Assembly: GCF_006345805.1 (NCBI RefSeq)
Contig: NC_043019.1
Location: 27,527,360-27,591,359, forward strand
Length of the DNA stretch: 64,000 bases
Source of the DNA: Octopus sinensis
Lineage: Eukaryota
Direction of reading: 5' to 3'
Part shown: in pieces, positions 1 to 64,000 of the stretch
How the letters are laid out: the number at the start of each line of letters is the position of its first letter
How positions within the stretch are numbered: position 1 is the first letter of the stretch
Position numbers and translations under genes: made by a program
Notes under the pieces: generated by a model
Seen by the model: the letters and a program-made list of their open reading frames with translations, nothing else
What the model was told of the DNA's origin: nothing
Databases searched by the model: none

Positions 1-57
1 GTCTGTCTACCATGTGACTCACTTCTAGAAAACTGTTTGCCCATCCCTGTTTTAGGT

Positions 58-500
58 TTACTTATTTCTTTATTGCCCACAAGGCGCTAAACATAGAGGG
101 GACAGACAAAGGGATTAAGTCGATTACATCGACCCCAGTGCGTAACTGGTACTTAATTTATTGACCCCGAAAGGATGAAAGGCAAAGTCGACCTTGGTGG
201 AATTTGAACTCAGAACATAATGGCAGACGAAATACCTATTTCTTTACTACCCACATGGGGCCAAACACAGAGGGGACAAACAAGGACAGACAAACGGATT
301 AAGTCGATTCCATCGATCCCAGTGCGTAACTGGTACTTAATTTATCGACCCCCAGTGCGTAACTGGTACTTAATTTATCGACCCCGAAAGGATGAAAGGC
401 AAAGTCGAATTTGGCGGAATTTGAACTCAGAACATAACGGCAGACGAAATACGGCTACGCATTTCGCCCTGCATGCTAACGTTCCTGCCAGCTCGCCACC
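58..500 (-). mobile_element. SINE family B copies (tRNA-like head), nested and partly duplicated
   Basis: Reverse complement of ggtgagctggcag..gagttcaaattc..gtcgactttgcctttcatcctttcggggtcgataaattaagtaccag; the same sequence recurs at 2228-2625, 12338-12750 and 48722-48928. Confidence 0.8.
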
Positions 501-851
501 TTTTATATAAACGGGCGAAATACCACTAAACATTTCGCCCAGAGTGCTAACTAACGTTTCTACCAGCTCGCCGCTTACGGTTTTAGGTTTACCTGAATGA
601 GGAAACACTTCATCTTCATTTGATCATCTCTTCTACACCGGTGACATTTGATCTATATTTTGGTGGTGAGGGTACAAACTGTTGTTCTTTCATGTGTTTA
701 CATAATGTACACTTGCTAAGTGCCACTCCTCCCCCCACACACAACATACTGTTTTTGTTTATTTTTTGAGTAGAAAAATATAAAAGTACTCAATGTTAGA
801 AGTCTGATACATGTTTGTCATTTCTTATCAATTTACTGAAGACTATTGTGT

Positions 852-987
852 GGCTGTGTTATGAGAAGCTTGCCTCTCAACCACATGGTTCCGGGTTCAG
901 TCCCACTGCATGACACCTTGGGCAAGTGTCTTCTACTGTAGCCTTGGGCCAACCAAAGCCTTGTGAGTGGATTTCGCTGATGGAAGC
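852..987 (+). mobile_element. SINE family A, 5' head fragment
   Basis: ggctgtg..ccacatggttccgggttcagtcccactg..gggcaagtgtcttc, a tRNA-like head shared with 15122 and 40341. Confidence 0.75.
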
Positions 988-1032
988 ACTCTTGTCCTCT
1001 TTCTTATATATTAAAATTGTGTTGTTTTTATA

Positions 1033-1404
1033 TCTCTCTATATATAAACGGCAGTTTGTCTGTGCGTGTTTCTGTGTGTCTGTTTTCTCGTACCCTCACC
1101 CTGACCACGGCTTTCAACCGATTCTGATGAAACTTGACACACACATAGCCCAATGTCATAATTCAAAACTAACACAGCGAAAACTTTGAAAAGTTCCCCC
1201 AGTTCTGAAAAAAATCGATAAATTCGACATGGCGTCGAGAATCAGAAACACAAACCACAGACTGTCTAGGGGACGCAACTTGACCTTTTTAACTAAAAAA
1301 AAAATTTACCATAATTTTTTTTCCATTTTTTGGCTATGACTCTCTAAAAATGCTTTATAGTTATTTCCCTTACAAACCCGAGCAACGCCGGGCAATACTG
1401 CTAG
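1033..1404 (+). mobile_element. Non-autonomous Helitron
   Basis: 5' TC after A, 3' CTAG before T, and GC hairpin cccgagcaacgccggg (1377-1392) just upstream of the 3' end. Confidence 0.75.
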
Positions 1405-1467
1405 TCTTAATTAAAAGTACAATTAATTTCTTGTCTCTCTTTTCTTTGTTTCATTTCATTTGTTAAG

Positions 1468-1505
1468 GAAGTTGAAATAAAACATGCTGATTTGTTACCA
1501 GTCGG
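1468..1505 (+). CDS. TDRD7: Tudor gene exon (EVEIKHADLLPVG)
   Basis: ttgttaag acceptor, gtaagt donor; the phase-2 end joins the phase-2 start at 2837 to give LPVGSVLNVYVS, a typical start of an extended Tudor domain. Confidence 0.6.
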
Positions 1506-4500
1506 GTAAGTTTACATTTCATCCTCCTCCTCTTTATTCTGCCTTCTGCTCTTTCCTCAGCCTCCCCCTCTACCTCTTTCCTCTTCCTCCTCCTCTATCA
1601 CCGAATTCTCATCATTGTAGTACCACAGCTACTACCACACCACCACTGCTATTTCACCATGACTCCACCGCCACTATCCCCTCCACCTACAATTACTGAC
1701 AACGTGAGACCTCGTTACTTGATTAATTTGACTTCCTAATTATAATGGCCAATCATCATCATCATTATTTGATGTCTGTTTTTCCATTCTGGCATGGGTT
1801 GCACAGTTTGACAGTAGCTGCCCACGCCTCATGTCTGCTTTGGCATGGGTTTTTATGGCTGGATGCCCTTCCTAACACCAACCACTTTACAGAGGGTACT
1901 GGGTGCTTTTATGGAACACTGGAATGGGTGCATTTATGTAGCACCAGTACAGGTGCTTTCTATGTGGGCCCCAGCACCCAGATCTCCTTCAAACCACCCC
2001 CCACCATGTACATAAAAAAAAAAGACACATTGGTCAATTTGTATAACAGGGACCACGACAGCATGACCTTAGCTGGACTGTCTTCTAGTCATTTATCCAT
2101 ACAATAAGGGGCTGATATGGGCTGAACAACAACTGAACCAATGGGGGAAGAGCTTGTGTGCTGCTGAAACAGTAGCCTAATCTCCCTCCAATTTTTTGTT
2201 GTATAAAATTGATAACCATCTGAGATAATCTTTTCTACTCTAGGCACAAGGCCTGAAATTTTTGAGTGGGGTCAGTCAATTAGCTCAACTCCAGTATGCA
2301 ACCGGTACTTAATTTTTGACCCCCAAAAGGATGAAAGGCAAAGTCAACTTCAGTGGAATTTGAACTCAGAACGTGAAGACAGACGAAATACCCGTTTCTT
2401 TATTACCCACAAGGAGCTAAACATAGAGGGGACAAACAAGGACAGACAAACAGATTAAGTCGATTATATCGACCCCAGTGCATAACTGGTACTTAATTTT
2501 TCGACCCCGAAAGGATGAAAGGCAAAGTCGACCTCAGCGGAATTTGAACTCCGAACGTGAAGACAGACGAAATACCGCTAAGCATTTTGCCTGGTGTGCT
2601 AACATTTCTGCCAGCTCGCTGCCTTGGTAACCACCTGAGATAATGTTGATGGTTGTCTGCTGGTCATAGCTGAACTGGTTCAGGGCTACCTGACGATGAT
2701 GATGGTGGTACTGGGGGTGGTGGTTGGGGGGAGGGTTCAATGATATAAAACAGATGACATTGCCCCCATTACTAGTGCCCAGCAGGGTACTATACTCCAG
2801 CAATGACACCCTGGTTACTTTCTTTTTTTATTGCAGATCTGTACTCAATGTCTATGTCAGCTTTATCTACTCAGCTGCCCAATTCTATGTCCACTATGAG
2901 ACCAGTTGTATTCAGGAGATTGATGCTGAACTGAACCTTCACTGTCAGGTAAGTCTGTGTGTATGAGATTTTATGGTATGCTACATGTGCTACTCTGATG
3001 TCTTTTTTATCTTTTCCTTGTTTCAGTCATTGGACTGCGGCCATGCTGGGACACCGCCTTGTAGAACTTTTAGTTGAATGAATTGGTCCTAGTACTTATT
3101 TATTGTTGTTTCAAACTTGGTACTTGCTCTGTTGGGTCTCTTTTGCTGAACCATTAAGTCATGCGGACATAAGCACACCAGCACAGGTTAACTGATGATG
3201 GGCGGGGGGGGGGGGACAAACAAACACACACATTTCTTTCAGATTTGTCTACCGAATCCACTCACAAGGTCTTGGTTGGCCCAAGGTTGTTGTAGAAGGT
3301 GCTCGTCAAAGGTGCCATGCAGTGGGACTGAACCTGAAACCATGTGGTTGGGAAGCAAGCTTCTTACCACACAGCCATGGTGCTGTGTAATGTGTTCTGA
3401 TACAAGTATTATGGTATGGTACATATATACATATATACGATGGGCTTCTTTCAGTTTCCGTCTATCAAATCCATTCACAAGGCCTTTGGTCGGCTTGAGG
3501 CTATAGTAGAAGACACTTGCCCGAGGTGCTACGCACTGGGACTGAACCCGGAACCCTGTGCCTATTTTTTTTCTTTGTGCATTTGTGCATCATAATTGTG
3601 GTCATTACTGGTGCCATGTGAATCGTAGTTGTGGTTGTTGCCAGTGACATGTAAAAGCACCCATTACACTCCTGGAGTGGTTGGCTTTAGGAAGGGCATC
3701 CAGCTGTAGAGACCATGCCAAATCAGACTGGAACCTGGTGCAACTCTCCATGTCATCAGTTCCAGGCAAACCATCTAACCCATACCAGCATTGAGAGTGG
3801 ACGTTAAATGAAGATGATGATATGGATATGCTTTATCATTGCCCACATGAGGTATTTGTCTTTCGGTGAATTTTCCTATACGGCGAAATTTTTGGACAAA
3901 GTTGCTAGTATATAGGTGAGTGGTAGGTAAAGTGGAATCTTTATGTGCACAGATTCCAACTTTCAGTGTGAAGGTCAAGTTTGGAGTGCTGTCTAGACAG
4001 GAGACCTGGACTATAAATGAGGAATGAGAAAGAAAGAGAGAGAGAGAGAAAGATAAATATGTTTCTGAGAGGAACAAGGTTGTTTGGTGTATATGTTTAT
4101 AGGCAATGAGGTATAGGATGGATTGGAGGCCACGAATATTAGAGGACAAAGAAGAATTAACCAGCAGGGTTAGTGTTATTTTAGCGTTTAGGGATCTATA
4201 TGGCACTAGACATTTTATCTGATCAGTCAACAAACTTACGCCACAATACTGGGTTCTGTTTTAATCAATTCTGGTAACCTACCAGTCAATGTGTTTTTAA
4301 AATATGTTTGACTTTGTTTATTTCCAGAAACGTCATGTGGATATAAAAGCTCTGCAGATTGGTGGATTTTGTGTTGCGCAGTACTCCGACAATGATGCCT
4401 GGTACAGAGCATCTATTTTAGACATTGATGACGAAAAGGTTTTTATTTTCATCTTAACATCTCCCCCAACCCCCATGTAGTTCTCTTTGTCATCGTCGTT

Positions 4501-7500
4501 GTTTTTTTTACCTTCCATCTACATGTTTTCCGTCAGACAAGTCAAATTTTTCAGATCAAAAATTTTCAGCCAAAAAGTGGCAGGTGAACTTATACAGCAA
4601 GACTACTTTCGAGGACCAAAAATTCCATGTCAAATGCACAAGGATTGGAAAAAAAAATAGTAATGATGTTTGTAGGTTTACACTTCAGGTCCACTATGAT
4701 AGCACATAACAAAAATTTTAATTAGCTTTTAATTCTCTTGATATTTACTTTGCATCCATGTTGATGTGTGATTTTAATTGTTGATAAAAGCAAATATCAA
4801 AAATCTATTTGATTATAATTATTATTTCAAATGAAAAGTTGTCCTTTTTTTTTGATTTTGACTTTTCATCCTGCTGTGATATCTCCTGTCTCAACCCCCC
4901 CTCACCCCCGTTCCCTATACAAGTGCCGATGATCCGATCCATCCCAATATCTTGATGTCCTGAAGTCTGAATAAAATCCTGAAAATACCTGCAAAGAAAA
5001 AGACACCTTTGGTAGAATAGTTATTTGTGACACAGGGGATTGACTTCTGATTATAAACTTTGATTTTTTTTTCTCTTTTCTGATTGAAAAATCTACCTCA
5101 ACTTACATGCTACGTTGACTTGTATGCCAGAAGATATGGTATCTTCTATCATTTACAATCATAATTTTTCATGCCACAGGATAGAGAAACCTGTCATTCT
5201 CTCTTTGATTACCTGATTATTTCTCTTTACTGCTTTCTCCTTCTATGTTTTTCTTATTTCTCAGCTCTGTTTTTTTCTAGTCTACCAGTCTGTCTATTTA
5301 GTTTATCCCTCTCTCCCTGCCTATCAGTGTATTTAGTCTCCCTCCCTGTATTTCTCTCTCTCTCTCTCTCAGTCCATTTATTTTCCTGTCTCTCTACCAC
5401 TCTGCCTTTCTCACATCTCCCTACCTGTTTGTCTGTCTGTCAATTTAGCCTGCCTCTTTCTCTATCAGTCTGTCTGTTTGTCGCCTGTCTCTAAACCATC
5501 CGGTTTCATGATTGCTTTACAGGGAGAAGTAGAAGTATACTATGTGGATTATGGTAACACAGAGAGGGTTTCTATTGACCGAATCACCAAACTGCCCACC
5601 TCTGTTGCCCACTATCCTGCTCAGGCTATTCTCTGTGCATTGTTTCAACTCATACCACCACAGGTAGGACTTTCAGTTTCATATTGTTGTTGTTTTGGTT
5701 GGGGGTTTGGCTTTATTGAACTCTAACCTTTTGCCACTCTTTGAACCGATTCTTCTCAGTCAGTCAGTCACTGTCTGTCTGTCTCATACACACACACACA
5801 CACACATACATATTCTCTGTTGCATCTTTTCTCTCTGTCACCCTTACATTGAAACAGGTGTGGGTTGGCAGCAGGAAGGGCATCTGGTTGTAGAAAATCC
5901 TGCTCCACCAAAATACCATCTGACCCATGCAAACAAGGTACACTGTCACTCCATCGATTATGATGACAATGGTTGCAGTGGATCCACTCAACAGAACAGT
6001 CAGCTTGTTAAGTTCACATGCAAGTGGCTGAGCACTCCATAAGACACACGTACCCATAACCCCATGACAACAGTTTTTTCATCAGGCAACTAGGTTGCAC
6101 TGATGGTAATCATCTTAGCTGAGATCAGCAAATTAGTGCTCGACAATGGTTCAGCGTATATTTATGCCAATCGCTTTAAAGCATGCACTGTTTATTTACG
6201 TAAACTGTCATCACTGCGAGGACCATAAATTCAATGAAACTGGCATGGCTGGATGTGACTGTAAATTCCATGAAGGACCAGAAGTATTTGCTGAACATGT
6301 ACGAATTTGATAGGAAGTCGTAGTGGAAATGATAGTGTAACCGCCTAATCTGCTGCTTTTATACTATTAGGTTGTCCCAAAAGTTCGTAAACACTTGCGA
6401 AAAGTGAATTTTTACTCGCCAAGTACTAACAAAAACAACAAAAATTATTCCTCAAAATAAAGACTATTATTTTCCAAGACTTTCTACAAACTTTTGGGAC
6501 AACCTTATATTACGGTGATGAAGTCACAAACTGAGTTGGAAATATTTACATGAAGAGTCTAACAAACCTGTCAGATTCCTTGAAATTTGCACGGTGGCCT
6601 CTATTATTAATTCCATGAGTGATAGCGGTTATTTATATCAACTGTTAGACAAACGGGTACAAAATCACAGCAGATAGGGCTGCGTATATTTTCGTCATCT
6701 GATTCAAAGCGAGTACACAGCGCACGTAAATTCATGTCAACCGTTGTTATGGGGTTAATGTAGTTCTCAGGGGAGATTCAACATATTCTGATGCAACAAG
6801 GCTGGGCCTTTGAAATACAGGTACTGCTCATTTTTGCCAGCTGAGTGGACTGGAGCAATGTGTAATAAAGTGTCTTGCTCAAGGACACAATGTACTTTCA
6901 GGTATTGAACTCATGACCATACAACCATGTTTAACAATACGCATGGTAAATCATCATCATTATCATCATTTAATGTCCACCTTCCATGCTGGCATAGGTT
7001 GGACAGTGTGACAGGGGCCAGCCAGGTAGAAGACTACACCAGCTTACTGTATCTGTTTTGGCATGGTTTTTACAGCAGGATGCCCTTCCTATAATAATAA
7101 TAATGAAATTATTGTATACAGTGCTCAGGTGCTCCACAACTTGTCAGAAAGTGTGTATAAAGTATATGCAGTAATGTACAAATGTCTGGAAAGCGAACAA
7201 TGTATGAGTCAGATACATAGTTGCGTGTATATGGAGGGGTGAAAATCAAGTGTAGTGTTGGCGAATCTCAGGAAGCATGGAAGTTTTGAAGGATGCAGTG
7301 CTCTGACAACTAACAACTGATGCCAGCAGTTTGTTCCATGCTTCAGCAACTCTCAGCGTGAAAAAATGTTTCCTAAAGTCATGGGAGCTGTGCTGTTCTT
7401 AACACCAGTTACCCTGTAGAGTGGACTGAGTACATTTTACATGGCACCAGCACAGGTGAGGTCAGTTTTGGCATGATTTTACAGATGGATGCCATCTGTA

Positions 7501-10500
7501 GGATAGGCATGAAAATCATCATCCTCATTTAACATCTGCTTTCCATGCTGGCATGGGTTAGACAGTTTGACTGAATCTGGTAAGCTGGAGAGCTGCACCA
7601 GGTTCCACTCTGATTTGTCATGGTTTCTACAGCTGGATGCCCTTTCTAATGCCAACCACTCCAAAAGTGTAACGGGTACCTTTTTACATGCCAGTTATGT
7701 AATATCAGCATTGGCCACAACTACGATTTCACTTGGCTTGGTGAGTCTTCTCAGGAACAGCATATCACCAAAGGTCTCGGTCATTTATCACCTCTGTGAG
7801 GTCCAACGTTTGGAGGGTGCTTTTTATGTGCCACTGGCACGGGTGCCTGTTATGCGACACCAGCATCAGCCATGACTGCAGTTTCACTTGGTCTGATGGG
7901 TCTTTTCAAACACGGGCCATATCGCCAGAGGTCTTGGTCACTTGTCATTGCCTCTGTGAGGCTCATTGAAAATAACAAGTTTGGCGCTTTTGATGATTTA
8001 CCAACCTCTCAAAAGAGGAAAAAAAAAACAAAAAAAAAAAGCTAATGCTTGTTAAATGACTGTGATGATTCTATAATTAATCGATTATTTTCTCTCTCTC
8101 ATCAGGAGGAAACAGACTTTGAAGCTTCAAAGCAGGAATTTGGAGCTCTTGCTCAGGATCAACTTCAAGCTAAAACAGTGTTAATTGGTAAATTCTGTGG
8201 TTGTTTAACATTTTTGTGTTTAGTTCAGTTAAATTTGTTATTTAATGTAAAATTACATTAATTTTGTGGCTCGATATCATTTCCACCCTTCACTGCTAAC
8301 GACACTCATATCTTTACGAAAATAATCATCATTATCATTTAGCGTCCGTTTTCCATGCTAGCAATTCTGTATCTAAAAACATCAATGTTTGTTTGTATGT
8401 CTTGAAACAGTGTTCTCATTTCTTAGTCTTTATCAAATTTCATAGGAAGGCCCAGATGCAATTTTGAATAACGCACAAAATCTTGGGTCTGAAGTCCCTT
8501 TAGGGATAGAATATGGATGAGTGAAGAAAAGTGATGTAGCAAAATTGAAAGTTATATTGGAGTTGTAGTCGAGTAGAAGTGTTAGTGTAAAGAACAAAAA
8601 CATTGTCAACTTGTCACATCACTGGGTTTTTTTCTTTTTCCTTCAGTCTCCCCTTATCTTACACACACACACACACACACACTTTCTCACAGTGCATACA
8701 TACATGCTGAGACTCCCCTCGGTCATGACTGACTGTGGGATTGCGCCTAGAAAGTTACCCTCCCAGGCACAAGTCCGGGCAAGGTTGTTTATGGAAGACC
8801 AGCAGTCGCCCATGCATACCGGCCTCCTCTCTCCACACCACCAGTGTTATCCAAGGGAAAGGCAACGGCCGATACAGCTTGGTACCAGTGACGTCGCAAC
8901 TCATTTCTACAGCTGAGTGAACTGAAGCAACATGAAATAAAGTGTCTTGCTCAAGAACACAACACGCAGCCTGGTCCGGGATTCGAACTCAACCTCACGA
9001 TCGTAAGCTCGATGCTCTAACCACTGAGCCATGCACCTTCACATACATTCCACAATCATTATTAAAATTACACACTGCCTATGGAATGTTAAAAGCACCA
9101 GGCACCCGTGCCAGTGGAACATTAAATGCACCATTTAAGTGTGATTGTAGCCAGGGCCACTGACTGGCTCCTGTGCCAGTGGCATGTAAAAAAAAAGCGC
9201 AATTCCAACATGGTCGTTGCCAGTGCCGTTGGACTGGCTCCTGTGCATCCAGCTGTAGAAACTTTGCCAGATCAGATTGGAGACTGGTGCAGCTTTCTGG
9301 CTTACCAGCCCTCAGTCAAACCGTCCAACCCATGCCAGCGTGGAAAGCGGATGTTAAACGATGATGATGATGAATTCAAATTGCTGAGGTCAACTGTGCT
9401 TTTCATCATTTCAGAGTCCATAGAATAAGTATCAGTTGAGCACTGGGGTCAGGTGTAATCTGGTCCCCTCTCCTAAAATTTCAGCCCTTCTTGTGGTAGA
9501 AATAATTATTAAAATTATTTATAGGCCTTATCTTTGAACAAAAATTAACACTTACTTTCAAATACTATTGAAGATATAAAAATGCTTTTTCTTTTTTCAT
9601 ATATTAATTGATTGATCTGTCTTTCTACCTTTTCAGTGTCTCCCTTTCTCTCAGACACTGTCAATACAACCTTGATGTCTATTCCAGATACTTCCCTGTC
9701 TTGTTTTTTAACTTTTTACTTTTCATGTTTTGTTTTTCTGTTTTCTTCTTTTTCTCTCCCCCAACTCTTTAGATAACAAAGTTTGTCATGTAATTCTAAT
9801 CAACCCCGAATCACCTTCAAAACTATCCATCAACGATATTTTAGTGAACAGTAAATTGGCCTACCTCTGTCAGACTCCTGAAGCTGACCCAGAGGAGAAT
9901 GAACCAGGTAAATATTTCATGATTTCTGACCTCTCTCCACCCTACATGCTTTTTTATTCCTTACCTCCTCTACTTAAAAAAAGAAAAAAAAATTCTTCTC
10001 ATTTTGCTGTTATTTTTTTGTTTGTTTATTATATTGTCATGATAGAAAAAAATATTGTATTTTTTGGCAAATGAGTTAAATTTTGTAGATTGAAATCTAC
10101 AACCAAAAGATGTTGCTTTGGTGGATCGAAAGTTTCAGGTGAAATGTGGCAGAACTTGGAAAGATTGTGAAGAAGATTTGTCTGTCATCCATCTCCATGT
10201 GGTGAACACAATGTTTTCCTTGGTGGTGGCAGTTGCAGAATGTCCAGACCTTGAGCCATCTTTAAGACTCTCCCTGTTACTCTTAAATTCAGCTGCCCAC
10301 TTTGCAGTGTTGATAAAGCTGGAGCATCATCCTCTAATTGGTGAATGCAATGTGGTGAATGCAATCAATGTTTTCCTAAATGGTGACAGCTGTATGATGT
10401 CCAGACCTTGGGGTCATCTTCAAGACTCTCCCTTTCTCTCTTAAATTCAGCTGCTTACTTTTGCAGTGTTGATAAAGCTGGAGTGCCATCCTCAGTGGCG

Positions 10501-13281
10501 GCAGTTGTAGGATATCGAGACCTTGAGTCCTCTTCAAGACTCTCTTTTCCTCTCTTAAATTCAGCTGCTTGCTTTTGCAGTGTTGATAAAGCTGGAGCAT
10601 CATTCTCTAATGTAGCAACCATGTCCACACAAATGAACTTAGGATCTGAACCCTTTTCCAGCAAGTATTTGATAATACCAAGATGCCATATTTTGTGCAT
10701 TTTCAAGAGAAGTTACTACTAGTTACTTTTGAAGTCTTCTTTGGACACTGAGATGTCAGTTTACCTGGAAAGAAACAATGCAGTTATTAATAAGAAAAGT
10801 GGAATTAATGCTTGCAAGATTTCACAGTTCTAGCATCACACCTTCATAGTCAGCCTCTGAACTTTTCAGCTGACATTCGTACTTTGTCGACCTGTATGCT
10901 GGAAAATCTGGTAGTTGACAGTATGTAGTCTGAGAGTGGTGATTGGCATTTGAAGAAGCTAAGAGTGCCATCTTTGCTTCCTCATTTTATGACGTCAGTC
11001 TATGAAGTTGTTACACAGTATAGGGTCTGTGAGGATGAACACCTGTGAAGGGGTAATATTTTGAAAATATCAGTTCAGCCCTTAGCGTTTAGATTACTTT
11101 ATCAAATGCAATGCTTATTTATTCACATTGTTTTGAATTAATCACGCATTATTTTGTAGCTTCGAGATTTCAATGATGTCATTATTTTTAGAATGACATT
11201 GTAGGGTAGGTGTGAGAGGCTGGATCTGGTTAGTATGAATGTAAAACTGATAGAATATTTGGGCCTAAATATGATCAGTTTTACTATGCTTCATGCTATA
11301 GTCACATAACCGTTACATTTGCATAACTTGTGATAAATATATATCATTAATTAAATATATTCTGTTAGAATATTACACACTGAACTTATAATGCATGCTC
11401 TTTGTATAAAATATCAAAAATATTAATACTATAAAGTATTTAGACATTAATACGAACAATTATATATACTGTATTTTGAAATAATAGCATGAAATTCAAT
11501 ATCAAAAAGATTTCTCGCGAAGATATATATGTCTAGAATAGTATTGTATTAAAAATATACACAAAAATATATGAAACATGACAGATTAAGAATTTGTTAA
11601 TTAAAGCATCTTACGATTGTTTCATGAAAGTATTGTCATTATAATGGAATCCATTGTTGATACACATTAGTAGACAGTATTTCCGCTCGTTAGAGATGGA
11701 GAAGATAAAAATTTTTTTTATAATATATCAAATGTTGTTTTAAAATTGTAATAAACATATACCAAATTACACGTATTTGGGTTCAGATTTACTGTGTTAT
11801 ATTTTACCCCGTCACCCAAATTTGTGGAAACTCCATAAAAGTTATGATTGTAAGAGAAAACTGCTAAAGACTAAACTTTCTTCTTTCAGAGAAGAATCAT
11901 TGTCACAGAATCATCTACTTTGTCTTTAATTATTGTAATTTCTAATGAAATAATAATGAAATTATTGTTTGCAGTACTCTCAGCGTACTACAATACGTCA
12001 ACAAAAGTAGCTAAAAGTGCATGAACAGTACCTAGAATAATGTGCAGGAGGTGGACAGTGAATGCGTCACTTAAAAGCAAAATGAGGGAAGAGGTATCAG
12101 GTTCTCTGTTGGCGAATTTCATGAAGTCTGCAAGTTTTGAAGGATGTTGTAGTCTTGACACCTAACAACTGATGTCGGTAGTTTATTTCCACGCATCAGC
12201 ATTTCTGAGCATGAAAAAAATATTTCTGGACATCATACGGATCTTGCGTTTGAAGCTTATACTGTAACCGGTGTTGACTCAATGGCCATGGCAGCCAAAT
12301 GAAACCTGTTAGACAGCAGTAGTATACTACTAATCTAGCGGTGAGCTGGCAGAATCGTTAGCATGTCGGGCGAAATGCTTAGCGGTATTTCGTCTGTCGT
12401 TACGTTACGAGTTCGAATTCCGCCGAGGTCGACTTTGCCTTTCATCCTTTCGGGGTCGATAAATTAAGTACCAGTTACACCCTGGGGTCGATGTAATCGA
12501 CTTAATACCTATGTCTGTCCTTGTTTGTCCCCCTCTGTGTTTAGCCCCTTGTGGGTAATAAAGAAATAGGTATTTCGTCTGTCGTTACGTTACGAGTTCG
12601 AATTCCGCCGAGGTCGACTTTGCCTTTCATCCTTTCAGGGTTGATAAATTAAGTACTAGTTATGCACTGGGGTCGATGTAATCGATTTAATCCATTTATC
12701 CTTGTTTGTCCCCTCTGTGTTTAGCCCCTTGTGGGTAGTAAAGAAATATATACCACTAATCTGGAGAGCATTGCCAAATTCTTATTTTTATGTTGTTTAA
12801 ATTTTTTTTTTTTGTCATTCTAGTCAATTGATCGTTATAAACTTGTTCCATATTTTCTATATTGTTTACAAATGTTATATATATATGTACATTGTTTGTA
12901 CATCATCAATGAATTATTTTTATGAAGTTAATGTACAACTTCACAAACTTATTATTGATGTTCAGTACATTCATTACATCACACATACACACACACACTC
13001 TTTCTCTCACACACAAAGCCTCTACAAAAGCATACATTTGCATATAAGAACCTATTACAAACTCATACACTCACACACACATACATACATTCTGACACAT
13101 AAATAAACACTCATTATTGTATATATATGAACGAAACTACCTCTGTTTTTGTTTCCAGAAAATGGGGTCTGCTCCCCCACGTCTCCTCCTCCTTCTCCTT
13201 CTCCTCCCACTTTATGTGTGGATAGCGTACGTGATGAGAAATTTGCAGGTGGTGGTATGGATCAAACATTTAACATATACC

Positions 13282-13314
<33 letters not shown>

Positions 13315-15301
13315 TATATTTATTTATCTATATATATATATATATATATAACATATCTATATAATCCATAGTGATTGCTGGGTTTTTAAACTTTCTAAAA
13401 TTTGTTTTCCTCCTCCTTCCATCCATTTCTGTTGACCTTTGCCCCCTGCCCTCCTTCTCCACATACACCCAACTATTCGTACCCCGCACCCTGTGTCTCT
13501 GCACCCATTTCCAAGAAACTTAAGTTTTCATTTGTAGAAATGGTTTCTGACCTGTTTAGTTTAGTTTTGTTCTTTTCCTCATCAATGTGTCAAAGTTGTA
13601 ATATTTTTTTAAAGTTAATGAGTAGAATAATAATTGTCCTGAATATTGGTCTGCAGTGGTGGTCATGGCAGAAACCATCATACTACACTTAGAGTGCAAT
13701 GGTTTGCTCTTCCTATGCACATTTTGTAGTGGCTTCTTTCAGTGAACCTGGAGCTGTGTCTTAGAATATACCAGTGTCATCTTGTTTGTTGCTTAGATCA
13801 GACTTTCTAAAAATGACAGAAAGTAGACTGTAGCATGACCTGAATACTCCCTGATTGCCATCAAGTTCTGTCTCTACTCTAAACAGATCTATAATTAAAG
13901 GCATGTTTGTTGCAATCGTCATGTCTTCTCTTTTTGAGATATGGTCTATCAAGGACTACATTATTTAGCATCTCCTTCCTCATTTTAAGGTGGAAGAATA
14001 GGATTAGAGGGACATTTGGCTGCTATTTCTATCAGGTTGCACAAACCTTAAAGAGGCTTCTCTGTTAGCTCTGCTAATGTGTCCTTCCTCATTTTAAGAT
14101 TGTAGGGTGAAATTTGAAGGACTTTTGGCTGCTGTTTCTAACAAGTTGTACAGCATAAAAGAGGCTTCTCTGTTAGCTCTGCTAACGTGCCCTTCCTCAT
14201 TTTAAGATTGTAAGGTGGAATTTGAAGGACTTTTGGCTGCTATTTCTAACAAGTTGTACATCATAAAAGATGCTTCCCTGTTAGCTCTGCTAATGTGCCC
14301 TTCCTCATTTTAAGTTTGTAGGGTGAAATTTGAAGGACTTTTGGCTGCTATTTCTAACAAGTTGTACAGCATAAAAGAAGCTTCCCTGTTAGTTTATTGT
14401 ATATTATTGTTGTTTAGCTATGTGTTACCTCTGCTCAATCAAACTTACAATCAGGGATGTCTCAGTCATGACCATCCCTTCTTTTTTAGGGGTTTGTAGA
14501 ACTGCATTATCTTTATCCTTATTTAAGAGAGAAATGTATGATTCGATGGAGATTTAACTATTATTTCTAATAGGTTCAGCAACCCAGTTGTGGTTACCTT
14601 AATTGTGTCTTGTGAAATGATGTCTGAAAGATTTAGTTTTGGATGTCACTGATACATCACTGGGTTTAGATCTGACTTTGCACAGCTGAGAAGGAAGTGG
14701 ACCCCAGAGCAATGGTTCTCAACCAGGCTCCACATGACCCTTGGTGGGGGTCTATATAAGATTTTGTTGAGCAATAAATTGGTTATACTTCTATGGCCTG
14801 GTGGTTGAGGTGTGGTACTTGCAATTGCGAGATCACGGTTTCAATTCCTTGGCCTGGTGGTCTGTTGTGTTCTTGAGCAAAACACTTCAGTCTTGCATTG
14901 TTCTGCGATCTCTTCCACACCTGACACGTGGTACACCGTGCACCTGTTCAGACAATGTCAGTTTGATGGAGGGAGTGAGCTAATGTGCAACACGAACACC
15001 TGACCACTATAAACCAAGTCATTTGTGCTGGTCATTTGGCAAAACCTCAACACTCATATGCTATCTTCGATGAGATAGTCCATCATTCTCCTACAATACA
15101 TAAAATATTAAAATTCCAGGCGTAGGAGTGGCTGTGTGGTGAGTAACTTGCTTACCAACCACATGGTTCCGGGTTCAGTCCCACTGCGTGGCACCTTGGG
15201 CAGGTGTCTTCTACTATAGCCTCGGGCTGACCAAAGCCTTGTGAGTGGATTTGGTAGATGGAAACTGAAAGAAGCCTGTTGTATATATATATGTATGTAT
15301 G

Positions 15302-15346
<45 letters not shown>

Positions 15347-16591
15347 ATATGTTTGTGTGTCTGTGTTTGTCCCCCCAGCATCACTCAACAACCGATGCTG
15401 GTGTGTTTACGTCCCCGTAACTTAGCGGTTCGGCAAAAGAAGCCGATAGAATAAGTACTAGGCTTACAAAGAATAAGTTTTGGGGTCGATTTGCTCAACT
15501 AAAAGGCGGTGCTCCAGCATGGCCGCAGTCAAATGACTGAAACGAGTAAAAGAGTAAAGAGTAATATTATTTAAGTATTAAGATGTAAAAGGAAACCTTT
15601 TTTAAACGACAAATCATGAGGGTCCATCTGAATAAAATAGGGATCAAAAGGGACCATAGGAAAGAAATGGTTGAGAACCACTGCTATAGGGTTGGTTAAA
15701 TACTCCCTGGTGTGGATATGTGTATTTATAATTGAGGTCCCGTTGAATAACGAGACCTAGAAATGCTGCAACTGTCAACTGTTTACTCTCATAATTAATT
15801 TAATTAGTGTTGAGCCAGCAGACTTTTCCTCAAAGATGGATGACAGTGTCATGGTTTCAAGCCCTGACTATTCCACCTTTCTTAGTAATGCTCTATCCTG
15901 AGCTGCATTCTGTAATGTCTTTTTCTTAACCTTTTAGCATTCAGGTTATTCCATCAAATGTAATGCTTATTTACCTGCATTGCTTTTGAATTAATCCTAC
16001 ATTATCTTGTAGCTTCAGGATTTTGATGACATGATTGTTATTTTTCGAATGACATTGTAGGGTAGGTGTGAGAGGCAGGATCTGGTCAATTTGAACATAA
16101 AACGAGGAAAATATTTAGGCTGGACACGGCCGGTTTAAATGCTAAAGGGTTAAGACAGTAGGGCATGATTTGAGGGTTATTTGGCTACTATTTCTAGCAG
16201 AGGTTCCCTTGGCTTCATGATAATTGATATTTTGTCTGTCTTTGGTACAGTTAGTTCTTCCCACCTTCCTCATCTTTCTACAATCCTGTCTATCTTCCTC
16301 ACCCATCTTGTTTGTTCTTGTGTAAAATCTCCCTCTCCTCCTCCCTCTCCTCCTACCACTCCTCCTACCACTCCTGTTTCCCTTCTTTAAGAGAATTGCG
16401 ATGGTTTTAGCAGGAATACATCTCCCTCCATTTGTTGGATTTGTAGTTCTTTACAAACTGATACTAACTCTTAATCCTCATTTTACTGCTTCTACTTCTT
16501 CCAACGGTGTTGGTTTTTGCATGACTAACTGACGCTTTTCTATAACTACTACTACTACTACTACTACTACAACTAGTATCACTTCTACTAT

Positions 16592-16622
<31 letters not shown>

Positions 16623-17117
16623 CAGTATGTTGTTTTTTGTTAAAACATCTCCTCTCCCACTATTGCCTTCACTTTCATACAACTGCTAGCTCTAGCTGCT
16701 ATGTTATATAATCAACATTTTTCAGGTATCCGTATATTTCTTTCTCTTTTTTTGAAACTCGTATGATTGCATTGCTGTTACAACGAACACCCGTTCAACT
16801 GTCAACTGATAAATCAAAGACAATACACACATGCGCATTTTATATATCATCATCATCATCGTCATTGTTTAACGTCCGTTTCTCATGCTGGCATTGGTTG
16901 GACAGTTTGATAGGAGCTGGCAAGCCGGAGAGATGTCCGGACCCCAGTTCTCTGTTTTGGAAATGGTTTCTACAGCTGGATGTCCTTCCTAAAGCCACCC
17001 ACTTAACAGCGTGCTGGGTGATTTTTTTTACATACCATGGGCATGGATGCATTTATGTAGCCTCGGCAGGAGTGCATTTTACGTTGCATCAGCACATAAA
17101 ATTCACTTGTGCTGGTG

Positions 17118-17156
<39 letters not shown>

Positions 17157-17385
17157 TAACTGATAGAAAATGGAATGAATGACATTCTTTATTTACAATC
17201 ACTACAATTGTTTCGACACATTTTCACACCTGTAATGCATTGGTGAGGTGTGTAATTATTATCATGCATCCAAGGTGTAAAATTCACCTCTTCAGGTGAT
17301 TGTTTAACTACATCTTTCATTAAACCCTACCATCATTTCACTCAGTGTAAGAATGCATACCCAAAGTGATGTTGTCACCCAAATC

Positions 17386-17433
<48 letters not shown>

Positions 17434-18967
17434 ATATATATGATGCTACACACAAACATGCAGAAACAATGCCCACCAGGTGGTTTCCTGCCAGTATATG
17501 TCTTGTTTGCTTGCATAAAACTTGTGATTCAGGACTAAATAAATCCTGGGGCTTTGATTTCTCTGCCATTGAGAGAAGCCAATGCCAGCACATCATTATA
17601 TGAATGAATATTTTCAAGGGAACTGATTCCAGTATGAGTAACATCGAAGCACCAAAGAATATTTGATGGTAGATGATGCTGCTTGTTCAGTTTCATCCTC
17701 ACCTCAAAGTAACACGGAGATTTCAATTCAGCAGGCCGGGTGTAAGCTTTACCATATGAGCAGACATTGCCAAAGAGACTCCTTGCGTTATGTAGGTGTA
17801 TAACATACGAGTCATCCTGTTCTTGAAAGTCATCGAAATTGCCATTCCCTGTTAATCTTCTGACCCTTTAGCATTCAGATTATCCTGTCAAATGTAATGC
17901 TTGTTTGTTCACATTGTTTTGAATCGATCATGCATTATCTTGTAGCTTTGAGATTTTGATGGTGTGTTTGTTTAGTTTTAGAATGACATTGTAGGGTAGG
18001 TGTGAGAGGTTGGATCTGGCTAGTTTCAACTTAAACCAAATAGAATGTTTGCTCCAGATGTGGCTGGTTTAAATGCCGAAGTATTACTAGGCTTCTACTT
18101 TGAATGTTTCATCATCTATTGTCCTGCTGTACCTATTCAGTTTGGTCTTTCAGCATTCTACTTATTTGCTCTGCTGTTACTGTTTCTATTTCTCTACTGT
18201 TTTCATGGGATATTTGTCTGCATATCCTGTTCATTTAATGATGATTTATCAATTGGCACTTGAATATTCACAGACTGTCAGAGTTGGCTCAGCGTATTAT
18301 TCTGAAATAGATTAAGCTCTTCTTGAGTCAGTCTGTCTTGAGCCAGTCTGTCTTGAGCCAGTCTGTCTTGAGCCAGTCTGTCTTGAGCCAGTAGAAACAG
18401 AATTATATTCTCTACAGCTATGTCCATATTCAGACATTTGTTTCAGTTATTTTGTCCCTTTTTTTTGTTTGATTCAGCTCTCCTTCTCTCCTTTTCTTGT
18501 TGTGCCTTTGTTGCCAGACATTCTGTTTTAATCACATATTTTGTTTTTTGATGGCCCATGTTGAATTCAAAAATTCTAATGTGTGAACAAATAGCACAGT
18601 ATGTATACTACATTAAACGATAAACGTCGCCCATTTCAAGCCTAGCCAGGCTCATGGGCCCGGTTTCCCGGTTTCTATGGCGTATTTGTTCCCCCCAGCT
18701 GGACGGGACGCCAGTCCATCGCAGCGTTACTCAAAAAACAGGAAGAGAAAGTGAGAGAAAGTTGTGGCAAAAGAGTACAACAAGGATTATGATTTACATG
18801 TTTGTGTATAATGGAATGAAATTTGAAATGGAAAAATTTCTATTTGTTTTCGATATGATGCTTAGATATAGTGCAAACATTTTCACAAATATTCTGTAAG
18901 TTTCTCAAAGGAAAGTTTTGCAATCACTTATATTTTCATGAAATCAATTGAATAGAGGCAGTAGAGT

Positions 18968-18998
<31 letters not shown>

Positions 18999-19415
18999 CA
19001 TTGTAAGTGAAAGTTTGTGTAAAAGATGAAAAATATTAAATGAAATAATTTGGAAAGGGATACAAATGAAGTTTGTGAGCGAGGGAGAGAAAAGACAAAG
19101 AAGGAATAAGACATTGAAAAGAAGAAAAAAAAAAGGGGGAGGTTGAGTGAAACAAAGCAGAGGAGAGCATTGCTTGGAAAGGGATACAAATAGTGTTTGA
19201 GAGAGAGAAGAGGCAGATAGGATGAGGAGTAAATTTTTAAAAAAAGGCAGACTTTTCACAGTGAATTAGATTTCGTGTTCTGACTGGATCATATTTCTTT
19301 AATTTCATATTACTCTCTGTCCTCACCTGATGCCTTATTCTGAAGCATATGTATGTTGAGTTCTAACAACAGGTTATTAATATCACTATGCTTAAGTAAA
19401 ATATATAATACATAT

Positions 19416-19461
<46 letters not shown>

Positions 19462-19511
19462 ATATGTATTATATATTTTACTTAAGCATAGTGATATTAA
19501 TAACCTTCATT

Positions 19512-19549
<38 letters not shown>

Positions 19550-19771
19550 AAATTTAGAGGAATGACCACTAAAGTGGACACCCTTTATGCTAAACATAGA
19601 CGTCAAATTGCCATTAACACAAAGAATGTTTAGCATAAAGGGTGTTCACTTTAGAGGTCATTCCTCTAAATTTTGTATGTAACACAATTTTTAATCTCAG
19701 GATTTTTTTAAATATGCTAAGCCACTGGTTTTAATTGATTAATATCAATTTCTACCCCTTTTATTTAATTT

Positions 19772-19816
<45 letters not shown>

Positions 19817-22800
19817 TTTCCACTTTACTAATTAGATGTTTTTGCAAGCATCTAATTATTAAATATATATAAACACACATAAAATCAATCTTACTGACAA
19901 GTATGTAGTCACTGTGCAAACAAATGCTACCCAGGTGGGCCCACAACAAATAGAAAGAAAAAAAAAATTGAAATTGGTTATGAATGACCGTTATGTCTTA
20001 GAAAAACATTCCTACGACTGGTTGGGGAAAAAAAAAATGGAAATTTTCTACTCATAAGACTAGGCATTATAGATGGTGGAGCTTCAAATGGTGTACAGTG
20101 GTTTGCTTGCATGTCAGCATGACAGGATTAATAATAATAATAATGGTTAAAATGGTGGTGGTGGTGACAATTTCTTCTTGAATCCTGTTTTATTGCAGCA
20201 ATGTTTGGTTTTTGATATGTTTTTTGAATGCAGATAATGTACATGGCATGTTGGCTTCTTAATGCATGCCTGCATTTTGGAAATGCATGGAAGCACGCAC
20301 ATACACACCCACACACAAACACCCACACATTTTAAAATTAATTATCAGACTCCCGTTACTAAAATAGTGAGGGCATAATGCCTAGAGGTTGCGGTGTTTC
20401 ACTCACAATTATGAGATAGTGGTTTCAATCCCAGGGCTGGCTGGCTGGTGTGTTGTGTTCTCGAGCAAACTCATCTCACATTGCTGTGCGATCACTTTGT
20501 CACCTGATGCGTGGCACTTTGTGCACCTGTACAGGTAATGTCAATTTGGTGGAGGGAGTGAGCTAACATATACCTGATCATGAAAAACCAATCATCTGTG
20601 CAGTCTGTTCAACAAGAAATTGTTGAATCTTTTTTCTCAGATTCAAGAAGCTACCAAGAAGATTACTAAAATATGAAACAGAACCCCCTTTTTTTTTGTT
20701 TTTTGAGAGGGTCAAGGGCTCAGCGAGGGATTCAGTTTAGAAATGAGGGAAAGAAAGGCAAGCAAACTGCAGAGAGTGTTGCATTTGTTCTCATCCATTC
20801 AGCTATATGGACAAATCCACTGGAAAGGCAAAACCTGCCCTCCTTCAAGTTATACGCCACAGGAGGAGATGAACTAAGTGCTGTAATGAACGGCTACGTT
20901 TTGTGTTCAAATCTAGCCTAGGTCAATCTTGCATCTCACCTGTCTTAGTGAAGTACCTGGGATTGATATAATTGACTAAAACATCGTATTGCCTGTTGGA
21001 AATTATAAAAGTGATGCATTGGTGGGTCCATTTAATATTGGACAAAAGGCCATGTAGTATTTGTTTTGGCTTTTTATGTTCTGAGTTCAAACTCACCCAG
21101 GTTCAGCTATGCCTTTTCTCTTCCTGGTATTTTCTGAATATAGCTGGGGGCACATCTATGTGCAGCAGCAGCCCAAATGTGGGTGCCATACTCCATTGGT
21201 GCATTATGGAGTGTCTGCAATTTTTAGGGGACAAAGTGTCTTCCAGGCCTTGAAGAGAATGGTCAATTTTTTGGGACCCTCTCTGGTGATGTGCTTTTGC
21301 TATTTTTTCATCATTAACCCTTTTGTTTTTATAATTCTGTTGAAACACATTGTGCTTGTTTTGATTAATTTCAAAAAATAAATTAAAAATTCAGTAAAAT
21401 AAATTTGTCATCAGTAAGCTGTTATTTGGAACATATATTAAGAATTTTTAAGGGCAAGTCTTAAATTAACCCTTTGGCACTCTGTCAAATGTAACGCTTA
21501 TTTATTCATATTGTTTTGATTTAATCATGCATTTATCTATTAGCTTTGAAATTTGGATGATGTGGTTGTTTAATTTTACAATGACATTGTCAGGTAGGTG
21601 TGAGATGTTGGATCTAGCCAGTTTGAACATAAGAGGCAGAATATTTTGGCTAGATATGGCTGGATTAAAAGGGTTAAATCACTCTAAAGCAGAATTTTGT
21701 ATTTTGGAATCAGGGTTCATCTCAGGTATGTTGATAAAAAAAGGGTCAGTATACATAAACACACACACATACACACACACATCTCGTATGTTTTCCTAGA
21801 ATTTAGAACTGATTTAGATAATGTCTTATCTGTTCCTATATAACATTGCTTTACTGACTTCATTAAGTATGCTAGCACTCTTAACTGTTAGGTTTTCATG
21901 CAGGAGGTGTCCCTCAGTAGCTCTTGAGTCATTCTTCTATAAAATATTTGCTAAGTCTTAGATATAACAACAACAACAACATCAAAACAAATTATTCTCA
22001 ACCCGTTCACTTAACTTATCAGTTGTTGCTAATTAACAAAAGTGACCCCTATTTCATTTCTTTCAACAATGATATTTGTCATTTGAACCTATTTGTTGGT
22101 CTTATTTTGCAGCACCTTTAATGTTGCCTGCCGATAGATTCTGGGATGTCTACGTGTGCTTTTTGTCATCTACAACGGACGTCATCATACGCATTGTTGG
22201 TGAAAATTACTCAGTGAGTACCTTTGCCGTTACTTTTCCCTCCATCTTTCAACAGATCTTTTATCTACCTCTCTCCATCTTTTGATAACATTGGTCAAAT
22301 AGCCGGCTTTCAATCTTTTAGTTACTAAAAGATGGAAAGCCAGCTATTACTACTGTCTCTGTTTTTCAATAAAACATCTCTCCCTTTTCCAGTTAAGCAG
22401 GGCTCCCTAATGACAAAGGCTCTGGGTCAGTATCAAGCCATGGATTATTTTGTACTGTGCCACACAGCAAGAATACAATTCTTAAATTTTATTTCTACTT
22501 TATTGATTATCACAGTCTACAGGGTGTTTTTGCATCATATATGTATTGAATGTGTAATATATATGTATTGTATATATAATATATATATATATATATATAT
22601 GTATTGTATACGTAATATATATATATATATGTGTGTATTGTATACGTAATATATATATATATGTATTGTATACATAATATATATATATGTATTGTATATG
22701 TAATATATATATATGTATTGTATATGTAATATATATATATGTATTGTATATGTAATATATATATATGTGTATTGTATATGTAATATATATATATGTGTAT

Positions 22801-23154
22801 TTTATATGTAATATATGTGTATTGTATATGTAATATATGTGTATTGTATATGTAATATATGTGTATTGTATATGTAATATATATGTGTATTGTATATGTA
22901 ATATATATATGTGTATTGTATATGTAATATATATATGTGTATTGTATATGTAATATATATATGTGTATTGTATATGTAATATATATATGTGTATTGTATA
23001 TGTAATATATATATATATGTGTGTATTGTATATGTAATATATATATGTGTGTATTGTATATGTAATATATATATATATGTGTATTGTATATGTAATATAT
23101 ATATATATATGTGTATTGTATATGTAATATATATATATATATATATGTGTATTG

Positions 23155-23193
<39 letters not shown>

Positions 23194-23849
23194 ATTGTAC
23201 ATGTAATATATATATGTGTGTATTGTATATGTAATATACAATACACATATGTAATATATATATATATGTGTATTGTATATGTAATATATATATATGTGTA
23301 TTGTATATGTAATATATATATATATATGTGTATTGTATATGTAATATATATATATATATATGTGTATTGTATATGTAATATATATATATGTGTATTGTAT
23401 ATGTAATATATATATATATGTGTATTGTATATGTAATATATATATATGTGTATTGTATATGTAATATATATATATGTGTATTGTATATGTAATATATATA
23501 TGTGTATTGCATATGTAATATAATATATATGTGTATTGCATATGTAATATAATATATATGTGTATTGTATATGTAATATAATATATATGTGTATTGTATA
23601 TGTAATATAATATATATGTGTATTGTATATGTAATATAATATATATGTGTATTGTATATGTATATAATATATATGTGTATTGTATATGTAATATAATATA
23701 TATGTGTATTGTATATGTATATAATATATATATATATATGTGTATTGTATATGTAATATATATATATATATGTGTATTGTATATGTAATATATATATATA
23801 TATGTGTATTGTATATGTAATATATATATATATGTGTGTATTGTATGTG

Positions 23850-23911
<62 letters not shown>

Positions 23912-26900
23912 TGTATATGTAATATACAATATACTCAAGCTTGAGTATTATTGAGGAAGGTTGCATTGTTTCAAGCGATGAGGGATTATCATATGATAGA
24001 AGGGGATTATTTATGATTAAATTGTTAAACTACGTATACTGTTTATAATAGTCAAACTGGCGTCCTCATCTTAATGGTTGGTTGCACTATGTTTTGGCTG
24101 TTGAACTTGAAACACAGAAAGCGGAATGAGAACAGCATGCCCATCATCATCGTTTGACCCTTTAACATTCGAACCATCCATATCCAGGCAAAAATATTCT
24201 ACCTGTTTTATTTTCAAACCGAATTAGATCCAACCTTTCCCACCTACCCTACAATGTCATTCTAAGAATAAAACATTCACATCATTGAAATCTTGAATTC
24301 AAAACAATGTGAATAAACAAGCATTAGCTTTAACCCTTTCGTTACCGTATTTATTTTGAGATGCTCTCTGTTTCTTTCAGTTACTTTAAATATAACAAAG
24401 AATTTAGTAAAATAACTTAGCTATCGTTAAGCTAGTGTTAGGAACATAAATTATGACTAAGATTTGGTGGAAGATTTTAATTCAAAACATATGAAAACAA
24501 GACATTTGTACTCAGAGCCAGTTTTGGCCGGGTTGGTATCAAAAGAATAACCTGAATGCTAAAGGCTTAACATCTGTTTTCTATGCTGGCATGGGTCAGA
24601 CAGCTGGCCAGCTTGGGAGCTGTCTAGATTCCAATTGTTTGTTGTGGCATGGTTTCTATGGCCAGATGCCCTTCCTAACACCAACCACTTAACGGAGTGT
24701 GCTGGGTGCTTTTTACGTGCCACCAGCATGGGTGTGTTTCTGCAGCACCGGCATGGGTGTCTTTTATGTGGCACCAGTACCTGAAAGGACAAGCCTGTAC
24801 GTATGGAAGACAGAGATTTTACTTAGCTTGATGCTTCTTTTCAAGTACAGCAAATCCCCACATCTCGTGGTCCCTTGTCGTTTCCTCAGTGAGGCCCATC
24901 GTCTGAAGGTCCTTTCTCATCACTTCATCCCCATGTAGATCAAATAAAGGATTAGGTTCAAAGTTCGGATACAACAACTGAATTCAACACAAGACACCTG
25001 AAGATGGCTGGAGCATACAACAGCTGAAACGTAGTGAAAGTAATGATCAAAATGAGGACACCAGTTTGATTAATGTAAACGGTATACATAATATATATTC
25101 CTTATCTCAGCAATATAGAATTGTATTGTTGAACTACTGGTGACAAGAACAGTTAATCGGAATATTGAATTTACCTTTTGTAATGTTTGAATGAGATTTT
25201 CTAAAGCCTTGTCTCTCTCTCTCTCTCTTTAGATTCTCTAAAGCACTGTTCTCCCTCTCTCTCTCTTTTTCCCCACTCTAGGACAAACTTGAAAAACTTG
25301 AGAAAGAAATTGAAAAGTGGTTTCCTGAACTACCCAATGGCCAGATCCAAGAAGGGGACATTTGTGCTGCTGAAGTGGAGGGCTTTTATCACCGGGTGAA
25401 GGTTTTACAGATGAAGGAGAGCAGAAGAACTGTAAGTGGTATTTTATTGTACTGGATTTCTTCATTGTGACATTGGCACAGTACATCACATATGTGTCCT
25501 TCCCTTCTACAGCAACTTACTAACAAGGACGGAAACCTGATATTCATGCCTTTCCCAACGAGAAATGGGTGTTGAGTTGGGCTTAAGAGAAAAAACAGAA
25601 AATGGCTTGAAGGGTGATTTATTAAATAGGAAATGTTTATATAAGGAGTGGCTGTGTGGTAAAAAGTTTGCTTTCCAGCCACATGGTTCCAGGTTCAGTT
25701 CAGCAGTGTGGCACCTTGGGCAAGTGATGTGTTCTACAACTTCAGGTCAATCAAAGCCTTCTAAATAGATTTGGTAGACAGAAACTAGAAGCCCATTGTA
25801 TGTATATATGTGTGCGTGTCTGTTTACCACCACCGCCACTTGACAACCGGTGTTGGTGTGTTTATGTCCATGTAACTTAGGAGTTTGGCAAAGGAGACTG
25901 ATAGAATAAGTACTGGGCTTACAAAGGTACTGCGGTCAATTTATTTGATTAAAAATCCTTCAAGGGGCACCCCAGCATGGCCACAGTCCTATGACTGAAA
26001 CAGTTAAAAACAAAAACGAAAATAAATGAAACTGGTGTGTACATGTGAGTTGTGGTGTCAACTGTAGTAAGCAAGAGAGACAACTAAATTGGTACATGGT
26101 GGACATAGGCAGGGAATGGGTAGTAAAGTGTTTTATATCTCATCTTGTTTCAATTGGTGAAGTTCTTCATCTCCTGATTGCATGTTGTGGAAGCTCCAGC
26201 TTGGCACCTCTTCAACTAACTGACATCACGCCTGCATCAGTACAAGATGATGGACTATTTGAACATGGTGTGTGTAATGTGTGCCCTTTTTTTTTAACTT
26301 TTACTGTTTTCAGTCATTTGACTGTGGCCATGCTGGAGCAACACTCTAGCAGGTTGGTTTAGTGGAACAGATTGACCCTAGTACTTTTTTATTTACTTTA
26401 AAGTCTGGTACTTATTCTCTCAGTCTTTTTTGCTGAATTGCTAAGTTATAGGGATGTAAACAAACCAACACTGGTTGTCAACACACACAAACACACACAC
26501 ATGATGGGCTTCTTCCTGTTTCCATCTGCCAAATCCACTCACAAGGCTTTGGTCAGCCCAAGGCTATAGTAGAAGACCAAGGTGCCATGCAGTTGGATTG
26601 AACTTGAGAACATGCAATTGGGAAGCAAACTTCTTACCACAGCCTTTTGGTTTGTATAAAATGTATGAGACTGGATTTAAATGCAGTGATGTATATGTTT
26701 TAATGTGTGTATAATGTATACACTTTATAAAAAATATATAAAAGTGACTTACTAAACATTTTAAGATCTTGCATCTATGGTTACACTGTTTGAGGAGGTC
26801 GAATAAGACTTAAACATATCCTGAGTTGTGTCCCTTTGCCATTGCATTCTGGTGTTTGATTTTTAACTTATTCTTTTACATGTTGCAGTCATTAGACCGT

Positions 26901-27090
26901 GGCCATGCTGGAGCACCACCTTCAGGAATTTTAATCAAACAAATCAACCCCAGGACTTATTTTTTTTTTATTAAAGCCTGGTACATATTCTATTGGTCTC
27001 TGTTGAACCACTAAGTTATGGGGACATAAACACACCAACACTGGTTGTCAAGCTGTGGTGGGGACAAATACAGACATGAAGACACATGCT

Positions 27091-27124
<34 letters not shown>

Positions 27125-30100
27125 CCAGAGTAAGCACATAAATGTGAAACAAGGTGGAAAAAAGAGTACTCAAATACCAGAGGTAGAGTAATATGCTTTA
27201 TTTAAAAGCAGCAGAAATATAACAAAGCCTTGTGAGTAGATTTGACAGACAGAAACTGAAAGAAGCCCATTGTGTATATATATATGTGTGTGTGTGTCTG
27301 TTTGTCCTCCCACCATTACTTAACCGATGTTGGTGTGTTTACGTCCCTGTAACTTGGCAGTTTGCTAAAAGAGACCGATAAAATAAGTACTAGGCTTACA
27401 AAGAATAAGTCCTGGTGTCAATTTGTTCGACTAAAGGTAGTGCCCCAGCGTGGCCTCATTCAAATAACTGAAACAAATAAAAGAATATATATATATATAT
27501 ATATATATAGATATATACACAACAGGCTTTCAGTTTCTGTCCACCAAATTCACTTTTAAGGCTTTGGTCGACCTGAGGTTATAATAGAAGACATTTTCCC
27601 AAAGTACCATGCAATAGAACTGAACCTGGAAACCTGTGATTGGGTAGTGGGCTTCTTACCACAGTCATTTCTGTCTTTTCTTGAGCCAGGGGACTGGAAT
27701 TAGTAATATAGATAACGATGTGTTTCAGTTATTACATAAAGCTGATTAATTAAAACTCCTTGCTCGCTAGGTGTGCTAGCGCTCACCTCAGTATCGTTTT
27801 GCTCATATAATGTTGTTTATGCTTTCTTTTTTCCTCTTAGGTGGAATGCCTATTCCTTGATCATGGTGATTCCGATAGACTAGTACTCAATCAGTTACGT
27901 GTACTAGATTCTACCTTGAATTATTTACCATACCAGGTGAGAAAAATCTCAGTTCCTCATATTCTTTACAGTCTTTTAGTAATGTGTGTGGGTGATTGAG
28001 TGGGGCTTGTGCTACCCCTAATATTATCTTTCTTCTCTCTTCTACGTCCCTCTATTACCCTCAACTTGTGCGTCATTGGTCACCCATCACTCCCTACATT
28101 CACCCTTCAGCCCTACGCAATATTTAATCTTTTAAGCATTCATGATATTTTGCCAGAATTAATACTTATTTATTCTCATTGTTTTGAACTAGTTATGCAT
28201 TATGTTTGTAGCTTTGAGGTTTTGAATAGGTAACAGGTAAGTTTTAGAATGGTATTGTTGGGTTGGTGTAAGAGGCCAGATCTGACAGTTATGAACATAA
28301 AACAGAATGCTTTCGCCGGATACAGCCGATTTATATGCTAAAGGGTTAAAACTGTCTCTACCTTGCATCCTCCTCTCCATCCTATCCCTGCCCCCTGTAC
28401 AGTCTTGCAAACCCCAACCAGTTCCTCTGTTCCAGCACACTTTTGCTCACCTCATACCCTGAGGAAAACCACATAGATTTGCAGTTCCTACTGATCATCC
28501 TTACCCTCTCCTAAAGGTGAGTAACCATGTAACTCCTCTACAAGAACCAGCTTACCTCATCACCCCCAATATTCTTGCATAAACGCTGTCCCCTCTTCAC
28601 CCATCCGGCTCCCACCTGGGTATTATAGTCTTTCAAGCTGCATAGCAACCTCAGTAGTGCTAGTGGCATGAAAAAAAGACCTTGTACACACTGTAAAGTG
28701 GTTGGCATTAGGAAGGGCATCCAGCCTTAGAAACCATGCCAGAGCAGACACTGGAGCATTTATTATTATGGCTGGGTTTCAGCCCAAGCCACAGCAACAA
28801 AGTCCACCTGCCACGAGATGTGGGGATTTGCTGTACTTGAAAAGAAGCATCAAGCTAAGTAAAATCTCTGTCTTCCATACGTACAGGCTTGTCCTTTCAG
28901 GTGCTGGTGCCACATAAAAGACACCCATGCCGGTGCTGTGGAAACACACCCATGCTGGTGACATGTAAAAAGCACCCAGCACACTCCGTTAAGTGGTTGG
29001 CATTAGGAAGGGCATCCAGCCTTAGAAACCATGCCAGAGTAGACACTGGAGCATTTATTATTATGGCTGGGTTTCAGCCCAGGCCGCAGCAACAAAGTCC
29101 ACTTGCCACGATTCTCAGTCCCTCATCACTGCCTCGAGGTCCTGGATACGGTTCAGGCCAGTGTCTGCAATCAAGTGGACTCTGAATAGCCTGACAGCAT
29201 TTTCCTCTTCTTACACCCCCATCACGTGGGTTCCACAAAAATTAATTCCGATGCTTCCAGCTCAGGCTGGCACATGCAGTGTTCCAGATAGTCACAGCCG
29301 TCTTTGCTTGATCTTCTTCCTAACTTTTGACTGGTCCTCATAAAGGATCACGATGCAGTCCTTCAACTCATCATTCCAACTTATGCTAGCATAAAGCACG
29401 GACCTTAAATAATGATGTTTGTGTGAGATGCATTCTGTGTTGAAATTGTTGGTTTTTTTCTTTTTTTTCCTCTCCCTTAACCCCCAAGTGTCCAGTTTAT
29501 TCTATCAAGCATATCATATCCTTGACAATTCAATGATTTGATTGTTTAATATAGAATAACATTGTGGGGAACAGGGTGGGGGGCAGGATTTTTTTTTGTT
29601 GGGCGTTGCTCAAGAGTTTTGAAAAAAATACTATTTAACCCTTTTGTTACCAACCTGGCTAAAACCAGCTCTAGCTCTGTAGTACAAATGTCTTGTTTCC
29701 ATAAGTTTTGAATTAAAATCTTCCACCAAACCTTAGTCACAATTTATGTTCCTAACACTGGCTGAATGATAACCAAGTTATTTTACTAAATTCTTTGTTA
29801 TACTTAAATTAAAGTAATTGAAAGAAACACAGAGCATCATCATCATCATCATCGTTTAGCGTCCGTTTTCCATGCTAGCATGGGTTCAAAATAAATACAG
29901 TAATGAAAGGGTTAAGGAGGGAATCGCAATTCATAACAAATGGACCCCATTTTTATGCATTCTGATTTTGTTGTAGCAGACCATAAGCATATGAAAGAGT
30001 AATGTTGTCCTGTGAGTCTTGATTTACCCATGGAAAGTAGTGGTCAACTGCACTTGTGTATCATAACTGAATAACATGGTCAGTTTTTTTTGGTGTCAGT

Positions 30101-32741
30101 TTGGCTAGGAAGGGTGTTACCCAAACAACTAGGACAGCACCCTTGCATCTGCCACTGGAGTAGGTGTGAGAGCCTGGATTTGGCCAGTTTGAGCATAAAA
30201 CAAATGGAGAATTTTGGCCAGATATGGCTGGTTTAATTGCTAAAGTGTTACAGGATGTCATTTCTTCACTGTGAAGACTTAATCCTCCAAGGTAAATATG
30301 ATTTCGCTCGAATCCCAACATGATGATTGCTGAGCAAAGGACAGTTCTGCTTTGTTGTAGTTGTCATTGATGATGAAGGGCAAACATCATATGATGGTGG
30401 TTGTTAATGTTGTAGTGGATGGAGTGGATCAAACCAATGGTGAAAAGCATGACCATCCCAACTTTGAAACGTAGTGTATTTCAAGTAATAATCACTTTTA
30501 GCATCATTTAATGTTCATTTTTCATGCTGGCAGGGGTTCGACAGTTTGGCAGGAGCTGGCAAGGTTGGAGAGTTGCACCAGGCTTCACTAGTTTGCTTTG
30601 GTATTGTTACTACAGCTAGATGTCCTTCCTAATGCCACCTACTTTTCAGAGTGTATGGAGTGCTTTTTATGTGGCACCAGCACCAGCAGGGTTGCTGAAT
30701 AACTTGCAAGACAAAAACCTCTCAGCTGGGAGATAACATTATTCAATTTTTCTTTTCTTTCATTTTAAGACATCAGAGTGTAATTTGTATTCCACCTGTT
30801 CTCCTCTGTGCCACAAAGGAGGTGCGGGGGCATGAAGAAATATTATTTGTATCATTTGTTATTATTATCTTTTCTTTGCAGGCAATTCCTTGTGTTCTTG
30901 CTGGTTTAGAGCAATATTCTTGTAATATCGGTGCCATTGACAAGTTGATGGAAATGGCACTTGGCAAGACTTGTGTGGCAGAAGCTGTGACAAAGTAAAC
31001 ACCAAACTTATTCTATCTTTCTTTGTGTGTGTGTGTGGGGGGGCTTAGTGGTCTGGGTGTTCAACAGTACATTGTACCCTTGAGCAAAGCCCTCCACTCC
31101 ACTTTGTTCTGTTCCACTTAATTCTACATAAATATGAGTAGCAACTGGTAGTTAACCTTGTGACATGCTAGTGGCCGGTGTTCTGTAGGAAGCCTTGTAC
31201 ACACTGTCTCTTAAAACTGTTTAGCATTCAGATTATTATTCTATCTAATGTAATGTTTATTTATTCATATCGCTTTGAATTAATCCTAGATTATCTCATA
31301 GCTGCGTGATTTCAATGTGTGGTTGTTTAGTTTTAGATTGACACTGTAGAGTATGTGTGAGAGGCCGATCTGGTCAGTTATAACATAAAGCAAGTAAAAT
31401 ATACAAGAACAAGCTTCAGTTGAATGAGTCTGTATGCTTGATAACCAAGCCTCTGTGTGTGTGTGGTTGCAAAGTGTATTATAACAAAATAATTCTTTAA
31501 AAAATGTCATTCTGTTGTTCTAATACTGTTTCCCCACTCAGTGAAGTCCCTTGGTCAAGTGATTTGAGTGTTCAACTCCTTATCGTATGATTGTGAGTTT
31601 CTTTACCTGGACTGGTCAGTGTTTGTGTCCTTAACAACCTGATTTATTTTTCCCTGTTGTGCCAGGTTACTCTGTTGTAGCAATTGCTAACCAGATGTCG
31701 GTGCTGCCCTTTCTCTTTCTGGCTGTTGTCACATCCTTAGATGTTCCACTGGATCAAGAGTGAGGTGCTGTGAAGGAGTTCATGCCTGCTCATGACTACA
31801 CAGGCAGCTAAAACAGTTGGTGAAAGTATGGTACAAATTAGCAAGACATACTTATGACGGCTACTCACTTATGTGTGTGTGTGTCTATATAGATTTATAT
31901 ATAGCTGAATATGTTCATATAGGTTTATATACAGCTGAGTGGATTGGAGCAACATGAGTTGAATTCCTGGGGCATGCTGTGTCCTTGAGCAAGACACTTT
32001 ATTTCACATTACTGCAATTTTCTCAGCTGTCAAAAACGAGTTGCATCTGTAATGTATATGTATGTCTATCCATGTTTGTATGTATATATAAATATGACTT
32101 GGTCTGAGTGTGTGTGTGTGTGTGTGTGTATGTATCGTCATCATCGTTTAATGTCCATTGTCCATGCTGGCATGGGTTGGACTGTTTGACCAGGGCTGGT
32201 AAACTGAAAGGCTGCACCATACTCCAGTCTGATTTAAGCATGGTTTTCTACGGTTGAATGCCCTTCCTAATGCTAACCACTCTGAGAGTGTAACCATTGC
32301 TTTTACCTGCCACTGGCATGGGTGCCATTTGCGTGACACCGGTATGCCACACCTGTGATTTTGCTTGGCTTGATGTGTCTTCTCAAGCACGACATAATGT
32401 CTAGGGTCTCGGTCATTGCCTCTGTGAGGCCCAATCCCTGAAAGGAATTCTGACACTTTGCCTCTGTAGGGCCCAACACTCGAGTGCCATGTAGCTCCCT
32501 GCTCTTCTAACAATAGCAGCTCAAACTCTCTCAATGAACTCCATATTCTATGTTGTTAAAGTTGAACATCAATTATGTCTGTCAAACGCAGCCATAACAG
32601 TCTATGGTTTCTGCATCTTCTGCTCTAGCCAAAAAAAATAAATAAAATAATCACATGATTTTTAGTCCTAAATTTTAGTACTTCTTGTTCCTACAATGTT
32701 TACATATATATATATATGCAACGGGCTTCTTTCAGTTTCCG

Positions 32742-32805
<64 letters not shown>

Positions 32806-32878
32806 TATGATAAAAGGCAGATTTTCTCTGCCTCCCAAACCATTCGTTTTTTATACAATTCTACAATATAGAATTTCA

Positions 32879-32934
<56 letters not shown>

Positions 32935-33112
32935 AGATCGTTAGCTACTACACGCATTTTTTTCTCTCCTTGTTTTTTCTGTGTATCTTTCTGTCGAAGA
33001 GCATAGGCTCGAAACATAAAAGACTTTCTCTATTCCTGAGCGCTATACTAATACATTTGTTTGTTTGTACTCCACCTGCTTTCATCTTTTGTTTATTTTC
33101 GTAAACTTTCCC

Positions 33113-33153
<41 letters not shown>

Positions 33154-33483
33154 ATCAAAATAAGCAACAAGGATATCCAGTGGTAATGCAGTATGATCGT
33201 TTCATGCGACTCCATTTAATTGAACAACGCAAATATTACATCAGTTTTAAAATGTAGAGCAATCTTCAGCTGCATAAAAGTATAGAATTTAGTTAAATTC
33301 AAAGGATTCATTTGTATAGTTATCCTATTAACCAAAATCACAAAGAGGATAAGTAGATAGGACATGTTTCATCAACAATATCATAGTAGTAACTGATATT
33401 TTTTCACAGGAAGACACCACTTATCATTAATTTCACTTTGTTATTTAGATTTATTACTGGGGAGGGGGTTAGTTCTAATTTTA

Positions 33484-33514
<31 letters not shown>

Positions 33515-33649
33515 ATTATTTGAGGGAATATTATTCCTAACTTACAGGGAAAAATTCAATTTAGAAATACTAAATCAAATTTCACAAATTATAATATATA
33601 TATATATATAGTCCAACCCATGCTAGCATGGAGAACGGATATTAAACGA

Positions 33650-33695
<46 letters not shown>

Positions 33696-33863
33696 TAGAA
33701 AAAAACACCTTTTATCAATTCAAAATGAACAATTACACCATCTATTATTATTTTGCAATTTACTTAATCATCGGTCTATTATATGTAATTTTCTAGATGG
33801 TGTAATTTAATTGTTCATTTTGAATTGATAAAAGGTGTTTTTTTCTAATTTATATATATATGC

Positions 33864-33916
<53 letters not shown>

Positions 33917-34875
33917 CAAATTTTCTGTTTCAATGTATTTTTCTATTTGTCCAGAGATAACAAGATCTTTGCAGTTTTGTATGATACAATGGGTGAAGAT
34001 GACATTAACATCAACAAGGCTGTTGCAGAGTTTGCTGAATCTGAAGGGACAGATTTGCTGAGTAGTTTGGTGCACGATGGCACTGAATCCGTTTCCAGCT
34101 CAACTCTCTCTGAACTTTCAATGAAATCAACGACCACGCTAGAGAATGTGATGAAGCAGTCCAGCTTGAAGGACTCGGCGACCTCGCCCACTGCCAGTAG
34201 TAGCAGCCACACCTCGCCTGTATCTGGGCATCCGCCAGATTCACCGGCCAGCTTCTCCCTACATCACCCTAACCCTAACTCTCCAGATAGTAGTAGCAGC
34301 AGCAGCGTTTGTTCCGGTATTGTCACCGGCTTGCCTGGCAGCTCGACACCACTCAGCAGATCTTCCGATAGAATCTCAGCAAAGACACCAGAGACCCCAG
34401 CCATGTCGACCACTTCAGCAGTTGTTACTCCCAACAGCAGTGACTTTCCCTCTTCAACGAGTTCTGTTATCAGTAGTTGTAGTGATTCATCGAATACTGA
34501 TGCTGTTTGGTCAAAGGCTGACTACATCAAGTTGAAGCCGCCGGGACCCTTCAAAATGGCTCCCATCCCAGATGTGACCTTCGTGTATATCGACTACATA
34601 GCTGACCCTTCTAACTTTCATGTAAGTATTCACCATTGTATTTTATTCTTCCCGTCTTTTTATCTCTCACTTGCTTCAGTCGTTAGACTGTGACCAAGCT
34701 GGGGCGCTGTCTTGAATTTTTAGATGAATGAACTGAACCCCGGGTACTTATTCCATCGGTCTCGTTTTTGCTGAACTGGTGACACACCAACACCAGTTGT
34801 CAAGTGGTGGTTGGGGACAAACACAGACATAACAACACACAACATAGACATACATATATATATATATATATATAC

Positions 34876-34908
<33 letters not shown>

Positions 34909-37900
34909 GATATATATATGGTAGACTTTCTTCAGTTTCCATCTAGTAAATCCACTCACAAGGCTTTGGTTGGCCTGAGGTTATAGTAGAAGACACTTGC
35001 CCAAAACTGCCACACACTGGGACTGAACCCAGAACTATGTGGTTGGGAAACAGGCTTCTTACCCAACAGCCATGCCTGCATCTATATTTGTTTACTTCTT
35101 TCCACACACACTTGTTTATTTTGGTGCAGTGGCTGTGGGTTTAACCCATTGACATTTAAACCAACCTATCCAGCTCAAATATTCTACCCAGTTTTATGTT
35201 AAAACTGGTCAGATCCAGCCTCTTACACTTACCCTACAGTGTCACTCTAAAAATATACAGTCACATCATTGAAATGTCAAAGCTACAAGATAATGCACGA
35301 TTAATTCAAAATAATGCGAATAAATAAGCAATACGTTTGAGAAAGTAAAGTGAGTGCTAAAGGGTTAACATGTTGGACTACTGACCACCTGGTCATAAGT
35401 TCAAACCTTACAACAGCCACCACTGTTGTACTGTGCCCCTGAGAAAGTTCTCTTGCTCAAGCTTCACACCAGCTTCATCGTTCACTGATTGGGAATAGAA
35501 AAGAGCATCCACCCATAAAAACAGTCAGTCGATCCCATTCATGCAGGTATAAAATAATGGGGTCATCCATCGATTGATTGATCGATCCATCCATCTCTTT
35601 CTCACTGCTTTTGAGAAGGTCATGGGGGTAGAGCCCTCAGGCACCTCTTCTCAGGGTCCTATCAGAATGAACTGTCATAACACTTTCTGGTTGCATTCCC
35701 AAATGACCAACTATGGACATTATCCAACCATCCTAGTCTTGGCCTGCTCCTACATCACCTGCCAGTTGGCTCAGCTTAAAGAATCGACCTTGAAATTTTT
35801 TCCTGCAACATTTTAATAACATGTCTATAGTATTAAGGCTGTGATTTCTCAATGTGGAGAAGTTCCAATTCCTGGGAGGGTCATGATAGTGAAGTCCTCA
35901 GGCCCTTCCTCCATAGGGTCCCATCAGGTGCAACTGTCGTTAGACTTTCCAGCTGAATTCCCAAGCATGACCAGCTGAGACCATGGACATTATCCAACCA
36001 TCTCATTTCTTAAGTCTCCTACCAGTTTGCTTGGCTTGAAGAATCCATCATGCAAATATGTCCTGTCACATTCCAATCCCATGTCCACAGCGCCAGAACT
36101 GTGACCTCCTCAATATGGAAAAGAAATGTTTTATTGTAAAGTAAAAAGCAAAAGAAAAAAAACACCTCCAAAATTTATCTTTGTGATGTTGTGGCATAAT
36201 GTTGATTGACATTAAGTTTCAGGGGTCAAACGAATCGCTTACTGTAATCATGGTCCCTCTCATTAGGAAGGGACATAACTTTGATTGCCTCAACATTCGC
36301 TAACAAATTGATTTTATTCCATGGTTGATTGGTTTGGTTAATAACAACAACAAACAAATCATTCAACTGTAAAGTTATATTGATGTATAAATAATCGAAC
36401 ACTCTGCATCTCTCCTCCTCTATTTCTACTCCTCTTCTGGCACACATCTCTCTTCATCTTTATCCTCTCTGTCTGTTCCTCCTCTCTCTCTCTTCTTCTA
36501 TTCCTTGGCTTCTACCTCCAATTCCTCCCCTCCTTCATCTCTTCTCCTCCTCCTCTACCTCTCTGCCCATCTCTTCGCTTCCTCCTTCCACCGCCACTGT
36601 TATCTCTGTCCATTTCTTTTCCTCTTTGTCTTCTTTCTGTTTCCTGTCTATGTACTCCTGCTCCCCCTTCTTCCTTTGTATGTCCAAGTCTCCTCCTACT
36701 CACCCACCTCCTTGTTCATCTCTCCTCCTCCTCTACCTCTCTGCCCATCTCTTCGCTTCCTCCTTCCACCGCCACTGTTATCTCTGTCCATCTTTTCACC
36801 TCCTCCCTCTCCATCTCCTCTCTGTCCATCTCTCCACCTCTCTGTCCATCTCTCTTTCTCCACCTCCTCCCTATCCATCGCTTCCACCTTGGCCATCTCG
36901 CCTCCTCCTCACTGTCCACTTCTCCACCTCCTCCTCCTCATTTTTGTCTCCTCCTACTCACCCACCTCCTTGTTCATCTCTCCTCCTCCTCCCCCTCTCT
37001 CTCTTTCAACTTTTATTTCACTTTCATTTCAAAACTTCTTTCTTCCAGATTATTCCCTTTGACTTCCTGGCAGAACGAGATAATTTCACCGCCAGATTGA
37101 CTGACAAGATGAAAGCCACCTCACCGGTCAGTTACCACTTTTACTCATGCCCCAGCTGGAGCACCATCATCTCTTTTCTGTTTGTCTGTTTCTGTTTTAC
37201 ATATTTTGTTTCTGTTTTGTTGGTCTTCCGTTTGATATTTAAAACCCTCTTCAACCAATCATCAGCTGGTGATCAATGTTTGTTTGAAACCTATGCGGCT
37301 CTCTTGGTCCTCTTAGCTGTCTTCCTCTTTATTCATGAACTCGGGGTTATTTTCCAATAATCCATCTCACACACACCCTGGCTTCTGTGCCGGTGGCATG
37401 TAAAAAGCACCAACCGATCGTGGCAGCTGCCAGCCTCCCATGGCACCTGTGCTGGTGGCACGTAAAAAGTACCCACGACACTCACGGAGTGGTTGGCGTT
37501 AGGAAGGGCATCCAGCTGTAGAAATACTGCCAGATCAGACTGGAGCCTGGTGCAGCCTCCTGGCTTCCCAGACCCCCGTTGAACCGTCCAACCCGTGCTA
37601 GCACGGAAAACGGATTTTAAATGATGATGATGATATATATATATATCTATATATATATATATATAAAGGTGGAGCACCACCTTTAGTTGACTTATTCTTT
37701 GTAAGTCCAGTACTTATTCTATAGGTCTCTTTTGCCAAACTGCTAAGTTCATCAAGCGATAGACACACACACACACACACACACACATAACAATTGTTCA
37801 TTTGTTTTCCACCTGCCTTCGTCTTTTGTTTATTTTCATAAAGCTTCCCGTTATATATATATATATACATATATACGACGGGCTTCTTTTAGTTTCCGTC

Positions 37901-38437
37901 TACCAAATCCACTCAGGGCTTTGTTGGCCTGTGGCTATAGTAGAAGACACTTGCCTAAGGTACCACGCAGTGGGATTGAACCGGGAACCATGTGGTTCAT
38001 AGGCAAGCTACTTACCACACAGCCACTCCTATGCCTATATATATATATATAAAGTAGAAAGTAATGTAAAACCATTATGGAGAATATATTATGAATAATT
38101 AAGATTATTTATGAATATATCAATGGCCAAACATGTTATCATAAAATATAAAGAAGAAAAACGTTTATAATTATGAACAAGTCACAATTATAACTAAGAA
38201 GGTTTCAAAACCCTTACATGTTAAAAATAGCAGCCAAGACCATTATGTCACTCATTATTTCTCCTCACAATAAAAGCTGTCTTCGGGCGACATGGCAAAT
38301 AGAATCCACAACTTGAAAATAACTGGTTAATTCCCTATTGCAATTTTGACGTTAGGAACCTCTTAAGGGACTCATTCATATCGTCACGGGAAATATTCCT
38401 TTAGATAGAAATCAAAACAAGACTTTACCTTGGGGCT

Positions 38438-38468
<31 letters not shown>

Positions 38469-40503
38469 TGAAGTAGATAGATGAATTATCTTATTACGGA
38501 TAATTCGAAAGATAACCGATACCTGGGTAGCAAAATTCACAACAGAAAGGGCACGGTTGAAGTTACGACCATGGGGCATAAAATCCGTGCCTTAGTGCGG
38601 AAATTTGAAGTTTTATATATTAAGTATAGGAAAGAATGGAGCTGAACGAAGATTTAACAAAATTCCTTTATTTTATTTTCGACATATGTTTCGAAGTCTG
38701 CAAAGTCCCTAATTCCGATTGAATAAGGAGTCCAAGCTGCAAAATGGACTCCTTATTCAATCGGAATTAGGGACTTTGCAGACTTCGAAACATATGTCGA
38801 AAATAAAATAAAGGAATTTTGTTAAATCTTCGTTCAGCTCCATTCTTTCCTATATTTAATATATATATATATATATATATATAAGTACATCCTAGTGTGA
38901 TTGTTGCCAGGGCCACGGATTGGCTCCCGTGCTGGTAACACGTAAAGAGGACTATTCGAGTGTGATCGTTGCCAGTGTCGCCTTACTGGCACATGTGAAA
39001 AACAACATTCAAGCGTGATTGTTGCCAGTGCCGCTGGGCTGGCTCCTGTACAGGTAGCACATAAAAAACACCTTTTGAGCGTGATTGTTGCCAGAATCGC
39101 CTGACTGGCCCTCATGTCGGCAGCACGTAAAAGCACTCACTACACTCTCAGAGTGGTTGGCGTTAGGAAGGGCATCCAGCTGTAGAAACTCTGCCAGATC
39201 AAGATTGGAGCCTGGTGCAGCCATCTGGCTCACCAGTCCTCAGTCAAACCGTCCAACCCATGCCAGCATGGAAAGCGGATGTTAAACGACAATGATGATG
39301 TGTGTGTGTGTGTGTATATATCCTGTGTGTTTATGTAATTATGTTGTTCATCTTTTTTTTCTTTTTGTTAAGACAGCATAATTTGAGGGAAATTTAAGTG
39401 TGCCATTTCTTGCATGTTGAACAACTGCATAGACATTTCCTGAATGTACAAACGGTATCGGACTGAGTTTGAACCAGGGTCCTAGCACTACTCTCTCTCT
39501 CTCCTGATGCATACGTGACAATGTTTCTCTTTTCCGTTTCAGCTCGTCACACTAACTGATAACGACGTTCTATTGTCACATCCGTACGTATCGAACGTTG
39601 ATGATGCTTGGTATCGAGTAATCCCATCGTCAGTCTGTGAAGACGGAGGTTATGTAAGTTACACCCGGCTACTTGCTTTTCTTAACTTGATGATGATGAG
39701 TGCAATGGTGGTGATGCTGATTGTGATGATGGTCATAATTGATATTAACCCCTTAATGGATCAATTATTTTGACATGGCGTTTCATTTCTGAGCATATTT
39801 TTATTATTTCCTGTTTTAATTATATACACTGTGTTAATTACAAAAAAAGTTTTTTTATCTTGTTTCCTTTATTTTTTATTATAGAAATTAAAATGTACTT
39901 TTACTCATTTGGATTTAAACGAGTTAACTTGGACATTGAAAAAAATACATATAACTTAACTATCTTCGATTTTTTTAATAAGATGTATTGTTTTTAAATC
40001 AAAAGAAAAATTTTTTAAAAAAATCTGATAGACAGTTTATTTAGAATGATAATTTTTAAAACAAGGAGTTACACACAAAGTTATCTTGCAGACATCACAC
40101 GTGTATCTGCTCTCTCTTCGAATCGGACAAGCAATTGATTTCATGCCATGCACATGCATCTATCTGATTATCTTCTTTGTCACCTTCTGAAAAATTGTCA
40201 GAGTCTGAACAACACGTGTCTAATTCATCCCCAGAGCTTTCCAGATCGTGAAATGAAAAATCGCATTCGTGATCGCTGAATATATCTAAATCTTCTTCCA
40301 TTTTGAGGGAAAAAATGCGTAAATAATTCTCTTATTTGTATGTGGCTGTGTGGTAAGTAGCTTGCTAAACAACCACATGGTTCCGGGTTCAGTCCCACTG
40401 CGTGGCATCTTGGGCAAGTGTCTTCTGCTATAGCCCCGGGCCGACCAATGCCTTGTGAGTGGATTTGGTAGACGGAAACTGAAAGAAGCCTGTCGTATAT
40501 ATG

Positions 40504-40534
<31 letters not shown>

Positions 40535-42778
40535 TTGTGTGTCTGTATTTGTCCCCCTAGCATTGCTTGACAACCGATGCTGGTGTGTTTACGTCCCCCG
40601 TCACTTAGCGGTTCGGCAAAAGAGACCGATAGAATAAGTACTGGGCTTACAAAGAATAAGTCCCGGGGTCGATTTGCTCAACTAAAGGCGGTGCTCCAGC
40701 ATGGCCGCAGTCAAATGACTGAAACAAGTAAAAGAGTAAAAGAATAAAAGAGTAATCAAAACGAGACGGTTCTAAAATGACGTCAACCCCCTCCTGAATC
40801 TGAGAATGCACTGAAGTAAAAATGCAAAACTCAGAAGCATAAATTCTTTGAAATGGCACCAGAATATGTGCTGCCAGGCGTACGACAACGCGAGTAAATT
40901 CGTGATTGCTCAAAAATGAAACGACACAAAATAAATAAACTCGTTTGAGTGCTAAAATTAAAAGTTAGTTTCGACTGAGTATACTCGTCTGGTTCTAAAA
41001 AGATTCATTTACGATGCACGAGTAAACTCTGGATAATCCATTAAAGGATTAATGATGATGACGGGTGTGATGATGATGATGATGATGAATGCAGTGTTGA
41101 TGATTATGATTGTGGTGGTGATGATGATGATTATGATTGTGGTGGTGGTGATGATGATGATGATGATGAATGCAGTGTTGATGATTATGATTGTGGTGGT
41201 GGTGATTGCAATGATGATGGTGATGAAAGTGACAATGGTGGCTCTAATAATGGTAGTTCTTCTCTCTCTCTCTCTCTCAATTCTTCTTCCTTCCAGTTTG
41301 TCTGGTATGCTGATTATGGTGGATATGATTTTGAATGTACAGAAAACCTGAAGCCCCTTCCGGAAGAATTTTGGGATCTTCCCTATCAGTCTGTTACATG
41401 TAAATTAAACAGTAAGTAATTTTTTCCCCCCCTTTTATTCTTGTTTTATATGTTTGCACAGGCATGGCTGTGTGGTAAGAAGCTTCCTTCCCGAAAGGGA
41501 GCACCTTTAGCCTGTACACAGGATCCTGAATGGCCTCAACAGATAGCTGTGGAGGTCATAACGTTGTCCGTGATGAATAGGCTGAAGGGACTCAAAGAGG
41601 AATATCGCTTGTACCCAGGCGACGCCGACACGGCACCCACTTTGTTCTTGAATGAGGCATGGGTGATGGCGGAGTATGCGGGCACAAGCGATGTTGAGGA
41701 GGAATAGTGATAAGAGGTTGAAAACCCTCAGTGTTATTGAAAGTTCCAAGGTTGGAAAGAAAGGTAAGAGGCTTAGCGCCTCATTTTGTTATTGAATTTT
41801 CTTATTGAATATTGTGAATAGTGTAGAGGTTTGTTGCCTCATGAACAATATACAAGAGATCATTGTTCTTGGGAAAAATCAATCGGCAGGCGTCCTTTTT
41901 TCCCCCATTAATCATCATTTTCATTTCATATAACATTACGTCTATGTCCAGCCCACAGCTTCCTTTCTCTGTGTAAGGCCTTATGGCCAATATAATGAAA
42001 TAAAGAAGCTTCCTTCTCAACCACATGGTTCTGGGTTCAGTCCCACTATGTGTCACCTTGGCAGTCCCACTGCATGTAACCTTGAGCAGACCAAAGCCTT
42101 GTGAGTGGATCTGGTAGATGGAAACTGAAAGAAGCCCATTGTATACATATTATAGATATATATATATAAACATATATATATATATGTATATTTATGTGTG
42201 CCCCCACCATCGCTTTTCAACCGATGTTGGTGTGTTTACGTCCCTGTAACTTAGCGTTTTGGCAAAAGTGACTGATAGGATATGTATTAGGCTTACAAAG
42301 AATAAGTCCTGGGGTTAATTTCTTTGATTAAAGGTGTTGCTCCAGCATGGGTGAAACAAGTAAAAGAACAAAAGAATGGCTAGAAGCATTGATGGGTAAG
42401 ATGGTGGTGGTGATAAAGTAAAACGCAGCCTAGCAGTCTTGACCACTGGTCAGCTAACAGTCTTGTTCACTCATTGCCCTCTCTGATTCTTCAATCTTCA
42501 CTCACTCATAATGTTTTTAATCTCTTCTTTCAGATTTTATTCCAAAGAGGGGCGATACGTGGTCAGAAGCAGCAAAATATAAGTTTTTGGAATTGGCCAA
42601 CAACAAGTGCTTCGCTTGCATTGTCAAAGACACATCGACGGCAACAGACTCTGGATCAGCATCAGTGCCAGGGACGGAGAGTGCGATTCCTGTTGTGTTG
42701 ATCGATACCTGTGGGGAAGAAGACGTCTGCATTGATGAGGTCTTGCTTGCCTTCGGCTATGGCCAGTATAAGTCGTAG
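1468..42778 (+). CDS. TDRD7: TDRD7-like multi-Tudor protein gene, 3' part (16 coding exons; about 794 aa in window; 5' end upstream of window)
   Basis: Exon chain 1468-1505, 2837-2948, 4328-4438, 5523-5663, 8106-8187, 9773-9907, 13159-13248, 22113-22213, 25282-25431, 27841-27936, 30882-30994, 33955-34621, 37049-37126, 39543-39653, 41297-41411, 42534-42778. All junctions are GT-AG with compatible phases. Motifs PLMLP..VIIRIVGENYS, LAGLE..VLYDTMGEDDININ and LPYQSVT..WSEAA..VVLIDT match human TDRD7 as I recall it (PLMIP..VVIRYVGKDYS; LAGLE..VLYDTSGEDDININ; LPFQAVT..WSEEA..VYLVDT). Orthology is unverified by search. Confidence 0.8.
2228..2625 (-). mobile_element. SINE family B, two copies
   Basis: Same consensus as 58-500 and 12338-12750. 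Confidence 0.75.
2837..2948 (+). CDS. TDRD7: Tudor gene exon (SVLNVYVSFIYSAAQFYVHYETSCIQEIDAELNLHCQ)
   Basis: ttgcag acceptor, gtaagt donor; N-terminal strands of extended Tudor A. Confidence 0.85.
3020..3560 (-). mobile_element. SINE family A copies (composite)
   Basis: Reverse complement of the family A head and tail (cagtcattggactgcggccatgctgg..). Confidence 0.7.
4328..4438 (+). CDS. TDRD7: Tudor gene exon, Tudor A core (GGFCVAQYSDNDAWYRASILDID)
   Basis: tttccag acceptor, GT donor at 4439, phase 0-0; canonical Tudor motif CxAxY..WYRA. Confidence 0.9.
5523..5663 (+). CDS. TDRD7: Tudor gene exon, Tudor A (EVYYVDYGNTE..YPAQAILCAL)
   Basis: tttacag acceptor, gtagga donor, phase 0-0; VDYGN and PxQAxxC motifs. 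Confidence 0.92.
6365..6509. mobile_element. Mariner-derived MITE
   Basis: Imperfect TIR ttaggttgtcccaaaagttcgt / acaaacttttgggacaaccttata with TA flanks; resembles the mariner TTAGGTTG terminus. Confidence 0.7.
7092..7400 (-). mobile_element. CR1/L2-type LINE 3' end
   Basis: Antisense of KHFFTLRVAEAWNKLPASVV..SFK RT C-terminal tail; copies at 11945-12245 and 47655-47958. Confidence 0.7.
7515..7965 (-). mobile_element. Family C retroposon (RTE-tail-like, (GAT)n 3' end)
   Basis: catcatc..ttccatgctggcatgggtt..ctggatgccc..aatgccaaccact consensus; at least 15 copies in the window. Confidence 0.7.
8106..8187 (+). CDS. TDRD7: Tudor gene exon (EETDFEASKQEFGALAQDQLQAKTVLI)
   Basis: Pyrimidine tract plus cag acceptor, gtaaat donor; phase 0 to 1 fits its neighbours. 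Confidence 0.75.
8715..9038 (-). mobile_element. tRNA-derived SINE
   Basis: Minus strand begins gcatggctcagtggttagagcatcgagc..gagttcgaatccc (A and B boxes), followed by gtgttcttgagcaagacactttatttc. Confidence 0.75.
9075..9375 (+). mobile_element. Family C retroposon
   Basis: Ends ccaacccatgccagcgtggaaagcggatgttaaacgatgatgatgat. Confidence 0.7.
9773..9907 (+). CDS. TDRD7: Tudor gene exon (DNKVCHVILINPESPSKLSINDILVNSKLA..)
   Basis: ctctttag acceptor, gtaaat donor, phase 1-1; SINxxLVxxxLA is the typical C-terminal helix of an extended Tudor domain. Confidence 0.85.
10110..10881 (-). mobile_element. Degenerate mariner transposon, 5' part with transposase N-terminus
   Basis: TIR tacgaatgtcagctgaaaagttc at 10881; translation GIIKYL..DMVATLENDAPALSTLQK.AAEFKRG.ESLEEDSRS matches the mariner HTH region (STVxKWxAEFKRGRxSLEDDPRSGRP). 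Confidence 0.8.
11945..12245 (-). mobile_element. CR1/L2-type LINE 3' end (degenerate)
   Basis: Homologous to 7092-7400. Confidence 0.6.
12338..12750 (+). mobile_element. SINE family B with tandem internal duplication (about 185 bp)
   Basis: tatttcgtctgtcgttacgttacgagttcgaattccgccgaggtcgac occurs twice, near 12386 and 12571. Confidence 0.85.
13159..13248 (+). CDS. TDRD7: Probable linker exon (ENGVCSPTSPPPSPSPPTLCVDSVRDEKFA)
   Basis: gtttccag acceptor; phase-1 donor at 13249 or an alternative at 13255; Pro/Ser-rich with no domain motif, so support is weaker. Confidence 0.55.
13974..14392. repeat. 108-bp tandem repeat, about 4 copies
   Basis: ccttcctcattttaag recurs at 13974, 14083, 14191 and 14299. 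Confidence 0.9.
14795..15060 (+). mobile_element. tRNA-derived SINE (related copy at 20375-20640)
   Basis: tRNA-like head, then gtgttcttgagcaa and cacctgacacgtggtacaccgtgcacctg..ggagggagtgagctaa, shared with 20375-20640. Confidence 0.65.
15122..15562 (+). mobile_element. SINE family A, full length with internal (TA)n
   Basis: Head ggctgtgtggt..ggttccgggttcagtccc, internal microsatellite, tail gcggtgctccagcatggccgcagtcaaatgactgaaac. Confidence 0.88.
15930..16149. mobile_element. piggyBac-type MITE (family D)
   Basis: TTAA flanks, termini cctttt/ccctttagcatt..aatgctaaaggg; copies at about 11078-11290, 17862-18085, 21470-21673, 28124-28345, 35145-35364 and 47098-47316. Confidence 0.8.
16848..17115 (-). 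mobile_element. Family C retroposon
   Basis: catcatc..gtttaacgtccg..catgctggcat consensus. Confidence 0.7.
18325..18392. repeat. 15-bp tandem repeat (cttgagccagtctgt), about 4.5 copies
   Basis: Directly visible. Confidence 0.9.
18625..18785 (-). mobile_element. SINE 3' part with core gatggactggcgtcccgtccag
   Basis: Shares ctgtactcttt..ccacaactttctctcact with the SINEs at 49695 and 55556 but has a different tail. Confidence 0.6.
19371..19506. repeat. Near-perfect palindrome centred on (TA)n
   Basis: aggttattaatatcactatgcttaagtaaaatatataatacatat.. mirrored at 19441-19506. Confidence 0.9.
19545..19678. repeat. Foldback/MITE-like element, 53-bp arms (2 mismatches), 28-bp spacer
   Basis: Arms 19545-19597 and 19626-19678. 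Confidence 0.9.
21470..21673. mobile_element. piggyBac-type MITE (family D)
   Basis: ttaa|ccctttg..aaaggg|ttaa. Confidence 0.75.
22113..22213 (+). CDS. TDRD7: Tudor gene exon (APLMLPADRFWDVYVCFLSSTTDVIIRIVGENYS)
   Basis: ttttgcag acceptor, gtgagt donor, phase 1 to 0; resembles the recalled human TDRD7 segment PPLMIP..SNTNEVVIRYVGKDYS. Confidence 0.88.
22545..23930. repeat. About 1.4-kb compound minisatellite [GTGTATTGTATATGTAAT(AT)n]
   Basis: Dozens of copies of a conserved 18-mer with a variable (AT)n spacer. Confidence 0.95.
24334..24545. mobile_element. TTAA-type MITE (family E)
   Basis: ttaa|ccctttcgttacc..; reverse-complement homolog at 29639-29911 with both TTAA flanks. Confidence 0.7.
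24565..24935 (-). mobile_element. Family C retroposon
   Basis: Consensus match; includes a 206-bp segment nearly identical to the reverse complement of 28811-29016. Confidence 0.75.
24995..25036 (+). ncRNA. Degenerate minimal hammerhead-ribozyme-like motif (Penelope-type terminus)
   Basis: cac-CTGAAGA-t-ggctg..cagct-GAAA-C-GTA-gtg: core, stem II, palindromic stem III and a 3-bp stem I. Confidence 0.45.
25282..25431 (+). CDS. TDRD7: Tudor gene exon, Tudor B core (EGDICAAEVEGFYHRVKV)
   Basis: ctctag acceptor, gtaagt donor, phase 0-0. Confidence 0.9.
25645..26010 (+). mobile_element. SINE family A
   Basis: Consensus match; inverted family A copy at 26305-26645. Confidence 0.75.
26305..26645 (-). 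mobile_element. SINE family A
   Basis: Reverse-complement consensus match. Confidence 0.7.
27841..27936 (+). CDS. TDRD7: Tudor gene exon (VECLFLDHGDSDRLVLNQLRVLDSTLNYLPYQ)
   Basis: cctcttag acceptor, gtgaga donor, phase 0-0; FLDHG and LPYQ motifs. Confidence 0.9.
28660..29150 (+). mobile_element. Family C retroposon with internal duplication
   Basis: gtggttggcattaggaagggcatccagccttagaaaccatgccagag occurs twice, near 28698 and 28993. Confidence 0.75.
29639..29911. mobile_element. TTAA-type MITE (family E) carrying a 48-bp family C 3' fragment
   Basis: ttaa|cccttttgttacc..aaaggg|ttaa; insert at about 29838-29885. Confidence 0.8.
30882..30994 (+). CDS. TDRD7: Tudor gene exon (AIPCVLAGLEQYSCNIGAIDKLMEMALGKTCVAEAVT)
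   Basis: tttgcag acceptor, gtaaac donor, phase 0 to 2. Confidence 0.9.
32135..32490 (-). mobile_element. Family C retroposon
   Basis: Consensus match. Confidence 0.7.
32935..33118 (+). mobile_element. (TA)n-associated short repeat with hammerhead-like motif (second copy 59485-59655, minus strand)
   Basis: Two diverged copies; motif tcttt-CTGTCGA-a-gagc-ntag-gctc-GAAAC-rTA-aaaga. Confidence 0.6.
33188..33273 (-). ncRNA. Hammerhead-like motif with long stem II (Penelope-type)
   Basis: Minus strand gcag-CTGAAGA..GAAAC-gatc-ATA-ctgc; 4-bp stem I and near-palindromic stem III. Confidence 0.4.
33691..33852. repeat. Inverted repeat, about 55-60 bp arms, embedded in (TA)n
   Basis: taaattagaaaaaaacaccttttatcaattcaaaatgaacaatt..acaccatcta mirrored at 33794-33852. 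Confidence 0.88.
33955..34621 (+). CDS. TDRD7: Large exon: end of Tudor B (VLYDTMGEDDININ), Ser/Thr/Pro-rich linker, start of Tudor C (YIADPSNFH)
   Basis: gtccag acceptor, gtaagt donor, phase 2 to 0; lies within ORF 33947-34693. Confidence 0.92.
34680..35078 (-). mobile_element. SINE family A
   Basis: Reverse-complement consensus with internal (TA)/(CA). Confidence 0.75.
35600..36120 (-). mobile_element. Two degenerate RTE-like LINE C-terminal fragments
   Basis: Minus strand agatggttggataatgtcca (RWLDNV) occurs twice, then gaccctatggagg; resembles the RTE GRPxxRWxDxI..DRxxWR region. Confidence 0.4.
36400..37000. repeat. CT-rich low-complexity tract with an internal duplication of about 100 bp
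   Basis: cctcctcctctacctctctgcccatctcttcgcttcctccttccaccgccactgttatctctgtccat near 36547 and 36726. Confidence 0.85.
37049..37126 (+). CDS. TDRD7: Tudor gene exon (IIPFDFLAERDNFTARLTDKMKATSP)
   Basis: cttccag acceptor, gtcagt donor, phase 0-0. Confidence 0.8.
37375..37635 (+). mobile_element. Family C retroposon
   Basis: Consensus match ending in (GAT)n. Confidence 0.8.
37675..38032 (-). mobile_element. SINE family A (interrupted)
   Basis: Reverse-complement consensus; the internal microsatellite hosts a fragment of the 32935-33118 repeat. Confidence 0.7.
38615..38864. repeat. Near-perfect long palindrome: 120-bp arms, 10-nt loop
   Basis: Arms 38615-38734 and 38745-38864; one mismatch seen. 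Confidence 0.95.
38890..39300 (+). mobile_element. Family C retroposon with internal tandem subrepeats
   Basis: gtgattgttgccag subrepeat x4, then consensus 3' end. Confidence 0.75.
39543..39653 (+). CDS. TDRD7: Tudor gene exon, Tudor C core (HPYVSNVDDAWYRVIP)
   Basis: gtttcag acceptor, gtaagt donor, phase 0-0; WYRV motif. Confidence 0.88.
39749..41048 (-). mobile_element. Internally deleted piggyBac element with nested SINE A (40341-40750)
   Basis: TTAA at 39745-39748 and 41049-41052; TIR ccccttaatggat / atccattaaagga; acidic ORF 40301-40095 (MEEDLDIFSDHE..) resembles the disordered piggyBac transposase N-terminus. Confidence 0.7.
40341..40750 (+). mobile_element. SINE family A, near-consensus full length
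   Basis: Full head, (TA)/(TG) centre and tail. Confidence 0.9.
41052..41250. repeat. Compound (GAT)n/(GGT)n microsatellite
   Basis: Directly visible. Confidence 0.9.
41297..41411 (+). CDS. TDRD7: Tudor gene exon (FVWYADYGG..LKPLPEEFWDLPYQSVTCKLN)
   Basis: cttccag acceptor, gtaagt donor, phase 0 to 1. Confidence 0.92.
42534..42778 (+). CDS. TDRD7: Terminal coding exon (..GDTWSEAAKYKFLEL..VVLIDTCGEEDVCIDEVLLAFGYGQYKS*)
   Basis: ctttcag acceptor, phase 1, TAG stop at 42776-42778. Confidence 0.9.
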
Positions 42779-45700
42779 CGAGGTGTTTGCTACCAGGATG
42801 GGGTTTGTCGGAGAGCAGACTTGCTGTAGTAGTAGGAGTTGTTGTTGATGACGACGATGATGATGATGATTATAGTGACAACAGTGAGATAGCTACTATT
42901 ACCATCACCACCATCACTACCATTGCATCAATCAGTTAACTGCTGTTAATACACTATCAGTTTGTATAACAAATATTTTTGTGGTAATGTTCTATATGTA
43001 AAAGCCCATGTGCACATATGTAAGAATATATATATATATATATATATATTCTTTAAGGTGGTGCCCCAGCATGACCGCAGTCTAATGACTGAAACAAGTA
43101 AAAGGTAAAATGTGTGTGTGTGTAGACAAGTATATATGTGTATATAGATGTTTGTGTGTAACATAGATATCCATATCTATGTCTCTCTCTCATATGTATA
43201 ATTGTGTGCATGTGTATATGTGTGTGTAAATACTGTGTGTGTGTGATTCTGTAAGTGTGTGTGGATGGAGGTGTGTATCTATGTGGTTGTGTGAGTGTGT
43301 ATATATTTGTGAGTTCAGATAAGTACGTGTGTTATACAGGAGAAGAATCACCTGATGTTTTGGGGGCTGTCCCACACCTGCCTCATCTGGAAAAGAAAAG
43401 CCATTTTCACAACATGTCCATATATGTACCTGTGCACATATATGTATGCCTATATATGTATGCGAAGCGAGGGTGTACGGCTTAGTGGTTAGAATGTTGG
43501 AGTAAGATTGTGGTTTCAATTCCTGGACCAGGTGATGTGTGGTGTTCTTGAGCAAGACACTTCATTTTACATTGCTCCAGTCCACTCAGCTGGCAAAAGT
43601 GAATAATCCTGCAACAAGCTTGAATCCTGTCTTGTGTGGAGTATATATTCCACAGAATCTGGGAAACCGGCTCTCAGTCTATGACTTAGGGAAGGAACTA
43701 TATATATATATATATATATATATATTGGTAATTTGTGAGGGATATCTTCAAACGTTTACCAGTTTGCTCGCAGTTAGGTATTCAAAATAAGTTATTCAAC
43801 GGTTATATAAACCCAGTAATAATTCTCATGTGATAAGAATTTAGAGATATATTCCGTTGGATTATTCTGAATATATTACCTTTGGTTTCATACATACACA
43901 CATATATATATGTGTGTGTGTCTGTATGTGAAACCAAAGATACACCTCTGCTATGTATATATATACACACACACACAATCCTGCTTTTATTTCTGTTGTT
44001 TGTTTGTTCTTGGCAGTGGTGGTGGTGTTTTGATGGTGGTATTATGTATGTGGTGTAGAAGAGATGAGAAAATCCAAAAGACAACTCTAAAAAATTCTAT
44101 AAAGGAAGGTAACCTTATGAAAAAAAAAAAAACTTTTTTTTTTGTATAAATTGAATTAAAAATGACTTTTACTTTTTTTTAATGTATTTTTTTTAAATGT
44201 CTGTTTTTAATGTTTTTTGTTTTTGTTATTTTTTTTTAAAAAAAGAACACTGAAACAGAGCATTTCATGTTACCTTTAGGAATAATTTTTTAAAAATTAC
44301 CATTATTTTATTACAAGTATTATTATTATTATTATATGAAGTTTGATGTAGCTCTTCATGAAGGTGATATACACAGTAAGAAGACTGCAATGCAATATGT
44401 AAATGAGAGATACGTATGTACCTTGTTTATTTGAACTGAACAGTATTTCAACAGTATGTCTGTCTGTTCGTCTTCAGGTTCAAACCTACTGTCAAAATAT
44501 TGCATAGTTCAGTAAGCAGAAAGTCAATCTGTATTTTATTCCATATTGTGTATTATTATTATTATTATTATTATTTTCATTTAGGTAGTGGGCTGGCACA
44601 ATTGTTAGCATGCTGGGTGAAATGCTACTAGCATTTCTTCTGGTTTTACATTCTGAGTTCAAATTCTGCTGAGGTTTATTTTGCCTCTCATCTTTTCGGG
44701 GTGGGGGTCAATAAACTGTAAAGTAACAATTTGAGCACTGGAGGGGGGGTCGATGTAATTGATTGGCTCCCCACCTCCCCTCAAGTTTCAGCATATTGTC
44801 GTAACGGCATTGAATTGGTGGAATCATAGTCTGATGAAATACCTTGTGATGTTTGTTGTCAGTCTGTTACATTCCGAGTTCAAATCCTGCTGAGGTTGAT
44901 GTTACCAAATACCCACCACTAATTTTTCTTAAGGGCAGTGGAGGGCTGGTGATACTCGCTTCTCCCTCCCATTGGTGAAATAATTCCTATTACTATGGGT
45001 GCAGGACCTGAAATCTTAGGGGATGGGGTGAGTTAAACTACATTGACCACAGAGTTCAACTACTAATCTTGTTATCCACCCCAAAAGGACGAAAGTCAAT
45101 AGATAACCATGGCAGAATTTGAACTCCGAATGTGAAGCTAGAAAAAATGCCCTGGCGTGCTACCAATTCTGCCAGCTCACCGCCTTTGACGAAATAATTG
45201 TTTTAAATTTTCAGCACTAGGCCTGTAGATTTGAAGGAAGGAGTGAGTCAATTACATTGACCCCAGTACTTGACTGGTACTTTTTTTATTGACCCCAAAA
45301 GGATGAAAGGCAGAATTTGGAATCTGAATACAAAACCCGGAAGAAATGCTGCCAAGGACTTTATCTGGTGCAGTAACAATTCTGCTGGTTCACCATCTTT
45401 GGTGAAATAATGCAAACAGAATTGAAACTGGGGATTCACCCAAACCCCACATTTTGTATTCTGGTATATTCCTATTTATTAAATTAAATACATTGTTTGG
45501 CTAAATTAAACTTGAACAGTGAGAACATTCTTCGTATTTCAAAGTACCACATATGCTGGTGTATAAGACCTGATTGTTTTAATTCTTAAATATAACAAAA
45601 AAAAAATTGCCATAAATCTAATGTGACTGTATTATAGATGGGATATAGTGTTTGAATGTATATAAATTTATAAATTTCTTTTTTCTATTAAAAAAGATGG

Positions 45701-46518
45701 GGTTTGTCTTGTGTGTGTGTGTATGTGTGTCTTATACACCAGCAAATAAATATAGCAAGTGAATCCTGCTGAAACTGTGAGTGTTGAAAAAAAACTTGGA
45801 TTTATTTTCTCGGATTTATTAACTCCTGCCCTCTCTCTCTTTCATTTATTGTTGTTTGCAGGTTTCACTCACCTTTAAAGTATCGTCAGCTGTTTCTTCT
45901 TTGAAACAGCTGTTGACAACAAAATTTCTAGACTGATGATGATGATGATACAAGTAACATATTTTATTGAATTTCCTGACATCTTTTGTAGTTTGAGTTT
46001 AATTTCCACCCCCATCCCCCACTCCTGTCCCAAGTTGGTTTTGCTTTTTTCCATCCTGAGAATCAAAAAAATATATAAATACTAGTCAACCACTGGGGTT
46101 CAGTACTAATCAACTATACCTCCTACCTTCCAAATTTTTATGGCCTTATGCCAACCATAAGAAATAATTTTATATTTTCAGTTTATTTTTCACATATATA
46201 CACATGTATGTATATATATATATATATACATACACATATATATATACACACACACTTATAAACACGTATATTTATAAATATATACACACATACATGCATA
46301 CATATAAATATACATATGTATATTATATAAAATATTTTCAACCAGATAACAAAATATTGTATAATAATATATAATCTAAAAAATGTTCAAAATAAAAATA
46401 CAAAAAAACTATTGTAAAGATTTCTAAGACCTGTATCTGTGAGTATGTTTTTCTTTCCTTTTAGTTTTATTTCTGTTGATATGTCTCTTCCATTTGTTGC
46501 AATTATTGTTGATATTGT

Positions 46519-46850
46519 TGTGGCTGTGTGGTAAGAAGTTTGCTTCCCATGCACATGGTCCCAGGTTCAGTCCCACTGCGGGGTCTTGTGGGGAAAGAGT
46601 CTTCTACTCTAGCTTCAGGCAGACTAAAGCCTTCAGAGTAGAATTGGTTGACAGAAACTGAAAGAAGTCCGTGTGTGTGATTGTCTCTCAGGACCAATAT
46701 TACACCCTTTGTTGGTTTGTTTACATCTCCATAACTTAGCAGTTCTGAAAAAGATACTGATAGAATAAGCATCAGGCTTTCAAAAATACCTGGGTCAATC
46801 CATTTAACTAAAACCCTTCAAGGTGGTGCCCCAGCATGGCCATAGTCCAT
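46519..46850 (+). mobile_element. SINE family A (diverged)
   Basis: Consensus match. Confidence 0.7.
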
Positions 46851-47654
46851 TACAACAGAACAGTTGTATAACAGAATGGTAAACATACCATTTTACAATC
46901 AGCTCATTCAGTTTCCTCGTCTTTGAGTAATTTGATAAGTTTTTCACTTTCATTCTCTCTGTATTTGAAACCAAATCATCTGGCCTTGGTATTGATCATT
47001 TGTTATTGCAAAACCAAAGTAACCGTTGCCAGTTCAGCTCAACTATGAAAATATGACAAGCTTACTTTCGAAACTTGATTTTTGAGTAATTGTTTAACCC
47101 TTTGGTATTTAAACAGGCCATATCCGGCCAAAGTATTTAATCTGTTTTATGTTCAAACTGACCAGATCCAGGCCCTCACACCTACCCTACAATGTTATTC
47201 TACATTAAGTAATTACACCATCAAGATCTTGAAGATATGAGATAATGCATGATTAATTCAAATCAATGGGAATCAATAAGCATTATGTTTGATTGAATAA
47301 TCTGAACACTAAAGGGTTAAAGCAATCTGAATATATCTGATTTTGATTAGAAGACTAAGATTCGCCCACTGTCTATATGGCACGTATCCCAGTTTGACTG
47401 AAAAAAAATTTCACATGCGAGAAGCCAGCAGCTTGCAGATTGTGTTTTATGTTTTGAAAGTAAGCTACTCGTGTGTGAATGAACACGAGATTCATTGACC
47501 AGTAGGAGTGGAGAAACTTAGGCAAATATTTTCTGCTATAGCCTCATGTCGACTCGGGCTCTGTGACAGTAAACAGAAAACCATGTAAAATTTAAGATAC
47601 ATATAAATCTGTGTGTGTGTGTACCAGTGTAAGAAAACAAAGTAAGAAAACAGC

Positions 47655-47958
47655 ACAGCTCCCATGACTTCAGGAAACATTTTTTCACGCTGAGAGTTGC
47701 TGAAGCATGGAACAAACTGCCGGCATCGGTTGTTAGTTGTCAGAGCACTGCATCCTTCAAAACTTCCATGCTTCCTGAGATTCGCCAACACTACACTTGA
47801 TTTTCTCCCCTCCATACACACACAAGCATGTATCTGACTCATACACTGTTCACTTTCCAGACATTTGTACATTACTGCATGTACTTTATATGCACTTTCT
47901 GACAAGTTGTGGTGCACCTGAGCACTGTATACAATAATTTCGTTATTATATTATTATT
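47655..47958 (+). mobile_element. CR1/L2-type LINE 3' end
   Basis: Translates HDFRKHFFTLRVAEAWNKLPASVVSCQSTASFKTS; ends in a (TAT)n-like tail. Confidence 0.8.
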
Positions 47959-48415
47959 AAAACATTGAATTTAATTGAAGTCTGTAGAAGGGAAATAACT
48001 TAGTCCTTCCTTTACTGACTTGAAGATTACAAGCTTACCTGTGAGATTGCCAAAGGCTATGAGAGAGATTTGAAGAATGGAATAGTGTTGAATCTTTATT
48101 GCTTAATTTTGTCCAGTTCAAGTTTATTTATGGGAAAAGGATAATTTGAATTGGAAGATAAAGCAATGAACCAGTGTAAGCAATATATATAATAGATACA
48201 AATGTGTACATATATATAACAAAAGTGAGTGTATGTATATATGACAGATTCATATAATGAAATAGATCAACAAAGAGGCAAAATTTGGATGTAAATACCA
48301 GTTTGTGACTGAAATGACACAATCATGTGACACTTCTGCTTGTTAAGCAAGAGATGCCAGTTTCAATTCTCATCACTGAGTTTGTTCATTTCAAATTCCA
48401 AATTAATGAATGTTT

Positions 48416-48453
<38 letters not shown>

Positions 48454-48721
48454 AGTAGTGGTTTAATAATGTATGCAAGTTTAGAAATATTCCATGTTCA
48501 TTCTATATACATAAACATATAAACCATGATGTGTACTCAATGCAATATATACATTTCTACAGAACTCTTTTGTGAAGCTTGTGTGTTTTTAGTTGTGAGG
48601 GTTCCAGCTTCTGGACACAGTCTGGAATTTAGACACATATTGTGTCTGTTAGCCAGGTCATGTAAATTTGAAATAATAGGTACCATGAGGTGGTGGTGGA
48701 GGAACGGCACAGTATTATCTT

Positions 48722-48928
48722 TTCTACTTTAGGCACAAGGCCTGAAAATTTGGCGGTGGGGGTAGTCAATTAGATCGATCCCAGTACGCAACTGGTACTT
48801 AATTTATCGACCCTGAAAGGATGAAAGGCAAAGTCCACCAGAGTGGAATTTAAACTCAGAACATAAAGGCAGATGAAATACCGCTAAGTATTTCGCCTGA
48901 CGTGCCAACGTTTCTGCCAGCTCACCTC
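48722..48928 (-). mobile_element. SINE family B
   Basis: Consensus match. Confidence 0.8.
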
Positions 48929-49385
48929 TTAATGGTACTGTACAATGAAGAATAAGCATTGTGTTAACTTACAGTGCTGAGTTCAGATCGATGTTGGTTG
49001 GTGAGGGTTCTTGGCTACAATTGAATACTATTAGTTGATTAAAAAATAAACAAAATTCACATAACTTGCATGCATATCAATTATGATGGGGCTATACTGA
49101 AAATAAAAACCTAAGGATAGAAACAAAACCCACATTACCAGTGGAGCTTTTTGTGAAAGACTCCAAAAGTTTTTTTGTGAAAGACTCCAAAAGTTATTGA
49201 AGGGATTCCAAGAATGCTGCAATGCTGTTGCCCCTTTGGACCTGTCCCCAAGACACCCCAGCAAACCTCATTATATATTGTCAGCCTGTGTTTCTTTACT
49301 CTTCACAATCATCTTACTGCTAACCTTGGCCTCACTCTTCCTCTGTAGCAACCCACACAACCCAACACACCTGTCCACTAGATGT

Positions 49386-49565
49386 TTAGTTTTGTGACTT
49401 GTTGCTCCACCCTAAGGATCGTTCAATCCAACCACGCATGGACGATATCTTTGTGAAAACGTTTGGAGAATTGGCTGCACAGTTGTAGCGTCCTTTAGAC
49501 AAAACTCCTACAATAGTCCACCGATTGTCTGGTTCCCAGCACATCAAGGCACCTCCACTGTCACC
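49386..49565 (-). CDS. Protease terminal exon, catalytic Ser (GDSGGALMC..VGVLSKG..PNVFTKI..*)
   Basis: tttgcag acceptor, phase 0, stop at 49386-49388. Confidence 0.95.
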   Translation of the reverse strand, partial: GDSGGALMCWEPDNRWTIVGVLSKGRYNCAANSPNVFTKISSMRGWIERSLGWSNKSQN

Positions 49566-52500
49566 CTGCAAAGAATATTGAAATATCACAAGCACACACA
49601 CACACATATTTATATATACAGGGTGATTCAAAAGTCACCATACATAGGAACAGGTTATAAGAATAGATTTTTTTTTATTTAACAGGCTCTATATGGCCCA
49701 GTGGTTAGGGCAGTGGACTCGTGGTCGTAGGATTGCAATTTTGATTTCCAGACCGGGCGTTGTGAGCGCTTATTGAACGAAAACACCTGAAAGCTCCCTG
49801 AGGCTCTGGCAGGGGGTGGTGATGATCCCTGCTGTACCTTTTCGCCACAACTTTCTCTCGCTCTTTCTTCTGTTGGCCTGCTCACTTAGCCAGCGGTGTG
49901 GCGTCATTTGAAGGCTAAAACAAAGCGAAGCGCATTATGACCAGCGAAGTGTAGCAACATCTGATAGCCTGGTTGGTCACGGTGATCACAGTGATATGGT
50001 TACCACTGTTTTGAATACACATTGCAGTATGTTTATCCCATTCACTGTGAACTCATAATAATAGCACATCTGGTGATATGTAAGCAAATGAGTTGGTGAT
50101 GCATTCCTTCAAATGAGTTATGTCTTTTATCTTTCTGCAATACATCATGCTTTTCAAATGTCCCCAAAGATAGAAATCAAGAGGGGTCATATCAGGGGAT
50201 TTCGGGTATCTTATAAACCATTTTTATAAAAAAGAATAAATTTTCCCTATGTATGGAGACTTTTGAATCACCCTGTATATACTAAACATTATATATATAT
50301 ATAAAACAAACATGATATCACCATCAAGATACAAGACCCGATACTGCAACAGCTTGGGTTTCAAGGGCCCATAGCTCTTTAATATCCTACCAAAATGGGA
50401 TGGATGTAGGTGTCTTCAAATCAAACTTGGATCTCTTCCTGTCAAGAGTTCCAGATGGGCCCACCTCATGGCAGGCCGTGCAGATGAGAGCAATAGCATC
50501 AAACACCCTCGCTCACCAAATTCCACATATCAGATGAGGTTTCAAGTAGCGCAAATGTAGCAAAGCTAATGGTGATGCCCCAGTATGGCCACAGCTCCCA
50601 AGCTGAAACTAGCTGAAGAGTACAACAGACTGAAACTGAATTGATACACAATACCACATTGCTAAGGGTGACACTCCTGGCAGGTCTTCCAGATTGCTCA
50701 TCCTCTTCCAGGGATGGTCTTCTGCTCTTGAAGTGCCAATGCCACTCAAAACATTGCATACAACCCATTGCCTCATTGCCGTAAGCTTACTAAAGCATGC
50801 TCAATGTCTCTGTAGCAGACTTCCTAAGTTTGAAGCAAAATATCATGGTGGTTCTTTGTTCCAACTTCCTGTCTATGACAAAAGTCACAGACTACAGCAT
50901 ACATGTGATCACAAAAGCACAAATTTCACAACCTGCAAAGTACACACGGTGATGTCACTTGACACACTGCCCCATGAAGGTCTCTGCTAGCTCTCAATGC
51001 ACATGCAACCATGTGCTGCCATCTGTTGGGGTCCTATGGAACTAGTCCGGGGACTTTTTGATACCACCTCGTAATTATTCTCTTTAAGACACTCAAACAT
51101 TTCCTGTCTGAATTACTATTGGAAATGCAGTGACCTAGTAATTGGCCCCCTGAATGAGGACCCAACGAAAATACTGTAGTTTGTCAGTTGTGATGTAAAA
51201 TAACTAATAAAATTTATATTGTATATACTCACGTAACATCCGGTGATGGAACTTTCCATGTATCCAGCACACAAGTTGTGCTCCCAGTCCGGCTGTGGTC
51301 GGAACCCGGCACAGTTGGCATTGTCTCGAATAACCATACGCACTTCATGTAAATAGTTGCTGTATCTGCGTTTGCTGTCTGGAGGTGGAGACATAAGGGA
51401 TGGGTGGCAGTAGAGAGAGAGAGAGAGAAAGAAAGAGCATTTTAGAATAATTAGAGTGGGAAGGGATGAACAATAACAGAAATTGGATCTTTTTGGTTTG
51501 AACAGCAGTTTTTAACATAATTTCTAGGTGTCATATGAAATTGTCACCCATAATTATGACCCTAGGATCGATCTATTGCATTTCAATCTATTTTAGATTT
51601 AGGGTTAGTTAGGGGTGGGGGAAGGGTATCTTTTTTTCTTCACAAATGTAAATAAATCCAATCTGTTTCTTAAACGAGGGACATATTCATACGGCACAGA
51701 ATGCTTTCACCTCAATAGATGGTCATTGATTGGTTGAAATTGCCGAAATGCAAGAAATTAAAGACGAAATATGTTACAAACTACAGAATTTTCTCAAGAA
51801 AGCCAAGAGAAAATGATGTTTTATAAACACATTCTACCAGTATACGAAGTTTAAAATTTTTTAGTTACCTAGAAATTATGTTAAAAACTGCTGTTCAAAC
51901 TGAAAAGATCCCAGAAATTAAATCTTAAACACACACATACACACATAAAAATACTTATCCATATCAAAATTCAGACCCTTGCATGTACATACACACATCT
52001 GACATACATAACGTTGATTTAACAAGAGAGGTTTGACTCGCTAGAAACAGTAGTCAAAGATCTCTCAAAACAAACCCTATCATTTGAAAAAGAAAACACA
52101 CACATTAGATAATGTTTCCCTAGATTTACAAAAAATTTTTGACCTGATCTAAACTACGACAACATATATAACATTCATTTGCTCATTTCACATCAACTTT
52201 TTCCATGCTAGCATGGGTTTGAGGAGTATAATCATGAAGCAGTCTTTTCTACCTCTTTTGCAGTCTTTCAACCCACCACTTCCTCCTCTCTCACTACTTA
52301 CTTTCCAGCCTATGGGAGCTGCCCCATCCGGTCAGGTAGCAGGCCGACCTTTCGTCGTGTTTTGGTATCTCTGGCATGCAGATCGGCTTGATGCGGAAGC
52401 TGGGTGTCACGGGGTACCTGAGGTGCAACATAGCAATGTCTGGATGAGGGTGAAATGCAACCAGCTTCATCTGGTCTGGCATGACAATCCGGTCAACTGG

Positions 52501-55500
52501 GATCCGTGTTCCGTTCATCAGCCCCTCGTACAGGTCAATCTCACCGAGGACAATGGAGAAATAGTAAGGTACCATGGTCCGGTTCCACATGCTGTAGGTT
52601 CAAATAGAGAAAGAAGAAAACATAGTGTACTGTTCCATGATGGTAAGATCAACAACAAAAGTACTGCATCTTTTTTTTTATGAGCCACAATTAGTTTCAT
52701 GTGCTGAGAACATGCCAAACTGTTTTATAACATGTCTGGTGTCTTAGCACAATCATCAGACATGTTAAAAAACACTGTTCTCAGCATGTGAAACTGATTG
52801 TAGCATATAAAAACATATATTGTGTTTATTAAATAATATAAGTCCTGGGGTCAATTTGTTCGACTAAAGGCAGTGCTCGAGCATGGCCATAGTCAAATGA
52901 CTGAAACAAATAAGAGTATATATATACTGGATTTTCATGGGGAGGGGTACAATCGTTCAAATCGACCTCACTACACAACTGGTACTTAATTTATTGACCT
53001 CAAAAGGATGAAAGGCAAAGCTGACCTCAGCAGAATTTGAACTCAGAATGTAGTGACAAACGAAATGCCGCTAAACATTTCACCTGGAGTGCTAACAATT
53101 CTACCTGTTTACCACCTTAATAATAATAATAATAATAATGATGATTTCAAATTTTGGCACAAGGCCAGCAATTTTGAAGTGGAGTGTAGGTCGATTACAT
53201 GGACCCCAATGATCAACTGGTACTTATTTTATTGACCCTAGAAGGATGAAAGGCAAAGACAACCACGGCAGAATTTGAACTCAGAACGCAAGGACTGATG
53301 AAATGCCACTAACCAATGATTCTGCCTGCTCACCAAATAATAATAAAAAATAACATTGGTTTCAAATTATGGCACAAGGCCAGCAATTTCAAGGGAGGGG
53401 GTAATTGATTACATCAACTCCCACCACACAACTGGTACTTATTTTATCGACACCAAAAGAATGAAAAGTAAAGTTGACCTCAGTAGAATTAATAATAATA
53501 ATAATAATAATCATAATAATAATGGTTTCAAATTTTGCCACAAGGGCAGCAATTTTGGAGGAGGGGATGAATTGATTACATCGAATTCCAGTGTTCAACT
53601 GGTACTTGTTCTATTGATCTCAAAAGGATGAAAGGCAAAGTTGACTTTGGTAAAATTTGAACTCAGAACCTAGTGACGAGTGAAATAGCGCATTTTGTCT
53701 GGCATGCTAATGATACTGCTAGCTCTCCACCTTCATGGTTTTAAACCCCAGCACACAACTGGTACTTACTTTATTGACACCGAAAGGATGAAAAGTGAAG
53801 TTGACTTCATTAGAATTAATAATAATAATAATAATAATCCTTTCTACTATAGGCACAAGGCCTGAAATTTGTGGGGAGGGGACGAGTTGATTACATCGCC
53901 CCCAGTACTCAACCAGTACTTCATTTATCGACCCCAAAAGGATGAAAGGCAAAGTTGACCTCAGTGGAATTTGAACTCAAAACATAAGGATAGACCAAGT
54001 GTCGCTAAGCATTATTGCCCAGCATGCTAATGATTCTGCCAGCTTAACACCCTAATAATAATAATTATAGTAATAATGATAAGAGCACCCAGAGAGTGCA
54101 AACCTCTGCCAAGGCAGCCCCAATGTCTGCTCAACTGGAGATGATTTTAAAAATGAGAATATCTGAAATGAACTCAACTGCTCTCACAAATGAGAATACT
54201 AAAAATGAACCCAACCACTCTCAAAAAGTAAATAAAAAAACTGGAAAATTAATCCAGAATCCTTGACTGGTACCTGATCGATCCCAATGGTAGTCATGGA
54301 ATGTGAAGGTGGGTGTGCAGGCTGTGTTTGTATTGCTGTGTGTGCGTCGTCTGCAGCATGAACAGGGACAGTTTTCTCTATGAAGGCCTTTTTTAGTCTA
54401 TCCATTGATATGTCTTTACGACCATAAAGGTCTATAGTGAAATATTAATCCGTGCGTGAAAGAAAAAGTAAAGGACCTGCATATGGTGCTGCTAATGGAG
54501 GTTTAACAACATCGTTGCCCACCAAAACATGAGTCCAAGAAGTAAAGCTTCCTTCAAGGCAGAGCTAGAAATGTAATTGTCAAGTAGGTAAGAGGTTTTA
54601 AATAGGAGAGATATATTCAAAATTGGTAAAACTAAAAAATTGTCAAGGATAAATTAAATTTATTATTGTTACTGAATATGTTAGTGTTACTTAATTTCTG
54701 AATGGTTTTGCTGCCGTTTGTTTATGTAGCTTGATTTCTTAATTCATCAGTTTCTACTAAGATAGAGACACGAGTAAAATTAATAATAGAGAAATGAAAA
54801 TAAAACTTTGGAAACAGCAACGTTGCCATAACTTATGTGGAAACCATGAGTGCGCTTTCAAGGGAGATAATCAGAGAAAGACTTGAAAGTGTATGTAAGA
54901 TCATAATACTTCATGTAAAGTGAAGTAAATATAACAGATAATCCAGAATCCTTGTCCGGTACTGGATCGATCCCAAAATCTAATCAGTTTGTGCCAGTAA
55001 TGAAGTTAAACATCCCTGAAAGTTTCATCTGAATCCATCCAGTGGCTCTTGAGATATCTTGTCCACAGACAAACAAACAAACACAACTAAAAACAATACC
55101 TCTGCCTTCGCTAAGGTGGAGGTAATAATAATAATAATGATAGTAGTAGTAGTAATAATAATAATAATAATGATAGTAGTAGTAGTAATAATAATGATAA
55201 TGATGTATATATAAATATACAGACCCTGTCACTATACAATGTGCTGCTGTTACAAGCCATTGGTCAGAAATGAGTGTAGCGCCACATATTGGTTCTCCCA
55301 AGTAGAGCACAGAGGCTACCCAGGGCCAGGTATAGCGGTGAGCCAAGTCTCCGCCGATGATAAACTTCTGATACTGGATTGAATGATGCTTGTTGGTGCC
55401 ACAAACTGAAAACAGAGAGAGAGAAGAGCACAAGAAATTAGAGAGGGGTGGAGGTCACTGATGGAGATGGTGGGAGAGTTGGATGGGTTTGGTCAAAGAA

Positions 55501-58500
55501 ATCTGGTAAGTCTTGGAGTTTGAAATTTCATTGATGACAGTTTAGTGGTGTTTGTAGTGGAGGCACAATGGCCCAGTGGTTAGGGCAGCGGACTCGCGGT
55601 CGTAGGATCGCGGTTTCGATTCGCAGACCGGGCGTTGTGAGTGTTTATTGAGCGAAAACACCTAAAAGCTCCACGAGGCTCCGGCAGGGATGGTGGTGAT
55701 CCCTGCTGTACTCTTTCACCACAACTTTCTCTCACTCTTACTTCCTGTTTCTGTTGTACCTGTATTTCAAAGGGCCGGCCTTGTCACTCTCTGTGTCACG
55801 CTGAATATCCCCGAGAACTACGTTAAGGGTACACGTGTCTGTGGAGTGCTCAGCCACTTACACATTAATTTCACAAGCAGGCTGTTCCGTTGATCGGATC
55901 AACCGGAACCCTCGTCGTCGTAACCGACGGAGTGCTTCCAAAGTGGTGTTTGTAGGGTTGTGGGTAGGAGAGGGGTGATGGATGGGATGTGTTTGAGGAG
56001 GTGTGAGGGTGGCCTTGTGTAGGTGAGGATTTAAGGGTGTGCAGGGTGTTTTTAGGTTTGTGATGGTGGAGCAGTCAAAGAAGGGGGGAGTTTTGGGAAG
56101 TGTTTGGTGGGATGTGGGGGTCGGAGTAACTGTAGTTGGGATTCCCCGTTAATTTGTTGGGTTGCAGGGTCTGTGTGGAGGGGTAGTTGTTGGAGTAGAG
56201 GAGTGGTTGTAGGGGTAGATTGTAGCAGTGTAGGGTGTGTTTGTAGGTACAAAGAGAAGGTTCAGTCTGTGTGTACGTATATGTGAGGGTGGGGTGGAGT
56301 TTATAGCCTTGGGAGAAGGTTTAGTGTGTGTGTGTGTGTGTGTGTGTTTGTAAATGTGTGGGGAAGCATTTTTTGTATATGGAATGTGTGTTGTCGCTGC
56401 TGTTTTTAAACCCTAGGCCAGATTACATAGAACAGCCCCTACCATCAAAGGTTTTGTTGCTGTTACCTTCTCCCCTTATATTCAAATGAAGTATATTCAG
56501 GACAACAGACACTTCCACCGGAATATCTTTATTTACAATGGTATGTTGGGATCTAAGGGAGATTTTACTGACATTTCTAGCAAGTGAACTGACTGCACAG
56601 AGGACTTTGATGGATTTGAAGGATGGGGGTCAGTGTTTGTAAGTAGGTGGAGGAGTGTTTGTTTAACATGTGTGTGTGTGTGTGTGCACATGCATATGTG
56701 TGTATATGCATACACACACCCCCATATGTAGGGGTATCTTTGGATTTGTTGTTAATTCTTTTATTTGTTTCAGTCATATGACTGCGGCCATGCTGGAGCA
56801 CCGTCTTTAGTCGAACAAATTGACTACAGGACTTATTCTTTGTAAGCCTAGTACTCATTCTATTGGGTCTCTTTTGTTGAACTGCTAAGTTATGGGTATG
56901 TAAGCACACCAACATCGGTTGTCAAGTGATGGTGGTGGTGGTGGGGGGGGGGGAAACACAGACACACAAACATATACATACATTCACACACACACACAGA
57001 TATATATATAAAAGATGGGCTTCTTTCAGTGTACATCTACCCAAATCCACTCACAAGGCTTTGTTTGGTTGGCCCAAGGCTATGGTAGAAGACAAGTGCG
57101 CAAGGTGACACACAGTGGGACTGTGATTGGTAAGTAAGCTAACTAAACTGAAATTACATTTCTACTGTTCATTTTGTCGGATGATAACAAGGATAGTAGA
57201 AACATCAACATGCACTTACCTCTTTCATTACAAGCCATATGAACAACCTTGTTACTTTCACAAGACCTAATAACAACAAGAACAGTAGCAATTATCAAAG
57301 AGAAACATTATGGTGAATCAATACAGAAATAATCAATTTTCTAGTTAAAGTATCAAAAAAAAAAATGATCTGAGAGGGGGGATAAAATAACTAAAAATAC
57401 AAATAGAAATAAAATAAAATGAAAAATAAAATAAAAATAAAATAGATATGAAATAAAAATAAAACAAAAAATAAAATAATAAAATTAGATTAAAAGAGAA
57501 AATAAAACATAAAATAAAAAATAAAATAAGATAAAATAAAAAATAAAATAAGATAAAATAAAAAATAAAATAAGATAAAATAAAAAATAAAATAATAAAA
57601 TAAAATAAAAGATAAAATAAAATAAGATAAAAAATAAAATAAAAGGTAGAATAAAATAAAAAATTAAATTAAAAAATAAAATGAAAAATAAGATAAAATA
57701 AAAAAGAAAAGATAAGATTAAAAAATAAAACAAAAACTAAAATGAAATAAAAATAAAATAAAATAAGATGAAATATACAATAAAAATAAAAAATAAAATA
57801 AAACATAAAATTAAAAAATAAAATGTAAAATAAAGAATAAAAAATAAAATAAAATAAAACAAAGAAAATATATAAATTAAAGAAAATGTAATAAAAAATA
57901 ATAAAAAATAAAAGTAAAAATAAATATAAAAATAAAATAAAATAAAAGATAAAATTAAATTAAAAATATAATTAAAATACAAAAATAAAATAAAAAATAA
58001 CAAAAGATAAAAAAAATAAAATAAAATAAAATAAAAATAAAATGAAAAATAAAATAAAATATAAAATAAAAAATAAAATAAAATAAAACAAAAAATAAAA
58101 TTACGGAGATGTACATGCATAGCACGTGACCAGATCTGATATCGTGTGCTGGAACGAAAACAATTGCAGCGTGGAAGGTGTTTATAAGCCATTTGAGAAA
58201 CACAAAAACCGTAAGATTCACTTCAACATTTAAATTTAATTTGTCAAAATATTTTCATCGCTTTGAGACCACGACCTGTTCACTGGCAAAATTCTGTGCT
58301 GCATCTTGGAATTTTGTCGCGGTCTTAAAGCGACGAAAATATTTTGGCAAATTAAATTTAAATGTTGAAGTGAATCTAACTGTTTTTGTGTGTTTCTCAA
58401 ATGGCTTATAAACACCTTCCACACTGCAAAAAATAAAATAAAAATGAAATATAAAATAAAACAAAAAATAAAAGAAAAAATGAAAGAAAATAAAACAAAT

Positions 58501-61500
58501 ACTTGGAAAATATTTTGTGGTGAACAGGAAATTGTCTGCATGATGGACAGGAAATCAGTTGCATAGTTGTGGTGGGTGGAGAGGAAAGTAGATGTACAAG
58601 TAAATATGTGCGTATCATCATCATCATCATTTAGCGTCCGCTTTCCATGCTAGCATGGGTTGGACGGTTCAACTGGGGTCTGTGAAGCCAGAAGGCTGCA
58701 TCAGGCCCAGTCTGATCTGGCAGTGTTTCTGAGGCTGGATGCCCCTCCTAACACCAACCACTCCGTGAGTGTAGTGGGTGCTTTTTACGTGCCACCCGCA
58801 CAGGTGCCAGACAGAGTTGGCAAACGGCCACGGACAGATGGTGCTTTTTACGTGCCACCGGCATCAGTGGTACTTTTCCCTGGCACGAACCCAAACTGCA
58901 TCTCATCTAAACTAACTCTCTCTCTAATTAGTTGGGCAATGACCCTCCCCGTAACCTTCATCACCTGATCCAACAGCTTGATACCTCTGTAATTATTTGT
59001 ATCTAGGGTGTCACCTTTACCTTTGTAGCAGTTGACTATTATACTGCTACACCAGTCATTGGGTATGACTCCTTCGTATGTGCTTATATATGTGTGTGGC
59101 TGAATTTATGTGAGTGTATACATGTGTGCTTGTATTAATGTGAGCATATACATATGTGCATATACATTCACACCTCTGCGCACCACACACACTTTGCATA
59201 CGTGTGGTGGTTATGATGATGGTAATTGTCATGGCTGTAATGATGGAAATAACAAGTTTTAATGGTGAAGGTCATGTTATACTTACGATGCTGTCCTGAT
59301 GTAGTTCTGAAGAGGGTATTTAAGTGTTTTACTGAGGATCTGCTGGTAGGAGTGGGTATTTTCAGGTGCATCAAGTAACTCAACTCTATTTACATTCCTA
59401 GGGAAAGAACACAATGAAGAGAAAATGTTAGTGATTTCTAAACTAGACACAAAGGCTATGTGTATATTACTATATATATATAGGGAGAGTTTATGAAAAA
59501 AACAAAAGAGGAAGACAGGTGGTATACAAAACAAACAGATGTATTAGTATAACGCTCAGGAATAGAAAAAGTCTTTTACATTTTGAGCCTACGCTCTTCT
59601 ACAGAAAGGGTCACAGAAAAAACAAGGAGAGAAAAAAAATGTGTGTAGTGGCTATATATATATATATTATTCTTTTACTTGTTTCAGTCATTTGACTGTG
59701 GCCATACTGGAGCACCGCCTTTAGTTGAAAAAATCAACCCCAGGACTTATTCTTTGTAAGCCTAGTACTTATTCTATCTGTGTCTTTTGCTGAAATGCTA
59801 AGTTACGGAGACACAAACACACCAGCATCTGTTGTCAAGCAATGGTGGGGGACAAACACAGACACAAACACGATAGGCTTCATTCAGTTTCTTCTACCAA
59901 ATCCACTCACAAGTCTTTGGTTGGCCTGTGGCTATAGTAGAAAACACTTGCCCAAGGTGCCACGCAGTCTATATTGCTGTATATATTATAGTGTATATAC
60001 TGTGTGTATTCTATCTTTATAGTAGGTTGCACCATCTGTGTTTGTACGTGTAAGAGGTGACTGAAAGGATCGCTGATAGGAAGAGGATTTGGTATATACT
60101 ACTCTCTTGCTTGTTGCATTGTCCCCCCAACCAGACTGCCTCTCTAGGACTCCATGCCAGGTAAAAATTTCGACCAGCTAACACAGAATTTAATCAAAAC
60201 AGTATTTATTACAAGTCTTGAAAACTTACAGTTTAACTTAACTTAAAACTCTTTACAAAAAAAGGACTTGAACTTTTCCTTAAAGATCAAAACTGCATCC
60301 AAAGTGTTTTGTACAGAGATGTGAGATAACTGATCAAGAACAATCAACACCGACCTAAGACGGACAACCAAAGAAGAAAAAAAAAACTGTCTTTACTCCA
60401 TCATACAATGTCTGAATAAAAGACAGGATGGTCATATTTGGGAAACATTTAGCTGACCTGGATCTAAACAGCTACAACAACAGTCTCTATCCAGATACAT
60501 CAATATAGCTAGTGCAAAGAGTTACTTACTTGTGTCGGAGATATTTACAGACAAACGAGGCCCAATCTTTAGACCAATTGTTGGCACAGACCATGCTGGT
60601 TTTACCCCGTAAAGTGAGAGCCAACACAGGCAGCGACTTTGAGGAATCATATTTTCTCAGTGAAACTGAAAATATAAAATATTTTGTTAGTGGTTTGCAT
60701 TTGTGTTAGTTATGTTTGTTTTGTTTGTTTGAAGAATACATGGACATGCCAAAGGAGGAAGTGTGAAGCTGATTTAGGGATTTGTTGAGGAAATGGTGTG
60801 AAAATACAGATCGTGGTGTGGAAATACAGAACATGGTATGGAAGTACAGATCATGGTGCAGAAATAAAGATCATGGTGTGGAAGTATAGATCATAGTGTG
60901 GAAATACAGATAGTGGTGTGGAAATACAGACCATGGTGTGGAAATACAGACCATGGTGTGGAAATACAGACCATGGTGTGGAAATACAGACCATGGTGTG
61001 GAAATACAGATTCATCATCATCATCATCATCGTTTAACGTCCGCTTTCCATGCTAGCATGGGTTGGACGGTTTAACTGGGGTCTGGGAAGCCCAAGGCTG
61101 TACCAGGCCAGTCAGATCTGGCGGTGTTTCTACAGATTGTAGTATGGAAATACAGATAGTGGTATGGAAATACAGATAGTGGTATGAAAATACAGATTGT
61201 GGTGTGGAAATACAGATCTCGGCATGGAAATACAAATTGTGGTGTGGAAATACAGATTATGGTGCAGAAATACAGATTGTGGTGTGGAAGTACAGATCAT
61301 GGTGTGGAAGTACAGATGATGGTGTAAAAATACAGATCATGGTGTGGAAATACAGATCGTGGTGTGGAAATACAGATCGTGGTGTGGAAATACAGATCGT
61401 GGTGTAAAAATACAGATCATGGTGTGGAAATACAGATTGTGGTGTAAAAATACAGATCGTGGTGTGGAAGTACAGATGATGGTGTAAAAATACAGATCAT

Positions 61501-63542
61501 GGTGTGGAAATACAGATCGTGGTGTGGAAATACAGATCATGGTGTGGTCATAGTTTGAAAACACAGAATATAGAATGGTTGTCTGCAGGTGTACTTACCA
61601 CACAAGGCTTCATCTTCACCATCAGAGCAATCCCAGTGCATGTCGCACACAGAGCTACGGTTGATACAGCGATACTCTCGAGTACACACGAACTCACTGG
61701 CCTTGCAGTTATCTGCAGTTGTAGAGAACATGTCAAATGTTTACATTGCAGTGATGTATGAGTGTGCGTGTGTCTGTGTTTCTATGTGTGGGCTATACAT
61801 ATCTGTGTGCATGTAATACACATGCACACACCCTCCATCAGGCATTGACCATACTTTGAATGCCTTACTTCCCTGGGAATAGATACATTGAAGCTCCGAC
61901 ATCTGGCATCTGATTTGGTAAACACCCTCAAAATTGTTTTGAGTAGAAATAAATGTTCATGTGGAAATAAGTGCCAAAGTGTGGAAATAACATTGGATGT
62001 GGAAATATAGATCATGGAAATACAGATCATGGTGTGGAAATACAGACCATGGTGTAGAAACACAGATCGTGATGTGGTCAGAGTTTGAAAATACAGAATG
62101 TGCTGTGGAAAGAGAGATTATGATGTGGAGATACAGATCATGGCATGAAAATACAGATCATAGTGTGGAAATACAGACCATGGTGTGGAAATACAGACCA
62201 TGGTGTGGAAATACAGATCATGGTGTGGAAATGCAGATCATGGTGTGGTCATAATTTGAAAATACAGAATGTGCTGTGGAAAGAGATATTATGATGTGGA
62301 GATACAGACCATGGTGTGTAAATACAGATCATGGTGTGGAAATACAGATCATGGTGTGGAAATACAGACCATGGTGTGGAAATGCAGATCATGGTGTGGA
62401 AATGCAGACCATGGTGTGGAAATACAGATCATGGTGTGGAAATGCAGACCATGGTGTGGAAATGCAGACCATGGTGTGGAAATACAGATCATGGTGTGGA
62501 AATGCAGATCATGGTGTGGTCATAATTTGAAAATACAGAATGTGCTGTGGAAAGAGAGATCATGGCATGGAAATACAGATCATGGCATGGAAATACAGAT
62601 CATGGAGTGGAAATGCAGATCATGGTGTGGAAATGCAGATCATGGTGTGGTCATAGTTTGAAAATACAGACTGTAGTTTAGAAAAAGAGATCATGGTATG
62701 GGAATAGGTTTCTTGTGGAAATAAAGATCAAAATATGAATAAAGTCATAATCATCATCATCATTTAATGTCCATTTTCCATTCTGGCATAAGTCGAACAA
62801 TTTGTCAGGATCTGGTGAGCCACAGGGCTCCATTGTGCTGCAGAGTCAGCTTTGGATGTCCTTCCTAATGTCAGCCATGTTACAGCATCCACTGTGTGCT
62901 TTTCTTTTTGCCTCTGACACTAGTGAGGATGCCAAGTAACTCGCAGAACAGAGAAAATGAACAGGAAAAAAGGGTAGAAAAGAAGTGAAAAACCCTCTCA
63001 AGAAAGTAGAGGAGAATTTGAAAGGAAGGAGAGGTGGTTTTACGCCAGAGACAAGCTGAGGTAGAGGTGTCTTGCTATAGAGAAGGTGTGGAAATAAATA
63101 TATCCTTTGGTGTGGAAATGCAGACCAAGGTGCAATGTAATAACTTTTGGTGTGGAAATAAAGTTGAAAATTCTTGAGAATGAATGTGGAAATAGTATTA
63201 GAACTTTTCATTTACATTAACTGAAAAACCAAACTGCTAAGTAAGTGGATCTGTTCTCAAATTGTTCAAATTTCTTTCTATCTTTCTTGGCAAACATGAA
63301 AATCAAAGAAGAATGTAATGTATTCACAACATGGAGAGGAGAAACACAAGTCTGTGACAAACTGTGATTTAGGGAATGACCAAGAGGTGGTGAACAGAAG
63401 GGCAGGCAGGGAAGGATTGGGCACAATTTAGGATCCACATTGAAGGGTTCGTGTTGAATAATACCTTTGAAAGGATAAATACTTTCTGGTGTTGTTGTTG
63501 CTGTAGGCTCAGCAGTTGTTGTTGTTGTTGTAGTAGTTTGAT
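49386..63542 (-). CDS. Mosaic S1 serine protease gene, 3' part (Thr-rich linker - LDLa - SRCR - protease domain; TMPRSS/corin/enteropeptidase-like architecture)
   Basis: Minus-strand exons 63542-63483, 61712-61599, 60665-60530, 59397-59287, 57266-57220, 55405-55225, 52591-52302, 51378-51233, 49565-49386. All are GT-AG with consistent phases (1265 nt, 420 aa plus stop). Catalytic motifs TAAHC, PDIAM and GDSGG are intact. 5' exons lie beyond the window. Confidence 0.92.
49619..50275 (-). mobile_element. Deleted Tc1/mariner (maT/DD37D-like) element with nested SINE
   Basis: TA-flanked TIR cagggtgattcaaaagtc.ccatacatagg at both ends; minus strand encodes PKSPDMTPLDFYLWGHLKS..CIQNSGNH (WPPRSPDLTPLDFFLWG-type C-terminus). 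Confidence 0.85.
49690..49995 (+). mobile_element. tRNA-derived SINE (family F, tail type 1)
   Basis: tggcccagtggttagggcag..gaccgggcgttgtgag head and core shared with 55556-55940. Confidence 0.8.
50660..51073 (-). mobile_element. Mariner 5' fragment
   Basis: TIR tacgaggtggtatcaaaaagtcc; translation MGCMQCFEWHWHFKSRRPSLEEDEQSGRP (mariner HTH region). Confidence 0.8.
51233..51378 (-). CDS. Protease exon (YLHEVRM..NLCAGYMESSITGCY)
   Basis: cctccag acceptor, gtgagt donor, phase 1 to 0. Confidence 0.93.
51485..51911. mobile_element. MITE with about 42-bp TIR (GGATC..) and 8-bp TSD cagaaatt
   Basis: ggatctttttggtttgaacagcagtttttaacataatttctagg mirrored at 51868-51911; TSD at 51477-51484 and 51912-51919. 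Confidence 0.9.
52302..52591 (-). CDS. Protease exon, catalytic Asp (PDIAMLHL..PICMP..CYLTGWG)
   Basis: cctacag acceptor, gtaagt donor, phase 2 to 1. Confidence 0.93.
52950..54050 (-). mobile_element. Head-to-tail cluster of about 6-7 family B SINE copies separated by (AAT)n
   Basis: caactggtact..aggatgaaaggcaaag..gaatttgaactcagaa recurs at about 52980, 53220, 53430, 53600, 53760 and 53915. Confidence 0.8.
54075..55125 (-). mobile_element. Helentron/DINE-1-like non-autonomous element (HINE) with internal foreign insert
   Basis: Minus strand 5' acctccaccttagcgaaggcagaggt hairpin (55098-55123); 3' subterminal ggcagaggt (54102-54110) plus stem-loop gcac..gtgc. Confidence 0.65.
54370..54540 (-). 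pseudogene. Ty3/gypsy integrase C-terminal (GPY/F) fragment, one stop
   Basis: Translates SWTHVLVGNDVVKPPLAAPYAGPLLFLSRTD*YFTIDLYGRKDISMDRLKKAF, compared with the gypsy pattern THVFVRxDAVxxPLxxPYxGPYxV..FTI..VSIDRLKPAF. Confidence 0.75.
55225..55405 (-). CDS. Protease exon, zymogen activation site and catalytic His (VCG..QKF-IIGG..CGATLISDQWLVTAAHC)
   Basis: ttttcag acceptor; the phase-2 donor gg|gtctgt was chosen to match the next exon. Confidence 0.92.
55556..55940 (+). mobile_element. tRNA-derived SINE (family F, tail type 2)
   Basis: A box tggcccagtggtt, B box ggtttcgattc; CpG-rich, so probably young. Confidence 0.85.
56760..57135 (-). mobile_element. SINE family A
   Basis: Reverse-complement consensus. 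Confidence 0.75.
57220..57266 (-). CDS. Protease exon, SRCR end (SCESNKVVHMACNER)
   Basis: attag acceptor, gtaagt donor, phase 2 to 1; CxSxxVVxxxC motif. Confidence 0.85.
57370..58100. repeat. A-rich (AAAAT/AAAATAA)n low-complexity array
   Basis: Directly visible. Confidence 0.95.
58164..58429. repeat. Long inverted repeat, about 112-bp arms, 40-bp spacer
   Basis: Arms 58164-58275 and 58316-58429, with a few substitutions and one 2-bp indel. Confidence 0.92.
58612..59080 (-). mobile_element. RTE-clade LINE RT fragment (59080-58861) fused to a family C 3' end (58860-58612)
   Basis: Translates YEGVIPNDWCSSIIVNCYKGKGDTLDTNNYRGIKLLDQVMKVTGRVIAQLIRERVSLDEMQFGFVPGKSTTDA, a typical RTE RT N-terminal region. 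Confidence 0.88.
59287..59397 (-). CDS. Protease exon, SRCR domain part 2
   Basis: ccctag acceptor, gtaagt donor, phase 2-2, open in the required frame. Confidence 0.82.
59668..59968 (-). mobile_element. SINE family A
   Basis: Reverse-complement consensus. Confidence 0.75.
60530..60665 (-). CDS. Protease exon, SRCR domain part 1 (VSLRKYD..MVCANNWSKDWASFVCKYL)
   Basis: ttttcag acceptor, gtaagt donor, phase 1 to 2; VCxxxWxxxxAxxVC motif. Confidence 0.88.
60795..61550. repeat. 20-bp minisatellite (GTGGAAATACAGATCATGGT)n, array 1, interrupted by a family C fragment at 61012-61135
   Basis: Directly visible. Confidence 0.95.
61599..61712 (-). CDS. Protease exon, LDL-receptor class A repeat (CKASEFVCTREYRCINRSSVCDMHWDCSDGEDEALC)
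   Basis: Six-cysteine LDLa pattern with DCSDGEDE; ctgcag acceptor, gtaagt donor, phase 1-1. Confidence 0.95.
61970..62700. repeat. 20-bp minisatellite, array 2, with a higher-order variant unit
   Basis: Same unit; variant ggtcatarttTgaaaatacagaatgtgctgtggaaagag recurs. Confidence 0.95.
63483..63542 (-). CDS. Protease exon, Thr-rich linker (DQTTTTTTTTAEPTATTTPE)
   Basis: ttttacag acceptor, gtattt donor, phase 1-1. Confidence 0.7.
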
Positions 63543-63796
63543 CTGTAAAACGGCAATTGTTCAGAAAGAGCAATTAACAATGATCAGTGAGAAGGGATGG
63601 AAATAAAAACTGGCGAACGCATTGGTTAGTGGCACTCCAAATAATGTGTAACTCTGTAAATGAGGTTCTGTCTATGGTCGAGTACCAGGCCACAAATCAT
63701 TTGGTTTTAGGTTGCATGGGAAGGATAAATTTTAAAATTTTATTTCTATTTTATTGACTAGCATAGTCAACAAGATGTTTTGGCATTATATACTCT

Positions 63797-64000
63797 CTTT
63801 TACTCGTTTCAGTCATGTGACTGTGGCCATGCTGGAGCACCGCCTTTAGTCGATCAAATCGACCCCAGGACTTATTCTTTGTAAGCCTAGTACTTATTTT
63901 ATCGGTCCCTTTTTTGCCGAACCGCTAAGTTACGGGGACGTAAACACACCAGCATCGGTTGTCAAGCGATGTTGAGGGGACAAACACAGACAAACACACA
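63797..64000 (-). mobile_element. SINE family A, 3' half (runs off the window)
   Basis: Reverse-complement consensus. Confidence 0.85.

Follow-up and report, generated by a model that had tools for sequence, protein, structure and literature searches.

The locus studied here raises the question whether octopus TDRD7 has lost one of its Tudor domains, and what the low complexity sequence at this place represents. TDRD7 acts as a core organiser of germ granules, and in mammals it is involved in RNA granules of the lens as well. The window, a stretch of 64,000 nt from Octopus sinensis (NC_043019.1, positions 27,527,360 to 27,591,359, forward strand), is AT-rich with 38% G+C and contains many microsatellites. 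For the region 33955-34621 the original prediction had proposed a TDRD7-like protein in which the middle Tudor domain was replaced, in a lineage-specific manner, by a Ser/Thr/Pro-rich, phosphorylatable linker.

The window represents the 3' two-thirds of the Octopus (sinensis-type) TDRD7 gene. Using tblastn and exact peptide mapping, 15 coding exons on the plus strand could be mapped exactly to residues 394-1158 of the 1158-aa protein; residues 1-393, the LOTUS domain among them, are encoded upstream of the window. Because the window exons are exactly identical to the proteins P0208/P0002, this LOTUS domain can be tied to the window. It was detected as Pfam PF12872 (OST-HTH/LOTUS) at residues 3-57 of P0002 (2.9e-11), as is typical of the TDRD7/Tapas family. 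The top LOTUS-containing profile matches are proteins named TDRD7, and the top full-length matches are the TDRD7-like proteins of Argonauta, Porites and Odontophorus as well as the O. sinensis 'tudor domain-containing protein 7'. RefSeq names the O. sinensis proteins tudor domain-containing protein 7 or 7B (XP_029649813.1, XP_029649814.1, XP_036368475.1). Hence the octopus gene is an ordinary TDRD7 ortholog that is already annotated. Upstream of the window, residues 236-304 of P0002 are modelled by AlphaFold2 as a helix, three strands and a helix, similar to a dsRBD and located between the first LOTUS and a second helical domain. Residues 284-346 of the Lineus protein (P0089) match Pfam dsrm (1.4e-06). 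These observations suggest a putative double-stranded-RNA-binding-like domain in lophotrochozoan TDRD7.

Pfam TUDOR matches the octopus protein in three stretches (2.4e-57), all of them encoded in the window, and AlphaFold2 predicts three folded blocks at about residues 410-520, 610-784 and 950-1158. According to the profiles the extended Tudor domains, designated A, B and C, span residues ~395-592, ~598-784 and ~949-1158. All exons described in the following are on the plus strand. An exon at 1465-1506 (aa 394-407 of P0002/P0208, exact peptide mapping) lies just before Tudor A. Tudor A itself is encoded at 2838-2945 (aa 408-443, SVLNVYVSFIYSAAQFYVHYE..., coordinates to within a codon), 4325-4438 (aa 444-481, ...FCVAQYSDNDAWYRASILDIDDEK), 5523-5663 (GEVEVYYVDYGNTERV...ILCALFQLIPPQ, with the DYGN signature and a Pfam TUDOR match of 1.3e-10), 8103-8186 (aa 528-555) and, as last exon, 9772-9906 (DNKVCHVILINPESPSKLSINDILV...). 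Between Tudor A and B an alternative cassette of 32 codons (ENGVCSPTSPPPSPSPPTLCVDSVRDEKFAGG) is located at approximately 13158-13253. This Pro/Ser-rich cassette is present in the O. sinensis isoforms X1 and X3 and in one Octopus bimaculoides model and is skipped in isoform X2. Tudor B comprises exons at 22112-22213 (APLMLPADRFWDVYVCFLSSTTDVIIRIVGENYS), 25282-25431 (aa 635-684), 27841-27946 (VECLFLDHGDSDRLVLNQLRVLDSTLNYLPYQ) and 30882-30994 (AIPCVLAGLEQYS...CVAEAVT plus the AA of a Lys codon). It ends within the exon at 33955-34621, where Tudor C starts. The remainder of Tudor C is found at 37049-37126 (IIPFDFLAERDNFTARLTDKMKATSP), 39543-39653 (LVTLTDNDVLLSHPYVSNVDDAWYRVIPSSVCEDGGY), 41297-41411 (FVWYADYGGYDFECTENLKPLPEEFWDLPYQSVTCKLN) and, up to the stop codon, 42534-42778 (…FIPKRGDTWSEAAKYKF…VLLAFGYGQYKS).

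Several further features were seen in and around the gene. The intron between Tudor B exons 1 and 2 harbours a 1.4-kb AT-rich tandem array (22537-23926) with a period of 26-28 nt and about 50 copies, which overlaps an (AT)n tract. A short interspersed repeat occurs in many copies on both strands (e.g. 880-1095, 15155-15406, 25510-25746, 37763-37999 and 40228-40677; pseudo-translation ...GFGWPKATVEDTCPRCHAVGLNPEPCG...). Judged by its letters, this repeat in the TDRD7 introns is probably a SINE-like element. Two arrays of the 20-nt tandem repeat TGGAAATACAGATCATGGTG, with about 35 copies each and higher-order periods of 111-171 nt, are located at 60793-61547 and 62015-62754. Downstream of TDRD7 and on the opposite strand lies a gene recognised from its domain matches as a trypsin-like serine protease. 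Here three open stretches within 49389-55454 on the minus strand match Pfam Trypsin: an N-terminal part with IIGG...TAAHC (54987-55454), a middle part (52297-52599) and a part with GDSGG (49389-49634). In Pecten (L003, 49176-50596) and Lineus (L004, 6163-8475) the TDRD7 span contains a nested BTB-domain gene in antisense orientation, on the minus strand in both cases. This may reflect conserved microsynteny, and the octopus counterpart region is probably located upstream of the window.

The exon in question comprises 667 nt (222 codons) and is open in frame from end to end; it is contained in an ORF at 33914-34690. The upstream neighbour exon ends at 30994 (...ACA AA|gtaaa). At the 5' edge an A at 33955, preceded by tccAG, completes the Lys codon and is followed by GAT AAC AAG (DNK); at the 3' edge the exon ends with CAT|gtaagt at 34621. 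The predicted coordinates of a single uninterrupted exon were thus exact to the base. The translation reads DNKIFAVLYDTMGEDDININKAVAEF...(S/T/P-rich)...VWSKADYIKLKPPGPFKMAPIPDVTFVYIDYIADPSNFH. It is 100% identical to residues 755-976 of the O. sinensis protein XP_029649814.1 (P0208), with a single residue differing in Octopus vulgaris CAI9739538.1 (P0002). The exon carries the end of Tudor B with its last strands and helix (DNKIFAVLYDTMGEDDININKAVAEFAESEG), a 164-aa Ser/Thr/Pro-rich, disordered spacer and the start of Tudor C (...DVTFVYIDYIADPSNFH), whose first strands are found in the 3' part of the exon (…PIPDVTFVYIDYIADPSNFH). Near the start of the exon the Tudor B ending VLYDTMGEDDININ displays the motif L[YFW]DT..E.D.N.N, which closes unit B throughout the TDRD7/Tapas family. 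In our alignment (A1) L762, D764, T765, D770 and N774 are invariant, N772 and I773 nearly so. Searched alone, the exon gives no match in Pfam because no more than the edges of two domains fall within it. A word-indexed protein search with the exon alone likewise yielded no match, and a first concatenation of exons retrieved one weak Tudor protein only.

To assign the Tudor units across animals, orthologs were gathered with HMMER across the full library and then with a profile search, and names were taken from cluster look-ups. Lophotrochozoan orthologs served to build the profiles for A, B and C. A fourth class, X, corresponds to the second Tudor of birds (vertebrate Tudor 2 class), and its profile derives from Lineus and Owenia only. 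In the octopus, unit A (residues 395-592) scores 248 bits and lies ahead of B. The three bird units are recognised as B (112 bits, next best 53), X (70 vs 46) and C (149 vs 54), and the four units of the coral Porites as A (113 vs 81), B (129 vs 76), X (147 vs 59) and C (125 vs 84); these labels come from profiles partly trained on the same proteins. The neighbour-joining tree of 36 Tudor units from 11 species is free of labels. Each class forms a clan in this tree, with bootstrap values of 80 (A), 87 (B), 61 (X) and 91 (C) out of 100, the weak points being the X clan with only 61 and the divergent second unit of birds. Both approaches support orthology of octopus Tudor B to bird Tudor 1 and of octopus Tudor C to bird Tudor 3, as far as can be judged from sequence. 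The predicted equivalence of Tudor C and vertebrate Tudor 3 was hence borne out by profile scores and tree, as compared to birds.

Neither the profiles nor the 36-unit tree reveal an X-class unit in the octopus protein, and no vertebrate-type Tudor follows the DININ motif. That the protein lacks the middle Tudor is therefore correct in so far as the homolog of vertebrate Tudor 2 is missing. It does not hold for the number of domains: the octopus still has three Tudors (three by Pfam), with B in the middle, because an extra N-terminal unit A is present. A sequence search of the PDB returned TDRKH, TDRD1 and Tudor domains only, with no TDRD7 Tudor structure that could serve for numbering. The units also differ in their signatures, which read VDYGN (A), LDHGD (B) and ADYGG (C) in the octopus, VDHGF (B), MDTGR (X) and LDYGK (C) in birds, and VDYGN in unit X of Lineus, Owenia and Porites. 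Molluscs are thus devoid of X, which bears VDYGN in the invertebrates that retain it, yet keep the VDYGN unit A; birds have no VDYGN unit at all. Extended Tudor domains require an aromatic cage and an Asn, and any interpretation of these signatures depends on this requirement.

All molluscs in our dataset show the order A-B-C without X: Octopus, Argonauta, decapodiform transcript contigs, Pecten, Mytilus, Saccostrea, Pinctada, Patella, Gigantopelta and Batillaria. In the aligned mollusc orthologs low complexity begins right behind the …DT..E.D.N.N motif. Lineus longissimus, a nemertean, and Owenia fusiformis, an annelid, in contrast carry a full extra Tudor X directly after this motif. The TDRD7-like protein of the coral Porites lutea has four units in the order A-B-X-C, and Pfam TUDOR counts four stretches in Porites as well as in Lineus. 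The birds Odontophorus (P0174, partial) and Cyrtonyx (P0214, full length) show B-X-C with no A. Their Tudor 1 ends with ...FVLYDTSGEDDININ and Tudor 2 begins about 15 residues on, so that the expected layout, with DININ closing Tudor 1 and Tudor 2 directly behind it, is valid for these two birds. The sampling is thin: three mollusc classes (cephalopods, gastropods and bivalves) are covered, and beyond molluscs it consists of one nemertean, one annelid, one coral genus and, for vertebrates, only birds. Save for the decapodiform transcript contigs all proteins are computational gene models. Proteins of Lytechinus (P0177) and Harmonia (P0179/P0180) exhibit LOTUS and a single Tudor, are probably TDRD5-like or reduced and were left out of the architecture argument. 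A one-Tudor 'TDRD7' has likewise been described in a sea-urchin paper (PMC12925329).

The exon maps show how the two architectures relate to each other. One fused exon from the end of B to the start of C is found in Octopus (222 codons), Patella (184 codons) and Pecten (297 codons). In Porites the same region is divided into a B-end exon, five X exons and a spacer/C-start exon, and in Lineus into a B-end/X-start exon, three X exons and an X-tail/spacer/C-start exon. The outer boundaries are common: one lies about 7-8 residues before L[YFW]DT, the other just after the DPSNF-type motif (GPGLFM| in Porites). The Lineus exon with spacer and C start ends at …DPSNF|, the same point as the octopus exon.

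The most likely starting point is an ancestral metazoan TDRD7 that possessed the four Tudor units A-B-X-C and, in front of C, a disordered spacer. A deletion on the mollusc stem would have taken out X and joined the flanking exons in frame, resulting in A-B-spacer-C. It would have extended from just past the DININ helix into the old spacer exon, so that the X exons and their introns disappeared. The fused exon would then owe its 5' boundary to the old B-end exon and its 3' boundary to the old exon of spacer and C start. On the vertebrate side, for which birds were examined, A is absent and the order is B-X-spacer-C. We regard this history as a whole, with the four-unit ancestor, the deletion of X on the mollusc stem and birds without A, as very likely. 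The fused exon is plainly shared by the molluscs mapped, and a deletion is the simplest reading of its origin. Stepwise loss, i.e. exon skipping followed by intron loss, would be an alternative route, with a single deletion being the simplest. It is likewise probable, though to a somewhat lesser degree, that the 'three Tudors' differ by phylum as a consequence of reciprocal losses from a four-Tudor ancestor, with the sampled molluscs devoid of the third unit and birds devoid of the first.

The opposite direction of change has to be weighed as well. The ancestor might have been A-B-C as in molluscs, X being inserted later elsewhere, e.g. as a copy of a neighbouring unit. Duplications arise easily among tandem Tudor units, many Tudor proteins contain 8-18 units, and X is nearest to A in the tree. 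However, X occupies the same position after DININ in a cnidarian, in two lophotrochozoan phyla and in vertebrates, and the X units group together. Late insertion thus needs several identical independent insertions or else one ancient gain with loss in molluscs, the latter being identical to the history favoured above. We consider a late origin of X improbable.

According to the unit profiles Tudor B ends at residue 784 and Tudor C begins at residue 949, which leaves a spacer of 164 aa. With 49 Ser, 18 Thr and 14 Pro, these three amino acids make up 49% of the spacer as compared to 16% of the rest of the protein. AlphaFold2, based on an alignment of seven sequences, assigns a pLDDT below 50 to residues 784-939 and of about 70-85 to the flanking Tudors. 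The spacer is therefore predicted to be disordered with no sign of a folded domain. Profiles and structure prediction confirm the expected succession of Tudor B end, low complexity and Tudor C start, with no room for another domain. Between octopus and other cephalopods the spacer core is 27-32% identical, compared to 73-75% for Tudor B. Its first ~46 residues (GTDLLSSLVHDGTESVSSSTLSELSMKSTTTLENVMK…, about 34046-34183) are 61-70% identical in octopus, Argonauta and decapodiform cephalopods, and may hold a binding motif or be a linear motif specific to cephalopods. From composition, predicted disorder and the fast divergence of the core we infer that the spacer would act as a flexible linker of low conservation that ties two folded Tudor modules together within a multivalent scaffold. 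Phosphorylation of the spacer is plausible from its composition. In the alignment an acidic SWETE(E)n patch is common to the non-cephalopod mollusc spacers (Pecten, Mytilus, Saccostrea, Pinctada, Patella, Batillaria), the majority of which also show a short (L/I)YTW motif ahead of Tudor C; in cephalopods (D)xWSKA.Y..LK.P is found instead.

Could the linker nevertheless have evolved newly in octopus or cephalopods as a phosphorylatable substitute for Tudor 2, as originally proposed? X is indeed absent, a Ser/Thr/Pro-rich spacer sits in the matching place, and cephalopod spacers are the richest in these residues with 43-49% as compared to 23-34% in other molluscs. Yet gastropods and bivalves possess the same B-spacer-C architecture and, in Patella and Pecten, the same fused exon, so the arrangement is not specific to one lineage of cephalopods. 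Moreover, the spacer between X and C is of low complexity and already 163 aa long in Lineus and 169 aa in Owenia (the B-C spacers of molluscs range from 125 to 240 aa, and birds have 57 aa before C). Since these X-bearing relatives already have a spacer of this length before C, it predates the loss of X. It also shares an exon with the start of C and bears no similarity to X. A replacement is hence very unlikely. That other invertebrates share the arrangement as an ancestral state had been named as the finding that would speak against a lineage-specific change. Other molluscs do share it; it appears to be derived, though, not ancestral.

A spacer that descends from X itself, decayed in place into low complexity, has a comparably small chance. 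The spacer sits where X would be, and the conservation of its beginning among cephalopods could be read as a remnant. However, the X profile shows no match on the exon even at E=10 with filters off, and hhalign of the cephalopod or the all-mollusc spacer against X yields a probability of 0.1-0.2%, compared to more than 99% for the controls A, B and C against X. Neither secondary structure nor confidence is predicted in the spacer, its length equals the X-C spacer of Lineus and Owenia and not X plus spacer, and the X introns are absent. Six frames of the 64-kb window (open stretches of at least 12 codons, filters off) were also searched with the X profile, which matched the known Tudor A, B and C exons only, all else having E>0.5. 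An X unit within a flanking intron was rejected on the same grounds.

An artefact, by which mis-assembly or a gene-model error hides X exons or alternative splicing adds X, is hardly credible: although the proteins are predicted models and two O. bimaculoides models break exactly before the exon, the 667 nt form a continuous open frame with canonical AG/GT ends, so that any insertion by splicing between B and C would necessarily destroy one of the two, X-like sequence is absent from the 64 kb, the exon is whole in three of three RefSeq isoforms, and the decapodiform contigs show B-spacer-C. The isoforms vary in the 32-aa cassette between A and B and in an alternative 3' end, and together with the window they lend no support to splicing that adds a Tudor 2 homolog. 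The decapodiform contigs are taken as transcript assemblies because their 4-5 kb encode the whole protein of 1177-1217 aa. As for O. bimaculoides, the models P0207 (763 aa) and P0209 (786 aa) stop at the residue before the exon (after ...AEAVTK). Devoid of spacer and Tudor C, they look like truncated annotation.

Taken together, the deletion of X on the mollusc stem remains our preferred reading, and its novelty is modest. Neither a new kind of protein nor a new mechanism is involved; what is added is the picture of reciprocal loss. An incomplete literature search found no prior account of a four-Tudor TDRD7 or of different Tudor loss between phyla. Comparative papers on the piRNA pathway treat the three Tudors of TDRD7 as equivalent across animals. 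If molluscs have A-B-C and vertebrates B-X-C, functional inferences for single domains need to be re-mapped, and the transfer of function by domain from mouse or zebrafish would be misaligned for molluscs and perhaps for flies. Molluscs would then test the dispensability of unit X and vertebrates that of unit A. The shared fused exon would constitute a rare genomic change marking gastropods, bivalves and cephalopods, and a textbook-style case of domain loss through an exon-fusing deletion.

A published mollusc protein fits this layout. TDRD7 of the clam Ruditapes philippinarum has Pfam TUDOR domains at 447-563, 644-764 and 962-1078 of 1134 aa (PMC8277629), i.e. three Tudors with a gap of ~200 aa before the last one as in the octopus. 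The authors regarded three Tudors as the conserved metazoan set, did not read the gap as a missing unit and generated an antibody against 'the second of three Tudor domains' (PMC8277629). The four-Tudor proteins of Lineus longissimus (XP_064652910), Owenia fusiformis (CAH1773704) and Porites lutea (XP_073250935) resemble octopus TDRD7 in A, B, C, the spacer and the outer exon boundaries. They differ from it by keeping X directly after DININ, with 3-5 extra exons and the signature VDYGN.

Vertebrate TDRD7 (the birds P0174 and P0214; human and mouse TDRD7/TRAP in PMC4210518 and PMC12925329) is the ortholog according to the profile search and shares the N-terminal LOTUS and the orthologous units B and C with the octopus. 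In birds the L[YF]DT..E.D.N.N ending of B and a disordered spacer before the last Tudor are likewise found. However, the bird order is B-X-C with a 57-aa spacer and no A, compared to A-B-C with a 164-aa spacer and no X in the octopus. B is the first Tudor after LOTUS in birds, which have no A, and is preceded by A in the octopus. Tudor 1, 2 and 3 therefore do not correspond by number. In the literature three Tudor domains are given for TDRD7 and for Drosophila Tapas (CG8920), the latter being described as the TDRD7 homolog with one LOTUS (PMC4210518). In fly and mouse LOTUS binds and stimulates Vasa, and the Tudors bind methyl-arginine PIWI proteins in nuage or germ granules (PMC5458760, PMC4210518). 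Judged by its sequence signatures octopus TDRD7 would likewise be a LOTUS-plus-Tudor scaffold of germ granules and the piRNA pathway.
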